The notes beneath the pieces are model-generated. The model did no database searches. It saw only the letters and a list, made by a program, of their open reading frames with translations, and was not told the origin of the DNA. 64,000 nt of DNA from an uncultured Actinomycetes bacterium (GTDB lineage Bacteria > Actinomycetota > Thermoleophilia > Gaiellales > Gaiellaceae), in contig CAVTZA010000004.1 in the NCBI GenBank assembly GCA_963739085.1, positions 29,042 to 93,041 of the forward strand. Reading direction: 5' to 3'. A program made the position numbers and the translations under genes. Within the stretch, counting starts at the first letter, position 1, and every line of letters begins with the position of its first letter. Shown one piece after another: positions 1 through 64,000 of the stretch.

Positions 1-459
1 GGGCGCTCGCAGCAGCGCGCCGAGGCACTCGGCGAGAGCGTCACCGACTCGTTCGAGGCTGCTGTGCGAGGCGCCGACGTGGTGTGCGCCTGCACGGACG
101 CCTCGTCCCCGATCCTGCGACGGGAGTGGCTCGCTCCGGGCGCGCACGTCACGTCGGTCGGCGCCTCGAAGGACGGGCCCGAGCTCGACGACGCCACGGT
201 GCGTGCCGGCGTGCTCGCGGTCGAGTCGCGCGTCGCCTTCGAGCCGTATCCAGCCGGAGCCCACGAGCTGCAGGGCCTCGATCCGGCGACCGCGGTCGAG
301 CTCGGCGAGCTGGTCGCGGGGACCCGGCCCGGGCGGACGTCCGAGGACGAGCTCACCGTCTACAAGTCGATGGGGCACGCGGCCGAGGACGCTGCCGCGG
401 CCCGGCTCGTGTACGAACGCGCGCTGCGCGAGGGAGCCGGCACCGAGGTCGACCTCTAG
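1..459 (+). CDS. ornithine cyclodeaminase / mu-crystallin family protein, C-terminal part (5' end outside window)
   Basis: Frame is open from nt 1. The sequence ...GADVVCACTDASSPIL...GAHVTSVGA...YKSMGHAAEDAAAARLVYERA is typical of the C-terminal half of OCD/mu-crystallin enzymes. Confidence 0.7.
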   Translation, partial: GRSQQRAEALGESVTDSFEAAVRGADVVCACTDASSPILRREWLAPGAHVTSVGASKDGPELDDATVRAGVLAVESRVAFEPYPAGAHELQGLDPATAVELGELVAGTRPGRTSEDELTVYKSMGHAAEDAAAARLVYERALREGAGTEVDL

Positions 460-552
460 GCCGACGGCCTTCAGCGCCCGGGACGTGAATGGCGGGGAAC
501 GCGACGATCGCGGCGGCCGTGTCCAGAGCGCGGCCGTGCTTACCATGGCCTC

Positions 553-1464
553 GTGAAGCTCCTGCTCGCCGGCGCCCTTGTCTCCCTGCTGGCCGGGGGG
601 ACGCAGCAGGCTGGATGGGTTCGCGGGCCGGCTGCGCCGGACGCACGCTCCGAGGTGGCGGCCGCCGTCGTCAACGGTGAGATCGTCGTCGTGGGCGGCT
701 TCCGCCAGGCCGGCGCCAACTCGGCCCGGGTCGACGCGTATTCGCCTGCTCGCAGGCGGTGGCGACGGCTCCCGGATCTCCCGCTCACGGTCGACCACTC
801 GAGCGCCGCGGGCTACCGCGGAAAGCTCTACGTCGCCGGCGGCTACCGCTCCGACCGGGCACCTTCGCGCGAGGCGTTCGTGTTCGACGGGCACGCGTGG
901 CGACGGCTGCCGCCGATGCCGTTCCCCCGGGCCGCTCCGGGCGCCGCGTTCTCGCGCGGGAAGCTGTACGTGATGGGCGGCGTCGGCCCGAACGGCCTCG
1001 CGAAGGCGGCGCTCGAGTTCGACCCGGCGAAACGCCGCTGGCGGACTATCCCGGGGCCCACGCCCCGCGAGCATCTCGGCGTCACGGCCGCGCGCGGACG
1101 CGTCTTCGTGGTCGCCGGCCGCACGGCGGGCTTCGACACGAACCTCGCCCTCGTCGAGGCGTATTCGCCCTCGACCGGGCGCTGGTCGCGCCTGCCCTCG
1201 GTGCCCGACACCCGCGGCGGCACCGGAGCGGCTTCCACCGGCCGCTATGTCGTCTCGATCGGCGGTGAGGAGCAGGCCGGCGCGATCAAGGAGGTCTATG
1301 CGCTAGACCTGAACACGAACCGGTGGCGGCGGCTGCCGGACCTGCCGACCCCGCGCCACGGCCTCGGAGTCGTGTACACGGGAGGCAGGGTGTACGCGGT
1401 GCTCGGCGGCCCAGTTCCGGGCCTCGCGGTCAGCTCCGCGAACGAGTCCTTGTCGTTGCGCTGA
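553..1464 (+). CDS. secreted Kelch-repeat protein
   Basis: GTG start with a signal-like N-terminus (LLLAGALVSLLAGG). Six beta-propeller-type repeats are visible (VVGGF, LYVAGGY, LYVMGGV, VFVVAGR, VVSIGGE, VYAVLGG), each followed by an R-W-R-x-LP motif. Confidence 0.75.
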   Translation: MKLLLAGALVSLLAGGTQQAGWVRGPAAPDARSEVAAAVVNGEIVVVGGFRQAGANSARVDAYSPARRRWRRLPDLPLTVDHSSAAGYRGKLYVAGGYRSDRAPSREAFVFDGHAWRRLPPMPFPRAAPGAAFSRGKLYVMGGVGPNGLAKAALEFDPAKRRWRTIPGPTPREHLGVTAARGRVFVVAGRTAGFDTNLALVEAYSPSTGRWSRLPSVPDTRGGTGAASTGRYVVSIGGEEQAGAIKEVYALDLNTNRWRRLPDLPTPRHGLGVVYTGGRVYAVLGGPVPGLAVSSANESLSLR

Positions 1465-1747
1465 GCGGAGCCAGCCCGGTCGCGACGAGCTTCCGACCGG
1501 CGAGCTCGTAGACGACGTCGACGGAGTCGTGCTTCCTGTACGTCCCGGCCAGGCCGAGGAAGATCGAGAGCCACCGGATCACGCCCAGCCGTCCCTCCTG
1601 CTCGAGCGGGCGGTTGAAGACGAGCTCGCGGCCCAGCACGTGGTAGTCCCGCCCGCGCTCCTGCGGGACCCCGTTCACGAACACCTCGAGCGGCGCGGCG
1701 ACCGCGTCGGGAAGTGCGACGCGGGATGCCTCATTAGAGGAGGTCAC
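1430..1747 (-). CDS. hypothetical protein (start uncertain)
   Basis: The C-terminal about 100 codons of ORF 1430..1957 look protein-like (PLEVFVNGVPQERGRDYHVLGRELVFNRPLEQEG...). A GTG at 1747 is preceded by AGGAGC. No family recognised. Its 3' end overlaps the Kelch gene convergently by 35 nt. Confidence 0.35.
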   Translation of the reverse strand: MTSSNEASRVALPDAVAAPLEVFVNGVPQERGRDYHVLGRELVFNRPLEQEGRLGVIRWLSIFLGLAGTYRKHDSVDVVYELAGRKLVATGLAPLSATTRTRSRS

Positions 1748-1902
1748 CTTGGAATGAGCTCCTGAGTCACCGGAACGCGCTGAACGGCGCGATGCGCCGT
1801 CCTCAGTCGCGCCCATATCTGACGATATGAACGCTCCCTGCGTCCTAGCCTCGCGCCGCCCATCGCGCCCCGGTAACGAGGACTCACCCCAAGGCGACCT
1901 CC

Positions 1903-2949
1903 ATGCGACGACCGTTCCAATGTCGACCCCGCTCCCGGCACCGTTATAGAGTGCCACCGGCTGTGCTCCGGAAGCCGCTCGCCGCCTTGATTCTCGCTGC
2001 TGCGGCGCTCGCCGTCGCGGCGCCCGCGCTCGCGGGGAACGGCGGCTTCGCGCCTGTCCCGCCCGAGTCGCCGAACGCGGAGGGGATCACGACCACCTAC
2101 TGGGTGATCGTCGTGTTCACGGGGGCGATCTTCGTGCTCGTCGAGGGGGCGCTGATCTACTTCATCGTCCGGTACCGCCGGCGCGGCCGGCCGATCGAGC
2201 TCGAAGGGCCTCAGATCCGCGGTCACAACCGCCTCGAGCTCGCGTGGACGGTGGCGCCGGTGGTGATCCTCGCGATCATCGGAGCCGTCGTCTTCTACGA
2301 GCTGCCCGGGATCCAGGACGTGCCGTCGGCGAGCGCCGCAGGCCCGAGGCTCGAGGTGCATGTGGAAGGGCGCCAGTTCTACTGGAACTTCAGGTACCCG
2401 AACGGCGTGATCGCCGTCGACCGCCTCCGCGTGCCGGTCAACCGCGTGGTGCGGCTCGAGGTGACGGCCCCGACCTACGACGTGATCCACAGCTACTGGG
2501 TGCCCGCGCTCGGCGGCAAGATCGACGCGATCCCCGGGAAGGTGAACGAGACCTGGTTCCAGGCCGACAAGCCGGGGCTCTACCGCGGACAGTGCGCCGA
2601 GCTCTGCGGGATCCAGCACGCCGCCATGCTCAACTCGGTCGAGGTGCTGCCGCAGGACGAGTTCGACCGCTGGTTCGTTCAGCAGACGCGCGAGCAGCGG
2701 AACCCGCGCGGCGAGACCGCGCTCGGGCGCGCGACCTACCGCGAGGTCTGCGCGAAGTGCCACGGCTTCCGGCGTGAGGGCCTGATCGGCCCGCCGCTCA
2801 CCGAGGCCACGGTCTCGAACACCGAGGCGCTGAAGCAGCTGCTGGCCGAGGGCCGGGGGGAAATGCCACCGGTCGGCAGGGACTGGAGCCCGGCCCAGGT
2901 CGACGCTCTGATCGCGCATCTGCAAGCGGGGAGCGAGAGTGGCGGCTAG
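1903..2949 (+). CDS. ctaC: cytochrome c oxidase subunit II with fused C-terminal cytochrome c domain (caa3-type)
   Basis: Two N-terminal TM helices. CuA region HSYWVPALGGKIDAIPG...CAELCGIQHAAM. C-terminal CAKCH haem-c motif plus GEMPPV. Confidence 0.9.
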   Translation: MRRPFQCRPRSRHRYRVPPAVLRKPLAALILAAAALAVAAPALAGNGGFAPVPPESPNAEGITTTYWVIVVFTGAIFVLVEGALIYFIVRYRRRGRPIELEGPQIRGHNRLELAWTVAPVVILAIIGAVVFYELPGIQDVPSASAAGPRLEVHVEGRQFYWNFRYPNGVIAVDRLRVPVNRVVRLEVTAPTYDVIHSYWVPALGGKIDAIPGKVNETWFQADKPGLYRGQCAELCGIQHAAMLNSVEVLPQDEFDRWFVQQTREQRNPRGETALGRATYREVCAKCHGFRREGLIGPPLTEATVSNTEALKQLLAEGRGEMPPVGRDWSPAQVDALIAHLQAGSESGG

Positions 2950-4576
2950 AGCGGAAGCGCCCTACTACACGAAGCCCTGGTACGAGGGCCGGGTCGCCGG
3001 CTGGTTCACGACCACCGACCACAAGCGGATCGGGATCCTCTACATCGTCACCAGCCTGGCGTTCTTCGCGGCCGGCGGCGTGCTCGCGCTGATCATGCGG
3101 CTGCAGCTGGCCCAGTCGGGCGAGGACATCGTCGAGCCCGACACCTACAACCAGCTCTTCACCATGCACGGCACGACCATGGTCTTCCTGGTCCTCGTGC
3201 CGATCCTGGCCGGGTTCGCCAACTACCTCGTGCCGCTGATGATCGGCGCCGCCGACATGGCGTTCCCGCGCCTGAACGCCTTCTCCTACTGGATGTTCCT
3301 GTTCGGCGGCGTCGTCCTGTACTCGAGCTGGTTCGCGTCCGGAGGCGCGCCGTCGGCGGGCTGGACGAGCTACGTGCCCCTGTCCGTGCAGACGCAGGGG
3401 ATCGGGCAGGACCTCTGGATCCTCTCGCTCCACATCCTCACGATCGCGTCCCTCGCGGGTGCGATCAACTTCATCGTGACCATCCACAACATGCGCACCG
3501 CGGGCATGACGTGGATGCGGCTGCCGCTGTTCGTCTGGTCGATCGAGGTCTACGCGCTGCTGCTCGTCGCCGTGCTGCCGGCGCTCTCAGCCGGGCTGAC
3601 GCTGCTGATCTTCGACCGGCAGCTCGACACGCACTTCTTCAAGCCGGACGAGGGCGGCAACGCGATCCTCTACCAGCACGTTTTCTGGTTCTTCGGGCAC
3701 CCCGAGGTCTACATCATGATCCTGCCGGCGATGGGGATCATCTCCGAGGTGCTCCCCGTCTTCGCGCGCAAGCCCATCTTCGGCTACACGGCGATCGCGT
3801 TCTCGACCGTCGCGATCGGCTTCTACTCCATGCTCGTGTGGGCCCACCACATGTTCACCGTCGGGCTACCCGACTTCCTGATGGGCTTCTTCATGATCAG
3901 CTCGATGATCATCGCGGTGCCGACCGGGGTGAAGATCTTCAACTGGCTCGCCACGCTCTGGCGCGGGAACATCCGCTTCGACTCGCCGATGCTGTTCGCA
4001 CTCGGCTTCCTCGGCCTGTTCACGATCGGCGGGCTGTCGGGGATCTTCGTCGCCGCCTTCCCGTTCGACTGGCAGGCCCAGGACACGTACTTCGTCGTCG
4101 CGCACCTGCACTACGTGCTCTTCGGCGGCACGGTCTTCGCGGTCTTCGCCGGCCTCTTCTACTGGTGGCCGAAGATGTTCGGCCGGCGGCTCGGCGAGAC
4201 GCTCGGCAAATGGCAGTTCTGGCTGATGATGATCGGCTTCAACCTGACCTTCTTCCCGCAGCACATGCTCGGTCTGCTCGGGATGCCGAGGCGCATCTAC
4301 ACCTACCGCAACGACTCGCTCTGGGAGGCGTACAACCTCGCCTCGACGATCGGCTCGTTCGTCATGGCGCTCGGGATCCTCCTCTTCGTCGTCAACGTGC
4401 TGCGGACGCGCCGCCGCCCCGACGCGCGCACCGGGAACGACCCGTGGCTCGCCGACACGCTCGAGTGGTTCACGACCTCGCCGCCGCCGCCGCACAACTT
4501 CGACCGCGTCCCGTACGTGACCAGCGCGCGGCCGCTGCGCGACATCCGCCGAAGGATGGCCGAGCGAGGTGTCTAA
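2939..4576 (+). CDS. ctaD: cytochrome c oxidase subunit I
   Basis: 545 aa polytopic protein with haem-copper oxidase signatures (WFFGHPEVYIMILP, WAHHMFTVG, VVAHLHYVLFGG). Overlaps ctaC by 11 nt. Confidence 0.95.
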   Translation: MAARAEAPYYTKPWYEGRVAGWFTTTDHKRIGILYIVTSLAFFAAGGVLALIMRLQLAQSGEDIVEPDTYNQLFTMHGTTMVFLVLVPILAGFANYLVPLMIGAADMAFPRLNAFSYWMFLFGGVVLYSSWFASGGAPSAGWTSYVPLSVQTQGIGQDLWILSLHILTIASLAGAINFIVTIHNMRTAGMTWMRLPLFVWSIEVYALLLVAVLPALSAGLTLLIFDRQLDTHFFKPDEGGNAILYQHVFWFFGHPEVYIMILPAMGIISEVLPVFARKPIFGYTAIAFSTVAIGFYSMLVWAHHMFTVGLPDFLMGFFMISSMIIAVPTGVKIFNWLATLWRGNIRFDSPMLFALGFLGLFTIGGLSGIFVAAFPFDWQAQDTYFVVAHLHYVLFGGTVFAVFAGLFYWWPKMFGRRLGETLGKWQFWLMMIGFNLTFFPQHMLGLLGMPRRIYTYRNDSLWEAYNLASTIGSFVMALGILLFVVNVLRTRRRPDARTGNDPWLADTLEWFTTSPPPPHNFDRVPYVTSARPLRDIRRRMAERGV

Positions 4577-5756
4577 CCTGGCTCCCGGTCCCTGGCTGCG
4601 GCTGACGGCGCTCGGCGCCGCGGCGGGGTCGCTCGTCGCGGTCGTCAGCGGCACCGTCGGCGGGGACATCCACCGTGCCGCCTCCGCGCTCGCCGTGCCG
4701 CCGCTCGTCGCGCTGATCGTGGCCGCCTGGGTCGCGCACCGCCGGCTGCTCCCTTCGGCCGTCACCGCGCTCGGGCTGTTCGCCGCCGCCGCGCTCTTCA
4801 CCGGCTCGGGTGTCCACGTGGCGCTCGCCGCGGGAGCCTTCGCCGCCTGCCTCGTCGCCGTCGCCCAGACCTTCCGCGGAGCGCCGGCACCCTCCGGCCC
4901 GTTGCGCGACTACGTGACCCTGACGAAGCCGCGGATCATGTCGCTGCTCCTGATCACGGGCGCATGCGGGATGTTCGTCGGCGCCGAAGGCGTGCCGCCG
5001 CTCGGCGACCTCGGGCTGATGCTGCTCGGGCTCGCACTCGCGTGCGGCGGGGCGAGCGCGCTCAACCACGTCCTCGACGCCGACATCGACAGGCTGATGG
5101 GCAAGCGGACGCGGGCGCGGCCGGTCGCGGCCGGCCGGGTTCCCCCGAGCCGCGCGCTGGAGTTCGGGCTCGCGCTGTCGGCGCTCTCGTTCGTGCTGCT
5201 CGCGAGCTTCGTCAACGTCCTCACCGCGACGCTGGCGCTCGTCGGCAACCTCTTCTACGTCCTCGTCTACACGCGCTGGCTGAAGCGCTCGACACCGCAG
5301 AACATCGTGATCGGCGGGGCAGCGGGCGCCGTTCCGCCGCTCGTCGGCTGGGCAGCCGCGACCGGCAACCTGACGCTGCCGGCGCTGCTCCTGTTCGCGA
5401 TCGTGTTCTTCTGGACGCCGCCGCACTTCTGGGCGCTGGCGCTGCTCATCCGCCGCGACTACGAAGCCGCCCACATCCCGATGCTCCCCGTCGTACGCGG
5501 CGAGCGCGAGACGACCCGCCAGATCGTGCTCTACTCGCTCGTGCTCGTCGCCGTGACGTTGCTGCCGGTTGTCTGGTGGACGATGGGCGTCGTCTACCTC
5601 GCATCCGCCCTCGCCCTCGGCGGCTGGTTCCTGCTCCTCGCCTGGCGCCTGCGCGCGGAGCCCACCCCGGCCCGCGCCAGCGGCCTGTTCCACTACTCCC
5701 TGGCCTACCTGGCCCTCCTTTTCATCGCCATGGCCGTCGACCCGCTGCTGACGTGA
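4569..5756 (+). CDS. ctaB: protohaem IX farnesyltransferase (haem O synthase) with about 105-aa N-terminal TM extension
   Basis: UbiA-family motifs LTKPRIM, NHVLDADIDRLMGKRTRARPV and WTPPHFWALAL. Overlaps ctaD by 8 nt. The start, and therefore the extension, is uncertain. Confidence 0.85.
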   Translation: MSNLAPGPWLRLTALGAAAGSLVAVVSGTVGGDIHRAASALAVPPLVALIVAAWVAHRRLLPSAVTALGLFAAAALFTGSGVHVALAAGAFAACLVAVAQTFRGAPAPSGPLRDYVTLTKPRIMSLLLITGACGMFVGAEGVPPLGDLGLMLLGLALACGGASALNHVLDADIDRLMGKRTRARPVAAGRVPPSRALEFGLALSALSFVLLASFVNVLTATLALVGNLFYVLVYTRWLKRSTPQNIVIGGAAGAVPPLVGWAAATGNLTLPALLLFAIVFFWTPPHFWALALLIRRDYEAAHIPMLPVVRGERETTRQIVLYSLVLVAVTLLPVVWWTMGVVYLASALALGGWFLLLAWRLRAEPTPARASGLFHYSLAYLALLFIAMAVDPLLT

Positions 5757-5926
5757 CCGAGCCCGTCCCCGAGCCGCCGCCCCCGCGCACGATGGTCGCC
5801 CCGGTCGATCCCGCGCTCGAGCTCGCGCGCAAGAACATGGCGTGGGGCTTCGCCCTGTTCGGCATCTTCCTGCTCCTCTTCGCCGGGACGGTCCTCGTAG
5901 CCTTCGTCTATCTCTGGCTGGACTAG
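5753..5926 (+). CDS. small single-TM hypothetical protein downstream of ctaB
   Basis: A GTG overlaps the ctaB stop (GTGA). About 57 codons ending WGFALFGIFLLLFAGTVLVAFVYLWLD, one clear TM helix. No family recognised. Confidence 0.35.
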   Translation: MTEPVPEPPPPRTMVAPVDPALELARKNMAWGFALFGIFLLLFAGTVLVAFVYLWLD

Positions 5927-5936
5927 AGGTCGTTTC

Positions 5937-7157
5937 GTGGCGAGGCCTCGTCGTCGGGGTGCGATGGGTGGTGCGAGCAAGGACGCAGGGAGCGTCCGTG
6001 TGGCTGGGACGCGTAGCGTGGGCGCGACTGAGGACGCCGGCTCGCGCCGCCTAGCGCGGCCCGACGGCCGGTCTCGTCGCCGCGACGGCATCACGCTGGC
6101 CGTAAAGGATCTGTTCGACACGGCAGGACTGGCGACGACCTACGGCTCGGTGATCTTCGCCGAGCACGTTCCGGAGCGGAGTGCCGAGGCCGTCGTCCGC
6201 CTCGAGGCCGGCGGCTATGCCAACGTCGGCAAGACGAACCTGCACGAGTTCGCCTACGGCGTCACCTCTCAGAACGCCCACTTCGGCACCGTGCCGAACC
6301 CGGCCGCGCCGGGGCGCATTGCGGGCGGGTCGAGCGGGGGCTCGGCGGCCGCGCTCGCCGCGGGCCTCGCCGACGCGGCGCTCGGGTCCGACTCCGGCGG
6401 CTCGATCCGGATCCCCGCCGCGTGCTGCGGCATCGTCGGCTTCAAGCCGACCTTCGACCTCGTCCCGCTCGACGGCTGCTTCCCACTCGCGCCCAGCTTC
6501 GACCACGCCGGCCCGATGGCCCGGTCGGTCGCCGACTGCACGGCGATGATGCGCGTCCTCGCGCCCGAATTCGAGCCGGAGCGCGAGGTCGCCCTGGACG
6601 AGGTCGAGGTAGGGGTCGCGTGGACGGCGCTCGCCGACCCGCTCGTGCGCACGTGCGTCGAGCGCGCCGCCGGGCACTTCCCGAAGGCGCGGCCGGCCGA
6701 CTTCCCGCTCCCCGACGGGCTCCAGCACGCGTTCATGCGCGAGGTCGCCGACGTGCACCGCAGCCTGTTTCCGGAGCGCTCCGAGGACTACGGCGAGAAC
6801 GTGCGCGCCAAGGTGCAGCGCTGCTTCGACGTGACCGAGGCAGAAGCCGAGGCATCGCGCCGATCGCGCGAGGCGTACCGCACGGCCGCGGAGAGCGCTC
6901 TCGACGGCGCCGACCTGCTCCTCGTGCCCACGCTTGCAATGGTCGCGCCGCCGGCCGACGTGGACGAGATCGACATCCGGTTGCGCGTGATCCAGCTCAC
7001 GATCCCGTTCAACGCGCTCGGGTGGCCGGCGCTGGCGCTCCCATGCGGCGCGGCTGAGGACGGCCTGCCGGCCTCCGTCCAGCTCGTGGGCCGGCCGGGC
7101 GACGACGCGCTCGTCCTCGCGGTCGGGGCGGCGCTCGAAGCCGCTCTGCGCAAGTAA
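5937..7157 (+). CDS. amidase-signature family amidase, probably 5'-truncated or chimeric
   Basis: AVKDLFDTAGLATTYGS and GGSSGGSAAALAAG amidase-signature motifs. The first about 45 codons are encoded by repeat A1. The stop TAA lies inside palindrome D1. Confidence 0.7.
   Translation: MARPRRRGAMGGASKDAGSVRVAGTRSVGATEDAGSRRLARPDGRSRRRDGITLAVKDLFDTAGLATTYGSVIFAEHVPERSAEAVVRLEAGGYANVGKTNLHEFAYGVTSQNAHFGTVPNPAAPGRIAGGSSGGSAAALAAGLADAALGSDSGGSIRIPAACCGIVGFKPTFDLVPLDGCFPLAPSFDHAGPMARSVADCTAMMRVLAPEFEPEREVALDEVEVGVAWTALADPLVRTCVERAAGHFPKARPADFPLPDGLQHAFMREVADVHRSLFPERSEDYGENVRAKVQRCFDVTEAEAEASRRSREAYRTAAESALDGADLLLVPTLAMVAPPADVDEIDIRLRVIQLTIPFNALGWPALALPCGAAEDGLPASVQLVGRPGDDALVLAVGAALEAALRK
5949..6070. 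repeat. long-hairpin intergenic repeat, family A, copy A1
   Basis: About 122 bp align almost base-for-base with 41494..41617 (cctcgtcgtcggggtgcgatggg...caaggacgcagggag...ctgggacgcgtagcgtggg...gaggacgcc...agcgcggcccgacgg). Starts just after the TAG of the preceding small ORF. Confidence 0.85.
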
Positions 7158-7171
7158 CAGACTGTTACTTG
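7151..7171. repeat. 21-bp perfect palindrome D1 (CAAGTAACAG-A-CTGTTACTTG)
   Basis: Perfect 10+1+10 palindrome. Near-identical 22-bp copies occur at 59974..59995 and 60031..60052. Confidence 0.9.
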
Positions 7172-7198
7172 GCGTCGCTCGTTCGACTGACTGCGTAG

Positions 7199-7396
7199 CA
7201 GCTGTGGGTCTCGTACAACGACGGCGCCACCTGGTCGCGGGTGACGCTGGACGACCAGGGCGGCGGCCGCTTCACGGGCGAGCTCGACCATCCGGCCAAC
7301 ACGGCGCGCAAGTACGTGTCGCTGAGGCTGGAGGCGACCGACTCGGGCGGCAGCAGCCTCAACCAGACGATCATCCGCGCCTACGGGCTCGAATGA
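7199..7396 (+). pseudogene. orphan C-terminal fragment of a peptidase-like secreted protein
   Basis: A 65-codon open frame with no upstream part reads LWVSYNDGATWSRVTLDDQGGGRFTGELDHPANTARKYVSLRLEATDSGGSSLNQTIIRAYGLE*. It resembles the C-terminal domain of large actinobacterial S8-type peptidases. An in-frame TAG lies at 7196. Confidence 0.5.
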
Positions 7397-7458
7397 TCCG
7401 AGGCTGACCTCAGATGCGGCGGCGCTCCCCCACGGGGCGCCGCCGCTTCACCCTTCTG

Positions 7459-8343
7459 TCAAGCCGCGCGAACCGCCGCTTCGTAGACGCGCTCGCGGCT
7501 GAAGGTCTCCAGCTCGGACGAGAGCAGCACGCTCGAGCTTGGCTGCTCCTCCCGCGGCTCGGGGAGCGTGCGCCCGTCCACGGCGACCGACTCCACTTCC
7601 TCCCCCGGCTCCACACCGAGCGAGATCTCGCGCTTCAGGCGCGAGCGCAGCCATCCCGCCAGCAGGTGGGCGTCCGCGGTCGGGCCCCTGACGGTGAGCT
7701 CCTGGCAGGCTCCGACCGCCGGCCAGTCGCGCGCGAGCTCGAGGCGCCAGGGCAGCGTGCGCCGCCAGACGATGTCGGAGACGGCGGTCGCACCGAAGAG
7801 CTCGGCGAGTCGCGGATACTCGGGGGCCGGATCGTCCCACTCGCGCGAGTCGACGATGAAGCGGTCGACGAACGAGGTGAGCTCCTGCAGCTCGCGGGCG
7901 CCGAAGGCCGGCCGCCCGCGCCAGCGCGAGAAGACCGGCAGGCCCGTGATCAGCAGCGGCAAGACGATGCTCGCGGGCGCCTGGGCCCGCCTGCGGCCGA
8001 GGCGCAGCTCGATGATCTCTGCAGCGACGTGGCGACGCTCGCTGCCGAGCGGATACGCGGCCACCTGAACCCGCGCGCACATGTCGTCCTCGCCGTCGAC
8101 GCCGCCCGGCACGAGCACGATCGCACGCGACGGGTGGCGCTCCGCCATGCCCTCGAGCGTCTTCCACGCGATGTCGTGCCACTCTGGCGGGACCCAGGCG
8201 ATGTGGGTCATGACGCTCGTCCGCATGTCGGGCACTCCTGTGTCGTCGCACGACTCGCGGCGCAGCACGCCAATGGCCTCCTCGATCTGAGCCACCGTGG
8301 CGTTCTCGCCGGTCCATTCCTGGAGGTGTGCGGCCGTGGCCAT
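7459..8343 (-). CDS. opcA: glucose-6-phosphate dehydrogenase assembly protein OpcA
   Basis: The protein MATAAHLQEWTGENATVAQIEEAIGVLRRES...MTHIAWVP... lies directly after zwf. Its ATG shares one nt with the zwf TGA. Confidence 0.85.
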   Translation of the reverse strand: MATAAHLQEWTGENATVAQIEEAIGVLRRESCDDTGVPDMRTSVMTHIAWVPPEWHDIAWKTLEGMAERHPSRAIVLVPGGVDGEDDMCARVQVAAYPLGSERRHVAAEIIELRLGRRRAQAPASIVLPLLITGLPVFSRWRGRPAFGARELQELTSFVDRFIVDSREWDDPAPEYPRLAELFGATAVSDIVWRRTLPWRLELARDWPAVGACQELTVRGPTADAHLLAGWLRSRLKREISLGVEPGEEVESVAVDGRTLPEPREEQPSSSVLLSSELETFSRERVYEAAVRAA

Positions 8344-9863
8344 CAGTGGTGCCGCCACGAACGCCCGTCGCGGTGGAGCAAGGCATCGGCGGACGGCGGG
8401 CCCCAGGTTCCGGCCGGGTAGTTGGGGAAGGCCGGGCGGTCGCGCTGCCAGAGCGCCACGATCGCGTCCACGATCGCCCACTGCTCGTCCACCTCGTCCG
8501 CGCGGGTGAACAGGGTCGCGTCGCCGCGCATCGCGTCGAGCAGCAGGCGCTCGTACGCCTCCGGCAGCTCGACGTGGAAGGCGCCGCCGTAGACGAAGTC
8601 CATGTGCACGGTGCGGAGCTTCACTCCTAGCCCGGGCACCTTGGCGGCGATCGCCAGCGAGACGCCCTCGTCGGGCTGCACGTGGACGAGCAGGACGTTC
8701 GGCCGGAGCTCCTCGGCCGCCGCCTCCGCGAAGGGCGGGTGCGGAGCCCGCTTGAACTGGATCGCGATCGTCGTCTCCCGACGCGGGAGGCGCTTGCCGG
8801 TCCGGACGTAGAACGGCGTGTCCGCCCAGCGCCAGTTGTCGACGAAGAGCTTTGCGGCGACGTACGTCTCGGTCATCGAGCTCGGATCGACGCCGGGCTC
8901 CTCGCGGTAGCCGGGCACTTCGACGCCCTCGACGTAGCCGGGGCCGTACTGGCCGCGCACCACATGCTTGGGCCCGGGCGTGTGGATCGACTTCAGCACC
9001 TTGACCTTCTCGTTCCGCACCGACTCCGCGGTGAAGTCGCTCGGCGGCTCCATCGCCGTCAGCGCGACCAGCTGGAGCATGTGGTTCTGGAAGATGTCGC
9101 GGATCGCGCCCGACTTCTCGTAGTAGTCGGCGCGGCCCTCGAGCCCGATCGACTCCCCGACCGTGATCTGCACGTGGTCGATGAACTGCCGGTTCCAGAT
9201 CGGCTCGAAGATGCCGTTCGCGAACCGCAGCGCAGCCATGTTCTGGACGGTCTCCTTGCCCAGGTAGTGGTCGATCCGGAAGACCTCGTCCTCGGTGAAG
9301 TACTTCCAGATCAGCTCGTTGAGCTCGCTCGCCGACGCCCGGTCGTGCCCGAACGGCTTCTCCACGATCAGCCGCGTCCAGCCCTCGGTCGTCCGCCGCT
9401 TGCCAAGGTCCTCGACGATCGACGGCATCGCGGCGGGGGGAACCGCAAGGTAGTAGACCCGGTTGCCCTGGGTTCCGCGCTCCTCGTCGACCTTGTCGCG
9501 GTAGGCGACGAGCTCGCTCTCGGCCGCACCGTCCGTAAAGTCGAGCGACCGGTAGCTCGTGGCCTCGGCGAGCCGCTGCCAAACGTCCTCCCGGAACTCG
9601 TCGCGGCCGAACTCGCGGACGGCCGCCTCCATCTGCTGCCGGAACTCCTCGTCCGTCCATTCGGAACGTGCCGCTCCGAGGATCGCGCAGCGCTCGGGCA
9701 GCAGCCGCCGAAGGGCGAGCGCGTAGAGCGCGGGGAAGATCTTGCGCCGGGTGAGGTCGCCCGAGGCGCCGAAGATCACGATGACGCAGGGCTCGGGCGT
9801 CATCGCCATCGGCAGACCCTCGAGAAGCGGGTTCAGCTGCCGTTCCTGCGACTCGAGCGCCAT
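8343..9863 (-). CDS. zwf: glucose-6-phosphate 1-dehydrogenase
   Basis: VIFGASGDLTRRK dinucleotide motif and RIDHYLGKE active-site motif. The ATG at 9863 was chosen because it lies 4 nt after the gnd stop. The start is slightly uncertain. Confidence 0.9.
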   Translation of the reverse strand: MALESQERQLNPLLEGLPMAMTPEPCVIVIFGASGDLTRRKIFPALYALALRRLLPERCAILGAARSEWTDEEFRQQMEAAVREFGRDEFREDVWQRLAEATSYRSLDFTDGAAESELVAYRDKVDEERGTQGNRVYYLAVPPAAMPSIVEDLGKRRTTEGWTRLIVEKPFGHDRASASELNELIWKYFTEDEVFRIDHYLGKETVQNMAALRFANGIFEPIWNRQFIDHVQITVGESIGLEGRADYYEKSGAIRDIFQNHMLQLVALTAMEPPSDFTAESVRNEKVKVLKSIHTPGPKHVVRGQYGPGYVEGVEVPGYREEPGVDPSSMTETYVAAKLFVDNWRWADTPFYVRTGKRLPRRETTIAIQFKRAPHPPFAEAAAEELRPNVLLVHVQPDEGVSLAIAAKVPGLGVKLRTVHMDFVYGGAFHVELPEAYERLLLDAMRGDATLFTRADEVDEQWAIVDAIVALWQRDRPAFPNYPAGTWGPPSADALLHRDGRSWRHH

Positions 9864-9867
9864 CGGC

Positions 9868-10767
9868 TCAGCGCGGGTCGGGCCCGGCCTTCGCGCGCTC
9901 GACGGCGCGCACGGCATGACCGCCGAACTGGTTACGGAGCGCGGCCGCGACCTTGGCCGCGAACGAGTAGTCCTGCCGCGAGGAGAAGCGGGCGAAGAGC
10001 GAGGCGGCGATCACAGGCGCGGGCACGTTCTCGGCGATCGCGGCGTCGATCGTCCAGCGGCCCTCGCCGGAGTCCTCCACGTACGGGGCGATGTCCTCGA
10101 GTGCGTCGCCGTGCTCCTCCATCGCCTGGTGGAGCAGCTCGAGCAGCCACGAGCGCACGACCGACCCGTAGCGCCAGATCCCGGCGATCTCGGACAGGTC
10201 GAGGCTGAAAGCGGAGCGGTGCATGATCTCGAAGCCCTCGGCGTAGGCCTGCATGAGCCCGTACTCGATCCCGTTGTGGATCATCTTCACGAAGTGGCCG
10301 GAACCGGGCTCGCCGACGTGGGCCCAGCCGTTCTCCGGCGCCAACGCTTCGAAGACCGGCGTCAGGCGCGAGACCGGCTCGTCCTCGCCGCCGGCCATCA
10401 GGCAGAAGCCGACCTCGAGCCCCCAGATCCCTCCGGAGACGCCGACGTCGACGAAGTGGACGCCCCGCTCCTTGGCCTGGGCGTGCTTCGCCTGGGAGTC
10501 GTGCCAGTTGGAGTTGCCGCCGTCGACGATCACGTCGTCGGGATCGACGAGCGGTAGCAGCTGATCGAACGTGTCATGGGTTACCTCGCCGGACGGCACC
10601 ATCATCCAGAGCGCTCTCGGACGCTCGAGCTGGGAGACGAGCTCTTCGAGGGAGTCGGCGGTGGAGTCGACGCGCGGGTCGTAGGTCTGCACCGTGTGGC
10701 CGTGGCGCTCGAGGCGCTCGGTCATGCCCCCACCCATGCGGCCGAGGCCGATCATCGCGAACTTCAT
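9868..10767 (-). CDS. gnd: 6-phosphogluconate dehydrogenase (decarboxylating), short about 300-aa type
   Basis: MKFAMIGLGRMGGGM Rossmann N-terminus, preceded by GGAGGAGGTGGGGGG. ATGA overlap with the pgi stop. Confidence 0.85.
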   Translation of the reverse strand: MKFAMIGLGRMGGGMTERLERHGHTVQTYDPRVDSTADSLEELVSQLERPRALWMMVPSGEVTHDTFDQLLPLVDPDDVIVDGGNSNWHDSQAKHAQAKERGVHFVDVGVSGGIWGLEVGFCLMAGGEDEPVSRLTPVFEALAPENGWAHVGEPGSGHFVKMIHNGIEYGLMQAYAEGFEIMHRSAFSLDLSEIAGIWRYGSVVRSWLLELLHQAMEEHGDALEDIAPYVEDSGEGRWTIDAAIAENVPAPVIAASLFARFSSRQDYSFAAKVAAALRNQFGGHAVRAVERAKAGPDPR

Positions 10768-12114
10768 CCCCCCACCTCCTCCAGTCTTACCCGGACGATA
10801 CGCCTGCCACGCTCCTCGAGCGCCTGGTAATCGCCCGCGGCCTGCGCGGCGATCAGGCGGCGGAAGCCGAAGTCGCGGCCCGGGATCGCCAGCTCGTCGC
10901 CGAGGTCGTCGACCACCTGGACGAACACGCCCCGGTTCGGCCCGCCCTTGTGCAGCTGGCCCGTCGAATGCAGGTAGCGCGGCCCGAGGCCCGTCGTGAC
11001 CGCGCATCCGGTGGCGCGGGCGCGCGCGACGAGCGGCTCGAGCTCGGCCTCGCGCTCGGGGTCGACGAAGGCGAGGATGGCGATGTAGTCCTCGCCGGGC
11101 TTCGCGTTCGCGAGGACGTCCTCGAGCGAGCCCTCGGGCTCGATCGGCGCCTCGCCGGAACGCAGGACCTCGTTCGTCTTGTCCTTCGCCGCCTGGACGT
11201 TCGGCTGGTCGAACGGGTTGATCTCGAGGATGCTGCCCGCGACGGCGGTCGCGAACTCCCACCGGAAGAACTCCTGGCCGAGCTCGTAGGGATCCGGGAG
11301 ACGCGCCTCCTGCGGCTGCACGTCCGGCCCGTCAGCGTCGAGCAGGACCGGCACGAGCCCCTTGTCCTCCTTCCCTGTCGACTCCGCGATCAGCTGCTCG
11401 ACCCACAGGCCGAAGCCGCCGGTGTTAGGCGCCACGAGCACCTTGTCGCGTCCCTGCCGCCAGCCCTCGCCCATTGCAAGGCCGAGCTCGAGCCCCGGGT
11501 TGCCCTCGGCGAGCGTGCAGGCCTCGCGCATCTCCTCGGCGCGCTCCAGCAGGCGGAGGATGTCGATCCCCATCAGGGTCGCCGGCACGATCCCGAACAT
11601 CGACAGCGCCGAGTAGCGCCCGCCGATCGTCGGCTCGCCCGGGAAAGACGCCGAAGAAGCCGCGCTCCTCCGCGACCGTCTCGAGCTCCGAGCCCGGGTC
11701 CGTGACGGCGACGAACCGCTCGCCGTTTCCGCCGGTCCGCTCGAAGAAGTAGTCCGCGTGGGAGCGCGTCTCGAGCGTGGAGCCCGACTTCGACGAGACC
11801 ACGAACAGCGTCCGGTCGAGGTCGAGCTGCTCCTCGAGGCGGCGGATGGCAGTGGGATGCGTCGTGTCGAGGACGTGGAACGACTCGACGTCGAACAGCC
11901 GCCGCATCACCTCGGGCGCGAGGCTCGATCCGCCCATGCCGAGCAGGACCGCGGCGTCGTAGTCGGCCGACGCCGCGAGCGCGAGCAGCTCGTCGACCCG
12001 CTCGAGCATGCGGACCGGCTCGTCGAGCCAGCCCAGCCAGTTCGCCTCGTCGCCGCCCGTCCAGACGGACGGGTCGCGGGCCCAGATCCGCTCGACGAGC
12101 TCCTCGGGGCTCAC
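10764..12114 (-). pseudogene. pgi: glucose-6-phosphate isomerase, frame broken by a 1-nt insertion near 11637-11643 (or sequencing error)
   Basis: N-terminal part (...VVSSKSGSTLET...FVAVTDPGSELE...GFFGVFPG) and C-terminal part (EPTIGGRYSALSMFGIVPATLMGID...) are in adjacent frames. GTGA overlap with the tal stop. Confidence 0.85.
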
Positions 12115-13217
12115 GCGGCCACGAGCTGCGCCCGCTTGGCGCGGATGCCGTCGAGCAGCTCGCGGAACGAGTCGGAGAACTTCTGCACGCCCTCCCGCTC
12201 CAGCGTGTCGACCACGTCGTCGTAGTCGACGCCGACCTCCGCGAGCTCGTCGAGCAGCCTTTGAGCCGAGTCGACGTCCTGCTGGAGCGTGTCCGCGACG
12301 ACGCCGTGGTCCTGGAAGGCCTCGATCGTCTCCTTCGGCATCGTGTTGACCGTGTCGGGGCCGATCAGCTCCTCGACGTACATCACGTCGCGGTAGGCGG
12401 GGTTCTTCGTCGACGTCGACGCCCACAGGCAGCGCTGCGTGCTCGCGCCCGCGGAGGCGAGCCGCTCCCAGCGCTCGCCGGAGAAGATCCGCTCGTAGTT
12501 CTGGTAGGCGAGCTTGGCGTTGGCCACCGCGAGCTTGCCCCGTAGCGCGAGCGCTTGCTCGGTGCCGATCGCGTCCAGCCGCTTGTCGGCCTCGGTGTCC
12601 ACGCGCGAGACGAAGAAGCTCGCGACGGACGCGACCCCCGACGGGTCGCCGCCCGACTCGACGAGCCGCTCGAGGCCCCGGATGTAGGCCTCGGCGACGG
12701 CCTCGTGCCGCTCGAGCGAGAAGATCAGGGTCACGTTGATCGAGCGCCCGCGGGCAATGCACTCCTCGATCGCGCCGAGGCCCGGCTCGGTCGCCGGGAT
12801 CTTCACGAAGGTGTTCGGACGGTCGATCCACTCGTGCAGGCGCATCGCCTCGTCGATCGTCGCATCGCGCTCGTAGGCCAGGTTCGGGTCGACCTCCATC
12901 GACACGTAGCCGTCCTGCGTGGCGTCGAAGGTCGGCCGCAGAAGGTCGAGGGCGTCCTGGATGTCCTGGACCGCCAGGCGGTAGAAGACCTCCTTGTCGG
13001 AGAGCTCCTCCTGCAGCACCTCGCGGAGCTGCTCGTCGTACCAGTCTCCCTCGGCCAGGGCCTTCTGGAAGATGGTCGGATTCGACGTGACGCCGACGAC
13101 GGCGTCCTCTCTGATCATCCGCTCCAGCTCGCCGGTCTCGAGCCACTCGCGTGACACCGAGTCGACCCAGACGCTCTGTCCGTGCTCCGAAAGCTCGTGA
13201 AGTCTCGACTTAGGCAT
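12111..13217 (-). CDS. tal: transaldolase
   Basis: Motifs WVDSVSR, GVTSNPTIFQKA and FVKIPAT (Schiff-base Lys region). 368 aa. Confidence 0.9.
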   Translation of the reverse strand: MPKSRLHELSEHGQSVWVDSVSREWLETGELERMIREDAVVGVTSNPTIFQKALAEGDWYDEQLREVLQEELSDKEVFYRLAVQDIQDALDLLRPTFDATQDGYVSMEVDPNLAYERDATIDEAMRLHEWIDRPNTFVKIPATEPGLGAIEECIARGRSINVTLIFSLERHEAVAEAYIRGLERLVESGGDPSGVASVASFFVSRVDTEADKRLDAIGTEQALALRGKLAVANAKLAYQNYERIFSGERWERLASAGASTQRCLWASTSTKNPAYRDVMYVEELIGPDTVNTMPKETIEAFQDHGVVADTLQQDVDSAQRLLDELAEVGVDYDDVVDTLEREGVQKFSDSFRELLDGIRAKRAQLVAA

Positions 13218-13668
13218 CGATTCTCTCCTTCTCCATCGCTTCGATCTTCTCCAGACGCCTCACGTAGCGCTCGCCGCCGTCGAAGCGCGCGCCGAGGAAG
13301 GCGCGCACGAGCTCGCCCGCGAGCTCTGCGCCGACGACCTCCGAGCCGAGGCACAGGACGTTCATGTTGTCGTGCTCTACCCCCTGGTGCGCTGAATATG
13401 TGTCGTGACACACAGCGGCTCTTACCCCGGGGAGTTTGCTGGCGGCGACCGAGGCGCCAACGCCCGAGCCGCAGACGAGCACTCCGCGCTCCGCACCGCC
13501 TCCGATCACGGCTTCGCCCAGTCTCCTGGCGACGTCGGGGTAGTCGACCCGCGGCATGGGTGCGTCGACCCCGAGATCGAGCGCCTCGTGCCGCAGCGCT
13601 TCGAGCTCCGCGAAGATCGTCTCGCGGAGCTTCACGCCGCGATGGTCGAACGCAACGGCAACCCTCAT
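13210..13668 (-). CDS. rpiB: ribose-5-phosphate isomerase B
   Basis: MRVAVAFDHRG... and VLVCGSGVGASVAASK, the RpiB/LacAB fold. The ATG at 13668 is preferred over the TTG at 13674. Overlaps the tal start by 8 nt. Confidence 0.85.
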   Translation of the reverse strand: MRVAVAFDHRGVKLRETIFAELEALRHEALDLGVDAPMPRVDYPDVARRLGEAVIGGGAERGVLVCGSGVGASVAASKLPGVRAAVCHDTYSAHQGVEHDNMNVLCLGSEVVGAELAGELVRAFLGARFDGGERYVRRLEKIEAMEKERIDA

Positions 13669-13691
13669 GACCAAATCGTTACGTTACAGCT

Positions 13692-15539
13692 GTGAGTGAC
13701 GTCGAGCTCTGGCGCGAACTCGGTCAACAGCTGCGGGTCGACTCGATCCGGCCGGCCGCCGCCGCGAAGTCCGGGCACCCCACCTCGGGCATGTCCGCCG
13801 CCGACCTGATGGCGGTGCTCGTCGCGAAGTACTTCCGATACGACTTCGACAACCCGGATGACCCTCGGAACGACCGGCTGGTCTTCTCCAAGGGACACGC
13901 CTCGACGCTCCTCTACGCGATCTTCCGGGCCGTCGGCGCCATCGACGACGAGCAGCTCCTCACCTACCGCCAGCACGGCAGCATCCTGGAGGGGCACCCC
14001 ACGCCGCGCATTCCCTGGGTCGACGTCGCGACCGGCTCGCTCGGCCAGGGCTTGCCGCTCGGAGTCGGCATGGCTCTCGGCGCCAAGCACCTGGAGCACG
14101 CGCCCACGCGCGTCTGGGTCCTCCACGGCGACAGCGAGATGGCCGAGGGATCGGTCTGGGAGGCCTACGAGCACGCGGCCCACTACGAGCTGGACAACCT
14201 CACCGCAGTGCTCGACGTCAACCGGCTGGGGCAGCGCGGCGAGACGATGATCGGTTGGAACACCGACGTCTACGTCAAGCGCGCCGAGGCGTTCGGCTGG
14301 CACGCGATCGAGATCGACGGACACGACGTGGAGGCGATCGACCGCGCCTACGCCGAGGCGGTCGCGACGACCGGGAAGCCGACCGTCGTCGTCGCGCGCA
14401 CCGTCAAAGGCAAGGGCGTCGCGGCCGTCGAGAACAAGAACGGGTTCCACGGCAAGGCGCTCGACGACCCCGAGGCGGCGATCGCCGAGCTCGGGGGCAT
14501 TCGCGACATCCGGGTCGACGTCCCCAAGCCCGAGGGAGACGTTCAGGAGCCGGCGGCCGGCGGCCCGCTCGAGCTGCCGACGTGGCAGGTCGGCGAGGAG
14601 GTCGCGACCCGGCTGGCCTACGGCGAGGCGCTCGCTGCGGTGGGCGCAGCGGACGGTCGCGTCGTCGCGCTCGACGGCGAGGTCTCCAACTCGACCTTCG
14701 CCGAGATCTTCACGAAGGCTCATCCGGAGCGGTACTTCGAGATGTACATCGCAGAGCAGCAGCTCGTCGCGGCCGCGATCGGCCTGCAGACGCGCAGCTG
14801 GAAGCCGTTCGGGTCGACGTTCGCGGCCTTCCTCTCGCGGGCCTACGACTTCATCCGCATGGGCGCGATCAGCCGCGCGAACATCCGCCTGAGCGGCTCG
14901 CACGCGGGCGTGTCGATCGGCGAGGACGGACCGTCGCAGATGGCCCTCGAGGACATCGCCTCGCTGCGTGCGATCAACGGGAGCACCGTCCTGCATCCGT
15001 GCGACGCGAACCAGACCGCTCAGCTCGTCGCGGCGATGGCCGACCGCGACGGGATCGTGTACCTGCGCACGCTGCGGCCCGCGACGCCGGTCCTGTACGG
15101 CGCGGACGAGGACTTCCCGATCGGCGGCAGCAAGGTGCCACGCTCGTCCGACGACGACGACGTCGCGATCGTCGGGGCCGGGATCACGGTGCACGAGGCG
15201 CTGAAGGCCGCGGACGCCCTCGCCGAGGAAGGCGTCAGCGCACGCGTGATCGACCTCTACTCGATCAAGCCGCTCGACTCGGCGACCCTGCGCGACGCGG
15301 CCGAGGCGACCGGCGGCCGCATCGTGACCGTCGAGGATCACTGGCCCGAGGGCGGGCTGGGCGAGGCGGTCGCGGCCTCGTTCGCCGACGCGGAGGAGCG
15401 GCCGCGCATCAAGGTGCTGGCGGTCAGCGGCATGCCTCACTCCGGCAAGCCGGCCGAGCTGCTCGCCGCCGCAGGAATCGACGCCGAGCACATCGCGCAG
15501 GCCGCCCGCGCGCTCGTCGGCGCCGCTGTCCGCGCGTAA
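13692..15539 (+). CDS. tkt: transketolase
   Basis: Motifs SGHPTSGMSAADL and GDSEMAEGSVWEA (ThDP motif). 615 aa. Divergent from rpiB with only 23 bp between the starts. Confidence 0.9.
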   Translation: MSDVELWRELGQQLRVDSIRPAAAAKSGHPTSGMSAADLMAVLVAKYFRYDFDNPDDPRNDRLVFSKGHASTLLYAIFRAVGAIDDEQLLTYRQHGSILEGHPTPRIPWVDVATGSLGQGLPLGVGMALGAKHLEHAPTRVWVLHGDSEMAEGSVWEAYEHAAHYELDNLTAVLDVNRLGQRGETMIGWNTDVYVKRAEAFGWHAIEIDGHDVEAIDRAYAEAVATTGKPTVVVARTVKGKGVAAVENKNGFHGKALDDPEAAIAELGGIRDIRVDVPKPEGDVQEPAAGGPLELPTWQVGEEVATRLAYGEALAAVGAADGRVVALDGEVSNSTFAEIFTKAHPERYFEMYIAEQQLVAAAIGLQTRSWKPFGSTFAAFLSRAYDFIRMGAISRANIRLSGSHAGVSIGEDGPSQMALEDIASLRAINGSTVLHPCDANQTAQLVAAMADRDGIVYLRTLRPATPVLYGADEDFPIGGSKVPRSSDDDDVAIVGAGITVHEALKAADALAEEGVSARVIDLYSIKPLDSATLRDAAEATGGRIVTVEDHWPEGGLGEAVAASFADAEERPRIKVLAVSGMPHSGKPAELLAAAGIDAEHIAQAARALVGAAVRA

Positions 15540-15551
15540 GCGGCCGAAACC

Positions 15552-15625
15552 CGCTGGGGAACTCTTCCGGTTTCCCCAGACCCCGTCCACTGGTCCCCTT
15601 CGCGGACAGGCGCTACGCGCCTGTC
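15552..15625. repeat. structured repeat family B, copy B1 (possible tkt terminator)
   Basis: cgctggggaactcttccggtttccccagaccccgtccactggtccccttcgcggacaggcg matches the reverse complement of 25536..25596. Contains hairpin CTGGGGAA/TTCCCCAG and a second hairpin GACAGGCGC-tac-GCGCCTGTC. Confidence 0.8.
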
Positions 15626-15637
15626 TACGCTAGGACG

Positions 15638-17539
15638 ATGGCCGTCCTCATCGCCTCCAACCTGCGCAAGGAGATCGCCGGCAACCTGCTCTTCGACGGC
15701 GTCTCGTTCAAGCTCGAGCGCCGCGACCGGCTCTCGCTCTCGGGCCCGAACGGCGCCGGCAAGACGACGCTCCTGCGCATGCTCGCCGGCGAGACCGAGA
15801 TCCACGGCGGCGACCTGGCCTTCGCCAAGGGGACGCGCGTTGCGCTGCACGACCAACGGCCGCCGCTCGAGCGGTCGCAGTCCCTGCGCGAGTACGTGCT
15901 CTCGGGCGCGGCCGACCTGGTGGCGCTCGAGCGCGAGCTGCAGCGGCTCGAGCAGGCGATGGCGGCCGGCGACCACGAGACCGCGACGATGCGGAGGTAC
16001 GCGGACGCCCAGGCACGGCTCGAGCACGCCGGCGGCTATGCCTGGCGCGAGCGCACGGCCGGCGTGGTGCGCGGGCTCGGCTTCGCGGAGGCCGACCTCG
16101 ACCGGCCGCTGACGACGTTCTCCGGCGGCGAGCTGACGCGCGCATCGCTCGCGCGGGCGCTCGCCGGCGACCCCGACCTCGTCCTGCTGGACGAGCCGAC
16201 CAACCACCTCGACGTGGCGAGCCTCGAGTGGCTCGAGCGCGAGCTCTCCTCGATGGACGCGGCGATCGTGCTCGTCGCGCACGACCGCTGGTTTCTCGAG
16301 GCGACGACCACCGCCGTGCTCGAGCTGAGCGTCGGCCGCTCGACGTACTTCCCGGGGCCCTGGCACGTCTGGCGCCTCGAGAAGGCCGCACGCGCGCTGG
16401 ACGCCCAGAAGTCGGCGCAGCGGATCGGCGTCGACATCGTGCGGCTCGAGCGCTTCGTCGAGCGGTTCCGCTACAAGAAGACGAAGGCGAAGCAGGCCCA
16501 GGCGAAGCTGACCCAGATCGGGCGGCTCGAGCAGGAGCGCTCGAAGGCCGCCGACGAGGTCGCGCTGCTGTCGCGCAGCCAGCGCTCGCTCGGCTTCGAG
16601 TTCCTCAAGCCCGCGCGCAGCGGGCGAACCGTCGTCGAGGCCTCGGGGCTTGCCGTCTCGGCCGGCGACAAGGCGCTCCTCGTCGACGCGTCCTTCGCGT
16701 TGGAGCGCGGCGAGCACGTGGGACTCGTCGGGCCGAACGGCTCGGGGAAGACCACGCTGCTCGAGACACTCGTGGGCGGGCACGAGGCGAGCTCCGGCAA
16801 GACGAGGATCGGCCACGGGGTCGAGCCCGCGTACTTCTCGCAGCACGAGGTCGAGCTCGACGAGCGGCTGACCGTGCTGGAGACGGCCCAACGCGAGACC
16901 GGCCTCCCGCGCCCGCAGGCCCAGAACCTGCTCGGCCGCTTCCTCTTCTCCGGCTGGGAGGAGCACCAGAAGTCGGTCTCCGTGCTGTCGGGCGGGGAGC
17001 GGCGCCGGCTGGCGCTCGCGCTCGTCGTCGCCTCGGGAGCGAACTTCCTCATCCTCGACGAGCCGACGAACCATCTCGACCTCGAGAGCCGCGAGGCGCT
17101 GGAGGCGGCCCTGGAGGCGTTTCCGGGGACCGTGCTGCTCGTCTCCCACGATCGAGCGCTGCTCGACGCGATCGCCGAGCGAACGCTCGCCATCGAGAAC
17201 GGGACGGTGAAGGCCTACGACGGCGGGTGGGCCGAGTACGTGGCCCGACGGGACGAGGCCGCGCGGGCGCGGGCCGTCGCGCCCGTTGACCCGGTGCCAG
17301 GCACCGTCAAGAAAGAGTCACGGAAAACGCGCGAAAGGCCGAAGCCGGCCCGCCCGAGCGAGCTCGAGACGCTAGAGGCCGAGATCGCCGCCCAGGAGGC
17401 GTCGATCGCGCAGCTCGAGCAGCGGCTCGCGGAGGACTGGGCCGACGTCGACGCCGTCGCGGCGCACAAGCACGCGCGCGACCAGCTCGAGGCGCTGCTC
17501 GCCCGCTGGGAGCGGCTGTTCGAGGCGTCCCAGGCCTAG
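15638..17539 (+). CDS. ABC-F family ATPase (Uup/YheS-like, no TM domain)
   Basis: Two Walker A motifs (GPNGAGKTT, GPNGSGKTT), two signature motifs (FSGGE, LSGGE), and a charged coiled-coil C-terminus. Confidence 0.9.
   Translation: MAVLIASNLRKEIAGNLLFDGVSFKLERRDRLSLSGPNGAGKTTLLRMLAGETEIHGGDLAFAKGTRVALHDQRPPLERSQSLREYVLSGAADLVALERELQRLEQAMAAGDHETATMRRYADAQARLEHAGGYAWRERTAGVVRGLGFAEADLDRPLTTFSGGELTRASLARALAGDPDLVLLDEPTNHLDVASLEWLERELSSMDAAIVLVAHDRWFLEATTTAVLELSVGRSTYFPGPWHVWRLEKAARALDAQKSAQRIGVDIVRLERFVERFRYKKTKAKQAQAKLTQIGRLEQERSKAADEVALLSRSQRSLGFEFLKPARSGRTVVEASGLAVSAGDKALLVDASFALERGEHVGLVGPNGSGKTTLLETLVGGHEASSGKTRIGHGVEPAYFSQHEVELDERLTVLETAQRETGLPRPQAQNLLGRFLFSGWEEHQKSVSVLSGGERRRLALALVVASGANFLILDEPTNHLDLESREALEAALEAFPGTVLLVSHDRALLDAIAERTLAIENGTVKAYDGGWAEYVARRDEAARARAVAPVDPVPGTVKKESRKTRERPKPARPSELETLEAEIAAQEASIAQLEQRLAEDWADVDAVAAHKHARDQLEALLARWERLFEASQA
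17290..17325. repeat. short repeat family C, copy C1 (inside ABC-F coding region)
   Basis: cccggtgccaggcaccgtcaagaaagagtcacggaa matches 48322..48356 at 33 of 35 positions. Contains the palindrome GGTGCC-A-GGCACC. Confidence 0.8.
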
Positions 17540-17547
17540 TCCGCCTA

Positions 17548-17937
17548 CTACGCCCAGAAGGCGTCGAACGCGAGCGGGTCGAGCGGCACGGCGAGGATCT
17601 CGACCCACTGGTCGTCCTCGACCCGGACGAAGAGCGCCTGGTCGATGTCGAGCTCGCGGTCGCCGCGCCGGCCGCTCGCTCGGTAGACGGCGATCGTCCG
17701 CTCGTCGTCGGCGAGGACGTACCGCAGCTCCGCCTTGTAGGTCCCGTCGCTCAGCGTCTGCGTCGCCTTGAACAGATCGAAGATCGCGCGCCTGCCCTCG
17801 TAGACGCCCGCCACGGGAGCACGCCCGACCACGGTCCACACCGCGTCCTCGGCGATCAGCGACGCGAGCGTCCGCGGGTCGCGCCGGAACGAGCCGAACA
17901 CCCGCTCGGCGAGCTGGACGTCGGGATGCGGCGTCAC
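17548..17937 (-). CDS. SnoaL/NTF2-like fold protein
   Basis: 129 aa. The pattern ...AEDAVWTVVGRAPVAGVYEGRRAIFDLF... is typical of the SnoaL-like polyketide-cyclase/NTF2 superfamily. 4-nt overlap with pdtaR. Confidence 0.6.
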   Translation of the reverse strand: MTPHPDVQLAERVFGSFRRDPRTLASLIAEDAVWTVVGRAPVAGVYEGRRAIFDLFKATQTLSDGTYKAELRYVLADDERTIAVYRASGRRGDRELDIDQALFVRVEDDQWVEILAVPLDPLAFDAFWA

Positions 17938-18503
17938 GCGGCGTCGAAGGTCGCAATCAGGGCCTCCGCGACGACCTTGAGGGGCCGGCCCGAGAGTTGG
18001 CTCGCCTTCCGCAAACGCGCGAAGGCATCCGCTTCGGACAGGCCCTCCTTCTCCATCAGGAGCCCTTTCGCCCGCTCGATCGCCTTGCGCGCGGCGAGCG
18101 CGTCGGCCAGCGATTCGGCCTCTTCGCGTAGGGCGGTGAGCTCGTCGTGCCGGGCGCGGGCGGTCTGGATCGCCGGCAGGAGATCCGCCTCGCGGAACGG
18201 CTTGACGAGGTAGCCGAACACGCCGGCCTCGATCGCCCTGGAGACGAGCTCGTCCTGACCGTAGGCGGTCAGCATCACGATCGGGATCGGCCGCTCCTCG
18301 AGGATCTGCTTGGCGGCCTCGATCCCGTCCAGCCGCGGCATCTTCACGTCGAGGAGCGCTACGTCGGGCGCCTCGGAGCGCGCGAGCTCCACCGCCTCGA
18401 CGCCGTCCTTCGCCTCCGCGCAGACCTCGTGACCCGCCCCCTCGAGCAGGCCACGGAGGTCCAGCCGGATGATCGTCTCGTCCTCTGCGATCAGGACCCG
18501 CAC
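17934..18503 (-). CDS. pdtaR: ANTAR-domain response regulator (PdtaR-like)
   Basis: REC domain (MRVLIAEDE...LLDVKMPRLDG...GYLVKPF) plus a C-terminal ANTAR helix pattern (RKAIERAKGLLMEKEGLSEADAFARLRKASQ). Confidence 0.9.
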   Translation of the reverse strand: MRVLIAEDETIIRLDLRGLLEGAGHEVCAEAKDGVEAVELARSEAPDVALLDVKMPRLDGIEAAKQILEERPIPIVMLTAYGQDELVSRAIEAGVFGYLVKPFREADLLPAIQTARARHDELTALREEAESLADALAARKAIERAKGLLMEKEGLSEADAFARLRKASQLSGRPLKVVAEALIATFDAA

Positions 18504-18516
18504 GCAGCGGATCCTA

Positions 18517-18583
18517 GGAGGGTTTGGCGGAATGTCGCTCGTGCCGCTGGCGCCGGCGACAGCCGTTATTCCGCCAAACCTCC
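18517..18583. repeat. long hairpin, short member (E) of repeat family A
   Basis: GGAGGGTTTGGCGGAAT...ATTCCGCCAAACCTCC forms a 16-bp stem with one bulge, plus an inner stem TGTCGC/GCGACA. The left arm is homologous to the left flank of A3 (19926..). Confidence 0.85.
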
Positions 18584-18599
18584 AACAGGAGGGCGGTGC

Positions 18600-19028
18600 C
18601 TAGCTGCGCTCCTCCTTGACGTCGAGCACTTCGGCGAGCATGAACGGGTTGCCGTCGGGGTCGTAGAACGTGCAGAGCTTGACCTGACCCTCGATCTCGT
18701 AGGTGTCACCGTCGAACCGCACGCCGTGCGACTCCATGTGCCCGCGGGCGGCGTCGATGTCGGAGACCCCGAACGTCGGCGTCACCCCGCCCGACACCTT
18801 GACCTCCTCGACCTGGCCGAGCCCGAGCCCGAGGCCCTCGATGCTCGTCGCCAGCTCGCACCAGCCGTACTCCGCCATCGTGTAGGTCGGCTCGAACCCG
18901 AGCATCTCGCGCCACCACGCGATCGAGCGGTCGAGGTCGGTCACGTTGACCGCGATGACGATGTTGCGCGTCTTCTCGAACGGAAGCGGGACGCCCGTGG
19001 TCGCCGCTGCTGCTGCCTGCTCGCTCAT
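18600..19028 (-). CDS. glyoxalase/bleomycin-resistance (VOC) family protein
   Basis: 142 aa. The sequence ...AVNVTDLDRSIAWWREMLGFEP... is typical of a VOC beta-alpha-beta-beta-beta module. Confidence 0.7.
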   Translation of the reverse strand: MSEQAAAAATTGVPLPFEKTRNIVIAVNVTDLDRSIAWWREMLGFEPTYTMAEYGWCELATSIEGLGLGLGQVEEVKVSGGVTPTFGVSDIDAARGHMESHGVRFDGDTYEIEGQVKLCTFYDPDGNPFMLAEVLDVKEERS

Positions 19029-19084
19029 CGGAACTCCTTTCGCTGGTATTCGTCGCGTCCTGTTTTTATACTAAGCACACTTCT

Positions 19085-19615
19085 ATGTCAATCGCACACC
19101 TCTTCCACCACCGCTGGGCCGCGCCCATCCTCGCGGAGCTCCACCGCTCGAAGGGGAGCCGCCTGGTCACGCTCTCGAACCGGCTCGACCTCGGGCGGGA
19201 GTCGTTGCGGCGCACGCTGACCGCCCTGATCGACGCCGGTCTCGTGATGAAGAACCCCGGCTACGGCCACCCGCTCCGACCGGAGTACGTGCTCACCGAG
19301 AAGGGCAAGGAAATCGCACCGGCGTGCGCGCGCCTGATCACAGCGCTCGACCGGCTCGGCGCGAACGACGTCGGGCTCAAGAAGTGGTCGATGCCCGCCG
19401 TGCTCGCCCTCGCGAGCGGCGAGTGCCGCTACTCGGAGCTGCGGAAGCGGCTGCCCGAGGTCAGCCCGCGGGCGCTGACGCTCGCACTCAAGGACCTCGC
19501 TGCTGCCGAGCTCGTCGAGCGCCGCGTCACACGCGACTATCCACCCGCGACCGTCTACCGCCTGCGCGGCCGGGCGCGCCCGCTCGCCAGAATCCTGACG
19601 ACACTGCCCGCATGA
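19085..19615 (+). CDS. HxlR-type winged-helix transcriptional regulator (two HxlR-like halves)
   Basis: The pattern WAAPILAEL...LSNRLDLGRESLRRTLTALIDAGLV is repeated as WSMPAVLALA...YSELRKRLPEVSPRALTLALKDLAAAELVERR. Confidence 0.65.
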   Translation: MSIAHLFHHRWAAPILAELHRSKGSRLVTLSNRLDLGRESLRRTLTALIDAGLVMKNPGYGHPLRPEYVLTEKGKEIAPACARLITALDRLGANDVGLKKWSMPAVLALASGECRYSELRKRLPEVSPRALTLALKDLAAAELVERRVTRDYPPATVYRLRGRARPLARILTTLPA

Positions 19616-19926
19616 GCTACCGGATCGTCGACACCAGTGCTTTCGAGGGCCGCCGCAAGGTGATCGCCCGCACGCTCGAAGCCCGTGCGATCAAGCTCAA
19701 CCAGTTCGACTCCCAGCCGGGCCAGGCCGGCTCCGAGCACGACGAGCGGGAATCCGGCCAGGAGGAGATCTACATCCCGCTCCAGGGGTCGGGCGTCCTG
19801 CGCGTCGACGGCGACGAAGTGCCGCTCGAGCCGGGCCGGTACGTCCTCGTCGAGCCGGAGGCGACCCGCCAGGTCGTTGCGGGCCCGGACGGTCTGTCCT
19901 ACGCCGTCGTCGGCGCGGTGGTCTAG
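19612..19926 (+). CDS. cupin-domain protein
   Basis: ATGA overlap with the upstream regulator. 104 aa with a cupin-like core (EIYIPLQGSGVLRVDGDEVPLEPGRYVLVEP). Confidence 0.6.
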   Translation: MSYRIVDTSAFEGRRKVIARTLEARAIKLNQFDSQPGQAGSEHDERESGQEEIYIPLQGSGVLRVDGDEVPLEPGRYVLVEPEATRQVVAGPDGLSYAVVGAVV

Positions 19927-20048
19927 GAGGGTCTGGCGGAACGTCGCTCGTCGCCGGGGTGCGATGGTCTCCAAGGACGCAGGGAGCATCGTTGCGGAGC
20001 TAGCGTGGGCGAGCAGCGCGGCCCGGCGGCACAGCTCGTTCGCCACTT
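19926..20048. repeat. long-hairpin repeat family A, copy A3 (intermediate length)
   Basis: Left arm ggagggtctggcggaacgtcgctcgtcgcc, then core ggggtgcgatgg..caaggacgcagggagc..tagcgtggg..cagcgcggcccggcggcaca, then right arm gctcgttcgcca. It fills the whole gap between the cupin stop and the pdtaS stop. Confidence 0.8.
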
Positions 20049-21450
20049 AAGGCGCGAAGGCGACTTCGGCGCGCAGGCCGTCGCCTTCCGCGAAGGTGAG
20101 CACACCGCCGAGCTCGTCGCGGACGAGCGCCTCCACGATCGAGAGGCCCGTGCCGCTCTCGCCGCGGATGCCGCTGCCGTCATCGGCGATTGCGAGCACG
20201 ACCTCGTCGCCGCGCCTGCTCAGCTCGACGCGGATGCGGTCGCCGCCGTGCTCGAGCGCGTTCTGGAGCAGCTCGCTGAACACGAGCGCGAGCGCCGTCG
20301 CCTTGTCGCCGCCGAGGGAGACCGACTCGAGCGCGGTCTCGACCGACTTCTCCGCGCCCAGGCCCTGGACGAGCATCGCCCGCAGCCGGTCGAGCAGCTC
20401 GTGCAGGTCGACCTCCTCGTCGCGCTGCTCGGTGAGCACCTCGTGGACGGCCGCGATCGCGAGGATGCGGTTGACCGAGTCCTCGAGCGCGCGACGCGGC
20501 TCGAGCCCGTTCGAGCGCGCCTGCAGGCGCAGCAGCGACGCGACCGTCTGGAGGTTGTTCTTCACGCGGTGGTGAATCTCCTGAGCGAGGACGCCGCGCA
20601 TGACCGCGCGGCCGTGCTCGAGCGCGACCGCAGCGTGGTGCGCGATCGAGCCGAGCAGGGCGCGCTCGTCGTCGGTGAACGGCGAGTCACGGTCGCAGAC
20701 GAGCTCGCCGATCACGCGCCGCTTCCAGCGCAGCGGCAGCCTCACCGCGTACGCGCCGGCGCGACCCTCGGGCCACGCGATCTTGCCGTCCTCGAGCACG
20801 AGCGCCGCGCCCGTGGCCCCGACGGCGTCCATCGTCGTCTTCACGATCGCCTCGAGCGACTCCTCGAGGTAGAGCGACTCCGAGACCGCCTCCGAGATCT
20901 TGGCGAGCGCCTCGAGCTCCCCGACCCGGCGCTGCGCCTGCGCATACAGCTGCGCGTGCTCGATCGATTGCGCGACCTGCGACGCGATCGCGAGCAGCAG
21001 CTCGACCTCGCCCGGTGAGAACTCGCGTGCCTCGCGGGTGCGGACGTTGAGCGCACCCTCGAGCTTGTCCCCCCGGGCCACGATCGGCACGGCCAGGATC
21101 GACTCGTACTCGTCCTCGCGGAGGTTGGCGAACGCCTTGAAGCGCGGATCGAGATGCGCCTGCGCCGGGATCATCACCGGCGCGAGCTCGGCGGCGGCGG
21201 TGCCCGTGATGCCCTCGCCCGGCCGCATCCGGGGCCGGCGGGTCATCTCCTCGACCCGCGTCCCATGCGTCGCACGCAGGACGAGCTCGCCGGCGCGGTC
21301 GTCGTAGAGGTAGACGAAGCACGCATCGGCGTCGAGCGCGTCTGCGACCCGGCGCGCGACCAGGTCGAGCACCTCCTCGAGGTCGAGCGACGAGTTGACC
21401 GCCGCGATCGTCTCGGTCAGCAGGTGGAGATGCCGCTCGGAGGCGTCCAT
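20047..21450 (-). CDS. pdtaS: sensor histidine kinase PdtaS-like (GAF/PAS - HisKA_2 - HATPase)
   Basis: EIHHRVKNNLQTVASLLRLQAR H-box and a C-terminal ATPase domain (LVFSELLQNALEHG...DDGSG). The ATG at 21450 is preferred over the TTG at 21489. Confidence 0.85.
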   Translation of the reverse strand: MDASERHLHLLTETIAAVNSSLDLEEVLDLVARRVADALDADACFVYLYDDRAGELVLRATHGTRVEEMTRRPRMRPGEGITGTAAAELAPVMIPAQAHLDPRFKAFANLREDEYESILAVPIVARGDKLEGALNVRTREAREFSPGEVELLLAIASQVAQSIEHAQLYAQAQRRVGELEALAKISEAVSESLYLEESLEAIVKTTMDAVGATGAALVLEDGKIAWPEGRAGAYAVRLPLRWKRRVIGELVCDRDSPFTDDERALLGSIAHHAAVALEHGRAVMRGVLAQEIHHRVKNNLQTVASLLRLQARSNGLEPRRALEDSVNRILAIAAVHEVLTEQRDEEVDLHELLDRLRAMLVQGLGAEKSVETALESVSLGGDKATALALVFSELLQNALEHGGDRIRVELSRRGDEVVLAIADDGSGIRGESGTGLSIVEALVRDELGGVLTFAEGDGLRAEVAFAP

Positions 21451-21510
21451 TACCGAATCTTTACGGTGCGCGCGGACTTTCCTCAACACGGCCGTCGTAG
21501 GGTCGAGGTC

Positions 21511-21750
21511 GTGAACCTCGACCGGACGCGCGGCTTCCTCGTCGCCGACATCAGCGGCCGGATCGTAGGCCGCGTCGAGTGCGCGATGTACGGCCGCGAA
21601 CAGGACGTCCCGGACGCGCTCGCCGTGCGGTCGGGCTTTCTCTCACGGCGCCGGCGGCTCGTGCCGGCAGAGGCGATCGCCGAGATCGACGACCGCAGCC
21701 GCGTGATCGGGCTCGGCGTCGAGCGCGAGACGATTCGCGCGTTTCTCTAG
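21511..21750 (+). CDS. PRC-barrel-like small protein
   Basis: GTG start, 79 aa. The sequence GFLVADISGRIVGRVECAMYG...RRRLVPAEAIAEIDDRSRVIGL resembles PRC-barrel domains. Confidence 0.45.
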   Translation: MNLDRTRGFLVADISGRIVGRVECAMYGREQDVPDALAVRSGFLSRRRRLVPAEAIAEIDDRSRVIGLGVERETIRAFL

Positions 21751-21818
21751 GGAACATGGCTTCCCCTGCGTAATACGACCACGAGCTGCCCAGAGGACAG
21801 CTCGCGGTCGGCCGTCAG

Positions 21819-21849
21819 CGGTCCTGTCGTCCGCCACTCGACAGGACCG
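21819..21849. terminator. hairpin between convergent genes (possible bidirectional terminator)
   Basis: CGGTCCTGTCG-tccgccact-CGACAGGACCG forms an 11-bp stem between the PRC-barrel gene (+) and the GS gene (-). There is no clear U-tract. Confidence 0.4.
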
Positions 21850-21914
21850 GTGTGTGGCGCATTGTCGCATGCCGCGGTCCCGTGCGCTAGAGGGAACGGC
21901 CCTGCAAATCGCGC

Positions 21915-23279
21915 CTATAGCACCGCCAGGTAGCGCTCGTGCTCCCACGCGGTGAGCTGAACCCTGTATTCGTCCCATTCCTTGCGCTTCAGCTCGACGT
22001 AGCGGTCGAAGATGTGGGGCCCCAGCGCCTTGCGGGCGAGCTCGGACTCGGCCAGCTGGTCGATCGCCTCGCCCAGCGTCTCCGGCAGCGACACGATCCC
22101 GCGCTCCTTCCGCTGCTCCGCGGTCAGGTGGTAGAGGTTCGTCTCCATCGGCTCCGGGAGCTCGTAGCCCTTCTCGATCCCGTCGAGCCCGGCGTGCAGC
22201 AGCGACGCGAAGGTGAGATAGGGGTTGCAGGCCGGGTCGGGACAGCGGATCTCGGCGCGGGTCCCCTGCTCGGAGCCCGGCTTGTACAGCGGGATCCGGA
22301 TCAGCGCCGAGCGGTTGCGCTGCGACCACGCGACGTACACCGGCGCCTCGTAGCCCGGCACGAGCCGCTTGTACGAGTTGACCCACTGGGCGAAGATGGC
22401 CGAGATCTCGCGCGCGTGGTGCAGCTGCCCGGCGATGAACGCCTTCCCGACGTCGGACAGGTGCCACTTGTCGTCCGCGTCGAAGAACGCGTTGCGCCCG
22501 TCCGTGAAGAGTGACTGGTGCGTGTGCATGCCCGAGCCGTTCTCGCCGAAGATCGGCTTCGGCATGAAGGTGGCGTGGAAGCCGGCCTTCTTGGCGATCT
22601 CCTTGACGATCAGGCGGTACGTGAGCGTGTGGTCGGCCATGTCGAGAGCCGGCGCGAACCGCATGTCGATCTCGTGCTGCGAGGGCCCGACCTCGTGGTG
22701 GACGTACTCGATCGGGATGCCCATCGACTCGAGGGCGCGGACTGTCTCCTGGCGCAGCTCGCTGGCCGCGTCCATGGTCGTCATGGCGAAATAGCCGCCC
22801 TCGTCGAGCGTCTCGGTGCCCTTGTCGTCCTTGAACAGGAAGTACTCGAGCTCGGGGCCGACGTTGAACGTGTCGAAGCCCATCGACTGCATGCGCTCGA
22901 GCGCGCGGCGTAGGACGTAGCGCGGGTCACCCTCGTACGGATTCCCGTCCGGCGTGACGACGTCGCAGATCATCCGCGCCACCTTCGTCTCGCCCTCGCG
23001 GTGCGGCATCAGCTGGAAAGTGGCCGGATCGGGGATCGCGACCATGTCCGACTCCTCGATCGCGTTGAAGCCCGTGATCGACGAGCCGTCGAAGCCCATC
23101 CCGTCGTCGAGCGCGCCTTCGAGCTCGTCGGGGGTGATCGCGAAGCTCTTCAGGTGCCCCTCGAGATCCGTGAACCACAGCAGTACGAACTGGACGCCCT
23201 CGTCCCGTGAGCGCCCGAGCACCTCGCCGCGCGCCTCCGGGCTCGACGTCGCCCTCGTCCTGGACTCGACCTGCGCCAT
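21915..23279 (-). CDS. glutamine synthetase, type I family (second paralogue, 454 aa)
   Basis: Motifs [31 protein letters not shown] and WSQRNRSALIRIP. The RBS GAGAGGAGA lies upstream. Confidence 0.9.
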   Translation of the reverse strand: MAQVESRTRATSSPEARGEVLGRSRDEGVQFVLLWFTDLEGHLKSFAITPDELEGALDDGMGFDGSSITGFNAIEESDMVAIPDPATFQLMPHREGETKVARMICDVVTPDGNPYEGDPRYVLRRALERMQSMGFDTFNVGPELEYFLFKDDKGTETLDEGGYFAMTTMDAASELRQETVRALESMGIPIEYVHHEVGPSQHEIDMRFAPALDMADHTLTYRLIVKEIAKKAGFHATFMPKPIFGENGSGMHTHQSLFTDGRNAFFDADDKWHLSDVGKAFIAGQLHHAREISAIFAQWVNSYKRLVPGYEAPVYVAWSQRNRSALIRIPLYKPGSEQGTRAEIRCPDPACNPYLTFASLLHAGLDGIEKGYELPEPMETNLYHLTAEQRKERGIVSLPETLGEAIDQLAESELARKALGPHIFDRYVELKRKEWDEYRVQLTAWEHERYLAVL

Positions 23280-23363
23280 ACCGTCTCCTCTCGTCCTCGA
23301 AATGCAAAGAGCCCCGGACGCGCAGAAGCGTCCGAGGCCCCGTCGCCTCCAACTCGCGTGAGT

Positions 23364-24620
23364 CTACACGGCGCCGGGGAGCTCTTCGAGCTCCGGCTCC
23401 CTGCCGCCGTGGCGGACCGCACGGGCATAGAGCGCGACGGCCGGCGTCAGTAGGACGCCGGCGAGCACGAGCGCGGCTCGCAGCGAGAACACGGTCCCGA
23501 CCACGCCGACGCCGGGCCCGCCGGCGACCTCTCCGAAGGCATTCGCCTGGTTCACCATCGAGGTCACGGTCGCCCGAACGCTCGAGTCCTCGATGTTGCG
23601 ATTGAGCCAGGTGAGGTACAGCGGGTCGATGATCCGCCTCGAGAGGCGCGCGACCATGTACGCGACGAGCGCCAGCGCGAACCCGACGGCGAGGCCGAAC
23701 ACGACGACGGCGATCGCTCCGCCGGCCGTGAGCAGCATCAGCACCCGCGCTAGCGCCGCGTTGTCGGCGTGCTCGAAGCGAGGAATCAGGAACGACGTGA
23801 TCACGATCCCGGCGAGCAGGCCGACCGCGTTGATGAGGCCGAACCAGACGACGGGATCGAGACCTGCGAGATCGGGAAGCCCGACGTCGCGGATCAGGTG
23901 AGCCTCCCAGAGGCGGTCGACCCCCTCGGACGCCGCACCGACGAAGAACATGATCGCGACGATGATCAGCAGGAGGCGCTCCGCGCGGATCAGCCGCCCA
24001 CCGGCCACCGCGGTCGTCTTCACGTCGCGCCAGGCGCCGAGCCGCTCCGATGCCGGCTTGCGTGCGAAGCCGTGCTCGGGCATCACAACGAGGCAGGCGA
24101 GGCCGGTCGCCAGCGTGATCGCGCCGCCGTAGACCAGTGCCGCCCCGAGGTCCCACATCGCGACGCCCACGCCCGTCAGCGCGCCGACGATCGCCCCGGC
24201 GTACGCGAACTGGGCGTTGCGCATGAAGACGCGCCCGACCCGCTCGATGCCGACCTCGTCGGTGATCCAGGCCTCGTACGCGCCGCTCATACAGGTAGCG
24301 GCCACGCCCCACACAATCGAGGCCGCCACGAGGCCGGCGTACGACTCGGTCAGTCCCATTGCGATCGCCGCGATGCCCTCCAACGTGAGGCCGAGGATCA
24401 CGGAGGCCCGCCTGCTGTAGGTGTCGGCGATCACCCCGGTCGGGATCTCGAAGAGGAAGATCGTCGCCTCGAAGACCGTCCCGAGCAGGACGAGCTCGAG
24501 CGCGTTGAGCCCGACCTCCTGCACGTAGTACACGGCCATGACCGTCGTGGCCGCGTGGAAGCCGATGTCGGCGAAGAACTCGATGCCGTACGAGACGGTC
24601 GTCGCAGGCAGCCGGCGCAC
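23364..24620 (-). CDS. MFS transporter
   Basis: 418 aa with about 12 predicted hydrophobic helices. 3-nt gap to the upstream GNAT gene. Confidence 0.75.
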   Translation of the reverse strand: MRRLPATTVSYGIEFFADIGFHAATTVMAVYYVQEVGLNALELVLLGTVFEATIFLFEIPTGVIADTYSRRASVILGLTLEGIAAIAMGLTESYAGLVAASIVWGVAATCMSGAYEAWITDEVGIERVGRVFMRNAQFAYAGAIVGALTGVGVAMWDLGAALVYGGAITLATGLACLVVMPEHGFARKPASERLGAWRDVKTTAVAGGRLIRAERLLLIIVAIMFFVGAASEGVDRLWEAHLIRDVGLPDLAGLDPVVWFGLINAVGLLAGIVITSFLIPRFEHADNAALARVLMLLTAGGAIAVVVFGLAVGFALALVAYMVARLSRRIIDPLYLTWLNRNIEDSSVRATVTSMVNQANAFGEVAGGPGVGVVGTVFSLRAALVLAGVLLTPAVALYARAVRHGGREPELEELPGAV

Positions 24621-24623
24621 GCG

Positions 24624-25634
24624 CTACGACCTCCGCAGCGGAACCGCGCCGCGCATGGTGACGCTCACGGCGCGGTAGACGTAGCCGAGGCGCTCGTTGG
24701 CTGCGCGCATCCCGTCGTTGCCGCGCTGCGTCCAGGTGACGATCTCGCGGATGCCGTTCGCGGCCGCCCAGGCGAGCTCGGCCCGCTTGAGCGCAGTCGC
24801 CAGGCCGCGGCGGCGCCAGTCGGCGCGAACGACGGTCAGCCCGTCCTCGGCCAGAGTCGGGTCGTCGCCGAGACGGCAGAGTCCCGAGTAGCCGACGATC
24901 TCACCGTCGGCGAGCGCGACGAACGACCCCTCGGGGAAGCTCGCCTCGTCGGCGAGCCAGTCCTCGAGCGAGATCGTCACGGCCTCGGCGGTCGCCATGT
25001 CCGCCCAGCCCTGGACGCCGAGCGGATGCGCCTCCCGGAGCAACTCCGGCCGCTCGGCGATCGACACGAACGTGACGCCGGGCAGCGGCTGGGCGGGCGG
25101 CTCGTCGCCGAGCGTCCGCACCTGCTCGACCTGCCGGTCGACCTCCTCGAACCCGAAGCGGCGCGCGAAGGAGAGCGAGCCCTCGTCGTTGCCGTCCACA
25201 TGCGCGCCGGCGACCTCGAACCCGAGCCTCTCGAGATGGTCCGCGAGCCGCGAAAGGACAGCGCTCCCGATGCCGCACCGCCGCGCGCCGGGCAGCACAC
25301 GCGGCGCGACGAAGCCCCGGTCGGCGTTGTCCGACGGACCGGCGTAGCCGACCGCCACCGGATCGCCGTCCACTTCCGCGAGCAGGTAGAGGCGGCGTGG
25401 GTCGCGCTCACGCCGATCGCGCTGCTGCCGCGCGTCCCACGGGATGTCCTCGGCGACGGCCGCGTTCGCGACCGCGACGTACGCCTGGAGGTCGGCATCG
25501 CTCTCGGCAATCCGCGTCTCAACCGGCGGTGAAGCCGCCTGTCCGCGAAGCGGACCAGTGGAGGGGGTCTGGGGGAACCGGGAGGTTCCCCCAGCGTCAA
25601 CCGGACCTCTTGAGCTTCCCATGGCGCTTGGCAT
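24624..25634 (-). CDS. tandem-GNAT N-acetyltransferase (start uncertain)
   Basis: Two GNAT cores (VLPGARRCGIGSAVLSRL...; VRADWRRRGLATALKRAEL...). The only canonical in-frame starts are ATG 25634 and ATG 25622, which makes the N-terminus repeat-B2-encoded and overlaps the permease 3' end by 38 nt. Confidence 0.7.
   Translation of the reverse strand: MPSAMGSSRGPVDAGGTSRFPQTPSTGPLRGQAASPPVETRIAESDADLQAYVAVANAAVAEDIPWDARQQRDRRERDPRRLYLLAEVDGDPVAVGYAGPSDNADRGFVAPRVLPGARRCGIGSAVLSRLADHLERLGFEVAGAHVDGNDEGSLSFARRFGFEEVDRQVEQVRTLGDEPPAQPLPGVTFVSIAERPELLREAHPLGVQGWADMATAEAVTISLEDWLADEASFPEGSFVALADGEIVGYSGLCRLGDDPTLAEDGLTVVRADWRRRGLATALKRAELAWAAANGIREIVTWTQRGNDGMRAANERLGYVYRAVSVTMRGAVPLRRS
25536..25596. 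repeat. structured repeat family B, copy B2 (inverted relative to B1)
   Basis: The reverse complement reads cgctgggggaacctcccggttcccccagaccccctccactggtccgcttcgcggacaggcg. Its hairpin stem is 11 bp (CTGGGGGAACC/GGTTCCCCCAG). Confidence 0.8.
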
Positions 25635-26430
25635 AGCGCTCTCCTCTCCTGAACACCTCCAGCCCGAGCGGGATCGAGACCGCGCCGATCACGAGCAGCG
25701 GCCAGATCTCGTCCCACATCGCCGTCAGCCCGTCGCCCTCGAGGATCGAGTCGCGGATCCCGTCCAGCGCATAGGTAGCCGGCGAGATCGTGGAGAGCCA
25801 CTGCATCCACTCGGGCAGCACCGAGACCGGGTAGTAGACGCCCGAGACCACGAGCAGCATCCCCTGTGCGATGAAGCCGAGCTGCGTGCCCTTCTCGGGC
25901 GAGATCAGCGGCAGGACGGCGGTCATCATCCCGATGCCGACGAAGGAGATCGACGCCACCGCGAGCACGACCAGCGCAGCGACGAAGTTCGCGTCCGGCA
26001 GCTCGAGGTCGAAGAACGCCGCCACGACCGCGAACAGCAGCACCGCGCGCACGATCCCGTAGGCGATCGCGAACAGGCCCATTCCGAACAGGTGCACCGG
26101 CCGCGCGAGCGGCGCCATGAACGTGTACTCGATCGTCCCCTCCCAGCGCTCCCACGCGACCGTCTCGGTGAGGATCTCGAAGATGATCCCGAGGTAGGCC
26201 CACACGACGGCCCCGATCAGCAGGATCGTGGTCGCGCGGTTGACGTCGATCTCGCCGCCGGCCGCCTCGATGCCCTCGGCGATGAAGACGATCGTGAGCG
26301 TGTTCGCGACCGTCCACAGGAAGAACGCGACGTCCCACCAGATGTAGCGCTTGACGAGGTACCAGTTCCGCTCGACGACGCCGCCGAGGCCGATCAGCTC
26401 GTGGCGGACCGAGAGGGCTATCGCTCTCAT
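25597..26430 (-). CDS. ABC-2 type exporter permease
   Basis: 277 aa with six hydrophobic helices. ATGA overlap with the upstream ATPase. Confidence 0.8.
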   Translation of the reverse strand: MRAIALSVRHELIGLGGVVERNWYLVKRYIWWDVAFFLWTVANTLTIVFIAEGIEAAGGEIDVNRATTILLIGAVVWAYLGIIFEILTETVAWERWEGTIEYTFMAPLARPVHLFGMGLFAIAYGIVRAVLLFAVVAAFFDLELPDANFVAALVVLAVASISFVGIGMMTAVLPLISPEKGTQLGFIAQGMLLVVSGVYYPVSVLPEWMQWLSTISPATYALDGIRDSILEGDGLTAMWDEIWPLLVIGAVSIPLGLEVFRRGERYAKRHGKLKRSG

Positions 26431-27227
26431 GCAGCCACCTCCTCTCCCTCGTCGGCGAACGTCCGGCCGGTCGCGGCGAAGAAGGCCTTCTCGAGCGTGT
26501 CGGCCCCGTAGCGGTCCTTGAGGTCGTCGGCGGGCTCCAGCGCGAGCAGCCGGCCGCGGTCGAGGATCCCGACGCGCTCGGCGAGCGCCTCGGCCTCGAC
26601 CAGGTCGTGCGTGCAGAGCAGGATCGTCGAGTCGTGGGTCGCCCGCATCTCTGTGATGAACTCCTGCACCTCGAGCTTCGAGCGCGGGTCCAGCCCGGTT
26701 GTCGGCTCGTCGAGCAGCAGGAGCACCGGCGCCGTCAACAGCGCCCGAGCGAGCGCGACCTTCTGCTGCATCCCGCGGGAGAGGTCCTCCATCGGCTCGC
26801 GGCTCCGCTTCGCCGGGAAGCCGACGCGCTCGAGGATGACCGGGATCTTCCCGCTCGTGTCGCGGGCGGTGAGGCCGTAGAACCGGGCTGCGTAGCTGAG
26901 GTTCTCGGTGGCGGACATCTTCTTGAAGAACGACGCCTCGACCGACACCCGGTTGACCAGGCGCCGGACGGCGCGAGGCTCGGCGAAGACGTCGTGCCCG
27001 AAGACGTGCGCGCTGCCGCCCTCGTGGAGCAGCAGCGTCGAGAGCAGGCGGACCAGGGTGGACTTGCCCGAGCCGTTCTGGCCCAGGATCGCGACGCATT
27101 CGCCGCGCTCGATCGTGAAGCTGACACCGTCGAGGGCGGCGACGCGGCGCCGGCGCTTGCGCAGGCCGGTGCCGTCCTTGCGGACGAACTCCTTGCGCAG
27201 ATCGGCCACTTCTACGGCCGCGTTCAT
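26427..27227 (-). CDS. ABC transporter ATP-binding protein (DrrA/ABC-2 type)
   Basis: Walker A GQNGSGKST, signature LSRGMQQKV, Walker B LLLLDEPTTGLD. Confidence 0.9.
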   Translation of the reverse strand: MNAAVEVADLRKEFVRKDGTGLRKRRRRVAALDGVSFTIERGECVAILGQNGSGKSTLVRLLSTLLLHEGGSAHVFGHDVFAEPRAVRRLVNRVSVEASFFKKMSATENLSYAARFYGLTARDTSGKIPVILERVGFPAKRSREPMEDLSRGMQQKVALARALLTAPVLLLLDEPTTGLDPRSKLEVQEFITEMRATHDSTILLCTHDLVEAEALAERVGILDRGRLLALEPADDLKDRYGADTLEKAFFAATGRTFADEGEEVAA

Positions 27228-27337
27228 GTGGATACTCCTTCGGTCGGCTTAGGACACGGCAATCGCAACCGCAGCCCCCTCGAGGCGGGTCGCGCGCATA
27301 TGTACTGACCTAGCCGAATCTCATCGAGCCGATGAGG

Positions 27338-28582
27338 TTACCTGAGCGCCGTCGCCGGCTCAAGGGCGGATTTCGACCGGGCTCGCCGGACGCCCCTGAT
27401 CGGCTCGAGCGAGAGCACGACGAGCGTGGAGAAGACCGACCAGGCGGCCGCGAACACGAGCGTCTCGGAGACGCCGAACACGTCGGCCGCGGGCCCGGCG
27501 AGCAGGTACCCCGCCGGCAGGAAGACGAGCGAGCCCAGCCAGTCGTACGAGCTCACCCGCGAGAGCGCGTGCGCCGGGATGTTCGCCTGGAGCACCGTGT
27601 TCCAGAGGGTGTTCGCGAAGTTGAACGCGATCGCGCCCACGAACGCGAATGCGGCGATCGCCGCTACCGGAGCTGCGGCCGCGAGCGCGAGGTAGACCGG
27701 CACCTGGAAGAGGATGAGTGCGAACGCCGTCGCGAGCGGACGCCGCGGCTCGACGCGCAGCGCCACGATCCCGCCGATGATCGCGCCGATCCCCATCGAC
27801 GTCAGGATCGTCGCGTAGGCGCCGGCGCCCCCGAGGTCCTGGTCGGCCACCACCGGAGTGAGCACCCAGAACGGCGCGAGCACGAGCAGGTGGAAGAAGG
27901 CGAAGTACGCGACGCTCACCCAGACCCAGGTGCGGGAGCTGAACTCGCGCCAGCCTTCGACGAGGTCGGCCACGAAGCGCGTCCGCGCCTCGCGTGTCTC
28001 CCGCTCGATGCGCAAGAGCGCGAGGAAGGCCGCGCTCACGACGAACGTGGCGCTGTCGACTACGAACGCCCAGCCTGGGCCGACCGTCGCGACCAGGATC
28101 CCCGCGACCGCCGGTCCGATCACGTTCGCCGTCGAGCGGGAGAGCTGCAGGATGCCGTTGGCCTGTTGCAGCCTCGCCCTACTGACCGTCTGCGGGACGA
28201 GCCCGGTCGACGCAGGGTCGAAGAACGCCTGCGCGGCGCCGTAGGCGGCCATCAGCACCATCAGTTGCCACACCTCCGCGCGGCCGGTGATCAGCAGGAC
28301 CCCGACCGTCGCCTGGGTGCAGGCCCGGACCGCATCCGCCGTGAGCATCACGACGTTGCGCGGCAGCCGGTCGGCCCACACGCCGCCGACGACCACGAGC
28401 ACGACGAGCGGGATCATCCGGGCGGCGAACACGAGCCCGAGCGCGGAGGCCGAGTGGTCCAGCTCGAGCACCGCGAACGCGAGCGCAACGGGCACCAGCT
28501 TGTCACCGAAGTCGGAGACAGCTCGACCGGCGAAGAGGAGTTTGAAGCGGGGTTCCCCCAGCGCGGCGACGAGGTCCTTCAC
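27338..28582 (-). CDS. MFS transporter
   Basis: 414 aa polytopic protein. The N-terminus RFKLLFAGRAVSDFGDKLVPVAL is typical of the ENTS/DUF894-like MFS group. Confidence 0.75.
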   Translation of the reverse strand: MKDLVAALGEPRFKLLFAGRAVSDFGDKLVPVALAFAVLELDHSASALGLVFAARMIPLVVLVVVGGVWADRLPRNVVMLTADAVRACTQATVGVLLITGRAEVWQLMVLMAAYGAAQAFFDPASTGLVPQTVSRARLQQANGILQLSRSTANVIGPAVAGILVATVGPGWAFVVDSATFVVSAAFLALLRIERETREARTRFVADLVEGWREFSSRTWVWVSVAYFAFFHLLVLAPFWVLTPVVADQDLGGAGAYATILTSMGIGAIIGGIVALRVEPRRPLATAFALILFQVPVYLALAAAAPVAAIAAFAFVGAIAFNFANTLWNTVLQANIPAHALSRVSSYDWLGSLVFLPAGYLLAGPAADVFGVSETLVFAAAWSVFSTLVVLSLEPIRGVRRARSKSALEPATALR

Positions 28583-28767
28583 GCGCTCCGGAGATTAGTA
28601 CGGCTTACGACAAAGGAAAAGCCGCTACTCAGCCGGCCCGCTCGGCCAGAGGATCACAGCTGGAACCGGCCTTGCCGCACCTTTCTCACGGTCGGCTTGC
28701 GCCGTCGGACGAACCTGCTACGTTCTGGGCGAGGCGCCCTCCACGAGGGCGGGCGCCCGAGGCATCG

Positions 28768-28809
28768 GAGCCTCAGGACGGAAGCGACCGTCCTGGGGCT
28801 CTTTTCGTT
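28768..28809 (+). terminator. intrinsic-terminator-like hairpin in the glnA 5' leader (candidate attenuator)
   Basis: GAGCCTCAGGACGG-AAGCGA-CCGTCCTGGGGCTC forms 14 bp with one G-U pair, followed by TTTTCGTT. It ends 23 nt before the glnA ATG. There is no upstream + strand gene that it could terminate. Confidence 0.6.
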
Positions 28810-28832
28810 GGTCCAAGACGAGGGAGGAAGCG

Positions 28833-30281
28833 ATGTCGGAGGTGGAGTCCAGGCACTACCTGGCGAACGGGAACAAGGCGGCGACCGAGGCCCGCCACGC
28901 GATCGAGTGGGCGGGCGAGACGAGAGCGCAGATGGTCGATCTGAAGTTCTGCGACCTGCTCGGGTCGTGGCAGCACATGACGTTGCCGGTGTCGGCCTTC
29001 GCCGAGTCGTCCTTCGACGACGGGCTCGGCTTCGACGGCTCCTCGATCCGCGGCTGGCAGGGGATCTCGGAGTCGGACATGCTGCTGATGCCCGATCCGG
29101 CCTCGGCCGTGCTCGACCCCTTCACCGAGGCGCCGACCCTCTCGCTGATCTGCGAGATCGCCGACCCGGTGACGCGCCTCCCGTACGCCCGTGACCCGCG
29201 CGGGGTCGCCAGGCGCGCCGAGGAGCACCTCGTCAAGAGCGGCGTGGCGGACACTGCCTACTTCGGGCCCGAGTGCGAGTTCTTCATCCTGGACGAGGTC
29301 TCCTACGACCTCGGCCCCAACCACGCGCACTACGCGTTCGACTCCGCCGAGGGCCACTGGAACTCCGGCAAGCCGGGGCTCGGCTACACGGTGCGCGAGA
29401 AGGAGGGCTACTTCCCGCCCGCGCCGCACGACACGCTCCACGACCTCCGCACGCGCATGGTGCTGACGCTCGAGCGGCTCGGGATTCCGTGCGAGTTCCA
29501 CCACCACGAGGTCGCCTCAGGCGGCCAGTGCGAGATCGACCTGCGCTACGCGACGCTGACCCGCATGGCCGATCAGGTCATGACCTACAAGTACGTGGTC
29601 AAGAACGTGGCCCGCGCGGCCGGCAAGACCGCCACCTTCATGCCGAAGCCGCTCTTCGGCGACAACGGCTCGGGCATGCACACCCACCAGTCGCTCTGGA
29701 AGGGCGGCGAGCCGCTGATGGCCGGCGGCGACGGGTACGCGGGCCTGTCGACGGTCGCGCGCTCCTACGTGGCGGGCCTGCTCGCGCACGCCCCCGCGCT
29801 CCTGGCGTTCTGCGCGCCGACGACGAACTCGTACCGTCGACTCGTCCCCGGCTACGAGGCGCCGGTCAACCTCGTCTACTCGCAGCGAAACCGCTCTGCG
29901 TGCATCCGCATCCCGATGTACTCGGAGTCGCCGAAGGCCAAGCGCATCGAGTTCCGCTGCCCGGATGCGGCCGCCAACCCGTACCTCGCGTTCGCCGCGA
30001 TGCTGATGGCGGGCCTGGACGGGATCGAGCGGGGCCTCGACCCGGGCGAGCCGGCCGACTACGACCTCTTCGAGGAGAGCCGCGGCGAGGTCCCGCAGGT
30101 GCCGGGCTCGCTGGACGAGGCGCTGGGCGCGCTCGAGGAGGATCACGAGTTCCTCACCAGGGGCGGGGTCTTCAGCGAGGACGTCATCAGCACCTGGATC
30201 GACTACAAGCGCGAGAACGAGGTGGACGCGGTGCGGCTGCGGCCGCATCCGGCGGAGTTCGCCCTCTACTACGACGCTTGA
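28833..30281 (+). CDS. glnA: glutamine synthetase type I
   Basis: Motifs [44 protein letters not shown] and PADYDLFEE...VPGSLDEAL (region of the adenylylation Tyr). RBS AGGGAGGAAG. Confidence 0.95.
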
Positions 30282-30754
30282 TCCGGGAGCTGGAAGCAAA
30301 GGACTGGCCGGCCGTGCGAACCATCTTCGAGGAGGGGATCGCGACCGGCCAGGCCACGTTCGAGACGAGGGCGCCGTCCTGGGAGCACTGGGACGGCGCC
30401 CACTTTGGCTGCCTTGTCGCCGATGAGGGCGCCGGGGTTGTCGGCTGGGCCGCGCTGGCGCCGTACTCGTCGCGCGAGGTCTACGCGGGCGTGGCCGAGG
30501 AGAGCGTCTACGTCGCGGCGCGGGCTCGGGGCCGCGGCGTCGGCCGGGCGCTCCTGAACGAGCTGATCGAGCGCTCCGAGCAGGCCGGGATCTGGACGCT
30601 CGAGGCCGGGATCTTCCCCGAGAACAGAGCCAGCGTCACCCTCCATCTCGGCTGCGGCTTCCGCGCTGTGGGCCTGCGCGAGCGGATCGGCCGCCTGAAC
30701 GGGGAGTGGCGGAACGTCCTGCTGATGGAACGACGAAGCGAGGTGATCCGGTGA
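30278..30754 (+). CDS. phosphinothricin / methionine-sulfoximine N-acetyltransferase-like GNAT
   Basis: A TTG start overlaps the glnA stop (TTGA). [29 protein letters not shown]...[15 protein letters not shown]...[10 protein letters not shown] is the typical PAT-family layout. Confidence 0.75.
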
Positions 30755-31101
30755 TCAAGGTCGAGGCGGTCGTCATCCGCGAGCGCGTCGAGACGGTGAT
30801 CGATGCGGTCGAGCACGAGACGGGGCACGTGGGCGTCACGGTGGTCGAAGCGATCGGCCACGGACGCCAGCGCGGCATCACGCACGAGTACCGCGGCCGG
30901 GTCTTCGAGTCGCGGTTCCTGCCGAAGGCAATCCTGACGTTCGTCGTCGCGGAGGAGGTCGCCACGGCGGTCGTCGCGGCTATCGCGGACGCGGCACGGA
31001 GCGGCAACGAGTCGGGCGACGGGATCGTCTGGACGTCGCCCGTCGCCAACGTCACGCACAACCGGACCGGGATGCGACTCGAGGAGGTGGAGACATCATG
31101 A
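30751..31101 (+). CDS. glnK: nitrogen regulatory protein P-II
   Basis: A GTG start overlaps the upstream stop (GTGA). T-loop GHGRQRGITHEYRGRVFESRFLPK, and C-terminal GDGIVW...RTG. ATGA overlap with amt. Confidence 0.85.
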   Translation: MIKVEAVVIRERVETVIDAVEHETGHVGVTVVEAIGHGRQRGITHEYRGRVFESRFLPKAILTFVVAEEVATAVVAAIADAARSGNESGDGIVWTSPVANVTHNRTGMRLEEVETS

Positions 31102-32507
31102 CGACCCAGCAGCTGATGATCGCGACCAGCACGGTGTGGGTGATCGTCGCGGCGATCCTCGTGATGTTCATGCAGGCCGGCTTCGCGTTCCTCGAGGCGG
31201 GCCTGACGCGGATGAAGAACGCTGGCCACATCGCGGCCAAGAACGTCCTCGTGCTCGGGATCGCGTCGATCGTCTACTACCTCGTCGGCTACGGGATGGC
31301 CTTCGGCGACGGCGGTAACGGGTTCGTCGGCGGCTCCGGGTTCTTCCCCTCGGCCGACACCCTGCTGGCGATCGGCCAGTCGCCGTTCAGCTGGTTCGGC
31401 TCGATCCCCGCCGGCGCCGGCTACCTCTTCCAGGTGGTCTTCGCCGCGGTCTCGCTGGCGATCGTCTGGGGCGCGATGGCCGAGCGGACGAAGTTGTGGG
31501 TCTACTTCGCCTTCGGCGTCGTCTTCACGCTGATCTACTCGGTCGTCTCGCACTGGATCTGGCATCCCGACGGCTGGCTGTTCGCCAGGGGGATGCAGGA
31601 CTTCGCCGGCTCGACGGTGGTGCACTATCAGGGCGCGCTGGCCGCCTTGGCGGGCGCTCTGCTGCTCGGGCCGCGCATCGGCAAGTTCGACCACGAGGGG
31701 CGGCCGAACGCGATCCCAGGCCACAACATGGCGTTCGTCACGCTCGGCGTGATGATCCTGTGGTTCGGCTGGTTCGGGTTCAACCCCGGCTCGACGCTCG
31801 GCGTGGTGACCGGCGACCGTCTCGGCTACTTCGCGTACGTCGCGGTCACCACGAACGTGGCCGCGGCCGCGGGCGCGCTCGGCGCGGTGACGACCGCCTG
31901 GCTCGTGCTGCACAAGCCTGACCTGTCGATGATGCTGAACGGCGTCATTGCCGCGCTCGTGGCCGTCACGGCCGCGGCCGGCTTTGTCGCCCCCTGGGCC
32001 GCGATCGTGATCGGCCTGGTCGCGGGCGCCGTCGCCGTCCTGGGCGTGCTGCTGGTGGAGCGGATCCGCATCGACGATCCCATCGGCGCGGTCGCCGTCC
32101 ACGGCATGGCGGGCGTCTGGGGCACGCTGGCGACCGGTCTCTTCGCCGTCCCGGCGCTGGCGGAGAACCTCGCCACCGGCCAGGGCGGCCTCGTGTACAC
32201 GGGCAGCTTCGACCAGCTCGGCACGCAGGCGCTCGGGTTGGTCGCGGTCGGCGCCTTCACGTTCACGGCCTCGTTCGCGTCCCTCTGGGTCATGAAGGCC
32301 CTGTGGGGGATCCGTGTCGAGCCCGAGGTCGAGACGGCCGGCCTGGACGTCTCCGAGCACGGCATGTGGGGCTACCCCGAGTTCTACATCCCGGTCCCCG
32401 GCGGCTACGGCACGGAGTCGCACGGTCACCTGGGGCTCGCTCACGCCCACCGGTCGGCGGCCCCGCCCGTGCCCATACCCGCGGCGGCGGCGGAGCCTTC
32501 GGCCTAG
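31098..32507 (+). CDS. amt: ammonium transporter
   Basis: 469 aa Amt/MEP family protein (FMQAGFAFLEAG, VVHYQGALAALAGALLLGPR, AVHGMAGVWGTLATGLF). Confidence 0.95.
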   Translation: MTTQQLMIATSTVWVIVAAILVMFMQAGFAFLEAGLTRMKNAGHIAAKNVLVLGIASIVYYLVGYGMAFGDGGNGFVGGSGFFPSADTLLAIGQSPFSWFGSIPAGAGYLFQVVFAAVSLAIVWGAMAERTKLWVYFAFGVVFTLIYSVVSHWIWHPDGWLFARGMQDFAGSTVVHYQGALAALAGALLLGPRIGKFDHEGRPNAIPGHNMAFVTLGVMILWFGWFGFNPGSTLGVVTGDRLGYFAYVAVTTNVAAAAGALGAVTTAWLVLHKPDLSMMLNGVIAALVAVTAAAGFVAPWAAIVIGLVAGAVAVLGVLLVERIRIDDPIGAVAVHGMAGVWGTLATGLFAVPALAENLATGQGGLVYTGSFDQLGTQALGLVAVGAFTFTASFASLWVMKALWGIRVEPEVETAGLDVSEHGMWGYPEFYIPVPGGYGTESHGHLGLAHAHRSAAPPVPIPAAAAEPSA

Positions 32508-33265
32508 GTCGCGTCCAGCACGTACGAGGTCAGCCGGCCGTCCACGAACGCGTGCACGACGAAGCCCGGAGGCCCTGCGGAGAACTCGATCGTCTCGGCG
32601 CCGAAGTCGAGCGCGGCCTGGACGTAGGTGCTCGGCGCTACGAGCACGATCCGTCCGCCGAGATCGGCCGAGATGCTGAGGTGCAGGTGGCCGGCGACGA
32701 TCCGACGGACCTGCGGGTGACGATCGAGGACGGCGCCGAGGGCGCGCTGATCGGTCGGCGGCAGGCCGATCTCGTCCATCGCCGCGATCCCGGTCGTCAG
32801 AGGCGGATGGTGCAGGGCCAGAACCGTCGGTGTCTCGGACGCGTCGGCAAGCGCCTCCTCCAGCCATACGAGCCGGTCGGCGTCGAGCTCGCCGCCGTCC
32901 TCGCCGGGGCGCGTGCTGTCGAGCACGACGAGCCGGAACGGCCCGAGGTCGACCGCGTACTGCACCGGCTCGGAGCCCGCGCCGGGCGTGCCGAAGTGGC
33001 GACGCAGCGCAGCACGGTCGTCGTGGTTGCCCGGAAGCGCGTAGAGCGGGAGCCCGAGCAGCGCCACCACCTCGCGGAGCCGCTCGTACTCGGCGTCGGC
33101 GGCATGGTCGGCGAGGTCCCCCGTGAGCAGCACAGCGTCCGGCTTCGGCTCGAGCGCGCGGACGGCATCGACGGTCGCGGCGAGCGTTGCCACGGGGTCG
33201 CCGTCGCCCCAGTCCGCCCCGATGTGCGGATCGCTCAGCTGGACGACCAGAAACGGCCTCGTCAC
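32504..33265 (-). CDS. metallophosphoesterase (CpdA-like cyclic-nucleotide phosphodiesterase family)
   Basis: GTG at 33265. Motifs QLSDPHIG, LLTGDLADH and LPGNHDD. 4-nt convergent overlap with amt. Confidence 0.7.
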   Translation of the reverse strand: MTRPFLVVQLSDPHIGADWGDGDPVATLAATVDAVRALEPKPDAVLLTGDLADHAADAEYERLREVVALLGLPLYALPGNHDDRAALRRHFGTPGAGSEPVQYAVDLGPFRLVVLDSTRPGEDGGELDADRLVWLEEALADASETPTVLALHHPPLTTGIAAMDEIGLPPTDQRALGAVLDRHPQVRRIVAGHLHLSISADLGGRIVLVAPSTYVQAALDFGAETIEFSAGPPGFVVHAFVDGRLTSYVLDAT

Positions 33266-33297
33266 CGCGCCGATCCTACGAGCCGCGAGGGCCGGGC

Positions 33298-36200
33298 TCA
33301 GCTCGAAGCGATCGCTTGAGTTTCGGGTGCGCTCTCGGCGCGCTCCGCCCCCTCGGCGGGAGGCCGCGGCGTCACACCCCAGAACCAACCGGCCTCGTTC
33401 TCCCAGTCGGCGAGAAGCTCGGCGGCGCGTTGCGAGCCCGTGTAGCGCGCGTGTCGCTCGAGCAAGAAACGAAGCTCGTCGGGACCGAGGCCGTCCACTC
33501 GCTCCGCGGTCACGAGCTGGGCGTTGAGACGCGGCGGTAGCCGCAACTCGCGGTCGTGGACGTAGACCACGCCGCCGCTCATCCCAGCGCCGAGGTTCAG
33601 TCCCACCGGGCCCAGGATCACGACCGTGCCGCCGGTCATGTACTCACACGCATGGTCGCCCACGCCCTCGACGACCGCCGTTGCGCCGGAGTTGCGCACC
33701 GCGAAGCGCTCGCCCGCCCTGCCGGCGCAGAAGAGCTCGCCGCCGGTGGCGCCGTAGAGCGCCGCGTTGCCGATCAAGACCGGGTCGCCCAGGTCGTCCG
33801 CCGGCGGGGCGATCGCGATCCGGCCTCCGCCCATCGACTTGCCGACGCCGTCGTTCGCCTCGCCGACGAGGGTGATCTTCACGCCTGCGGCGAGGAACGC
33901 GCCGAAGCTCTGTCCTGCGGCGCCCTCGAACCTGACCCGCACGCGACCCGGCGGCGCGTGCACGCCGAACGCATGGCCGATCCGGCCGCCGAGCCGCGCG
34001 CCGACCGCGCGGTCTCGGTTCGCGATCGGGTACTCCAGGTCGACGAGCCGGGCCTCCGTGAGCGCCGGCGCAGCGTCCGCTGCGAGCAACTCACCGAGCT
34101 CGCCGCCCTCGGGCTCGAGCGGCGGCTCGCCCGTGTAGCGCCCGCCGGCGCGCAGCAGAGGCTCCACGTGAAGCAGCGACGACCGGCTCGGGCCGACGTC
34201 CTTGCAGCGAAGCAGATCAGCCCGGCCGACGGCCTCGTCGAGCGAGCGGAGGCCGAGGCTCGCGAGGCCTTCCCGAACCTCCTCGGCCACGTAGAGCAGG
34301 TACGCCTCGATCATCTCCGGGGTCGCGGCGAACTTCGACCTGAGCTCCGTGCGCTGTGTCGCGATTCCGACCGGGCACGTGTCGAGGTGGCACGAACGCA
34401 CCATCAGACAGCCCTCGGCGATCAGGAGCGCCGTCCCGAAGGAGAACTCGTCTGCTCCGAGCAAGGCAGCCACGAGTACGTCGCGGCCGGTCTTGAGCCC
34501 GCCGTCGACTCGGAGGCGGACGCGGCCGCGCAGCCCGGACGCCGTCAGCGCCTGTTGCGTCTCGGCGAGGCCGATTTCCCAGGGCAGGCCCGCGTTCTTG
34601 ATCGACGACAGCGGGCTCGCACCTGTACCGCCGTCCGAGCCGGCCACATGGACGACGTCGGCGAGGGCCTTCGCCACGCCTGCCGCGACGAGCCCGACCC
34701 CGGTCTCCGCGACCAGCTTGACCGAGACCCTGGCATCGGCGCTCACCTGCTTCAGATCGAAGACGAGCTGAGCGAGGTCCTCGATCGAGTAGATGTCGTG
34801 GTGGGGCGGCGGCGAGATCAACTCCACCCCGGCCTGCGTGTGACGGAGCGCCGCGATCTCAGCGGTGACCTTGTGTCCGGGCAGCTGGCCACCCTCGCCG
34901 GGCTTCGAGCCCTGTGCGATCTTGATCTGGAGCTCCTCGGCGAACGCCGCGTATTCGGGCGTGACGCCGAAGCGCGCCGAGGCGATCTGCTTGATGCGCG
35001 AGTTACGGGGCGTGCGGAAGCGCTCCGGGCTCTCGCCACCCTCGCCGCAGTTGGAACGCGCGCCGAGGCGGTTGAAGGCGGCGGCGATCGCCTCGTGCGC
35101 TTCCGCGGACAGCGACCCGTGCGACATGCCGCCGCTCGAGAAGCGCGTCACGATCGCGGCCGCCGGCTCGACCTGCTCGAGCGGCACAGCATTTGCGCCG
35201 GGCGCGAGCTCGAGCAGGTCGCGAAGCTCCATCGCGTCACGGCCGTTGACGAGCGCGGCGAAGCGCTCGTAGTGGCCGGAACCGCCGCCGTTGACAGCTC
35301 GCCGGAGCGCGTGGGCGGCAGCGGTCTCCTGCAGCGCGGCGACGACGTCCGGGTTCGTGGCGTGCGGCTCGCCGCCCTTGCGGAACTTGACGTACCCGGG
35401 GTTCTCGAGCTTCGCGCCCTGCCCCGAAGCAGCCGCTGACCGCTCCAGGCATTCCCGCTCGAGCACGGCCACTCCGATTCCGCCGACCGGGACCGGCGTG
35501 CGGCCGAAGTAGGCGTCGACGAGCTCCTGGTCGAGGCCGAGCGTGTCGAACAACTGGGCGCCGCGGTACGCCGCCACGTCCGAGATGCCCATCTTCGACA
35601 TCACCTTCAGCACGCCATCCTCGACGGCCCGGCGGAAGCGGAGCTGAGCTGCGGCGGGGGAGGGGTGGTCTCCGCCGATCTTGTCCGCCGCCGCCAGGGC
35701 CGCGAGGGTCTGGAGCGCCAAGCGCGGGCAGACCGCGTCGGCGCCGTAGCCGAGGAGGCACGCGAAGTGATGGCTCTCCCGGGGCTCGTCGCTCGCGACG
35801 AGGAGCGAGACGCGTGTGCGGACCCCCGCCTCGACGAGCCCGCCGTGGACGGCTGCGACGGCGAGCAGGGCCGGGACCGGCGTGCCCGGTCCCTCATCCG
35901 TCAGGAGCAACAGGGCGGCTCCTCGGCGAACCGCCTGTTGAGCCTCCGCGCGCAGCCGCTCGCACGCGGCAGGCAGGCCCTGGTCCGCCTCGAACGTCGC
36001 GACCAGGCGCAGGGGCGCGAGCTCGTCGAGCGCCGAGGGAAAGAGGAAGAAGCTCTCGAGCTCGCGAAGGCGGGGCGCCCGTCCTTCGTCGAGGAGCCCC
36101 GCGCGCTGGCCGAGGAGCGTTCGCAGACTCATGACCGACCGCTCGCGCAGGTGGTCGATCGCGGGATTCGTCACCTGGGCGAAGCGCTGGCGGAAGTAGC

Positions 36201-37581
36201 CGAAGAGCGGCCGCGCCCGGCCGGCGAGCGGAGGCAGTGCGGTGTCGTCGCCCATGGACGAGGTCGGCTCGTGCGCAGAGGAGGCCGCGGGGCGCAGCAG
36301 TAGCGAAATGTCCTCGCGCGTGAGCCCGGCGACGATCTGGCGGCGCAGGAGGTCCTCGGCGGGGGGCTCCACAGGCACGCCCGTGGAGAGGGGCTCGACG
36401 TTCCCGAGCCAGCGGCGGTACGGCCGTCGACGCGCGAGCCGCCGCTTGATCGCCTCGCTCTCCTCGAGACCGAAGCCCCGCGGGTCGACCGCGACCATCT
36501 GCCCTGGGCCGAGCCGTCCGCGCCGAACCCGCGAGCCGGCCGGCAAGGGGACGGCGCCCGCCTCCGAGGCGCAGGCCACGAGCCCGTCGTCGGTCACGGC
36601 GTAGCGCAGCGGCCGCAGCCCGTTGCGGTCGAGGGCGGCTCCGACGACGCGGCCGTCCGTGAACACGATTGCCGCCGGGCCGTCCCAGGGCTCCATGAGC
36701 GTGGAGTGGTAGCGATAGAAGTTGCGGACGGCGGCATCGCGCGTCGCGTCGGCTTCCCAGGCTTCAGGCAGGAGCATCGCCGTCGCGTGACGCACGTCGC
36801 GGCCGCCGCGTACGAGCTGCTCGAGCGCGTTGTCCAGGAGCGCCGAGTCCGAGCCACCCGGCTCGAGCGCCCGCAGCCCGCGTGCTCGCAGCCAGTTGAC
36901 GTTGCCGTCGATCGTGTTGATCTCGCCGTTGTGACAGAGCAGGCGGAACGGCTGGGCGCGCTCCCACGACGGCTCGGTGTTGGTCGAGAAGCGCTGGTGG
37001 AAGATCGCGAACGGGACGGCGAGGGTTTCGTCATGGAGATCCGGGTAGAACGCCGCGAGCTGCCCGGCCGCGCAGAGCGCCTTGTAGGTGACGGTGCGGA
37101 ACGACAGTGAGCAGACGTAGACGCCGGCGTCGCCGACGAGCCGCTTCCGCGCTCTGAACGCGCGCTGCTCGGCGTCTTCCGCGTCGGCGCCGTAGGGTCG
37201 TTGCACGACGAGCTGCTCGATCGCGGGAACGCTCGCCGCGGCCGACTCCCCGAGCGCGCGCGGGTCGATCGGAACGGGCCGCCAGCCGACGATCCCGAGG
37301 CCCTCGGCGGCGCACGCCTCCTCGACGCGGCGGCGCGCGCCGTCCTCGCGCAGGAAGACCATCGCCAGTCCGCACCACGGCCCCGGAACGAGCGTCGGGG
37401 CGAGCGGAAGCAGGACCCCGGCGCCGTCCCCGGTCAAGCCGTCGGCTGCGATCGCGCCACGGTGACCGACGCGCCGCAGCCCCTCGAGTGCGGCGTCGAG
37501 GATCGCCCGCGACGCGCGGCCGCGAAGATCGGCGACGAAGCCGATGCCACAGGAGTCGCGTTCGTCGAGCGCGCGGTACAG
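33298..37581 (-). CDS. gltB: glutamate synthase large subunit (start non-canonical, CTG proposed)
   Basis: Ntn-amidotransferase Cys (DERDSCGIGFVAD) lies at 37549-37551, upstream of the first canonical start (TTG 37437). FMN and Fe-S regions and the C-terminal GXGXG beta-helix domain are present. Confidence 0.85.
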   Translation of the reverse strand: MYRALDERDSCGIGFVADLRGRASRAILDAALEGLRRVGHRGAIAADGLTGDGAGVLLPLAPTLVPGPWCGLAMVFLREDGARRRVEEACAAEGLGIVGWRPVPIDPRALGESAAASVPAIEQLVVQRPYGADAEDAEQRAFRARKRLVGDAGVYVCSLSFRTVTYKALCAAGQLAAFYPDLHDETLAVPFAIFHQRFSTNTEPSWERAQPFRLLCHNGEINTIDGNVNWLRARGLRALEPGGSDSALLDNALEQLVRGGRDVRHATAMLLPEAWEADATRDAAVRNFYRYHSTLMEPWDGPAAIVFTDGRVVGAALDRNGLRPLRYAVTDDGLVACASEAGAVPLPAGSRVRRGRLGPGQMVAVDPRGFGLEESEAIKRRLARRRPYRRWLGNVEPLSTGVPVEPPAEDLLRRQIVAGLTREDISLLLRPAASSAHEPTSSMGDDTALPPLAGRARPLFGYFRQRFAQVTNPAIDHLRERSVMSLRTLLGQRAGLLDEGRAPRLRELESFFLFPSALDELAPLRLVATFEADQGLPAACERLRAEAQQAVRRGAALLLLTDEGPGTPVPALLAVAAVHGGLVEAGVRTRVSLLVASDEPRESHHFACLLGYGADAVCPRLALQTLAALAAADKIGGDHPSPAAAQLRFRRAVEDGVLKVMSKMGISDVAAYRGAQLFDTLGLDQELVDAYFGRTPVPVGGIGVAVLERECLERSAAASGQGAKLENPGYVKFRKGGEPHATNPDVVAALQETAAAHALRRAVNGGGSGHYERFAALVNGRDAMELRDLLELAPGANAVPLEQVEPAAAIVTRFSSGGMSHGSLSAEAHEAIAAAFNRLGARSNCGEGGESPERFRTPRNSRIKQIASARFGVTPEYAAFAEELQIKIAQGSKPGEGGQLPGHKVTAEIAALRHTQAGVELISPPPHHDIYSIEDLAQLVFDLKQVSADARVSVKLVAETGVGLVAAGVAKALADVVHVAGSDGGTGASPLSSIKNAGLPWEIGLAETQQALTASGLRGRVRLRVDGGLKTGRDVLVAALLGADEFSFGTALLIAEGCLMVRSCHLDTCPVGIATQRTELRSKFAATPEMIEAYLLYVAEEVREGLASLGLRSLDEAVGRADLLRCKDVGPSRSSLLHVEPLLRAGGRYTGEPPLEPEGGELGELLAADAAPALTEARLVDLEYPIANRDRAVGARLGGRIGHAFGVHAPPGRVRVRFEGAAGQSFGAFLAAGVKITLVGEANDGVGKSMGGGRIAIAPPADDLGDPVLIGNAALYGATGGELFCAGRAGERFAVRNSGATAVVEGVGDHACEYMTGGTVVILGPVGLNLGAGMSGGVVYVHDRELRLPPRLNAQLVTAERVDGLGPDELRFLLERHARYTGSQRAAELLADWENEAGWFWGVTPRPPAEGAERAESAPETQAIASS

Positions 37582-37773
37582 CCCAAGCCCCTTCCCGAAA
37601 AGAAATGGATCCCGCCTACTGCGATTGACCTAGCCGGCGGGGGCGGGAAGCGGAGCGCCGGCTAGCGCGTAAGGACGCGCGTCGCGACGACGTGGGAAAA
37701 GAGGAAGATGGTCGTCGCGGAGCGCATCGAGCCCGTCACGTTAGAGCACAGGCCGGACCGACACAAGGCCTTC

Positions 37774-39457
37774 TCAGCGACCGACCGCGTATCCCTGCAT
37801 CCCGCGCGGGTTCGCGGCGGCCTTCAACGAGCCGTCCGGCTCGCGGCCGGCGGCGCTCACGCGGCCGAGCGACCACGGGTCGGTGACGGTGACCTCGTGG
37901 CCGCGACGGCGCAGGTCGTCGACGGTGGCGGCGTCGAACCGCGACTCCAACGCCAGCGACCGAGGCTCCGCCTGGCGCGGGTAGAAGGAGCTAGGGAAGT
38001 GGTCGGTGTGGAACTCGGGCGCGTCGATTGCCGCCTGGAGGTCGAGGCTGAAGTGGACGTGCGCGAGGAAGGCGTGCAGCGACCACTGATCCTGCTGGTC
38101 CCCACCAGGAGTGCCAAACGCGAGGTAGGGCTCGCCGCCGCGGAGGGCGAGCGAGGGCGAGAGCGTCGTCCGCGGACGCTTGCGCGGCTCGAGCGAGGAG
38201 GGTAGGCCGGGCTCGAGCCAGAACATCTGGGCGCGCGTTCCGAGCGGCCAGCCGAGCTCGCGGATCACGGGCGAGCTCTGCAGCCAGCCCCCACTCGGCG
38301 TCGCGGACACGAGGTTGCCGTGCCGGTCGGCGACGTCGAGGTGGACGGTGTCGCCGCGCGTCGGCTCGCCGGCTCCCACGGTCGCCGCCGCCTCGACGAG
38401 TCGCGGCAGGCGACCGCCGCCGGGCCTGAGCTCGTCCGAGGCCTCGTCCGTGACCAGCGCGCGCCGCTCGTCGTTGTACGCAGCCGAGAGGAGCCGGTCG
38501 AGCGGCACGTCCACGAAGTCGGGGTCGCCGTAGAACGCCTCGCGGTCGGCGAACGCGAGCTTCGTGCACTCGACGACCGTGTGGACGTACTCCGCCTGGC
38601 TCATCGCTGCGAGGTCGAACCCGGCCAGGAGCGCGAGCTGCTGGAGCAGGACGGGGCCCTGGCCCCACGGGCCGGTCTTGCAGACCGTGTAGCCGTGGTA
38701 GTCGAAGGTCGTCGCCGGCTCGATCGTGGCCTCCCAGGAGGCGAGGTCGTCCCCGGTGAGCAGGCCGCCCTGCTCGGCGGAGAACCGGTCGATCGCCTCG
38801 GCGACGAAGCCGCGGGAGAACGCCTCGCGTGCGCGGTCGATCCGCGCCTCGCGGCTGCCGCTGCCCAGCCTCGTCGAGGATCCGACGGTACGCAGCGGCG
38901 AGCGCCGGGTTGCGGAAGAGCGTCCCGGGACGCGGTGCGGGGAGGTAGAGCTCGGCCGAGGCAGGCCACGTGCGCAGCAGCCCGGCCGTCCGCTCGATCG
39001 TCAGCGTGATGCCCGGCACCACCGGGTAGCCGTGCTCGGCGTACCCGATCGCGTGCTCGAGGACGTCCTCCGGCCCGAGCGTCCCGAACTCACGCAGCAG
39101 GAGCATCCAGCCGTCGAAGGCGCCCGGCACGCACGCCGCCAGGAGGCCGGTGCCCGGGACGAGCTCGTGGCCGAGCTCCTGGAAACGCTCGATCGTGGCG
39201 GCCGCCGGCGCCGTCCCCTGGGCGCAGAGGACGAGCGGCTCGTCGCGGTCGGCGCTCCAGAAGACGGCCGGGAGGTCGCCGCCCGGGCCGTTGAGGTGCG
39301 GCTCGACGACCTGGAGCGTGAGACCGGTGGCGACGGCGGCGTCGAACGCGTTCCCGCCGCGTTCGAGCACTGCCATGCCCGCGGCCGAGGCGAGCCAGTG
39401 GGTGGACGCGACCATCCCGAAGGTGCCGCGCAGCTCTGGGCGAGTGGTGAAGGTCAG
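37774..39457 (-). pseudogene. ggt: gamma-glutamyltranspeptidase family protein, frame broken by 1-nt insertion near 38864-38866 (or sequencing error)
   Basis: The N-terminal part (GMVASTHWLASAAGMAVLERGGNAFDAAVA...) and the remainder (GSGSREARIDRAREAF...TVHLDVADRHGN...GTPGGDQQ) are in adjacent frames. A proposed CTG start overlaps the upstream TGA. Confidence 0.8.
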
Positions 39458-40508
39458 AGCTCGCCCGCTCCCGCGAGCTCGGCAGGCGCGGCGGCGAGGC
39501 GGGGTGCCTCGCGGCCGCGCTGGACCAGGTGACAGGCGACGAGGTGCCCCTGCCCGTCGACGTCCACGAGCGCCGGCTCCTCCTCCGTCGACCGGGGCGC
39601 GGACTCCTTCTCCAGCGGGCACCGCGTCCGGAAGCGGCACCCCGACGGCGGCGCGATCGGGCTCGGGATGTCGCCCTCCAGCACGACGCGCTTCCGTGTC
39701 CGCTGGACGACCGGGTCGGGCACGAGCGCCGCCGAGAGCAGAGCCTGCGTGTAGGGGTGCTGCGGCCGCGCGAACAGCTCGTCGCGGGCGGCGAGCTCGA
39801 CGATCTTGCCGAGGTACATCACGGCGACGCGGTCGCAGAGGAACTCGACGGTGGCGAGGTCGTGGCTGATGAACAGGCACGAGAAGCCGAACTCGCGCTG
39901 CAGGTCGCGGAGCAGGTTGAGCACCGACGCCTGCACCGAGACGTCGAGCGCCGAGACCGGCTCGTCCGCGATCAGGAGGCTGGGCGAGACGCTCAGCGCC
40001 CGCGCGAGACCCACTCGCTGGCGCTGGCCGCCGGAGAGCTCGTGCGGGTAGCGATGGCGGAGCTCCTGCCGCAAACCGACCGAGTCGAAGAGCTCGCTGA
40101 CACGCTGGTCGAGCTGGCGTCGCTTCGCCAGCCGGTGCAGGCGAAGCGGCTCGCCGACGATCTGGCCGCACGTCATGCGCGGGTTGAGCGAGGAGTACGG
40201 ATCCTGGAAGACGATGTGCATCTGGCGCCGGTACGGCCTCAGCGCGCGGCGCGAGAGGTGCGTGATGTCGTCGCCGCCGAGCCGGATCGTCCCGTCGGTC
40301 GGCTCGAGCAGCCGGTTGATGCAGTAGCCGACGGTCGTCTTGCCGCTCCCCGACTCGCCGACGAGGCCGAGCACCTCGCCCGGGGCGAGCGAGAACGAGA
40401 CGCCGTCGACCGCGTACACGACCGTGCCGCCGCTCGTGATGCCCCGCCCGAGCGGGAAGTGCTTCACGAGCGAATCGACCTCGAGCACCGGTGGACGCGC
40501 GGCGACGC

Positions 40509-40512
<4 letters not shown>
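39454..40512 (-). CDS. peptide ABC transporter ATP-binding protein (DppF/OppF type)
   Basis: Walker A GESGSGKTT, signature LSGGQRQRV, Walker B LLIADEPVSALD, and the C-terminal oligopeptide-ABC extension (PSGCRFRTRCP). Confidence 0.9.
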
Positions 40513-41477
<965 letters not shown>

Positions 41478-41486
<9 letters not shown>

Positions 41487-41639
41487 GATGGAGCCTCGTC
41501 GTCGGGGTGCGATGGGCGGTGCGTGGCAAGGACGCAGGGAGTCTCCGTGTATCTGGGACGCGTAGCGTGGGGGCGACCGAGGACGCCGCCACGCGCCGTC
41601 CAGCGCGGCCCGACGGCACAGAGCTTCATTCTGAAGCCA
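41478..41639. repeat. long-hairpin repeat family A, copy A2 (with terminal inverted repeats), inside the dpp operon
   Basis: The core matches A1. The outer arms TGGTTTCAGGATGGAGC (41478-41494) and GCTTCATTCTGAAGCCA (41623-41639) are complementary at 14 of 17 positions, and all three mismatches would be G-U on the + strand. Confidence 0.85.
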
Positions 41640-41648
41640 GCTCCCTGC

Positions 41649-42524
41649 TCAACGCTCGGTCTTGGGGTCGAACACGTCGCGCAGACCGTCGCCGAGCAGG
41701 TTGAACGCCAGCGCGGCAATGACGATCGCGATGCCGGGGTAGACGGCAAGCTGCGGCGCCTGGCTCAGGTACGGCTGGGCGGCGTTCAGCATCACGCCCC
41801 ACGACGGCGTCGGCGGCTGGACGCCCAGGCCGAGGAAGGAGAGCACCGCCTCGCCGATGATCGCAGCAGGGATCAAGAGCGTGGCCTGCACGAGCAGGGT
41901 GCTCCCCATGTTCGGGAGGATGTGGCGGCCCAGGATGACGGCGTCGTTGGCGCCGTTCGCGACCGCCGCTCGCACGTAGTCCTCCTCCCTCAGCTCGAGC
42001 GCCTCGCCGCGCGAGATCCGAACGAGCCCCGGCACAGCCGCGATCCCGAGCGCGAGCGTCGCGTTGAGCAGCGACGGCCCCAGGATCGCCGCGAGGCCGA
42101 CCGCGAGGATCAGGAACGGGAAGGCGAGCAGCACGTCCGTGAGGCGCGCGATCACCGTGTCGAGCTTGCCGCGGTAGTAGCCGGCGACGAGGCCGATCGG
42201 CACGGCGATGACCATCGCGATGAGGGTGGCGAAGAAGCCCGCCTGGATCGAGGCGCGTGCACCCCAGATCACCCGGGAGAGCGTGTCGCGGCCGAGCTCG
42301 TCGGTGCCGAGCAGGTGCTCGCGCGAGGGGCTCGCGAGGATGGCGTTGAAGTCGGTTGCGTCCGGCGAGTGCGGCGCCACCCAGCGCGCGAAGACCGCCG
42401 CGAGCACGAACGTGACGACGACCGCCAGCGACAGGACCGCGGCCGGCCGCCGGAGGAAACGCCGCCGCAGGATACGACGACGTCTCGCCCGCGGACTGAG
42501 CGGCTGTGCCTCGACGTAGCTCAT
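41649..42524 (-). CDS. peptide ABC transporter permease (DppC/OppC type)
   Basis: 291 aa. Motifs LLGTDELGRD and the EAA-loop region. ATGA overlap with the upstream permease. Confidence 0.9.
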   Translation of the reverse strand: MSYVEAQPLSPRARRRRILRRRFLRRPAAVLSLAVVVTFVLAAVFARWVAPHSPDATDFNAILASPSREHLLGTDELGRDTLSRVIWGARASIQAGFFATLIAMVIAVPIGLVAGYYRGKLDTVIARLTDVLLAFPFLILAVGLAAILGPSLLNATLALGIAAVPGLVRISRGEALELREEDYVRAAVANGANDAVILGRHILPNMGSTLLVQATLLIPAAIIGEAVLSFLGLGVQPPTPSWGVMLNAAQPYLSQAPQLAVYPGIAIVIAALAFNLLGDGLRDVFDPKTER

Positions 42525-43474
42525 GTCTTGGTTCCGGCGACGCGGATGCGCGGGTTGATCAGCGAGTACGACAGGTCGACGAGCAGGTTGACGACGACGT
42601 AGCCCACCGCGGCCACGAGGACGACGCCCTGGAGCAACGCGTAATCGCGCTGCGCGATCGAGTCGACGGTGAGCCGACCGAAGCCCGCTATGCCGAAGAT
42701 CTGCTCGGTGATCACCGCCCCCGAGATCAGGGCGCCAAGCTGGAGACCGATCACGGTCATCACGGTGATCAGGCTGTTGCGGAGCGCGTGCTTGCCGACG
42801 ACGGAGCGCTCGCTCAGGCCCTTGGCGCGGGCGGTCCGCACGTAGTCGGCGCCGAGCGACGTCAGCATCGCCGAGCGCATCTGCCGCATGAGCACCGCCG
42901 AAAGCCCCGTGCCGAGCACGATCGCCGGCATCAGCATGTGCTGGAGGTTGCCGATGGGGTCCTCGCGGAACGGGACGTAGCCGCCGGCCGGGAGCCAGTC
43001 CAGGTTGACGGCGAACACGATGATCATCAGCAGCCCGAGCCAGAAGTGCGGGACGGACAGGCCGAAAAGCGCTGCCGTCGTGGCCGCGTAGTCCGAGGGC
43101 TTCCCGCGCCGCACGGCGGCGATCACCCCCGCGGGGATGCCGATCAGGACTCCGATCAGGAGCGCGAGGAAGGCAAGCTCGAGCGTCATCGGCAGTTTGT
43201 TGACGATCGTGTCGCTTACCGGGATGCCGCGGCTGTCGGTGCCGAGATCGCCCTGGACGGCAAGGCCCGCCCACTTCACGTACTGAACCGGCAGAGGGTC
43301 GTTGAGGCCGTACTTCTCGCGAATCGCCCCCAGCACCTTCGGGTCGCGGTTCTCCGCGGCGAAGGCGAGGGCGGGGTCACCCGGCAGTGCGCGAACGCCG
43401 CCGAAGACGACGATGCTCGCCAGGAAGACGACGATCAGGGCGGCTCCGGCCTTGCGCAGGATGAAGACGCCCAT
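42521..43474 (-). CDS. peptide ABC transporter permease (DppB/OppB type)
   Basis: 317 aa. N-terminus MGVFILRKAGAALIVVFLASIVVF, and the EAA region YVRTARAKGLSE. Confidence 0.9.
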   Translation of the reverse strand: MGVFILRKAGAALIVVFLASIVVFGGVRALPGDPALAFAAENRDPKVLGAIREKYGLNDPLPVQYVKWAGLAVQGDLGTDSRGIPVSDTIVNKLPMTLELAFLALLIGVLIGIPAGVIAAVRRGKPSDYAATTAALFGLSVPHFWLGLLMIIVFAVNLDWLPAGGYVPFREDPIGNLQHMLMPAIVLGTGLSAVLMRQMRSAMLTSLGADYVRTARAKGLSERSVVGKHALRNSLITVMTVIGLQLGALISGAVITEQIFGIAGFGRLTVDSIAQRDYALLQGVVLVAAVGYVVVNLLVDLSYSLINPRIRVAGTKT

Positions 43475-43499
43475 GATCGCCGTTTCTTCCTAGCTCAGA

Positions 43500-45098
43500 T
43501 CACGTCTTTTCGGCGTAGTAGGCCCGGATCAGGCCGTCGCCGAAGGTCTGTACGCCTTTCACGTTCTTGGTCACACCATGACGGTTGACCGGATGCCAGA
43601 GGACGATGATCGGCAGCTGCGCGCGCAGGATCTTGTACACGCTGCTGTAGAGCTTCTTCCTCGCGCCGAGGGACGTCGCCTTGCGGGCGTTGTCCAGCAG
43701 CAGGTCCATTCGCGGCGTGCTCCAGCCGAGGTTGTTGAGCGAGCCCTTCGAATCGACGAACTGGTAGATGTTGCCGTCGGGGTCGACCCGGCCGGACCAG
43801 CCGACTGCGAATGCGTCGTACTGGCCGCGGTCCTGGCGTGCGAGTGCCGTGACGAACTCCGTCGGCTGCAGCTCGACCCTGAAGCCCGCCTCACCGGCCA
43901 TCGACTGGATCACCTGTCCGAGCCGGGCTTGAACCACGTCGGTTCCGATCATCAGCTTCACCGCGACCGGAGGGTTGGCCCCCGCCTTGCGCAGCAGCTC
44001 GCGCGCCTTGGCGACGTTGCGGCCCGGGCACTTGATCCTCGCGTCGTAGTACGGGCTCGCCTTCGGCACCGGCAGACAGCCCGGGACGACCGTCCCGCCG
44101 AACACCACGCGGTTGATCACGTTGCGGTCGAGCGAGAGCTCGAAGGCCTGGCGGATGAACTGCTTCGAGAGTGGCGTACCGACGCTGGAGAACGGCTTGC
44201 CGATCCCGTTCTTGTTCCCGACGTTGATCGAGATGCCCTGATAGCCGATCGACGTCGACTTGATCACGCGGAGAGTCTTGTCGCGCTGGATCGCGGGCAG
44301 GTCGGTCGACGCGATCCGGTCGAGCACGTCGATGTCGTGCGAGCGCAGGTTCGCGGCCCGCGCGCCCGTGTCCGTGATCGTCCGGAGGACGATCTGGTTG
44401 AGCTTGACCTTGTTCTTCGCGTAGTAGAACGGCGACTTCTCGAGCACGATCCGGTCGCCCGCCGTCCTCGACACGAAGCGGAAGGCTCCGACGCACACCG
44501 GGTTCGACGCGAAGCGGTCGCCCAGCGCATCGAGCTGCTTCGGCGACATGATCATCCCCGCCCGGTCCGCGAGCTGGGCCGTCAGGGGCGAGTAGCGCGC
44601 ATTCAGGACGAGCCGCACCGCGTACGGGCCTGCGACCACGACCGAGGTGACGGGCGAGATCTCGCTGGCCCTGGCCGAGCGTGGGAGCGTGCGGTGACGG
44701 TCGAGCGAGATCTTCACCGCCTGCGCATTGAAGGGAGTCCCGTCGTTGAAGCGCACGCCACGCCGGAGCTTGATCGTCATCGTCTTCTTGTCCGGCGACA
44801 GCGTCGGCATCGCTGCCGCAAGCTGCGGGACGATCTGGAGCTTCGCGTTCAGGTCGTACAGCTTCTCGCACATGTGCAGGAAGACCATCCGGCCGACGAA
44901 GGTCCGCGCCAGCGTCGGGTCGAGCGCGTCCGGATCCTCGGCCAGCGCGATCGTGAGCGTGCCGCCGGCCTTGCTTTTTGCGGTCACCTTGCCGCCGGCG
45001 GACACCGAGCCGGCTGCTCCGGAGGCGAGCAGCCCGGTAGCCGCCAGCACGAGCACGGTGCCGACCACCCTCGGCACTCGTGAGCGAATCATGTTCAT
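43500..45098 (-). CDS. peptide ABC transporter substrate-binding protein (family 5)
   Basis: 532 aa with a signal peptide (VVGTVLVLAATGLLASGAAG). Family-5 SBP features are present (LDPT..., WHPV...). Confidence 0.85.
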   Translation of the reverse strand: MNMIRSRVPRVVGTVLVLAATGLLASGAAGSVSAGGKVTAKSKAGGTLTIALAEDPDALDPTLARTFVGRMVFLHMCEKLYDLNAKLQIVPQLAAAMPTLSPDKKTMTIKLRRGVRFNDGTPFNAQAVKISLDRHRTLPRSARASEISPVTSVVVAGPYAVRLVLNARYSPLTAQLADRAGMIMSPKQLDALGDRFASNPVCVGAFRFVSRTAGDRIVLEKSPFYYAKNKVKLNQIVLRTITDTGARAANLRSHDIDVLDRIASTDLPAIQRDKTLRVIKSTSIGYQGISINVGNKNGIGKPFSSVGTPLSKQFIRQAFELSLDRNVINRVVFGGTVVPGCLPVPKASPYYDARIKCPGRNVAKARELLRKAGANPPVAVKLMIGTDVVQARLGQVIQSMAGEAGFRVELQPTEFVTALARQDRGQYDAFAVGWSGRVDPDGNIYQFVDSKGSLNNLGWSTPRMDLLLDNARKATSLGARKKLYSSVYKILRAQLPIIVLWHPVNRHGVTKNVKGVQTFGDGLIRAYYAEKT

Positions 45099-45231
45099 CT
45101 CCCCCTCCTATCCATGCCAGGGAGGCCTGGCGAAAGTGGGCGCGCCCGTGGGCTCTCGGGGCGGCGCGCACTCTAGCATTTTGGATCCAGTCGCGAGTCA
45201 ATTGGATACAACCCTTGCTAAGGTGCGTCTC

Positions 45232-45683
45232 GTGTCGGATGAGCGACGCGATGGAGAGCTCGCGGTCGCGCCGCGTCCCCCCGCGCGACCCCCGCCGGCG
45301 GTAGCCCCGGCCACGGCGCAACCTCGCAAACGCCTGCAGCTCGGGGCGATCGGTCTCTCCGGCGGCTTCCTCTCCGGCCTGCTCGGGGTCGGCGGCGGCG
45401 TGATCATGGTGCCGCTGCTCGTGCTCTGGGCCCGCTACAGCCAGCGCGACGCCCACGCGGCCTCGCTCGGCGCGATCGTCCCGATCAGCGCCGCCGGCGC
45501 GCTCACGTTCGGCGCGGCGGGCGAGGTACGGCTCGGCTACGCGATCGCGCTGGCCGTCGGCGCCGATTCTCGGCGCCCAGGTCGGAGCTCGAGCGCTCGC
45601 GCGGGCGCCGGGAGCGCACGCTCAAGCTCGCCTTCGGCGGCTTCCTCGTCCTCGTCGCGGTCGTGATGGCGGTGCAGGCTTGA
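45232..45683 (+). pseudogene. half-size TauE/SafE (DUF81) membrane protein, two 1-nt frame breaks (about 45565 and 45610-45612) or sequencing errors
   Basis: The sequence GGFLSGLLGVGGGVIMVPLL...AIALAVGA is followed by ILGAQVGARALARA in the next frame and then ERTLKLAFGGFLVLVAVVMAVQA* in the third frame. The start is uncertain. Confidence 0.65.
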
Positions 45684-46072
45684 GCTCGGTCGCCCTCCTG
45701 CTGCTGCTCCTTGCCGTGGGCGTCGCGTCGGGCATGCTCGCGGGGCTGCTCGGCGTCGGCGGTGGGGTGCTGCTCGTGCCGTTTCTCGTCCTCGCAGTCG
45801 GAATGTCACAGCATGAGGCGGAGGCGACCTCGCTCCTCGTCGTGCTCCCGACCGCCATCGTGGCGAGCGTGATCCTCCATCGCCGCGGAGTCGGCGACCT
45901 GCCTGCGGCACTCGGGATGGGCGTCGTCGGAGCGCTCGGCGGAACGGTGGGCGCACTCGTCGCCCTGTCGCTGCCGGGCGCCGTCCTGCGGACGGTCTTC
46001 GCCGTCTTCCTCGGGCTGATCGGGCTCCGGCTCGTGCGCGACGGCCTAACCGGCGTCGGAGTGCCCGAATGA
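45680..46072 (+). CDS. half-size TauE/SafE (DUF81) membrane protein
   Basis: A TTG start overlaps the upstream TGA. 130 aa with GMLAGLLGVGGGVLLVPFLV and four hydrophobic helices. Confidence 0.7.
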   Translation: MSSVALLLLLLAVGVASGMLAGLLGVGGGVLLVPFLVLAVGMSQHEAEATSLLVVLPTAIVASVILHRRGVGDLPAALGMGVVGALGGTVGALVALSLPGAVLRTVFAVFLGLIGLRLVRDGLTGVGVPE

Positions 46073-46800
46073 CGACCCTGACCGTCCGTGCGCCCGACGG
46101 CTCACCGCTCGTCGACCGGCTCGCGTCCGCGATCCAGGGGCAGATCCTCAGCGGCTCGATCCCGATCGGCACCCGTCTGCGTCAGGAGGCACTCGCTTAC
46201 GAGTTCGGGGTGAGCCGGACACCTGTGCGCGAGGCGCTGCGCAAGCTCCAGGCGACCGGCACCGTCGAGCTCCTGCCCCATCGCGGCGCCGTCGTCCGCG
46301 GGCCGTCCGCACGGGACATCCGCGAGGCCTACGAGGTGCGCGCCGAGCTCGAAGGGCTCGCGGCCGAGCTCGCCGCCGCCCACATCAGCGACCTCCATCT
46401 CCGCCGGTTGCGGGAGGCGGAGGCGCTCTTCCGCAAGTCGGTGTCGGCACTGGTCGCGCGGTCGGGGCCGCTACCGCCGGACTGGACGGACTCGAGCTCG
46501 TGGGTCCAGGCCAACGACCTGTTCCACCAGGCGATCCTCGAAGCGGCGGCGAACGGGCGCCTGATCGCGACGATCGCTGACCTGCACCGGAGCTTCCCCA
46601 GAGACCTCACCTGGGCCGCGATGACCGGGAACTCGCGGCTGCTCGAGGAGAACGTCGAGCAGCACGCCGCCATCCTCTCCGGGATCGAACAGGGAGATCC
46701 CGGAGAGGCGAGGCGCCGCATGGTCGAGCATGTCCGGAGCGCCGGCGAGCTCATCGCCCGCCATTTCGAGCAGGCCGCGGACGCGTCGGCGGCCTCTTAG
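46069..46800 (+). CDS. GntR-family transcriptional regulator (FadR/FCD subfamily)
   Basis: ATGA overlap with the upstream gene. N-terminal wHTH (LRQEALAYEFGVSRTPVREALRKLQATG) and a C-terminal all-helical FCD-like domain. Confidence 0.85.
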   Translation: MTTLTVRAPDGSPLVDRLASAIQGQILSGSIPIGTRLRQEALAYEFGVSRTPVREALRKLQATGTVELLPHRGAVVRGPSARDIREAYEVRAELEGLAAELAAAHISDLHLRRLREAEALFRKSVSALVARSGPLPPDWTDSSSWVQANDLFHQAILEAAANGRLIATIADLHRSFPRDLTWAAMTGNSRLLEENVEQHAAILSGIEQGDPGEARRRMVEHVRSAGELIARHFEQAADASAAS

Positions 46801-47510
46801 GCCGGAGCGAACGTCACCGTCACACTGGCCTCGATCGTCTGCTTGCCGGGCTCGACGGGCGTCGAGGCGACCGAGTCACGCGCCATCGCGGCGTAGGGCA
46901 TCGGCGACGGCTCGTACTCGGCGGACTGCTCGACGACGGCCGTGACACGGCCGACCTTCAGCCCTGCGGCGTCGGCGATCGCGTTCGCCTTGGCGCGGGC
47001 GGCATCGACCGCCTTCGCGAGCGCGTCGCGGTAGAGCTCCTCGCGGTCACCGACCGAGAGCGACGGGCCCGACGCGACGTTGGCGCCTGCACCGACGGCC
47101 TGGTCGATGGCGGCGCCTGCCTTCTCCACCGCGAGCTCGACCGAGACCGTGTTCTGGGCCGTGTAGCCGGTGATGGCCATGCCGTCGCTGTCGCGCTGGG
47201 GCCAGAGCGAGACGTTGCTCGTCTGCAGGTCGTCCTTGGCGACGCCCGCCTTGCGTAGCGCGTCGATCACGCGGCGCAGCCGCTCGGCATTCTCGGCGAG
47301 CGCCGCCTTCGCGCTCGGCGACTGGGTCTCGACGCCGAGCTCGAGCGCGGCCTTGTCCGGAGCGGCCTCGACCTTTCCGGACCCGGTCACGGTGATTCCG
47401 CGGGTCGGGGCTCCCTCGTCGCTGCGCGCTTCCTCCGGCCGGCCGACGCCGGCGACGGCCGCCGCGACGAGAACGAGGGCGGCGACGACTGCGATGCGAA
47501 TCGGTTTCAT
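46797..47510 (-). CDS. SIMPL (DUF541) domain secreted protein
   Basis: Signal peptide, then ITVTGSGKVEAAPDKAALELGVE...TGYTAQNTVSVEL...VEPGKQTIEASVTVTF, the typical SIMPL layout. Confidence 0.75.
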   Translation of the reverse strand: MKPIRIAVVAALVLVAAAVAGVGRPEEARSDEGAPTRGITVTGSGKVEAAPDKAALELGVETQSPSAKAALAENAERLRRVIDALRKAGVAKDDLQTSNVSLWPQRDSDGMAITGYTAQNTVSVELAVEKAGAAIDQAVGAGANVASGPSLSVGDREELYRDALAKAVDAARAKANAIADAAGLKVGRVTAVVEQSAEYEPSPMPYAAMARDSVASTPVEPGKQTIEASVTVTFAPA

Positions 47511-47581
47511 GGGTTCCTCCTGCTCGTGATGCGGGAGATACGGCGCTGAGGCGCTCAGTCGTCACGTACGCTCGCCCGCTT

Positions 47582-48310
47582 GTGACGGAGTACCGGTTCG
47601 TCGACTGCCGCTGGGAGCTCGGCAGGCCAGAGGCCGGGCGTGAGCTCTACCTCGCGGGCCACATCCCCGGCGCCGTGTTCCTCGACGTCGAAGAGGACCT
47701 GTCGGCGCCGCCGGTAGAGGGCGGGGCGCGCCATCCGCTGCCGAGCGCCGAGGCATTCGCCGCCGCGGCCGGTCGGGCGGGGATCGGCCCCGGCGTCCTC
47801 GTCGTCGTCTACGGCTCGGGCGGCGGCGCCGAGCGGCTCTGGTGGCTGCTGCGCCACTTCGGCCACGACGACGTCGCCGTGCTCTCGGATGGGCTGGCCG
47901 CGTGGGCCGGTCCGCTGTCGACGGGCGAGGAGCAGGCGACGCCCGCGGTGTTCGTGCCGCGGCCGCGTTCGGGCGACACGATCGAGGCCGACGAGCTGGC
48001 CTCGCGCCTGGGCGACCCGACGCTCGCAATCGTGGACGCGCGGCTCGCGGAGCGGTTCCGCGGCGAACCGAATCCGATCGATCGCGTCCCGGGGCGCATC
48101 CCCGGCGCGGTCAACCTGCCGTGGCCCGACGGCGGCGAGGTGCCCGCGTCCGTGCTCGACGCCGGCGAGATCGTCGCGTACTGCGGGTCGGGCGTCACCG
48201 CCTGCGTGCCGTTGTTCGCGCTGGCGCGAGCAGGCCGCCCGGACGCAAAGCTCTACGCAGGCTCGTGGAGCGACTGGGAGTCGAGAGACCTCCCGATCGA
48301 ACGTGGCTAG
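47582..48310 (+). CDS. thiosulfate/3-mercaptopyruvate sulfurtransferase (tandem rhodanese)
   Basis: Two rhodanese domains. Active-site loop YCGSGVTAC. Motif GHIPGAVFLD. Confidence 0.85.
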   Translation: MTEYRFVDCRWELGRPEAGRELYLAGHIPGAVFLDVEEDLSAPPVEGGARHPLPSAEAFAAAAGRAGIGPGVLVVVYGSGGGAERLWWLLRHFGHDDVAVLSDGLAAWAGPLSTGEEQATPAVFVPRPRSGDTIEADELASRLGDPTLAIVDARLAERFRGEPNPIDRVPGRIPGAVNLPWPDGGEVPASVLDAGEIVAYCGSGVTACVPLFALARAGRPDAKLYAGSWSDWESRDLPIERG

Positions 48311-48321
48311 AACCGCCGTTT

Positions 48322-48356
48322 CCCGGTGCCAGGCACCGTCAAGAAAGCGTCACGAA
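48322..48356. repeat. short repeat family C, copy C2 (intergenic, between convergent genes)
   Basis: cccggtgccaggcaccgtcaagaaagcgtcacgaa lies 12 nt after the rhodanese stop and matches 17290..17325. Confidence 0.8.
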
Positions 48357-48406
48357 CCATCCACAGGCTCCGCGCCACCTGCTAGCCGCCGGCGGCGGCC
48401 CCGTCG

Positions 48407-48913
48407 CTAGTGCATCCACGGAGCCGCGAGCTCCTGAGCCCGCGCCTCGGTGATGCCGTCACGCTGCTCCGCGCGGAGCACGTGGTCCGTCTCGACGAGC
48501 TCGACCGTCGGCAGCAGGTTGACCTCCCGTAGCTGAAGCATCACGGGCAGGCCCAACGTGCCGGCATAGGGCGGGAGCTCGTTCGCCAGCCTCCCGGCGA
48601 AGGGCGGCTCGCGGAGCCCACGCTCGTCGTGCCAGAGCTCGCGGAGGCGGTCGTAGCTCCGGCCGTCGACCTCGACCCACGTCCCGTACCCGAAATAGCG
48701 GTCGAGCTCCGGAATCGGGATCTGCAGCAGCGCCCGGACATAGCAATGCTCCCGGCCCTCGGCCGAGCGGTAGAAGCCGCTGTCCTCGCCCATCTCCGCG
48801 CGCTCGTCTCGCTCCTCGTCCGACAGCGCGTAGACCTCCTCGGGAAGGCCCATGCGGATGTCGAGCAGCACTTCGTCGTGGTGCTGTCCGCAGACGCTGC
48901 AGACGAAGCCCAC
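48407..48913 (-). CDS. DUF2199-like hypothetical protein
   Basis: GTG at 48913. The N-terminal FVCSVCGQHHD and the following LPEEVYALSDEER... resemble DUF2199. 8-nt gap after the HNH gene. Confidence 0.5.
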   Translation of the reverse strand: MGFVCSVCGQHHDEVLLDIRMGLPEEVYALSDEERDERAEMGEDSGFYRSAEGREHCYVRALLQIPIPELDRYFGYGTWVEVDGRSYDRLRELWHDERGLREPPFAGRLANELPPYAGTLGLPVMLQLREVNLLPTVELVETDHVLRAEQRDGITEARAQELAAPWMH

Positions 48914-48921
48914 GACGACGC

Positions 48922-49434
48922 CTATGCGGCCGAGGAGAACATGTCGAGGTAGGGCTGCCAGCGGTGCGGGATCCGCTGGGCCGCCAGGCGGATGAAGAGC
49001 ACCGGCGCGGGGGGCTTCGGCATCGACGACAGTGCCAGGCCGCTCTCCTCGAGCGACCGGTCGCCCTTGCGCAGGTTGCAGGGCGCGCACGCCGTGACCA
49101 CGTTCTCCCAGACGGACTCGCCTCCCCGTGACCGCGGCACCACGTGGTCGAGCGTCAGCCGCCCGCCCGAGGTCCCGCAGTAGACGCAGCGCCACCCGTC
49201 CCGGGCGAACAGCGCTCGACGCGAGATCTTCCGCTGGATCGCACGTGGCACGCGCACGTAGTGCAGGAGCCGGATCACGTGCGGCCAGGGGAAGGTGGCG
49301 ACCGCGGCACGCAGAGGCTTCTCGAGCTGCTCGATCACCTCGGCCTTGCCCTTGAACACCAGAACGTGGGCGCGCCGAACCGTGCACACGTTCAGCGGTT
49401 CGTAACTCGCGTTCAGCACGAGTACCTGCCCCAT
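48922..49434 (-). CDS. HNH endonuclease family protein
   Basis: CVYCG...LTLDHVVPRSRGGESVWENVVTACAPCNLRKG is an HNH motif with a zinc-finger cysteine pair. Confidence 0.85.
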   Translation of the reverse strand: MGQVLVLNASYEPLNVCTVRRAHVLVFKGKAEVIEQLEKPLRAAVATFPWPHVIRLLHYVRVPRAIQRKISRRALFARDGWRCVYCGTSGGRLTLDHVVPRSRGGESVWENVVTACAPCNLRKGDRSLEESGLALSSMPKPPAPVLFIRLAAQRIPHRWQPYLDMFSSAA

Positions 49435-49513
49435 ACCCCGCTGAAATGTACCCGTCGCGGCCGCGATTGCGAACCATCTGGCCCCGCGACCGCGCGAACT
49501 AGGATGGCGCGTC

Positions 49514-49981
49514 GTGAGCGGAACCGTCCTCGGAGCGATCGCTCTCGGCGCTGCCGTCCTCGCCCTTGTCGTAGCCGGCGCGATGTACCTCAAGCTGCGC
49601 CGGATCCGCAGCGCGCAGTCGATCCTCCTCGGCGGCAGCAAGAACGACCTCGTCGACTTCGCCGTCTCGCTCCAGGGCCGGATCGACGACCTGCACCGGG
49701 CCGTGGACGAGGTGGCGACGGGGCTCTCGCGGGTCGACCGTCGCGTAGACGCCTGCGTCTCGAAGACCTCGATCGTCCGCTACGACGCCTACGAGGGAGC
49801 CGGCGGCCACCAGTCCGCGTCGCTCGCGTTCCTCGACTCGGGCCGCTCCGGCGTGGTGGTCAGCGCGATCCAGGGCCGCGACTACGCGCGCATCTACGTC
49901 AAGGAGCTCGACCGCGGCCGCGCTCCCGTCGCGCTCTCGCCCGAGGAGCAGGAAGCGGTCGAGCGCGCGATGGCCTCCTGA
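49514..49981 (+). CDS. DUF4446-like membrane-anchored protein
   Basis: N-terminal TM helix, then ...RYDAYEGAGGHQSASLAFLDSGRSGVVVSAIQGRDYARIYVKEL..., as in DUF4446. Confidence 0.6.
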   Translation: MSGTVLGAIALGAAVLALVVAGAMYLKLRRIRSAQSILLGGSKNDLVDFAVSLQGRIDDLHRAVDEVATGLSRVDRRVDACVSKTSIVRYDAYEGAGGHQSASLAFLDSGRSGVVVSAIQGRDYARIYVKELDRGRAPVALSPEEQEAVERAMAS

Positions 49982-49993
49982 CCCTCGGCGTAC

Positions 49994-51148
49994 CTAGGTT
50001 CCGAGCGAGAAGATCACCGGATATTCCGCGGTGTTGTTCGACGTCCGCGTCTCGCCCTTCACCGGCTGCACCTCGACCTTGATCGACGTCCGCGTCGCGA
50101 ACGGCACCTGACCGATGTTGCGGAAGGTCACGGTCTGACGCTCGCCGGGATTGATGATCGGCACCGTCTGCCGCTTCACGATGTTCTGCGGCTGCTTCTG
50201 AATCGTGAGCGTGACGGGCACCCGTACCTCCTGCGAGCAGCCGGTGTCCTCGATCGTGACGGCGAAGCCGAGGTTCTCCGAGGCCTCGACGGTGTTGAGC
50301 GTCTGCGTCGACAGCTCCGTTCCGGACGGTAAGGCCTTGAGCGACACGAGGCCGGTACCGCGCGGGCTGCACTGACTGCCGCCCGTCGAGGCTCCCCGGA
50401 CGCGTTGCCAGATCGCGGACATCAGGCGCGGCGTCGCCAGATCGGGGTCGCGTAAGAAGTTCGAGTCGGGCACCTGGACGCCCCGGACGTCCTGCTCGGC
50501 GAGCACCGCCCGTGCCGGCTCCTTGAAGAGGTCGTCCCAGACGACGTCGCTCGCGAGCAGCCGCCTCGCCTGGGCGGCGAGGGCCTGTCCGGCCGTGCTC
50601 GCGCTCTTGATCTGCGCGGTCTGCCCGAACGCGCGCTCGAGCCCGCGCAGGCCGCTCACCCGCAGCTGCAGCGACTCGACCACGGCGGGATGGACGTCGC
50701 GCAACGCGCCGGGCGGGTCGATGTCCTCGGCCTTGGCGACACCCTGCTCCTGCTGCTGGGCGAGCCCGGAGAGCTGCTGGCGGATGTCGGCCAGCTTCGC
50801 GCCCGGGTCCGTGAGCAGGTTGTTGAGCCGCCGGCCGATCTGCTCCGACTGAACCGCGACCTCGCCGGTGTCGTCCATGTAGTTCTCGTATGTGTCGCGC
50901 TTCTGCGAGCCGCGGCAGCTCTGCACCGCGAACACCAGCAGCACGACGATGAGGATCGCGAACGCGATCAGCCCCACGAGCCGCAGCAGCGGCGTGACGC
51001 CGGCCGGCGGCCTGATCGGAGGGCGCCCGCCGCGCCGGACCGGCCGCTTCTCCTGAGCCTCGGTTGTAGCGGGCTCGTCCTCGAAGAAGTCGAACTCGAT
51101 GTCGCTGTCTTGCTCGCTCATGGCAATCGGCGCCGCCGGATCTGGCAC
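49994..51148 (-). CDS. membrane-anchored hypothetical protein with C-terminal CARDB-like domain
   Basis: Acidic N-terminus, one TM helix (LLRLVGLIAFAILIVVLLVFAV), and a C-terminal beta-rich region ending ...GETRTSNNTAEYPVIF. An alternative start is ATG 51121. Confidence 0.55.
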   Translation of the reverse strand: MPDPAAPIAMSEQDSDIEFDFFEDEPATTEAQEKRPVRRGGRPPIRPPAGVTPLLRLVGLIAFAILIVVLLVFAVQSCRGSQKRDTYENYMDDTGEVAVQSEQIGRRLNNLLTDPGAKLADIRQQLSGLAQQQEQGVAKAEDIDPPGALRDVHPAVVESLQLRVSGLRGLERAFGQTAQIKSASTAGQALAAQARRLLASDVVWDDLFKEPARAVLAEQDVRGVQVPDSNFLRDPDLATPRLMSAIWQRVRGASTGGSQCSPRGTGLVSLKALPSGTELSTQTLNTVEASENLGFAVTIEDTGCSQEVRVPVTLTIQKQPQNIVKRQTVPIINPGERQTVTFRNIGQVPFATRTSIKVEVQPVKGETRTSNNTAEYPVIFSLGT

Positions 51149-51219
51149 TGTAACTGGACGGTCGGCCGAGAACGGCGCAAAAAGGATTCTCGCCGCCGGG
51201 AGCCAACCCGGAGGCCACC

Positions 51220-52821
51220 GTGTCGACCACGCTCGTCTCCCCGCCGGGCTCGGAGCTCGTCCTCGGCCGCTACCGCCCGCTCCGCCCGCTGGGGAGCGGC
51301 GGCGCGGGATCGGTCTGGCTCGCCCGTGACGAGGCGTCGGGCCTCGACGTCGCGCTCAAGCTCGTCCCACGCGAGGGCAAGCCCGCCGCCCGCGCCGAGC
51401 GCGAGGCCGCCACCGCCGCCCGGTTGAGGCACCCCAACTGCCTGCGCGCGTTCGCGCTCGCCCACGACGAGCGCCACGTCTACATCGCGTACGAGTACGT
51501 CCCGGGCCACACCCTCCGTCAGCGCATGCGCGAGGGCACGCTCACCGACCGGGAGCTCGTCGAGGCGGCGGCGCAGGTGCTCGACGGCCTTGCGCACGCG
51601 CACCGGAACGGGATCGTGCACCGCGACGTCAAGCCGTCGAACGTCCTGCTGGAGGACGGCGAGGCGATCCACGCGCGACTGTCCGACTTCGGCCTCGCCC
51701 ACTTCGAGGAGGCCGAGACGCTCACGGCGCAGGGCGACGTGCCCGGCACGCTCGCGTACATCTCGCCCGAGCGCCTCCGCGGGAATCCGGGCACGCCTGC
51801 CGCGGACATCTGGGCGGTCGGTGTCCTGCTCTGGGAGGCGCTCGCCGCACGGCATCCCTTCCTGACCGGATCGCCCGTGGAGATGGCCCGGAAGATCGAG
51901 GTGGGCCCGCCGCCGCTGAGCCAGGCGCGGCCGGACCTCCCCGACGCCCTCGTCAAGCTCGTCGCACGCGCCACGGCGCTCGAGCCGGCGCGAAGACCCG
52001 CAGCCGACCGCCTGGCCGCCGGCCTACGACACTCGGTCGAGACCCCGCGAAAGCGGCAGGCGCCGGCGAAGAGGGAGCAACACGCTCAGAGCCCGCTCCC
52101 GGACGTCCACAGGATCACGGCGCCGATCCTGGCGGCCGTGGTCACCGGCTGGAGCACCTCCGCCTTGCCCTTCTTCCCGACCGGCTGGCCGCTCGGCCTC
52201 GCCGCCCTCGCCGCCGGGCTGACCGCGCTCCGGCCGCGGGCAGGTCTCGCATTGGCGCTCACCGCGCCTGTGTTCCCGCTCGGAAACCTCTCGGAGGGCG
52301 TCGCACTGCTCTATGCAGCCGCCGCCACGGTCTGGCTCGCGCTGTCATGGCGTACTCCACGCGAGGCGCTCCTGCCGGCGATCGGACCGCTCCTCGGCCT
52401 CGTCTCGCTGCTGGCGCTGCTCCCCCTGCTGCTGGGCACCGTCACGAGCACGACGCGCCGCGCCCTCTACGCTGCCATGGCGGTCGTTCTGGCGACGATC
52501 GTCGCGGGCATCCGTCGCTCGCCTCTTCCGCTAACGGGAGAGGGGCCGCCGCTCGTACCGCTCGCGGGGCTCAGCGGACCGTCGGAAGCGGCGAGACGGC
52601 TGCTCGACGCCGTTCCCGCCGTCCTCGCCTTCGAGCTGGTCGTGCTGGCGGTCGCGGCGGCCGCGCTGCCGTACATCGCGAGACGGAGTCTCTGGGAGCT
52701 CGCAGGCTTCGGCGCGGCGCTGATGGCGGCGCTCCTGCTGCCCGATCCGCGCATCGCCGCGCTGCCCGCCGTCGCGGCCGTCTGGCTGACCTGTGGGGTG
52801 TACGCGCTGAAGCGTGGGTGA
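51220..52821 (+). CDS. Ser/Thr protein kinase fused to a polytopic membrane domain
   Basis: Hanks kinase motifs (GSGGAGSVWLA, VALK, HRDVKPSNVLL, DFGLA, ISPE) are followed by about 250 aa with multiple hydrophobic helices. Confidence 0.85.
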   Translation: MSTTLVSPPGSELVLGRYRPLRPLGSGGAGSVWLARDEASGLDVALKLVPREGKPAARAEREAATAARLRHPNCLRAFALAHDERHVYIAYEYVPGHTLRQRMREGTLTDRELVEAAAQVLDGLAHAHRNGIVHRDVKPSNVLLEDGEAIHARLSDFGLAHFEEAETLTAQGDVPGTLAYISPERLRGNPGTPAADIWAVGVLLWEALAARHPFLTGSPVEMARKIEVGPPPLSQARPDLPDALVKLVARATALEPARRPAADRLAAGLRHSVETPRKRQAPAKREQHAQSPLPDVHRITAPILAAVVTGWSTSALPFFPTGWPLGLAALAAGLTALRPRAGLALALTAPVFPLGNLSEGVALLYAAAATVWLALSWRTPREALLPAIGPLLGLVSLLALLPLLLGTVTSTTRRALYAAMAVVLATIVAGIRRSPLPLTGEGPPLVPLAGLSGPSEAARRLLDAVPAVLAFELVVLAVAAAALPYIARRSLWELAGFGAALMAALLLPDPRIAALPAVAAVWLTCGVYALKRG

Positions 52822-52851
52822 CCGCGCTTCCCCCTCGTTACCCTTCCGCGC

Positions 52852-53628
52852 GTGAGCATGCTTCGCACGATCGAGGGCAAGATCGAGTCCCTCTTCGAGG
52901 GCGTCTTCGGCCGGGCGTTCCGCACCCACGTGCAGCCAGTCGAGATCGCGCGCAGACTGGCGAAGGAGATGGACGACCACCGCACGGTGTCGGTCTCGCG
53001 GGTGTATGTCCCGAACGAGTACACGATCTACCTCGCGCCGCAGGACCGGGAGCAGTTCGAGAGCTACGAGAGCTCGCTGCTGATCGAGCTCCAGGACTAC
53101 CTCTCCGAGCAGGCCAGGCGGGAGCGCTACGCCCTGCTCTCCCCGCCGAAAGTGCTGATGGAGACGGACGAGGACCTGGACATGGGCTGGTTCGGAATCG
53201 CGACGCGGATGGTGCAGCCGAAGGGCCGCCCGCCGGAGGAAGGGACGCCCGCGCCACAGGAGGAGCCGGGCGCGACGATGGTCTACAAGCCGAAGGCGCC
53301 GCCGCCGACCGAGGTCGCCACCCCGGAGGAGCTCGGCGTCGAGCGCGAGATCGTCTCGCTCACCGCTGACGGCGAGCGGCACGTGCTCGACAAGCGCAGC
53401 GTCGTCCTCGGCCGCTCACGGGATTGCGACATCCGCATCGACGACCCCAACGTCTCGCGCCACCACGCCGAGATCCGCCAGGAGGGCGCGACCTACTGGA
53501 TCGTCGATCTCGGCTCGACCAACGGCATGGAGGTCAACGGTCGCCGCGTCAAGCGCGCGAAGCTCGAGGATGCCGACCGCATCAACCTGGGCTCGACCGA
53601 GCTCACCTTCGGCCGCAGCTTCCAGTGA
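52852..53628 (+). CDS. fhaA: FHA-domain protein FhaA (DUF3662 + FHA)
   Basis: N-terminal LRTIEGKIESLFEGVFGRAFRTHVQPVEIARRLAKEMDDHR, and a C-terminal FHA domain (VVLGRSRDCDIRIDDPNVSRHHAEI...STNGMEVNG). Confidence 0.9.
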   Translation: MSMLRTIEGKIESLFEGVFGRAFRTHVQPVEIARRLAKEMDDHRTVSVSRVYVPNEYTIYLAPQDREQFESYESSLLIELQDYLSEQARRERYALLSPPKVLMETDEDLDMGWFGIATRMVQPKGRPPEEGTPAPQEEPGATMVYKPKAPPPTEVATPEELGVEREIVSLTADGERHVLDKRSVVLGRSRDCDIRIDDPNVSRHHAEIRQEGATYWIVDLGSTNGMEVNGRRVKRAKLEDADRINLGSTELTFGRSFQ

Positions 53629-54110
53629 TCGCCGTCTCCACGGTCGACGTCGAGGAGCTGCTGCTCGGGTTGAAGATCGCCTTCCTCGTGCTCCTGTACC
53701 TGTTCATCTGGCGGATCGTCCGCACGGCCAGCAAGGATCTCCGTCTGCCGCAGGAGAGCTTCATCCTCGACCCCGAGCAAGCTGCCGCGCTGCGCAAGCC
53801 GGAGGAGTTCCAGACGGGCGAGCTGGTCGTGATCCAGAGCCCGGCCCTCGTGGAGGGCGAGCGGTACACGCTCAACTCTGCGGCGCTCACGATCGGTCGC
53901 AGCCGCGAGAACGACGTCTCGCTCGACGCGGACGAGTTCGCCTCCTCTCGGCACGCGCGCGTCGAGCCCAGGCGCGACGGGGTCTGGCTCGAAGACGTGG
54001 ACTCCACGAACGGCACCTTCCTCAACGGCGCGCAGGTCAACCGGCCGCGGGCGCTGAAGCCGGGGGACGTGATCCGCGTAGGTGAGACCGACCTGAGGTT
54101 CGAGCAGTGA
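53625..54110 (+). CDS. fhaB: FHA-domain protein FhaB (membrane anchor + FHA)
   Basis: GTGA overlap with fhaA. TM helix (LKIAFLVLLYLFIW) and an FHA domain (TIGRSRENDVSLDADEFASSRHARV...STNGTFLNG). Confidence 0.85.
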   Translation: MIAVSTVDVEELLLGLKIAFLVLLYLFIWRIVRTASKDLRLPQESFILDPEQAAALRKPEEFQTGELVVIQSPALVEGERYTLNSAALTIGRSRENDVSLDADEFASSRHARVEPRRDGVWLEDVDSTNGTFLNGAQVNRPRALKPGDVIRVGETDLRFEQ

Positions 54111-55129
54111 CGCTCCGCACCGCACACCTGACCCACCCGGGCCGCAAGCGCCGCCACAACGAGGACTCGTACATTCACGAGCCGCCGCTGTTCGCGGTCG
54201 CGGACGGCATGGGCGGCGCGAAGGCCGGCGAGGTCGCCTCCGGCCTGGCGGTCGACGCGCTGAGGCTTCGCCCGGACATCGGCGGCGACGCCAAGGCCTA
54301 CGTGGTCGACCTGATTCAGGAGGCGAACCGGCGCGTCTACACGCGCGCCACCGAGGACGCGTCCGCCGCGGGCATGGGAACGACGATGACCGTCGCGCTG
54401 GTCGACGACGACGCCGGCCGCGTGACGATCGGGCACGTGGGCGACTCGAGGGCGTACCGCGTCCGCGACGGGAAGCTCGAGCAGCTGACCGACGACCACT
54501 CGCTCGTCGGCGAGCTGATCCGCAGCGGCAAGCTCACGCGCGAGGAGGCCCACGTGCACCCCCAGCGATCGGTGATCACACGCGCGCTCGGCACCGATCC
54601 GGACGTCGACGTCGACACCTTCGTCGTCGACGCCCGACCGGGCGACACGTTCCTGATCTGCTCCGACGGGCTCAGCTCGATGGTCAGCGACCAGACGATC
54701 CTCGACGTCGTGCGCGAGCACCCGCGCGACTTGCAGGCGGCGGCGAAGGGGCTGATCGCGGCGGCGAACCGCGGCGGCGGCGACGACAACATCACGGTCG
54801 TCGTCTTCGCCCTCGACGCCGAGGGTGAGGTCGACGGCGACGGCGCGACCCTACGCATGGAGGCGATTCCGCCGCCGAGCGAGGAGGAGAGCGAGTCCGA
54901 CGACGAGGACACGCTCTCCGGCCTGGAAGCCGCCCCCGCGGTCGGGACGATGGTCGTGAGCGTCGACGAGCTTCAGCAGCAGGCAGCGGCCGACGAGGAC
55001 GCCGCGGACGAGCACCGCCGCGCGTGGCGGGGAAGCGTGCTCGCACTGGTCGCCCTGCTCGCCTTCCTCGCCGTGCTGGCGCTGCTGCTGCTGTGGGCGG
55101 CCGCGAACGGCGGGATTGCGGTGCCGTGA
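54107..55129 (+). CDS. pstP: PP2C-family Ser/Thr phosphatase
   Basis: Motifs RKRRHNEDS, VADGMGG, GDSRAY and CSDGL...GGGDDNITVV, with a C-terminal TM helix. Confidence 0.9.
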   Translation: MTLRTAHLTHPGRKRRHNEDSYIHEPPLFAVADGMGGAKAGEVASGLAVDALRLRPDIGGDAKAYVVDLIQEANRRVYTRATEDASAAGMGTTMTVALVDDDAGRVTIGHVGDSRAYRVRDGKLEQLTDDHSLVGELIRSGKLTREEAHVHPQRSVITRALGTDPDVDVDTFVVDARPGDTFLICSDGLSSMVSDQTILDVVREHPRDLQAAAKGLIAAANRGGGDDNITVVVFALDAEGEVDGDGATLRMEAIPPPSEEESESDDEDTLSGLEAAPAVGTMVVSVDELQQQAAADEDAADEHRRAWRGSVLALVALLAFLAVLALLLLWAAANGGIAVP

Positions 55130-56391
55130 GCTACCGGAACCGCGAGCTGCTCAACCTGACGCTCGTCGGCGTGCTGACCGCGATCGGCTTCGCCAGCGTG
55201 TACATCGCCCGGCAGGAGGTCGTCTCGACGAGCTCGCTGTCGTACGCGGGCTTCTTCTTCACGCTCTACCTGGCCGCGCACATCGTTGCGCGCGTCTGCG
55301 TGCCGAACGCCGACCCGTACCTGCTGCCGATCGCCGCCCTGCTCACCGCGATCGGCGTGACGGAGATCTACCGCCTGAACCCCGACGACGCCTTCCGCCA
55401 GGGGCTGTGGGTCGTGATCGGCGTCGGGCTCTTCTCGTTCACGCTCTTCATCCTCCGCCGCGACTTCCGGCGGATCGAGAGCTACCGCTACCTGTTCGGC
55501 CTGACCGCGCTGATCCTGCTCGTCCTGCCCGCGCTGCCCGGGATCGGGCGGACCATCAACGGCGCGAACCTCTGGGTGGGGATCGGGCCGTTGCAGCTCC
55601 AGCCCGGCGAGCTGGCAAAGATCATGCTGATCGTCTTCCTGGCCGGCTACCTGCGCGAGAAGCGCGAGGTGCTCGCCCAGGGGCGGCTGAAGGACTTCGG
55701 CCCGCTGCTCGTGATCTGGGGCGGCGCGATGCTCGTCCTCTTCCAGACCAACGACCTGGGCAGCGGTCTTCTCTACTTCGGGATCTTCCTCGCGATGCTC
55801 TACGTCGCGACCGCCCGCGGCTGGTTCGTGGTCGCCGGCGCCGCCCTCTTCCTCGTCGGCGCGTCCGTCCTCTACCAGATCGTCCCGCGCGTCCAGGAGC
55901 GCGTGACGGTGTGGTGGGACCCCTGGCCGCACGCGCAGGACGAGGGCTACCAGATCGTCCAGTCCGCCTACTCGATGGGGAACGGCGGCTTCGGGGGCAC
56001 CGGGCTCGGCAAGGGGACGTTCACGACGGTGCAGGGCGACTACGTGATCCCGTTCCTGAAGACCGACTTCATCTACTCCGCGCTCGCGCAGGAGCTCGGG
56101 CTCGTCGGCTCCGCCGCGCTGCTGCTCGTCTACATGGTGTTCGTGCTGCGCGGCTTCAGGATCGCGCTGCTCGCGAGCGACGGCTTCTCGAAGCTGCTCG
56201 CCGTGGGGCTGACGTTCGGCTTCGCCCTGCAGACGTTCATCATCGTCGGCGGCGTGCTGCGGGTGATCCCGCTGACCGGAATCACGCTGCCCTTCGTCAG
56301 CTACGGCGGCTCGAGCCTGCTCGCGAACTTCCTCATGCTCGCGGGCCTCCTCCTCGTCTCCAACCGGGCCAACGCCCGCCGCGCGCCATGA
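55126..56391 (+). CDS. rodA: FtsW/RodA/SpoVE family peptidoglycan glycosyltransferase
   Basis: GTGA overlap with pstP. Polytopic SEDS protein (LQPGELAKI, TDFIYSALAQELG, PLTGITLPFVSYGGSS). Confidence 0.9.
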   Translation: MSYRNRELLNLTLVGVLTAIGFASVYIARQEVVSTSSLSYAGFFFTLYLAAHIVARVCVPNADPYLLPIAALLTAIGVTEIYRLNPDDAFRQGLWVVIGVGLFSFTLFILRRDFRRIESYRYLFGLTALILLVLPALPGIGRTINGANLWVGIGPLQLQPGELAKIMLIVFLAGYLREKREVLAQGRLKDFGPLLVIWGGAMLVLFQTNDLGSGLLYFGIFLAMLYVATARGWFVVAGAALFLVGASVLYQIVPRVQERVTVWWDPWPHAQDEGYQIVQSAYSMGNGGFGGTGLGKGTFTTVQGDYVIPFLKTDFIYSALAQELGLVGSAALLLVYMVFVLRGFRIALLASDGFSKLLAVGLTFGFALQTFIIVGGVLRVIPLTGITLPFVSYGGSSLLANFLMLAGLLLVSNRANARRAP

Positions 56392-57881
56392 ATCGCCAGA
56401 TCACCCGTGTCGCCGTGGTCGCACTCGTGCTGCTGTCCGCCTTGATCGTCGCCACGACCTACTGGCAGAGCTGGGCGGCGGCCAGCCTCGCCGACCGGCA
56501 GGACAACGCGATCCAGCGCGTCGCGCAGTTCCAGATCAAACGCGGGCAGATCTACGCGGCGGACGGCCGCACGCTGCTCGCGCGCCGCATCGCGCGGAAG
56601 GTGCAGGGCAAGACGCTCTACTTCCGCCGCTACCCCTACGGCGGCCTCTTCGCGCACGCCGTCGGCTACTCCACGCAGGTGCGCTCGCGTGCCGGCCTCG
56701 AGCGCTCGATGAACGACTACCTCACGGCCTCGAACGCGAACCTGAGCACCGTCCTCGACCGGACGTTCGACAAGCTCCGCGGCGCGACCATCGAGGGCAA
56801 CGACGTGATCCTGACGCTGCGCCCCGGCGCCCAGCGGGTCGCCTACCAGCAGCTGGCAGGTCGCTGCGGGGCGGTCGTCGCGCTCGAGCCGAAGACCGGC
56901 CGCGTGCTGGTGATGGCGTCGTCGCCCACGTACGACCCCAACCTGATGGACCGGCCGGGCGGTTACGCGAAGATTCTCAGGACGAGGGCGCCGTGCACGT
57001 CGCCGTCGCCGCTCGTCAACCGGACGACCTTCGGGCAGTACATCCCCGGCTCGGTCTTCAAGGTCGTGACGGCATCGGCCGCCCTCGACACCGGCCGCTT
57101 CACGCCGGAGTCGTCGTTCGTCGATCCGGGTTACTGCGTCGAGTACGGCCGCAAGGTGACGAACTACTCCGACCAGAGCGGCCCGGAGGTGTTCGGCCGG
57201 GTCTCCTTGGTCCAGGCGCTCGTGAACTCGATCAACTCGGTCTTCTGCAACATCGGCAAGCAGATGGGGCCCAAGCCGATCGTCGACTACATGAAGCGCT
57301 ACGGCTTCTACTCGGTGCCGCCGCTCGAGACGCCCGTGAACGAGCGACGGGCGAGCGGCCTCTACAGCAAGGGCAAGCTGTTCGAGCCCGAGAACGCGGG
57401 CCAGGTCGACCCCGGGCGGCTCGCCTTCGGGCAGGAGCGGCTGCAGGTGACGCCGCTCCAGATGGCGATGGTGGCCGCCGGCGTCGCCAACAAGGGCGTC
57501 GTCATGGAGCCGTTCGTGGTGCAGAAGATCCGCGCGCCGGACGGTCAGACGATCCGCAAGACGAAGCCGCACGAGCTCGGCCGCGCGATCAGCCCGAAGA
57601 CGGCGGAGGAGCTCACCTCGATGATGACGCAGGTCGTCCAGAGCGGCACCGGCACCAACGCGCAGATCCCGGGCGTGACCGTGGCGGGCAAGACCGGCAC
57701 CGCCGAGACCGGTGTCGCGGGCCGCAACACGGTGTGGTTCATCACCTTCGCGCCCGCCGAGGATCCGAAGATCGCCGTCGCCGTCATGGTCGAGCAGCAG
57801 GACAGCACCGGCGGGCAGACGTCCGCTCCGATCGCAAAGGCCGTTTTGCAGGCACTTCTCCCGTCCCAGTCGAATACCTAA
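56388..57881 (+). CDS. pbpA: penicillin-binding protein (class B transpeptidase, PbpA-like)
   Basis: ATGA overlap with rodA. N-terminal anchor, plus SVFK (SxxK), SxN-type region (NSINS) and KTGT motifs. Confidence 0.9.
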   Translation: MNRQITRVAVVALVLLSALIVATTYWQSWAAASLADRQDNAIQRVAQFQIKRGQIYAADGRTLLARRIARKVQGKTLYFRRYPYGGLFAHAVGYSTQVRSRAGLERSMNDYLTASNANLSTVLDRTFDKLRGATIEGNDVILTLRPGAQRVAYQQLAGRCGAVVALEPKTGRVLVMASSPTYDPNLMDRPGGYAKILRTRAPCTSPSPLVNRTTFGQYIPGSVFKVVTASAALDTGRFTPESSFVDPGYCVEYGRKVTNYSDQSGPEVFGRVSLVQALVNSINSVFCNIGKQMGPKPIVDYMKRYGFYSVPPLETPVNERRASGLYSKGKLFEPENAGQVDPGRLAFGQERLQVTPLQMAMVAAGVANKGVVMEPFVVQKIRAPDGQTIRKTKPHELGRAISPKTAEELTSMMTQVVQSGTGTNAQIPGVTVAGKTGTAETGVAGRNTVWFITFAPAEDPKIAVAVMVEQQDSTGGQTSAPIAKAVLQALLPSQSNT

Positions 57882-57900
57882 CCTTGCGGATCAACGGGCC

Positions 57901-59820
57901 ATGGCCGTCCAGGACACCCTGATCAACACCCTCTTCGACGAGCGCTACCGGATCATCCGGCGGCTCGGATCGGGTGGGATGGCCAACGTCTACCTCGCCG
58001 AGGACGAAGAGCTCGGCCGCCGCGTGGCGATCAAGGTGCTCGACGAGAAGCATGCGATGGACGAGCAGTTCGTCGAGCGCTTCCGCCGCGAGGCCAAGAA
58101 CGCGGCCTCGCTCTCGCACCCGAACATCGTCTCGATCTACGACCGCGGCGAGGCAGAGGGCACGTTCTACATCGCCATGGAGTACGTCGAGGGCCGCACG
58201 CTCAAGGACCTGATCGTGGCGCACGGCCCGCTCCCGGTCGACCAGGCGGTCTCGTACGCGCGCCAGATCCTGAGCGCGCTCCGCTTCGCGCACCGGAAGG
58301 GCATCGTCCACCGCGACATCAAGCCGCACAACGTGCTCGTCGACGGCGACGGCCGGCTCAAGGTGACGGACTTCGGGATCGCGCGCGCGGGCGCCAGCCA
58401 GATGACCGAGGCGGGCTCGATCATCGGAACCGCGCAGTACCTCTCTCCCGAGCAGGCGCGCGGAGCACCGGTCGACCAGCGTTCCGACCTCTACTCCGTC
58501 GGCGTCGTGCTCAACGAGATGCTCACGGGCGCCGTGCCGTTCACCGGCGACACCCCGGTCGAGATCGCCATGAAGCACATCTCGGCGGTGCCGAAGCCGC
58601 CGTCGGCGAGCAGGCCCGACGTGCCCGAGGACCTCGACCTCGTCACGCTGCGCGCCCTCGCGAAGGACACGCGCGAGCGCTTCCAGACCGCCGAGGAGAT
58701 GGATTCCGAGCTCGGTCGTGTGCTCGCGGGGCTCAGCGTGACCGACGCGACCGCCGACGCCGCGACCGCCGTCCTCGCGGGAGCGGGGGTGTCCGACGCG
58801 GCCCCGACCGCCGTCGTGCGACGGCAAACACCGCCTCCCTATGCCCCGAGCGGCGGCTACCGCTACGACGAGCCGCCCCCGCCCGGACGCCGCTCGATCT
58901 GGCCTTGGCTGCTCGCGCTCGGCCTGGTCGTGGCCGCAGCCATCGCGGGGCTCTACGCGTACAACCGCATCCAGGACGAGCTCAACGCGAACAAGCCGGT
59001 CGCCGTCCCGTTGCTCGAGGGCAAGGAGGAGGCGCTCGCCGTGAACGACATCCTCGACCGGGATCTCGAGCCGCACGTGGTCCGCCAGTACCGGCCCGAC
59101 GACACCGAGAAGGGCAAGGTCTTCGACCAGGATCCGGAGGCGGGCGAGCGCATCGAGCGCGAGAACATCGTCACGATCTACGTCTCCCAGGGGAAACGGA
59201 AGGTCGACGTGCCGACCGTGAAGGGCCTCAGCGTGGCCGAGGCCGTCGCCCGCCTCAAGGACGCCGGGCTCAACGCCAATCCCGTCGAGGTCTTCTCGAC
59301 GCAGCCTGACGGCACGGTGATCGCGCAGGATCCGGCGCCGGGCAAGAGCGTGCCCGAGGGGACGACGGTGCGCATCAACGTCTCACAGGGCGAGAAGCCG
59401 ATCGCCGTGCCCGACGTGGTCGGGCTCAGCTACGAGGACGCGAAGGCCGCGCTCGAGGACGACGGCTTCATCGTCAAGCGCCAGGACCAGAACTCGAACA
59501 TCCAGCCGAACACGGTGATCGACACGAGCCCGAAGACCGGGGCAGGCCTCCAGCGCGGCGCAACGGTCACCGTGATCGTCTCCAAGGGCCCCAAGGACGT
59601 GGCCGTCCCGGAGGTCGAGGGCCTGGACGAGGAGAGCGCGCGCACGAAGCTCGAGGACGCCGGCTTCACGGTGTCGGTCAGCGACCAGCCGACGGACGAC
59701 CCCGCCAACGACGGCTTCGTGCTCGGGCAGGACCCGCAGGCCGGCGACCGCGCCGAGCCGGGCTCCTCCGTCGTCATCTTCGTCGGCCGTCTCTCCTCGG
59801 ACGAGCCGCCGCCGGAGTGA
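57901..59820 (+). CDS. pknB: Ser/Thr protein kinase PknB with four PASTA domains
   Basis: Kinase motifs [27 protein letters not shown] and LSPEQ. One TM helix and four PASTA repeats (VPLLEG..., VPTVKG..., VPDVVG..., VPEVEG...). Confidence 0.95.
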
Positions 59821-60895
59821 GCCGCAAGCCGCGCGTCGCCGTCGTGATGGGCGGCCGCTCGAGCGAGCACGAGATCTCGCTGGCGTCGGCCCAGTCGGTG
59901 CTCGCCGCCCTCGAGGGCGCCGGCTACGAGACCGTCGCGATCGAGATCGGCCGCAAGGGGCGGTGGGCGTTGGCAAGTAAACAGTCTGTTACTTGAACAG
60001 GAACACGCCGGCAGGGTGCGGGACCCGATCCAAGTAAACAGTCTGCAACTTGCGCCCGACGACGCCCGGAGAGACGCTGCCGATCCCGACCGACCGCGCG
60101 GTGCCCACGGCCCTCGCGGAGGTCGACGTCGTGATCCCCGTCCTGCACGGGCCGTTCGGGGAGGACGGGACGGTGCAGGGGCTGTTCGAGCTCGCGGACG
60201 TGCCCTACGTCGGGCCTGGCGTGACGGCCTCGGCCGTCTGCATGGACAAGGACCTGTTCAAGAAGATCCTGCGCGACAGCGGGATCCCCGTCGCACGGCA
60301 CCTGAAGGTACGCGAGGGCGACCCGTTCCAGAACCCGTACGGCTACCCGGTGTTCGTCAAGCCGGCGAGGCTCGGCTCGTCGGTGGGGATCACGAAGGCA
60401 CACGACCCCGACGAGCTCGAGGAAGGCCTCCGGCTCGCGTTCAGGCACGACGAGAAGGTGCTGGTCGAGGAGTTCATCGCGGGCATCGAGGTCGAGTGCA
60501 GCGTGCTCGGCAACTTCGACGACCCGATCGCCTCGCTCCCGGGCGAGATCGTGCCCAACGCCGAGTGGTACGACTTCTCGGCCAAGTACGACGAGGGTGG
60601 GATGGAGCTGATCGTCCCTGCGCGAATCCCGGACGACGCGCAGAAGCGCGTGCAGGACGTCTCGATCCAGGCGTTCCTCGCCACCGACTGCGAGGGGATG
60701 GCGCGCGCCGACTGCTTCGTGCGCGAGGACGGCGAGGTGATCGTCAACGAGCTCAACACGATCCCGGGCTTCACAGCCACGAGCGTCTACGCGAAGCTCT
60801 TCGAGGCCTCGGGGATTCCCTACGCCGAGCTGCTCGAGCGCCTGATCCAGCTCGGGATCGAGCGTCACGAGCGACGCTCTCGCCTCGAGTACTAG
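59817..60895 (+). pseudogene. ddl: D-alanine--D-alanine ligase interrupted by an 80-bp insertion
   Basis: The N-terminal 52 codons ([19 protein letters not shown]...GRKGRWAL) run into a TGA at 59994. The rest (RPTTPGETLPIP...VDVVIPVLHGPFGEDGTVQG...ELNTIPGFT...) resumes at 60050/60053 in another frame. GTGA overlap with pknB. Confidence 0.85.
59973..60052. repeat. 80-bp twin-palindrome insertion in ddl (D2 - 35 nt - D3), possible miniature mobile element
   Basis: CAAGTAAACAGTCTGTTACTTG (59974-59995) and CAAGTAAACAGTCTGCAACTTG (60031-60052) lie 57 bp apart. TTG is present both immediately before the insert and at its end. Related to D1 at 7151. Confidence 0.7.
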
Positions 60896-62352
60896 CCCGA
60901 CCGCACCTCGTCCACGTGCGCCGCGCCGCCGTCCGGCAGGCGCAGCCAGATCAGGTAGTAGCGGTAGGCCTTGTCCTTCGTGTCCAGGTCGAACGTGGTC
61001 GTGCTGCCAACCGGCTTCTCGGGCGAGACGTCGACGAAATCGCCACTCGGGCTGTTGCTCGCGCGGATCTTGGCCGGGAAGCCGGGCGTGTCCGTCGTCA
61101 CCGTCAGCTGGCTCAGTGCGGCGGCCGGTTGCGACTGGAGCACGATGCCGACGCCGGACTTCGTGAAGCTGCGGTAGTCCTCGGTCGTCCAGTAGGTGGT
61201 CGGATTGCCGTCGGTGGCCCGGGGGACCTCGGCGTCGTGCTCCCCGCCGGTTCCCTCGGGGTCGTAGGCCGCGATTCCCGTCAGCTTGGCGTTGGTCGCG
61301 GCGGCGGCGCCGCCACCGCCGCCCCCGTTCCTGTTCTGGACGCCGTCGACGAGCAGGTAGACCGCGCCGGCGAGCGCCAGCACGAGCAGCGCGAGCACGA
61401 TGAGGACGCCCGGGGCGCGCCGCGGCTTGCGCCGGACCGCGCGGCCGTTCCCGCGACCGCCGCCGTCTTGCCTTCGGGCAGCGGGAACGACGAGCGTCCG
61501 CTCGGCCTCGTCTCCACCGTAGCCGTCGATCGCGGCCAGCGAGGCCTCGAGGTCGTCGACGAGCTCGGCCATCGACGCGTGCCGGTCCTCAGGGTCTTTC
61601 GCCATCGCGCGCTGGACGACCAGGTCGAGCCGCGGCGGGCAGTCAGGCCGGCGGTCGAGCGCGCTCGGCGCAGGCTGGTGCACGTGCTGCATCGCGACCG
61701 CGACGAAGTTCTCGCCGTCGTAGGGCACGTCGCCCGTGATCAGCTCGAAGAGCACGACGCCGAGCGAGTAGACGTCCGTCTGGGCGTCGACGTCCCGCCC
61801 CTGCGCCTGCTCTGGAGCGATGTAGTCGCTCGTCCCCACCACGGCTCCGGTCTGTGTGACGCCGTCCACGTCCAACGAGCGGGCGATCCCGAAGTCGGTC
61901 ACCTTGGCGCGACCGTCGTCGTTGAGGATGACGTTCTGCGGCTTGACGTCGCGGTGGACGATCCCGCGCTGGTGAGCGAATCCGAGCGCGCGCGCGACCT
62001 GGATCGTCAGCCCGACCGCCTCGCGGACCGGAAGCGCGCCCTCGCGGTTGACGAGCTGCTTGAGGTTCTCGCCGTCGATGAACTCGAAGACGATGAACTG
62101 GCGTCCGCCCTGCTCGCCGCGGTCGATGACCGTGACGATGTTCGGGTGGGCGAGCTGAGCCACCGCCCGTGCCTCCCGGCGGAACCGCTCGACGTACTCG
62201 GGATCGAGCGTGTACTGCTCGTGGAGGATCTTCAGCGCGACGGGGCGTTCCAGCAGGCGGTCGCGCGCCTTGAAGACGCTGGACATTCCACCGGTACCGA
62301 CGAGCTCCTCGATCTCATAGCGCTCGACGATTACCTCGCCTACCACGGACAT
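60892..62352 (-). CDS. Ser/Thr protein kinase with extracellular discoidin/F5-8-type-C-like domain
   Basis: Kinase motifs GTGGMSSVFKA, HRDVKPQNVIL, DFGIA and IAPEQ. TM helix, then a C-terminal domain with NPTTYWTTEDY. 4-nt convergent overlap with ddl. Confidence 0.85.
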   Translation of the reverse strand: MSVVGEVIVERYEIEELVGTGGMSSVFKARDRLLERPVALKILHEQYTLDPEYVERFRREARAVAQLAHPNIVTVIDRGEQGGRQFIVFEFIDGENLKQLVNREGALPVREAVGLTIQVARALGFAHQRGIVHRDVKPQNVILNDDGRAKVTDFGIARSLDVDGVTQTGAVVGTSDYIAPEQAQGRDVDAQTDVYSLGVVLFELITGDVPYDGENFVAVAMQHVHQPAPSALDRRPDCPPRLDLVVQRAMAKDPEDRHASMAELVDDLEASLAAIDGYGGDEAERTLVVPAARRQDGGGRGNGRAVRRKPRRAPGVLIVLALLVLALAGAVYLLVDGVQNRNGGGGGGAAAATNAKLTGIAAYDPEGTGGEHDAEVPRATDGNPTTYWTTEDYRSFTKSGVGIVLQSQPAAALSQLTVTTDTPGFPAKIRASNSPSGDFVDVSPEKPVGSTTTFDLDTKDKAYRYYLIWLRLPDGGAAHVDEVRSG

Positions 62353-62388
62353 GACGTTAGCGCGCAGAACGACGGGGTTAGGAGGATC

Positions 62389-63714
62389 CTACGCGCCGAG
62401 CGCGTGCTCGAGCGCGTCTTCCCAGACCGCGAGGGCCTCGTCCAGCTCGGCATCCGAGAGCACGAGCGGAGTCAGCACGCGGATGCAGTTCGAGTAGATG
62501 CCCGACTTCAGGAGCAGCAGCCCCCGACGTGCCGCCTCCTCGACGACCGCGGTCGCGAGCTCGGCGGCCGGCTCCTTGGTCGCGGGATCGCGGACGAGCT
62601 CGATCGCCAGCATCGCGCCGAGGCCACGGACGTCGCCGATTCGCGGCCAGCGCTCCTGCCAGGCGTGCATGCGGGCCCGCATCGTCTCGCCGAGGAAGGT
62701 CGCCCGCTCGCAGAGGTCCTCCTCGTCGATCACGTCGAGGACGGCCAGCGCGGCCGCCTGCGCGACCGGGTTGCCCACGTAGGTCCCACCGATCGCGGAG
62801 TCGCCGGGCGAGTCCATGATCTCGGCCTTGCCGATCACCCCGGAGAGCGGGAGCCCGGCGGCGATCGACTTGGCAACCGTCATCAGGTCGGGCTCGACAC
62901 CGTAGTGCTCGATCGCGAAGAGCTTGCCGGTGCGGCCGAACCCGGTCTGCACCTCGTCGACCACGAGCACGATCCCGTGGCTGTCGCAGATCGCGCGCAC
63001 GCCCTCCATGAACTCCGGCGGCGCCACCTGGAAGCCGCCCTCGCCCTGAACCGGCTCGATCACGATCGCGGCCACGGTCTCGGCCGCGACCTGCGTCACC
63101 AGCGCGCGCTCGAGCGCGTCGAGGGCGCCCCGCGCGTCCGGGCCGCGGTACTCCTGCGCGAACGGGACGCGGTAGACCTCGGGCGCGAAGGGGCCCAGCC
63201 CGGCCTTGTACGGGTGCGTCTTCGAGGTGAGCGAGAGCGAGAGCAGCGTCCGGCCGTGGAAGCCGCCCTCGAAGGCGATCACAGCCGGCCGGCCCGTATA
63301 GGAGCGCGCGAACTTGATCGCGTTTTCGATCGCCTCGGTGCCCGCGTTGAAGAACCCGGCCTTGGTCGGGCCCGCGATCGGGGCAAGCTCGCACAGGCGC
63401 TCGGCCAGCGTGACGTAGACCTCGTACGGGACGATGGTGAAGTCGGTGTGGCTGAAGTGCGAGAGCTGCTCCTGGGCGGCCTCGACGACCCGCGGGTGCG
63501 AGTGGCCGACGGCAAGGCAGCCCACGCCGCCGGCGAAGTCGATGAACGTGTTGCCGTCGACGTCGGTGAGAGTCGCGCCGCGGCCCTCTGCGACGACGAT
63601 CGGCAGGTAGATCGAGAGCGGCTCGGCGACGACCTTCTCCTTGCGCGCGAGGATCTCCCTGGACCGGGGCCCGGGGACTTCCGTGCGCAGCTCGATCGAC
63701 CTCGTCGTCGCCAT
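62389..63714 (-). CDS. gabT: 4-aminobutyrate aminotransferase (class III PLP aminotransferase)
   Basis: ATG at 63714. Motifs DVDGNTFIDFAGGVGCLAVGHSHP, LVVDEVQTGFGRTG and MTVAKSI (PLP Lys). Confidence 0.85.
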   Translation of the reverse strand: MATTRSIELRTEVPGPRSREILARKEKVVAEPLSIYLPIVVAEGRGATLTDVDGNTFIDFAGGVGCLAVGHSHPRVVEAAQEQLSHFSHTDFTIVPYEVYVTLAERLCELAPIAGPTKAGFFNAGTEAIENAIKFARSYTGRPAVIAFEGGFHGRTLLSLSLTSKTHPYKAGLGPFAPEVYRVPFAQEYRGPDARGALDALERALVTQVAAETVAAIVIEPVQGEGGFQVAPPEFMEGVRAICDSHGIVLVVDEVQTGFGRTGKLFAIEHYGVEPDLMTVAKSIAAGLPLSGVIGKAEIMDSPGDSAIGGTYVGNPVAQAAALAVLDVIDEEDLCERATFLGETMRARMHAWQERWPRIGDVRGLGAMLAIELVRDPATKEPAAELATAVVEEAARRGLLLLKSGIYSNCIRVLTPLVLSDAELDEALAVWEDALEHALGA

Positions 63715-63760
63715 CGCGGCGGACGATAGCTGGACCGCCGGACCCGCCCTAGTAGGAGGA

Positions 63761-64000
63761 CTAGCCGACCTCGAGCCGCTCGATCGTGACCTCGTCGCTC
63801 GGCTGGTCACGCGGGTCGCGCGGGACGTTCGAGATCGCATCGGCGACGTCCATGCCGGAGGTCACACGGCCGAAGACGGTGTGCTTCCCGTCGAGCCATG
63901 GGCACGCGTCGGCGACCACGATGAAGAACTGGCTGCCGTTGGTGTTCGGGCCGGCGTTGGCCATCGCGAGCGCGCCGCGCTCGACCTTGTTCGGGTTGAT
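63761..64000 (-). CDS. cyclophilin-type peptidyl-prolyl isomerase, C-terminal part (5' end outside window)
   Basis: The motifs [15 protein letters not shown] and [11 protein letters not shown] are present. The frame continues to the window edge. Confidence 0.85.

Follow-up and report, generated by a model that had tools for sequence, protein, structure and literature searches.

Extra bases in an apparently split ddl gene of a Gaiellales bacterium, and the probably ancient, translated palindrome doublet in which they lie

The window, that is, the whole 64,000-nucleotide stretch of DNA that was analysed, holds a ddl gene that follows pknB, as it does in four relatives, and whose coding sequence is distributed over different frames of the forward strand. 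The N-terminal coding part (59817..59972, frame 0, 52 codons) begins at GTG 59817 and ends in GRKGRWAL, with TTG 59970-59972 as its last codon, and the orthologues L004 and L001 align with residues 1-55 in tblastn comparisons. The same frame then reads ASKQSVT and terminates at a premature TGA (59994..59996, forward strand). The conserved remainder of the protein (RPTTPGETLPIP...) lies in another frame, open from 60050/60053 to a stop codon at 60893-60895; this C-terminal coding part (60053..60895, forward strand, frame 2, stop codon included) is contained in the existing annotation as a 281-residue ORF, P0006, starting at TTG 60050. An earlier note on this DNA had placed the two parts in two frames, separated by two 22-nt near-palindromes with a 35-nt spacer, and had obtained an ORF of 332 aa by deleting the 80 nt from 59973 to 60052; all of this was reproduced. 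The deleted segment consists of a G, the palindrome CAAGTAAACAGTCTGTTACTTG (59974-59995), 35 nt and the palindrome CAAGTAAACAGTCTGCAACTTG (60031-60052). A perfect 21-nt palindrome reported in the same note, CAAGTAACAGACTGTTACTTG, was likewise recovered at 7151..7171, where it stands alone between convergent genes and contributes, through TAA 7155-7157, the stop codon of an amidase-like ORF (5937..7157). Palindrome matches with up to 3 mismatches were found in 0 of 100 dinucleotide-preserving shuffles, and an Rfam scan of the whole window returned no family.

The segment within ddl can be read as a doublet with small irregularities. Palindrome 1 (59974..59995) equals the 21-nt consensus CAAGTAACAGTCTGTTACTTG with one additional A in the run 59979-59981, and the same additional base is present in palindrome 2 (60031..60052), whose right arm, GCAAC, recurs in L001, L003 and L126. 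The spacer (59996..60030, forward strand) measures 35 nt here and 33 nt in all orthologues, is read as EQEHAGRVRDPI in frame 1, and has a 3' part (GCGGGACCCGA) in common with the closest relative, L126. Frame 1 is open throughout the block, while frames 0 and 2 are both closed, and a frame-1 stretch of 27 residues (59980..60060, forward strand) is homologous to an in-frame loop of orthologous Ddl. The passage from frame 0 to frame 1 is brought about by the extra A of palindrome 1, of which the premature TGA is the product, and the passage from frame 1 to frame 2 by one extra base at 60058..60064 (forward strand), where the window has GACGACG and the orthologues GAGACG or GGGACG.

Comparison with orthologous proteins changes the meaning of this arrangement. 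From end to end the restored Ddl shows 73-94% identity to proteins with PF01820, PF07478 and PF02222, in agreement with the Dala_Dala_lig_N and Dala_Dala_lig_C (ATP-grasp) domains expected throughout a D-Ala-D-Ala ligase. In these orthologues the palindrome-spacer-palindrome block likewise stands at this position, in frame; it measures 75 nt there, and the two palindromes are 54 nt apart in the DNA. At the protein level it appears as an in-frame segment of 25-32 aa with two SN(S/T/R)(L/V) repeats, the codons running xCA AGT AAC AGN CTG TTA CTT G twice and the peptide x-S-N-x-L-x-L twice. The segment could be delimited in 115 of 121 orthologues, of which 33 have a doublet, 8 a singlet and 74 no palindrome or a degenerate one. 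The closest relative (L126/P0121) possesses an intact ddl of 357 aa, with 92% nucleotide identity outside the block, and it is against such orthologues that the window's block shows five extra bases. When one A (59979-59981) and one base (60058-60064) are removed from the window, a Ddl of 358 aa is obtained that aligns end to end. Judging from these alignments, the ancestor of this Ddl clade already had the block, which is in frame in every orthologue examined, and the insertion is not a recent one; nor does the clean 80-nt deletion represent the ancestral state of ddl, given that the orthologues keep the 75-nt block. The doublet would have been passed down vertically and in frame through the clade. 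Translation of the in-frame palindromes is suggested by the intact ORFs, and residues 54-87 are coil with pLDDT below 50 in an AlphaFold model, so that the block may normally be a translated doublet within a disordered surface loop of the D-Ala-D-Ala ligase. The codons TTA, AGT and CTT, used in the block, occur in neighbouring genes at 0.45, 0.68 and 2.3 per 1000 codons (4425 codons), and this use of rare codons speaks for selection acting on the block as nucleotide sequence. Overall, the explanation that we favour, at a probability of roughly 0.75, is an ancient, translated Gaiellales palindrome doublet whose frame has been broken by extra bases in this assembly.

The earlier note had proposed that a hairpin-ended miniature element of the IS200/IS605 or palindrome-associated type had recently entered and split ddl, its exact 80-nt excision restoring the gene. 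The continuous ORF left by deletion of 59973-60052, the dispersed family to which the palindromes belong and the TTAC in their arms agree with that proposal, but orthologues with identities as low as about 73% have the block in frame at this position, which is the very finding that the note had named as contradicting it. The TTG codons on both sides are not conserved either; the triplet before the block is CTC in L001, and TTG...TTG is for this reason not a target-site duplication. In addition, phmmer searches with IS608 TnpA and an E. coli RAYT (query sequences verified against PDB entries) gave no match with E <= 1 over 1.18 Mb of DNA adjoining the palindromes, and the gene found in association with the palindromes encodes a different small protein. 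A recent element of this kind is consequently very improbable, and the "split ddl" should not be taken as a transposon-disrupted gene.

It is similarly hard to credit that a real break is repaired during expression, whether by ribosomal bypassing of 80 nt from TTG to TTG, as the note had also suggested, by two +1 shifts, or by assembly of fragments of 59 and 281 aa. Such a repair could call on the matching TTG codons around the block, on a hairpin that begins 2 nt after the first of them, on the position of the split in a loop predicted to be disordered, and on the openness of frame 1 across the whole block. As in phage T4 gene 60, matching codons enclose the gap and a hairpin adjoins the take-off site. 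The gap, however, is 50 nt in gene 60 and 80 nt in ddl, and in ddl no stop directly follows the take-off codon: GCA comes next, and the stop is reached 8 codons downstream. Neither shift has a slippery or stop-adjacent +1 motif, TTG 60050 lacks a preceding Shine-Dalgarno-like sequence, and, given its composition, the block has an unremarkable predicted RNA fold (z = -1.6). The relatives appear simply to translate the segment, which makes bypassing unnecessary, and nothing in the comparison indicates it.

If the preferred reading of an old, translated doublet is followed, ddl would appear split solely through its extra bases, which shift the frame within the block twice by a net +1 and are confined to this assembly. 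A single frame shift was considered and rejected because only frame 1 runs through the block, frames 0 and 2 both being closed in it. One practical consequence is that gene callers will mis-annotate the gene here, returning the 281-aa fragment P0006 and not the correct product of about 358 aa. As to the origin of the extra bases, an assembly artefact is possible for them but not for the block itself. The stretch is hypervariable and hairpin-forming and comes from a metagenome-assembled genome (MAG); a local error of the consensus is considered slightly likelier here than a real, very recent inactivating allele. The latter is a serious competitor with somewhat less than an even chance: in a cell relying on a second ddl, or in a dead-end lineage sampled in the metagenome, ddl would have lost its function very recently, one possible route being gene conversion of the doublet by a 22-nt variant copy. 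A real allele is favoured by the about 22 kb of the window's coding DNA that were checked against homologues, in which no further frame shift or other indel appeared, and by the distribution of the extra A, which is present in both ddl palindromes and absent from the copy at 7151. The Gaiellales/Thermoleophilia family copies that a genome scan returned, of which many come from MFD MAGs (apparently long-read assemblies), also lack the extra A, which is therefore not a recurrent artefact of those assemblies; on the same grounds, together with the 7151 copy, the idea that long-read sequencing systematically inserts an A into this motif was rejected. The exact 22-nt variant also has two matches in independent metagenome contigs, neither of them in ddl. 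Against a real lesion stand the normally essential nature of ddl, the undecayed state of the rest of the gene (94% amino acid identity to orthologues), the confinement of all five extra bases to about 85 nt, and the record of the truncated product P0006 from a single contig only.

Both ddl palindromes belong to a family with the 21-bp consensus CAAGTAACAGwCTGTTACTTG, of which at least 119 sites with unrelated flanks were found in at least 94 MAGs, all from Gaiellales/Thermoleophilia except for one chance match. The repeat is specific to Gaiellales, and its conservation extends over this order of soil Actinomycetota about which little is known; a literature search on the motif and on Gaiellales palindromes yielded nothing relevant. 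About 82% of the sites are not inside long coding ORFs; their usual place is immediately 3' of a gene, in many cases directly after the stop codon. Of 94 perfect palindromic copies, 91 have A or T at the centre. The flanking bases show a weak g/c preference and no fixed tetranucleotide. Insertion into existing terminator hairpins was rejected, since stem extension from the palindrome into its flanks is at background level beyond +-2. All-against-all clustering revealed no gene family common to most palindrome loci. Besides Ddl, copies occur in frame in Mfd, PurL, a DnaE-like protein, CoaBC, an AccC-like protein, Alr, HisC and a cyclase, and members of the family appear to be embedded in essential enzymes through codons that are the rarest in the genome. 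The core, CAG.CTG or CAC.GTG, is specific to the genome, with 89 of 97 within-genome pairs in agreement against an expectation of 0.60. In ddl the core is G.C in the window and in L001 and C.G in L126 and L003, a pattern that departs from the ddl tree.

About 70% of the sites are singlets and never more than two repeats occur together. Doublets are most often spaced by 54-56 nt (17 of 37), with 21 of 37 falling within 50-57 nt, and no similarity was found among the spacers of different doublets. This constancy of spacer length (33-35 nt) combined with unrelated sequences might recall minimal CRISPR-like units, in which a repeat of 21-25 nt would surround a unique spacer of about 33 nt. The limit of two repeats and the abundance of singlets do not fit that idea, nor does the ddl spacer, which is vertically inherited and apparently translated; no recurrent cas-like family was detected among the genes adjoining the sites, and no known CRISPR repeat is as short as this one. 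The chance that the doublets are such units is close to negligible. Insertion or excision as a unit may be reflected in one orthologous pair in which the whole doublet is present in L078 and the site is empty in L015, with no target-site duplication visible at the junction. This is the only clean filled/empty pair, and ddl is also encountered in doublet, singlet and empty states. Of the mobile-element idea in the earlier note, the part that held is a dispersed, insertion-type family with many copies in related genomes, unrelated flanks and one filled/empty pair; the splitting of ddl by an insertion and the IS200/IS605 or RAYT transposase did not hold.

A candidate partner for the palindromes is an unannotated ORF of about 95 codons, which has palindromes on both sides in all 13 loci that are readable on both sides and a palindrome on the readable side in 2 further loci; these 15 loci come from at least 6 neighbourhoods and are not phylogenetically independent. 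The upstream palindrome lies 68-80 nt before the start codon. The residues following RPSY in the protein (RPSY-xx) co-vary with the palindrome core: SYQR accompanies CAC.GTG in 6 of 6 loci and SYE(Q/R) accompanies CAG.CTG in 8 of 8, one locus having one half-variant site, for which a Fisher calculation on this non-independent sample gives about 0.0014. L008 (SYEG, C.G) falls outside a simple E/Q rule. The model of the protein has five helices (pLDDT 85). Pfam gave sub-threshold matches to HTH_Tnp_Mu_2 (E 0.018) and HTH_32 (E 0.022), and the best Foldseek matches, all with E > 1, were chains of the TnsABCD and phage Mu transpososomes, among them the I-gamma DNA-binding subdomain of Mu, and Orc1/Cdc6 on DNA. 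A PDB sequence search with the family returned only designed helical repeat proteins, nothing above threshold was obtained from NCBIfam or PHROGs, and neither a Y1_Tnp match nor HUH/Y1 motifs were found in the protein. Gene position and covariation suggest that each palindrome is a putative binding site of this helix-turn-helix-like protein, and the start of the third helix, taken as the recognition helix, would hold the residues that co-vary with the core. Coordinated changes of the core within each genome would in this way be paired with a small protein whose putative recognition residues track the core, and EQ with CAG.CTG and QR with CAC.GTG constitute a testable protein-DNA specificity pair.

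Some of these features are also those expected of ordinary transcription factor operators that arose by point mutation and not as inserted or mobile DNA, namely the perfect dyad symmetry with an A/T centre, the upstream copy at 68-80 nt from the start codon of the small protein, and the covariation of protein residues with the core. Base-by-base origin is nonetheless implausible for more than 100 perfect 21-mers, each with 13 A/T bases, that lie in genomes of ~70% G+C and for the most part at positions that are not orthologous. Alignments moreover show indels of whole blocks (L078/L015; ddl as singlet, doublet and empty), and most copies are situated 3' of genes, not in promoters. This alternative is regarded as improbable.

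A close likeness to the Gaiellales palindromes is offered by REPINs, short dispersed palindromes that are mostly extragenic and 3' of genes, that occur as singlets and as doublets with few discrete spacings and spacers that are never alike, and that have one associated gene flanked by repeats and co-varying specifically with them (PMC3337134). The Gaiellales family would behave in much the same manner, with tens of copies per genome, singlets or doublets of fixed spacing, and a location mostly after stop codons. The likeness to the REP/REPIN-RAYT systems of Pseudomonas and Enterobacteria extends to the dispersed, mostly extragenic palindromes, the doublets and a flanked, co-varying gene; a RAYT flanked by the repeats was not encountered in the 1.18 Mb searched. 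RAYT genes are about 500 bp long and have HUH and Y motifs, whereas the Gaiellales gene encodes an all-helical protein of ~95 aa without them. REP copies number in the hundreds per genome and not in the tens, and REP doublets are inverted; because each Gaiellales repeat is a perfect palindrome, an inverted orientation is undefinable except by the centre base, which makes about 15 doublets direct and 6 inverted. The Gaiellales copies, in contrast to REPs, also lie in frame inside genes. Taken together, these properties make the family a candidate non-RAYT counterpart to REPIN-RAYT systems, with relevance for the persistence and homogenisation of short repeats in bacterial genomes. A more far-reaching and tentative proposal, which we consider less likely than not as a whole, is an undescribed REPIN-RAYT-like system in which the ~95-aa protein replaces the Y1 transposase and the 21-bp sites are kept identical and re-written in step with its specificity, even in frame in ddl, mfd, purL and coaBC; the 22-nt alleles of the window would then be a real product of this re-writing that breaks an essential gene.

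Two other groups of small elements share part of this behaviour. Bacterial miniature elements (Correia, ERIC, BOX and others) are likewise small non-autonomous repeats that may be located at gene ends, provide stop codons or give rise to in-frame fusions. The Gaiellales unit differs in having no terminal inverted repeats distinct from its core, in being far shorter and in having no known parent insertion sequence; the absence of TTG flanks in the orthologues and of a duplication at the L078/L015 junction also sets it apart from them, as the lack of a TnpA match in the palindrome-adjacent DNA searched and of a fixed tetranucleotide sets it apart from IS200/IS605-derived palindrome-associated repeats. 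Rickettsia palindromic elements are inserted in frame in unrelated housekeeping genes, the extra peptide being tolerated by the fold (PMC10969869). The Gaiellales palindromes resemble them in their in-frame hosts, among which are Ddl, Mfd, PurL, the DnaE-like protein, CoaBC, the AccC-like protein and Alr, and can be placed in the same functional class, although not in a homologous family: no sequence similarity is seen and the phylum is another. Rickettsia elements are about 100-150 bp long and have a conserved peptide, whereas the Gaiellales unit comprises 7 codons (21 bp), or 75 bp as a doublet, and it is the nucleotide sequence that is held constant and that changes in step across each genome.

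The ddl gene of the window begins at a GTG codon (59817, plus strand) that overlaps the end of pknB. Its N-terminal part, 52 residues ending in GRKGRWAL with the last TTG at 59970-59972, continues in frame 0 through ASKQSVT to a TGA stop at 59994-59996, while the conserved remainder is open from 60050/60053 to 60895 (plus strand) in a different frame. Between these parts, a single G precedes a first palindrome (59974-59995, CAAGTAAACAGTCTGTTACTTG), followed by a 35-nt spacer and a second palindrome (60031-60052, CAAGTAAACAGTCTGCAACTTG), and removal of 59973-60052 gives an open reading frame of 332 aa. Re-reading of the region confirmed these features as an earlier note had described them, together with a solo perfect 21-nt palindrome at 7151-7171 (CAAGTAACAGACTGTTACTTG); shuffled versions of the window gave no palindrome match of this kind. 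The 80-nt block has a G+C content of 52.5%, compared to 70.5% for the window, and since its spacer reaches 69%, the palindromes (13 A/T per 21 in the consensus) constitute its A/T-rich part.

The earlier note had read this arrangement as a ddl gene split by the insertion itself, a view not borne out by the orthologues, which hold palindrome, spacer and palindrome in frame at the same site. A homology search with the restored protein returned thousands of Ddl homologues, the closest of them 357-360 aa long rather than 332, with an additional segment aligning precisely where the window gene breaks, as in the homologue P0001 (RWSL-ASNSLLLDQKTPEQAGSNPGNSLQLAPE-TPGETLPIP). Frame 1 through the block provides a 30-residue reading that corresponds to this segment. 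In the DNA of five orthologous ddl loci both palindromes are in frame, 54 nt apart, with the codons xCA AGT AAC AGN CTG TTA/TCA/CAA CTT G. Among the 115 of 121 orthologues in which the segment could be delimited, the SNx(L/V) repeat occurs twice in 33, once in 8 and not at all, or as a degenerate remnant, in 74. An intact 357-aa gene (product P0121) has been found on a JGI metagenome contig, L126, where ddl is 92% identical to the window in nucleotides outside the block; P0121 and the C-terminal ddl ORF of the window share one 90% cluster. In the AlphaFold model of P0001, residues 54-87 are predicted as coil with pLDDT below 50, with a strand of the N-terminal domain on one side and a helix on the other, which is compatible with a tolerated surface loop. 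Ddl structures vary naturally in length in this loop region. The TTA codon is retained in the block of three of five relatives, and AGT and CTT in all five, codons that occur at only 0.45 (TTA), 0.68 (AGT) and 2.3 (CTT) per 1000 codons in neighbouring DNA, and their retention points to a constraint on the nucleotides and not on the peptide. The ddl doublet, as we term two such palindromes, is old, in frame and kept at the nucleotide level.

When compared to all four aligned orthologues, the window ddl holds five additional bases within about 85 nt: an extra A in each palindrome (GTAAAC versus GTAAC), two bases in the spacer and one in GACGACG, immediately 3' of the second palindrome. The net result is two +1 shifts, from frame 0 to 1 before 59994 and from frame 1 to 2 after 60038; a single shift would be insufficient, because frames 0 and 2 are closed within the block. 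Removing one A (59979-59981) and one base (60058-60064) gives a 358-aa Ddl that matches P0121 and P0001 over its entire length. For eleven neighbouring genes (49997-64000) the alignment to the orthologues is full-length and stays in a single frame, and a further 8.6 kb of homologue-covered coding DNA in the window shows no frame change, so that random indel error is very unlikely and only a local cause remains, be it a metagenome consensus that mixes alleles of a hypervariable stretch, an effect of the hairpins or a real mutation. A general artefact of the palindrome was rejected, as the extra A is absent from the 7151 copy and from the listed Gaiellales and Thermoleophilia copies, many of them in MFD assemblies that seem to be long-read, to judge by their naming and contig sizes. 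The 22-nt variant CAAGTAAACAGTCTGTTACTTG does occur outside ddl in two independent, unrelated metagenome contigs (L127, 1195-1216; L128, 757-778), in one of them directly 3' of a gene end. The simplest reading is that the ddl product is a protein of about 358 aa with the loop, the additional bases being local consensus errors; a real and very recent knockout of ddl is nearly as likely. Recoding, such as the ribosomal bypassing considered in the earlier note, found no positive support. A syntenic cell-wall cluster in a MAG (L006, contig_1485 of ERZ25039550, 5000-14500), probably a long-read assembly judging by naming and contig size, has many truncated or split genes, including ftsW, a PBP gene, pknB and an aminotransferase. 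Indel-rich consensus sequences thus exist in that data source; the pattern is not seen in the window itself.

Copies of the palindrome beyond this locus, which the earlier note had suggested counting, are numerous. Scanning a single genome for each species with the pattern CAAGTAA(N0-1)CASNSTGTTACTTG returned at least 119 stretches, and the matches listed all belong to Gaiellales, Gaiellaceae or Thermoleophilia MAGs, save one AT-rich chance match in Roseburia. Among them, the flanks are unrelated, the conserved unit is gcCAAGTAACAGwCTGTTACTTGgc with complementarity at background level beyond ±2, 91 of 94 perfect palindromic copies have A or T as centre base, and about 82% of copies are not within long coding ORFs. 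The copies are very frequent between convergent genes and at a distance of a few bases from a stop codon. In one reading phase the palindrome's TAA terminates the upstream ORF, as at 7151-7171, where it supplies the stop of an amidase-like ORF (5937..7157, ...EAALRK*); many ORFs elsewhere end in this phase, so insertion appears to re-set gene 3' ends. Between about a quarter and a third of the sites listed are doublets, with start-to-start spacings of 54-56 nt in 17 of 37 (50-57 nt in 21) and a looser group at 66-101 nt, and the spacers compared are unrelated in sequence. The ddl block is therefore a typical doublet. In one orthologous pair, the whole unit of doublet and spacer (about 88 nt) is present in L078 and absent from L015. 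The family is an insertion-type repeat; from our own count of loci fetched for other purposes, its site clusters can be estimated at about one in every 80 kb, hence tens per genome. Single palindromes in frame read (P/A)SN(S/R/T)(L/V)LL or QVT(D/Q)CYL, in genes for Mfd, PurL, a DnaE-like polymerase, CoaBC, biotin carboxylases, alanine racemase, HisC (from Mfd to HisC: L011, L041, L101, L112, L068, L072, L026, L106) and a cyclase; five of nine checked lie between Pfam domain matches and the others inside such a match or at its edge.

Two symmetric cores predominate among the sites listed, CAG.CTG (about 75%) and CAC.GTG (about 18%), with rare half-variants. The core is the same in 89 of 97 within-genome pairs among the matches listed, compared to an expected 0.60, and of the 23 pairs containing CAC.GTG both members carry it in 17. 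At ddl, where the tree is ((window, L126), L001), L003, the core is CAG.CTG in the window and L001 and, for both palindromes, CAC.GTG in L126 and L003, so that core states do not track the tree though the copies are vertically inherited. The family core thus changes in step within genomes. Taken together, these observations imply that resident copies are re-written or re-selected jointly, which requires a trans-acting determinant or gene conversion.

Pairs of palindromes 348-395 nt apart in seven genomes enclose mutually homologous intervals (L008 4281-4665, L038 6172-6521, L044 5193-5563, L048 1572-1961, L051 4043-4438, L060 5695-6043, L103 6282-6657). These encode a protein of about 95 aa, M..APRI..LL.A..RLDD...PIAE..RRVG..A.RLGL.RPSY..VR.LVH..., and the arrangement of palindrome, gene and palindrome also occurs in L129-L134. 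The stretch that separates the upstream palindrome from the start codon carries a short conserved motif, roughly CGGCACGGT. With tblastn, two more copies were detected among the pattern-derived loci; the window yielded none. At least 1988 proteins, nearly all of them unannotated, belong to the family, and they stem from soil metagenomes and Gaiellaceae MAGs. Palindromes stand on either side of the gene in 13 of 13 loci readable on both sides (68-80 nt upstream of the start codon and 0-45 nt downstream of the stop codon), and L032 and L046, each cut at one end, have the palindrome on the readable side; the 15 loci represent at least six gene neighbourhoods. The protein is modelled as five helices (pLDDT 85). 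Pfam, NCBIfam, PHROGs and PDB gave no significant match to it, and the weak, non-significant ones lean to helix-turn-helix domains of the transposase type, the Mu I-gamma subdomain among them. RPSY is invariant, and the two residues that follow, with which helix 3 starts, vary with the flanking core: SYQR accompanies CAC.GTG in six of six loci and SYEQ or SYER accompanies CAG.CTG in eight of eight (one site being a half-variant), while L008 combines SYEG with CAC.GTG and its syntenic relative L046 SYEQ with CAG.CTG (Fisher about 0.0014 for E-type versus Q-type in this small set of 15 loci, kinship ignored). The repeat brackets this small gene specifically, and gene and repeat co-vary. The protein may bind the palindrome as a symmetric dimer and would be a candidate for the trans-acting determinant that matches the copies; such putative binding could serve the host, for instance by forming a transcriptional roadblock where genes end, or the element alone. 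In L129, perfect CAC.GTG copies at 9922 and 10338 surround the small gene, and a degenerate CAG.CTG doublet at 3364-3439 has the appearance of an earlier variant in decay since the family core switched.

REPIN-RAYT systems likewise comprise singlets and doublets with discrete spacings and never-identical spacers, and a repeat-flanked gene co-evolving with the repeats (PMC3337134). The Gaiellales family broadly parallels this organisation but differs in the defining aspect, as neither RAYT nor IS200/IS605 TnpA homologues were found in 1.18 Mb of palindrome-adjacent DNA, a result that also speaks against the IS200/IS605-type element suggested previously. Rickettsia palindromic elements share in-frame residence in housekeeping genes (PMC10969869), although the Gaiellales unit is much smaller and has no homology to them. 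The family was consequently assigned to neither group.

Long imperfect inverted repeats in the window (58011-58578 versus 61684-62254, 72-76% complementary) were rejected as a mobile element, being the kinase domains of pknB and of a convergent second Ser/Thr kinase gene (60892..62352). The window also has a second, G+C-rich repeat family, whose intergenic copies of about 110-125 nt lie at 5960-6090, 41508-41640 and 1752-1866 (minus strand), two direct copies being 88% identical and the third inverted. It has no Rfam match, its predicted folds are strongly structured, and relatives occur in the Gaiellales loci L047, L125, L028, L066, L096 and L026.
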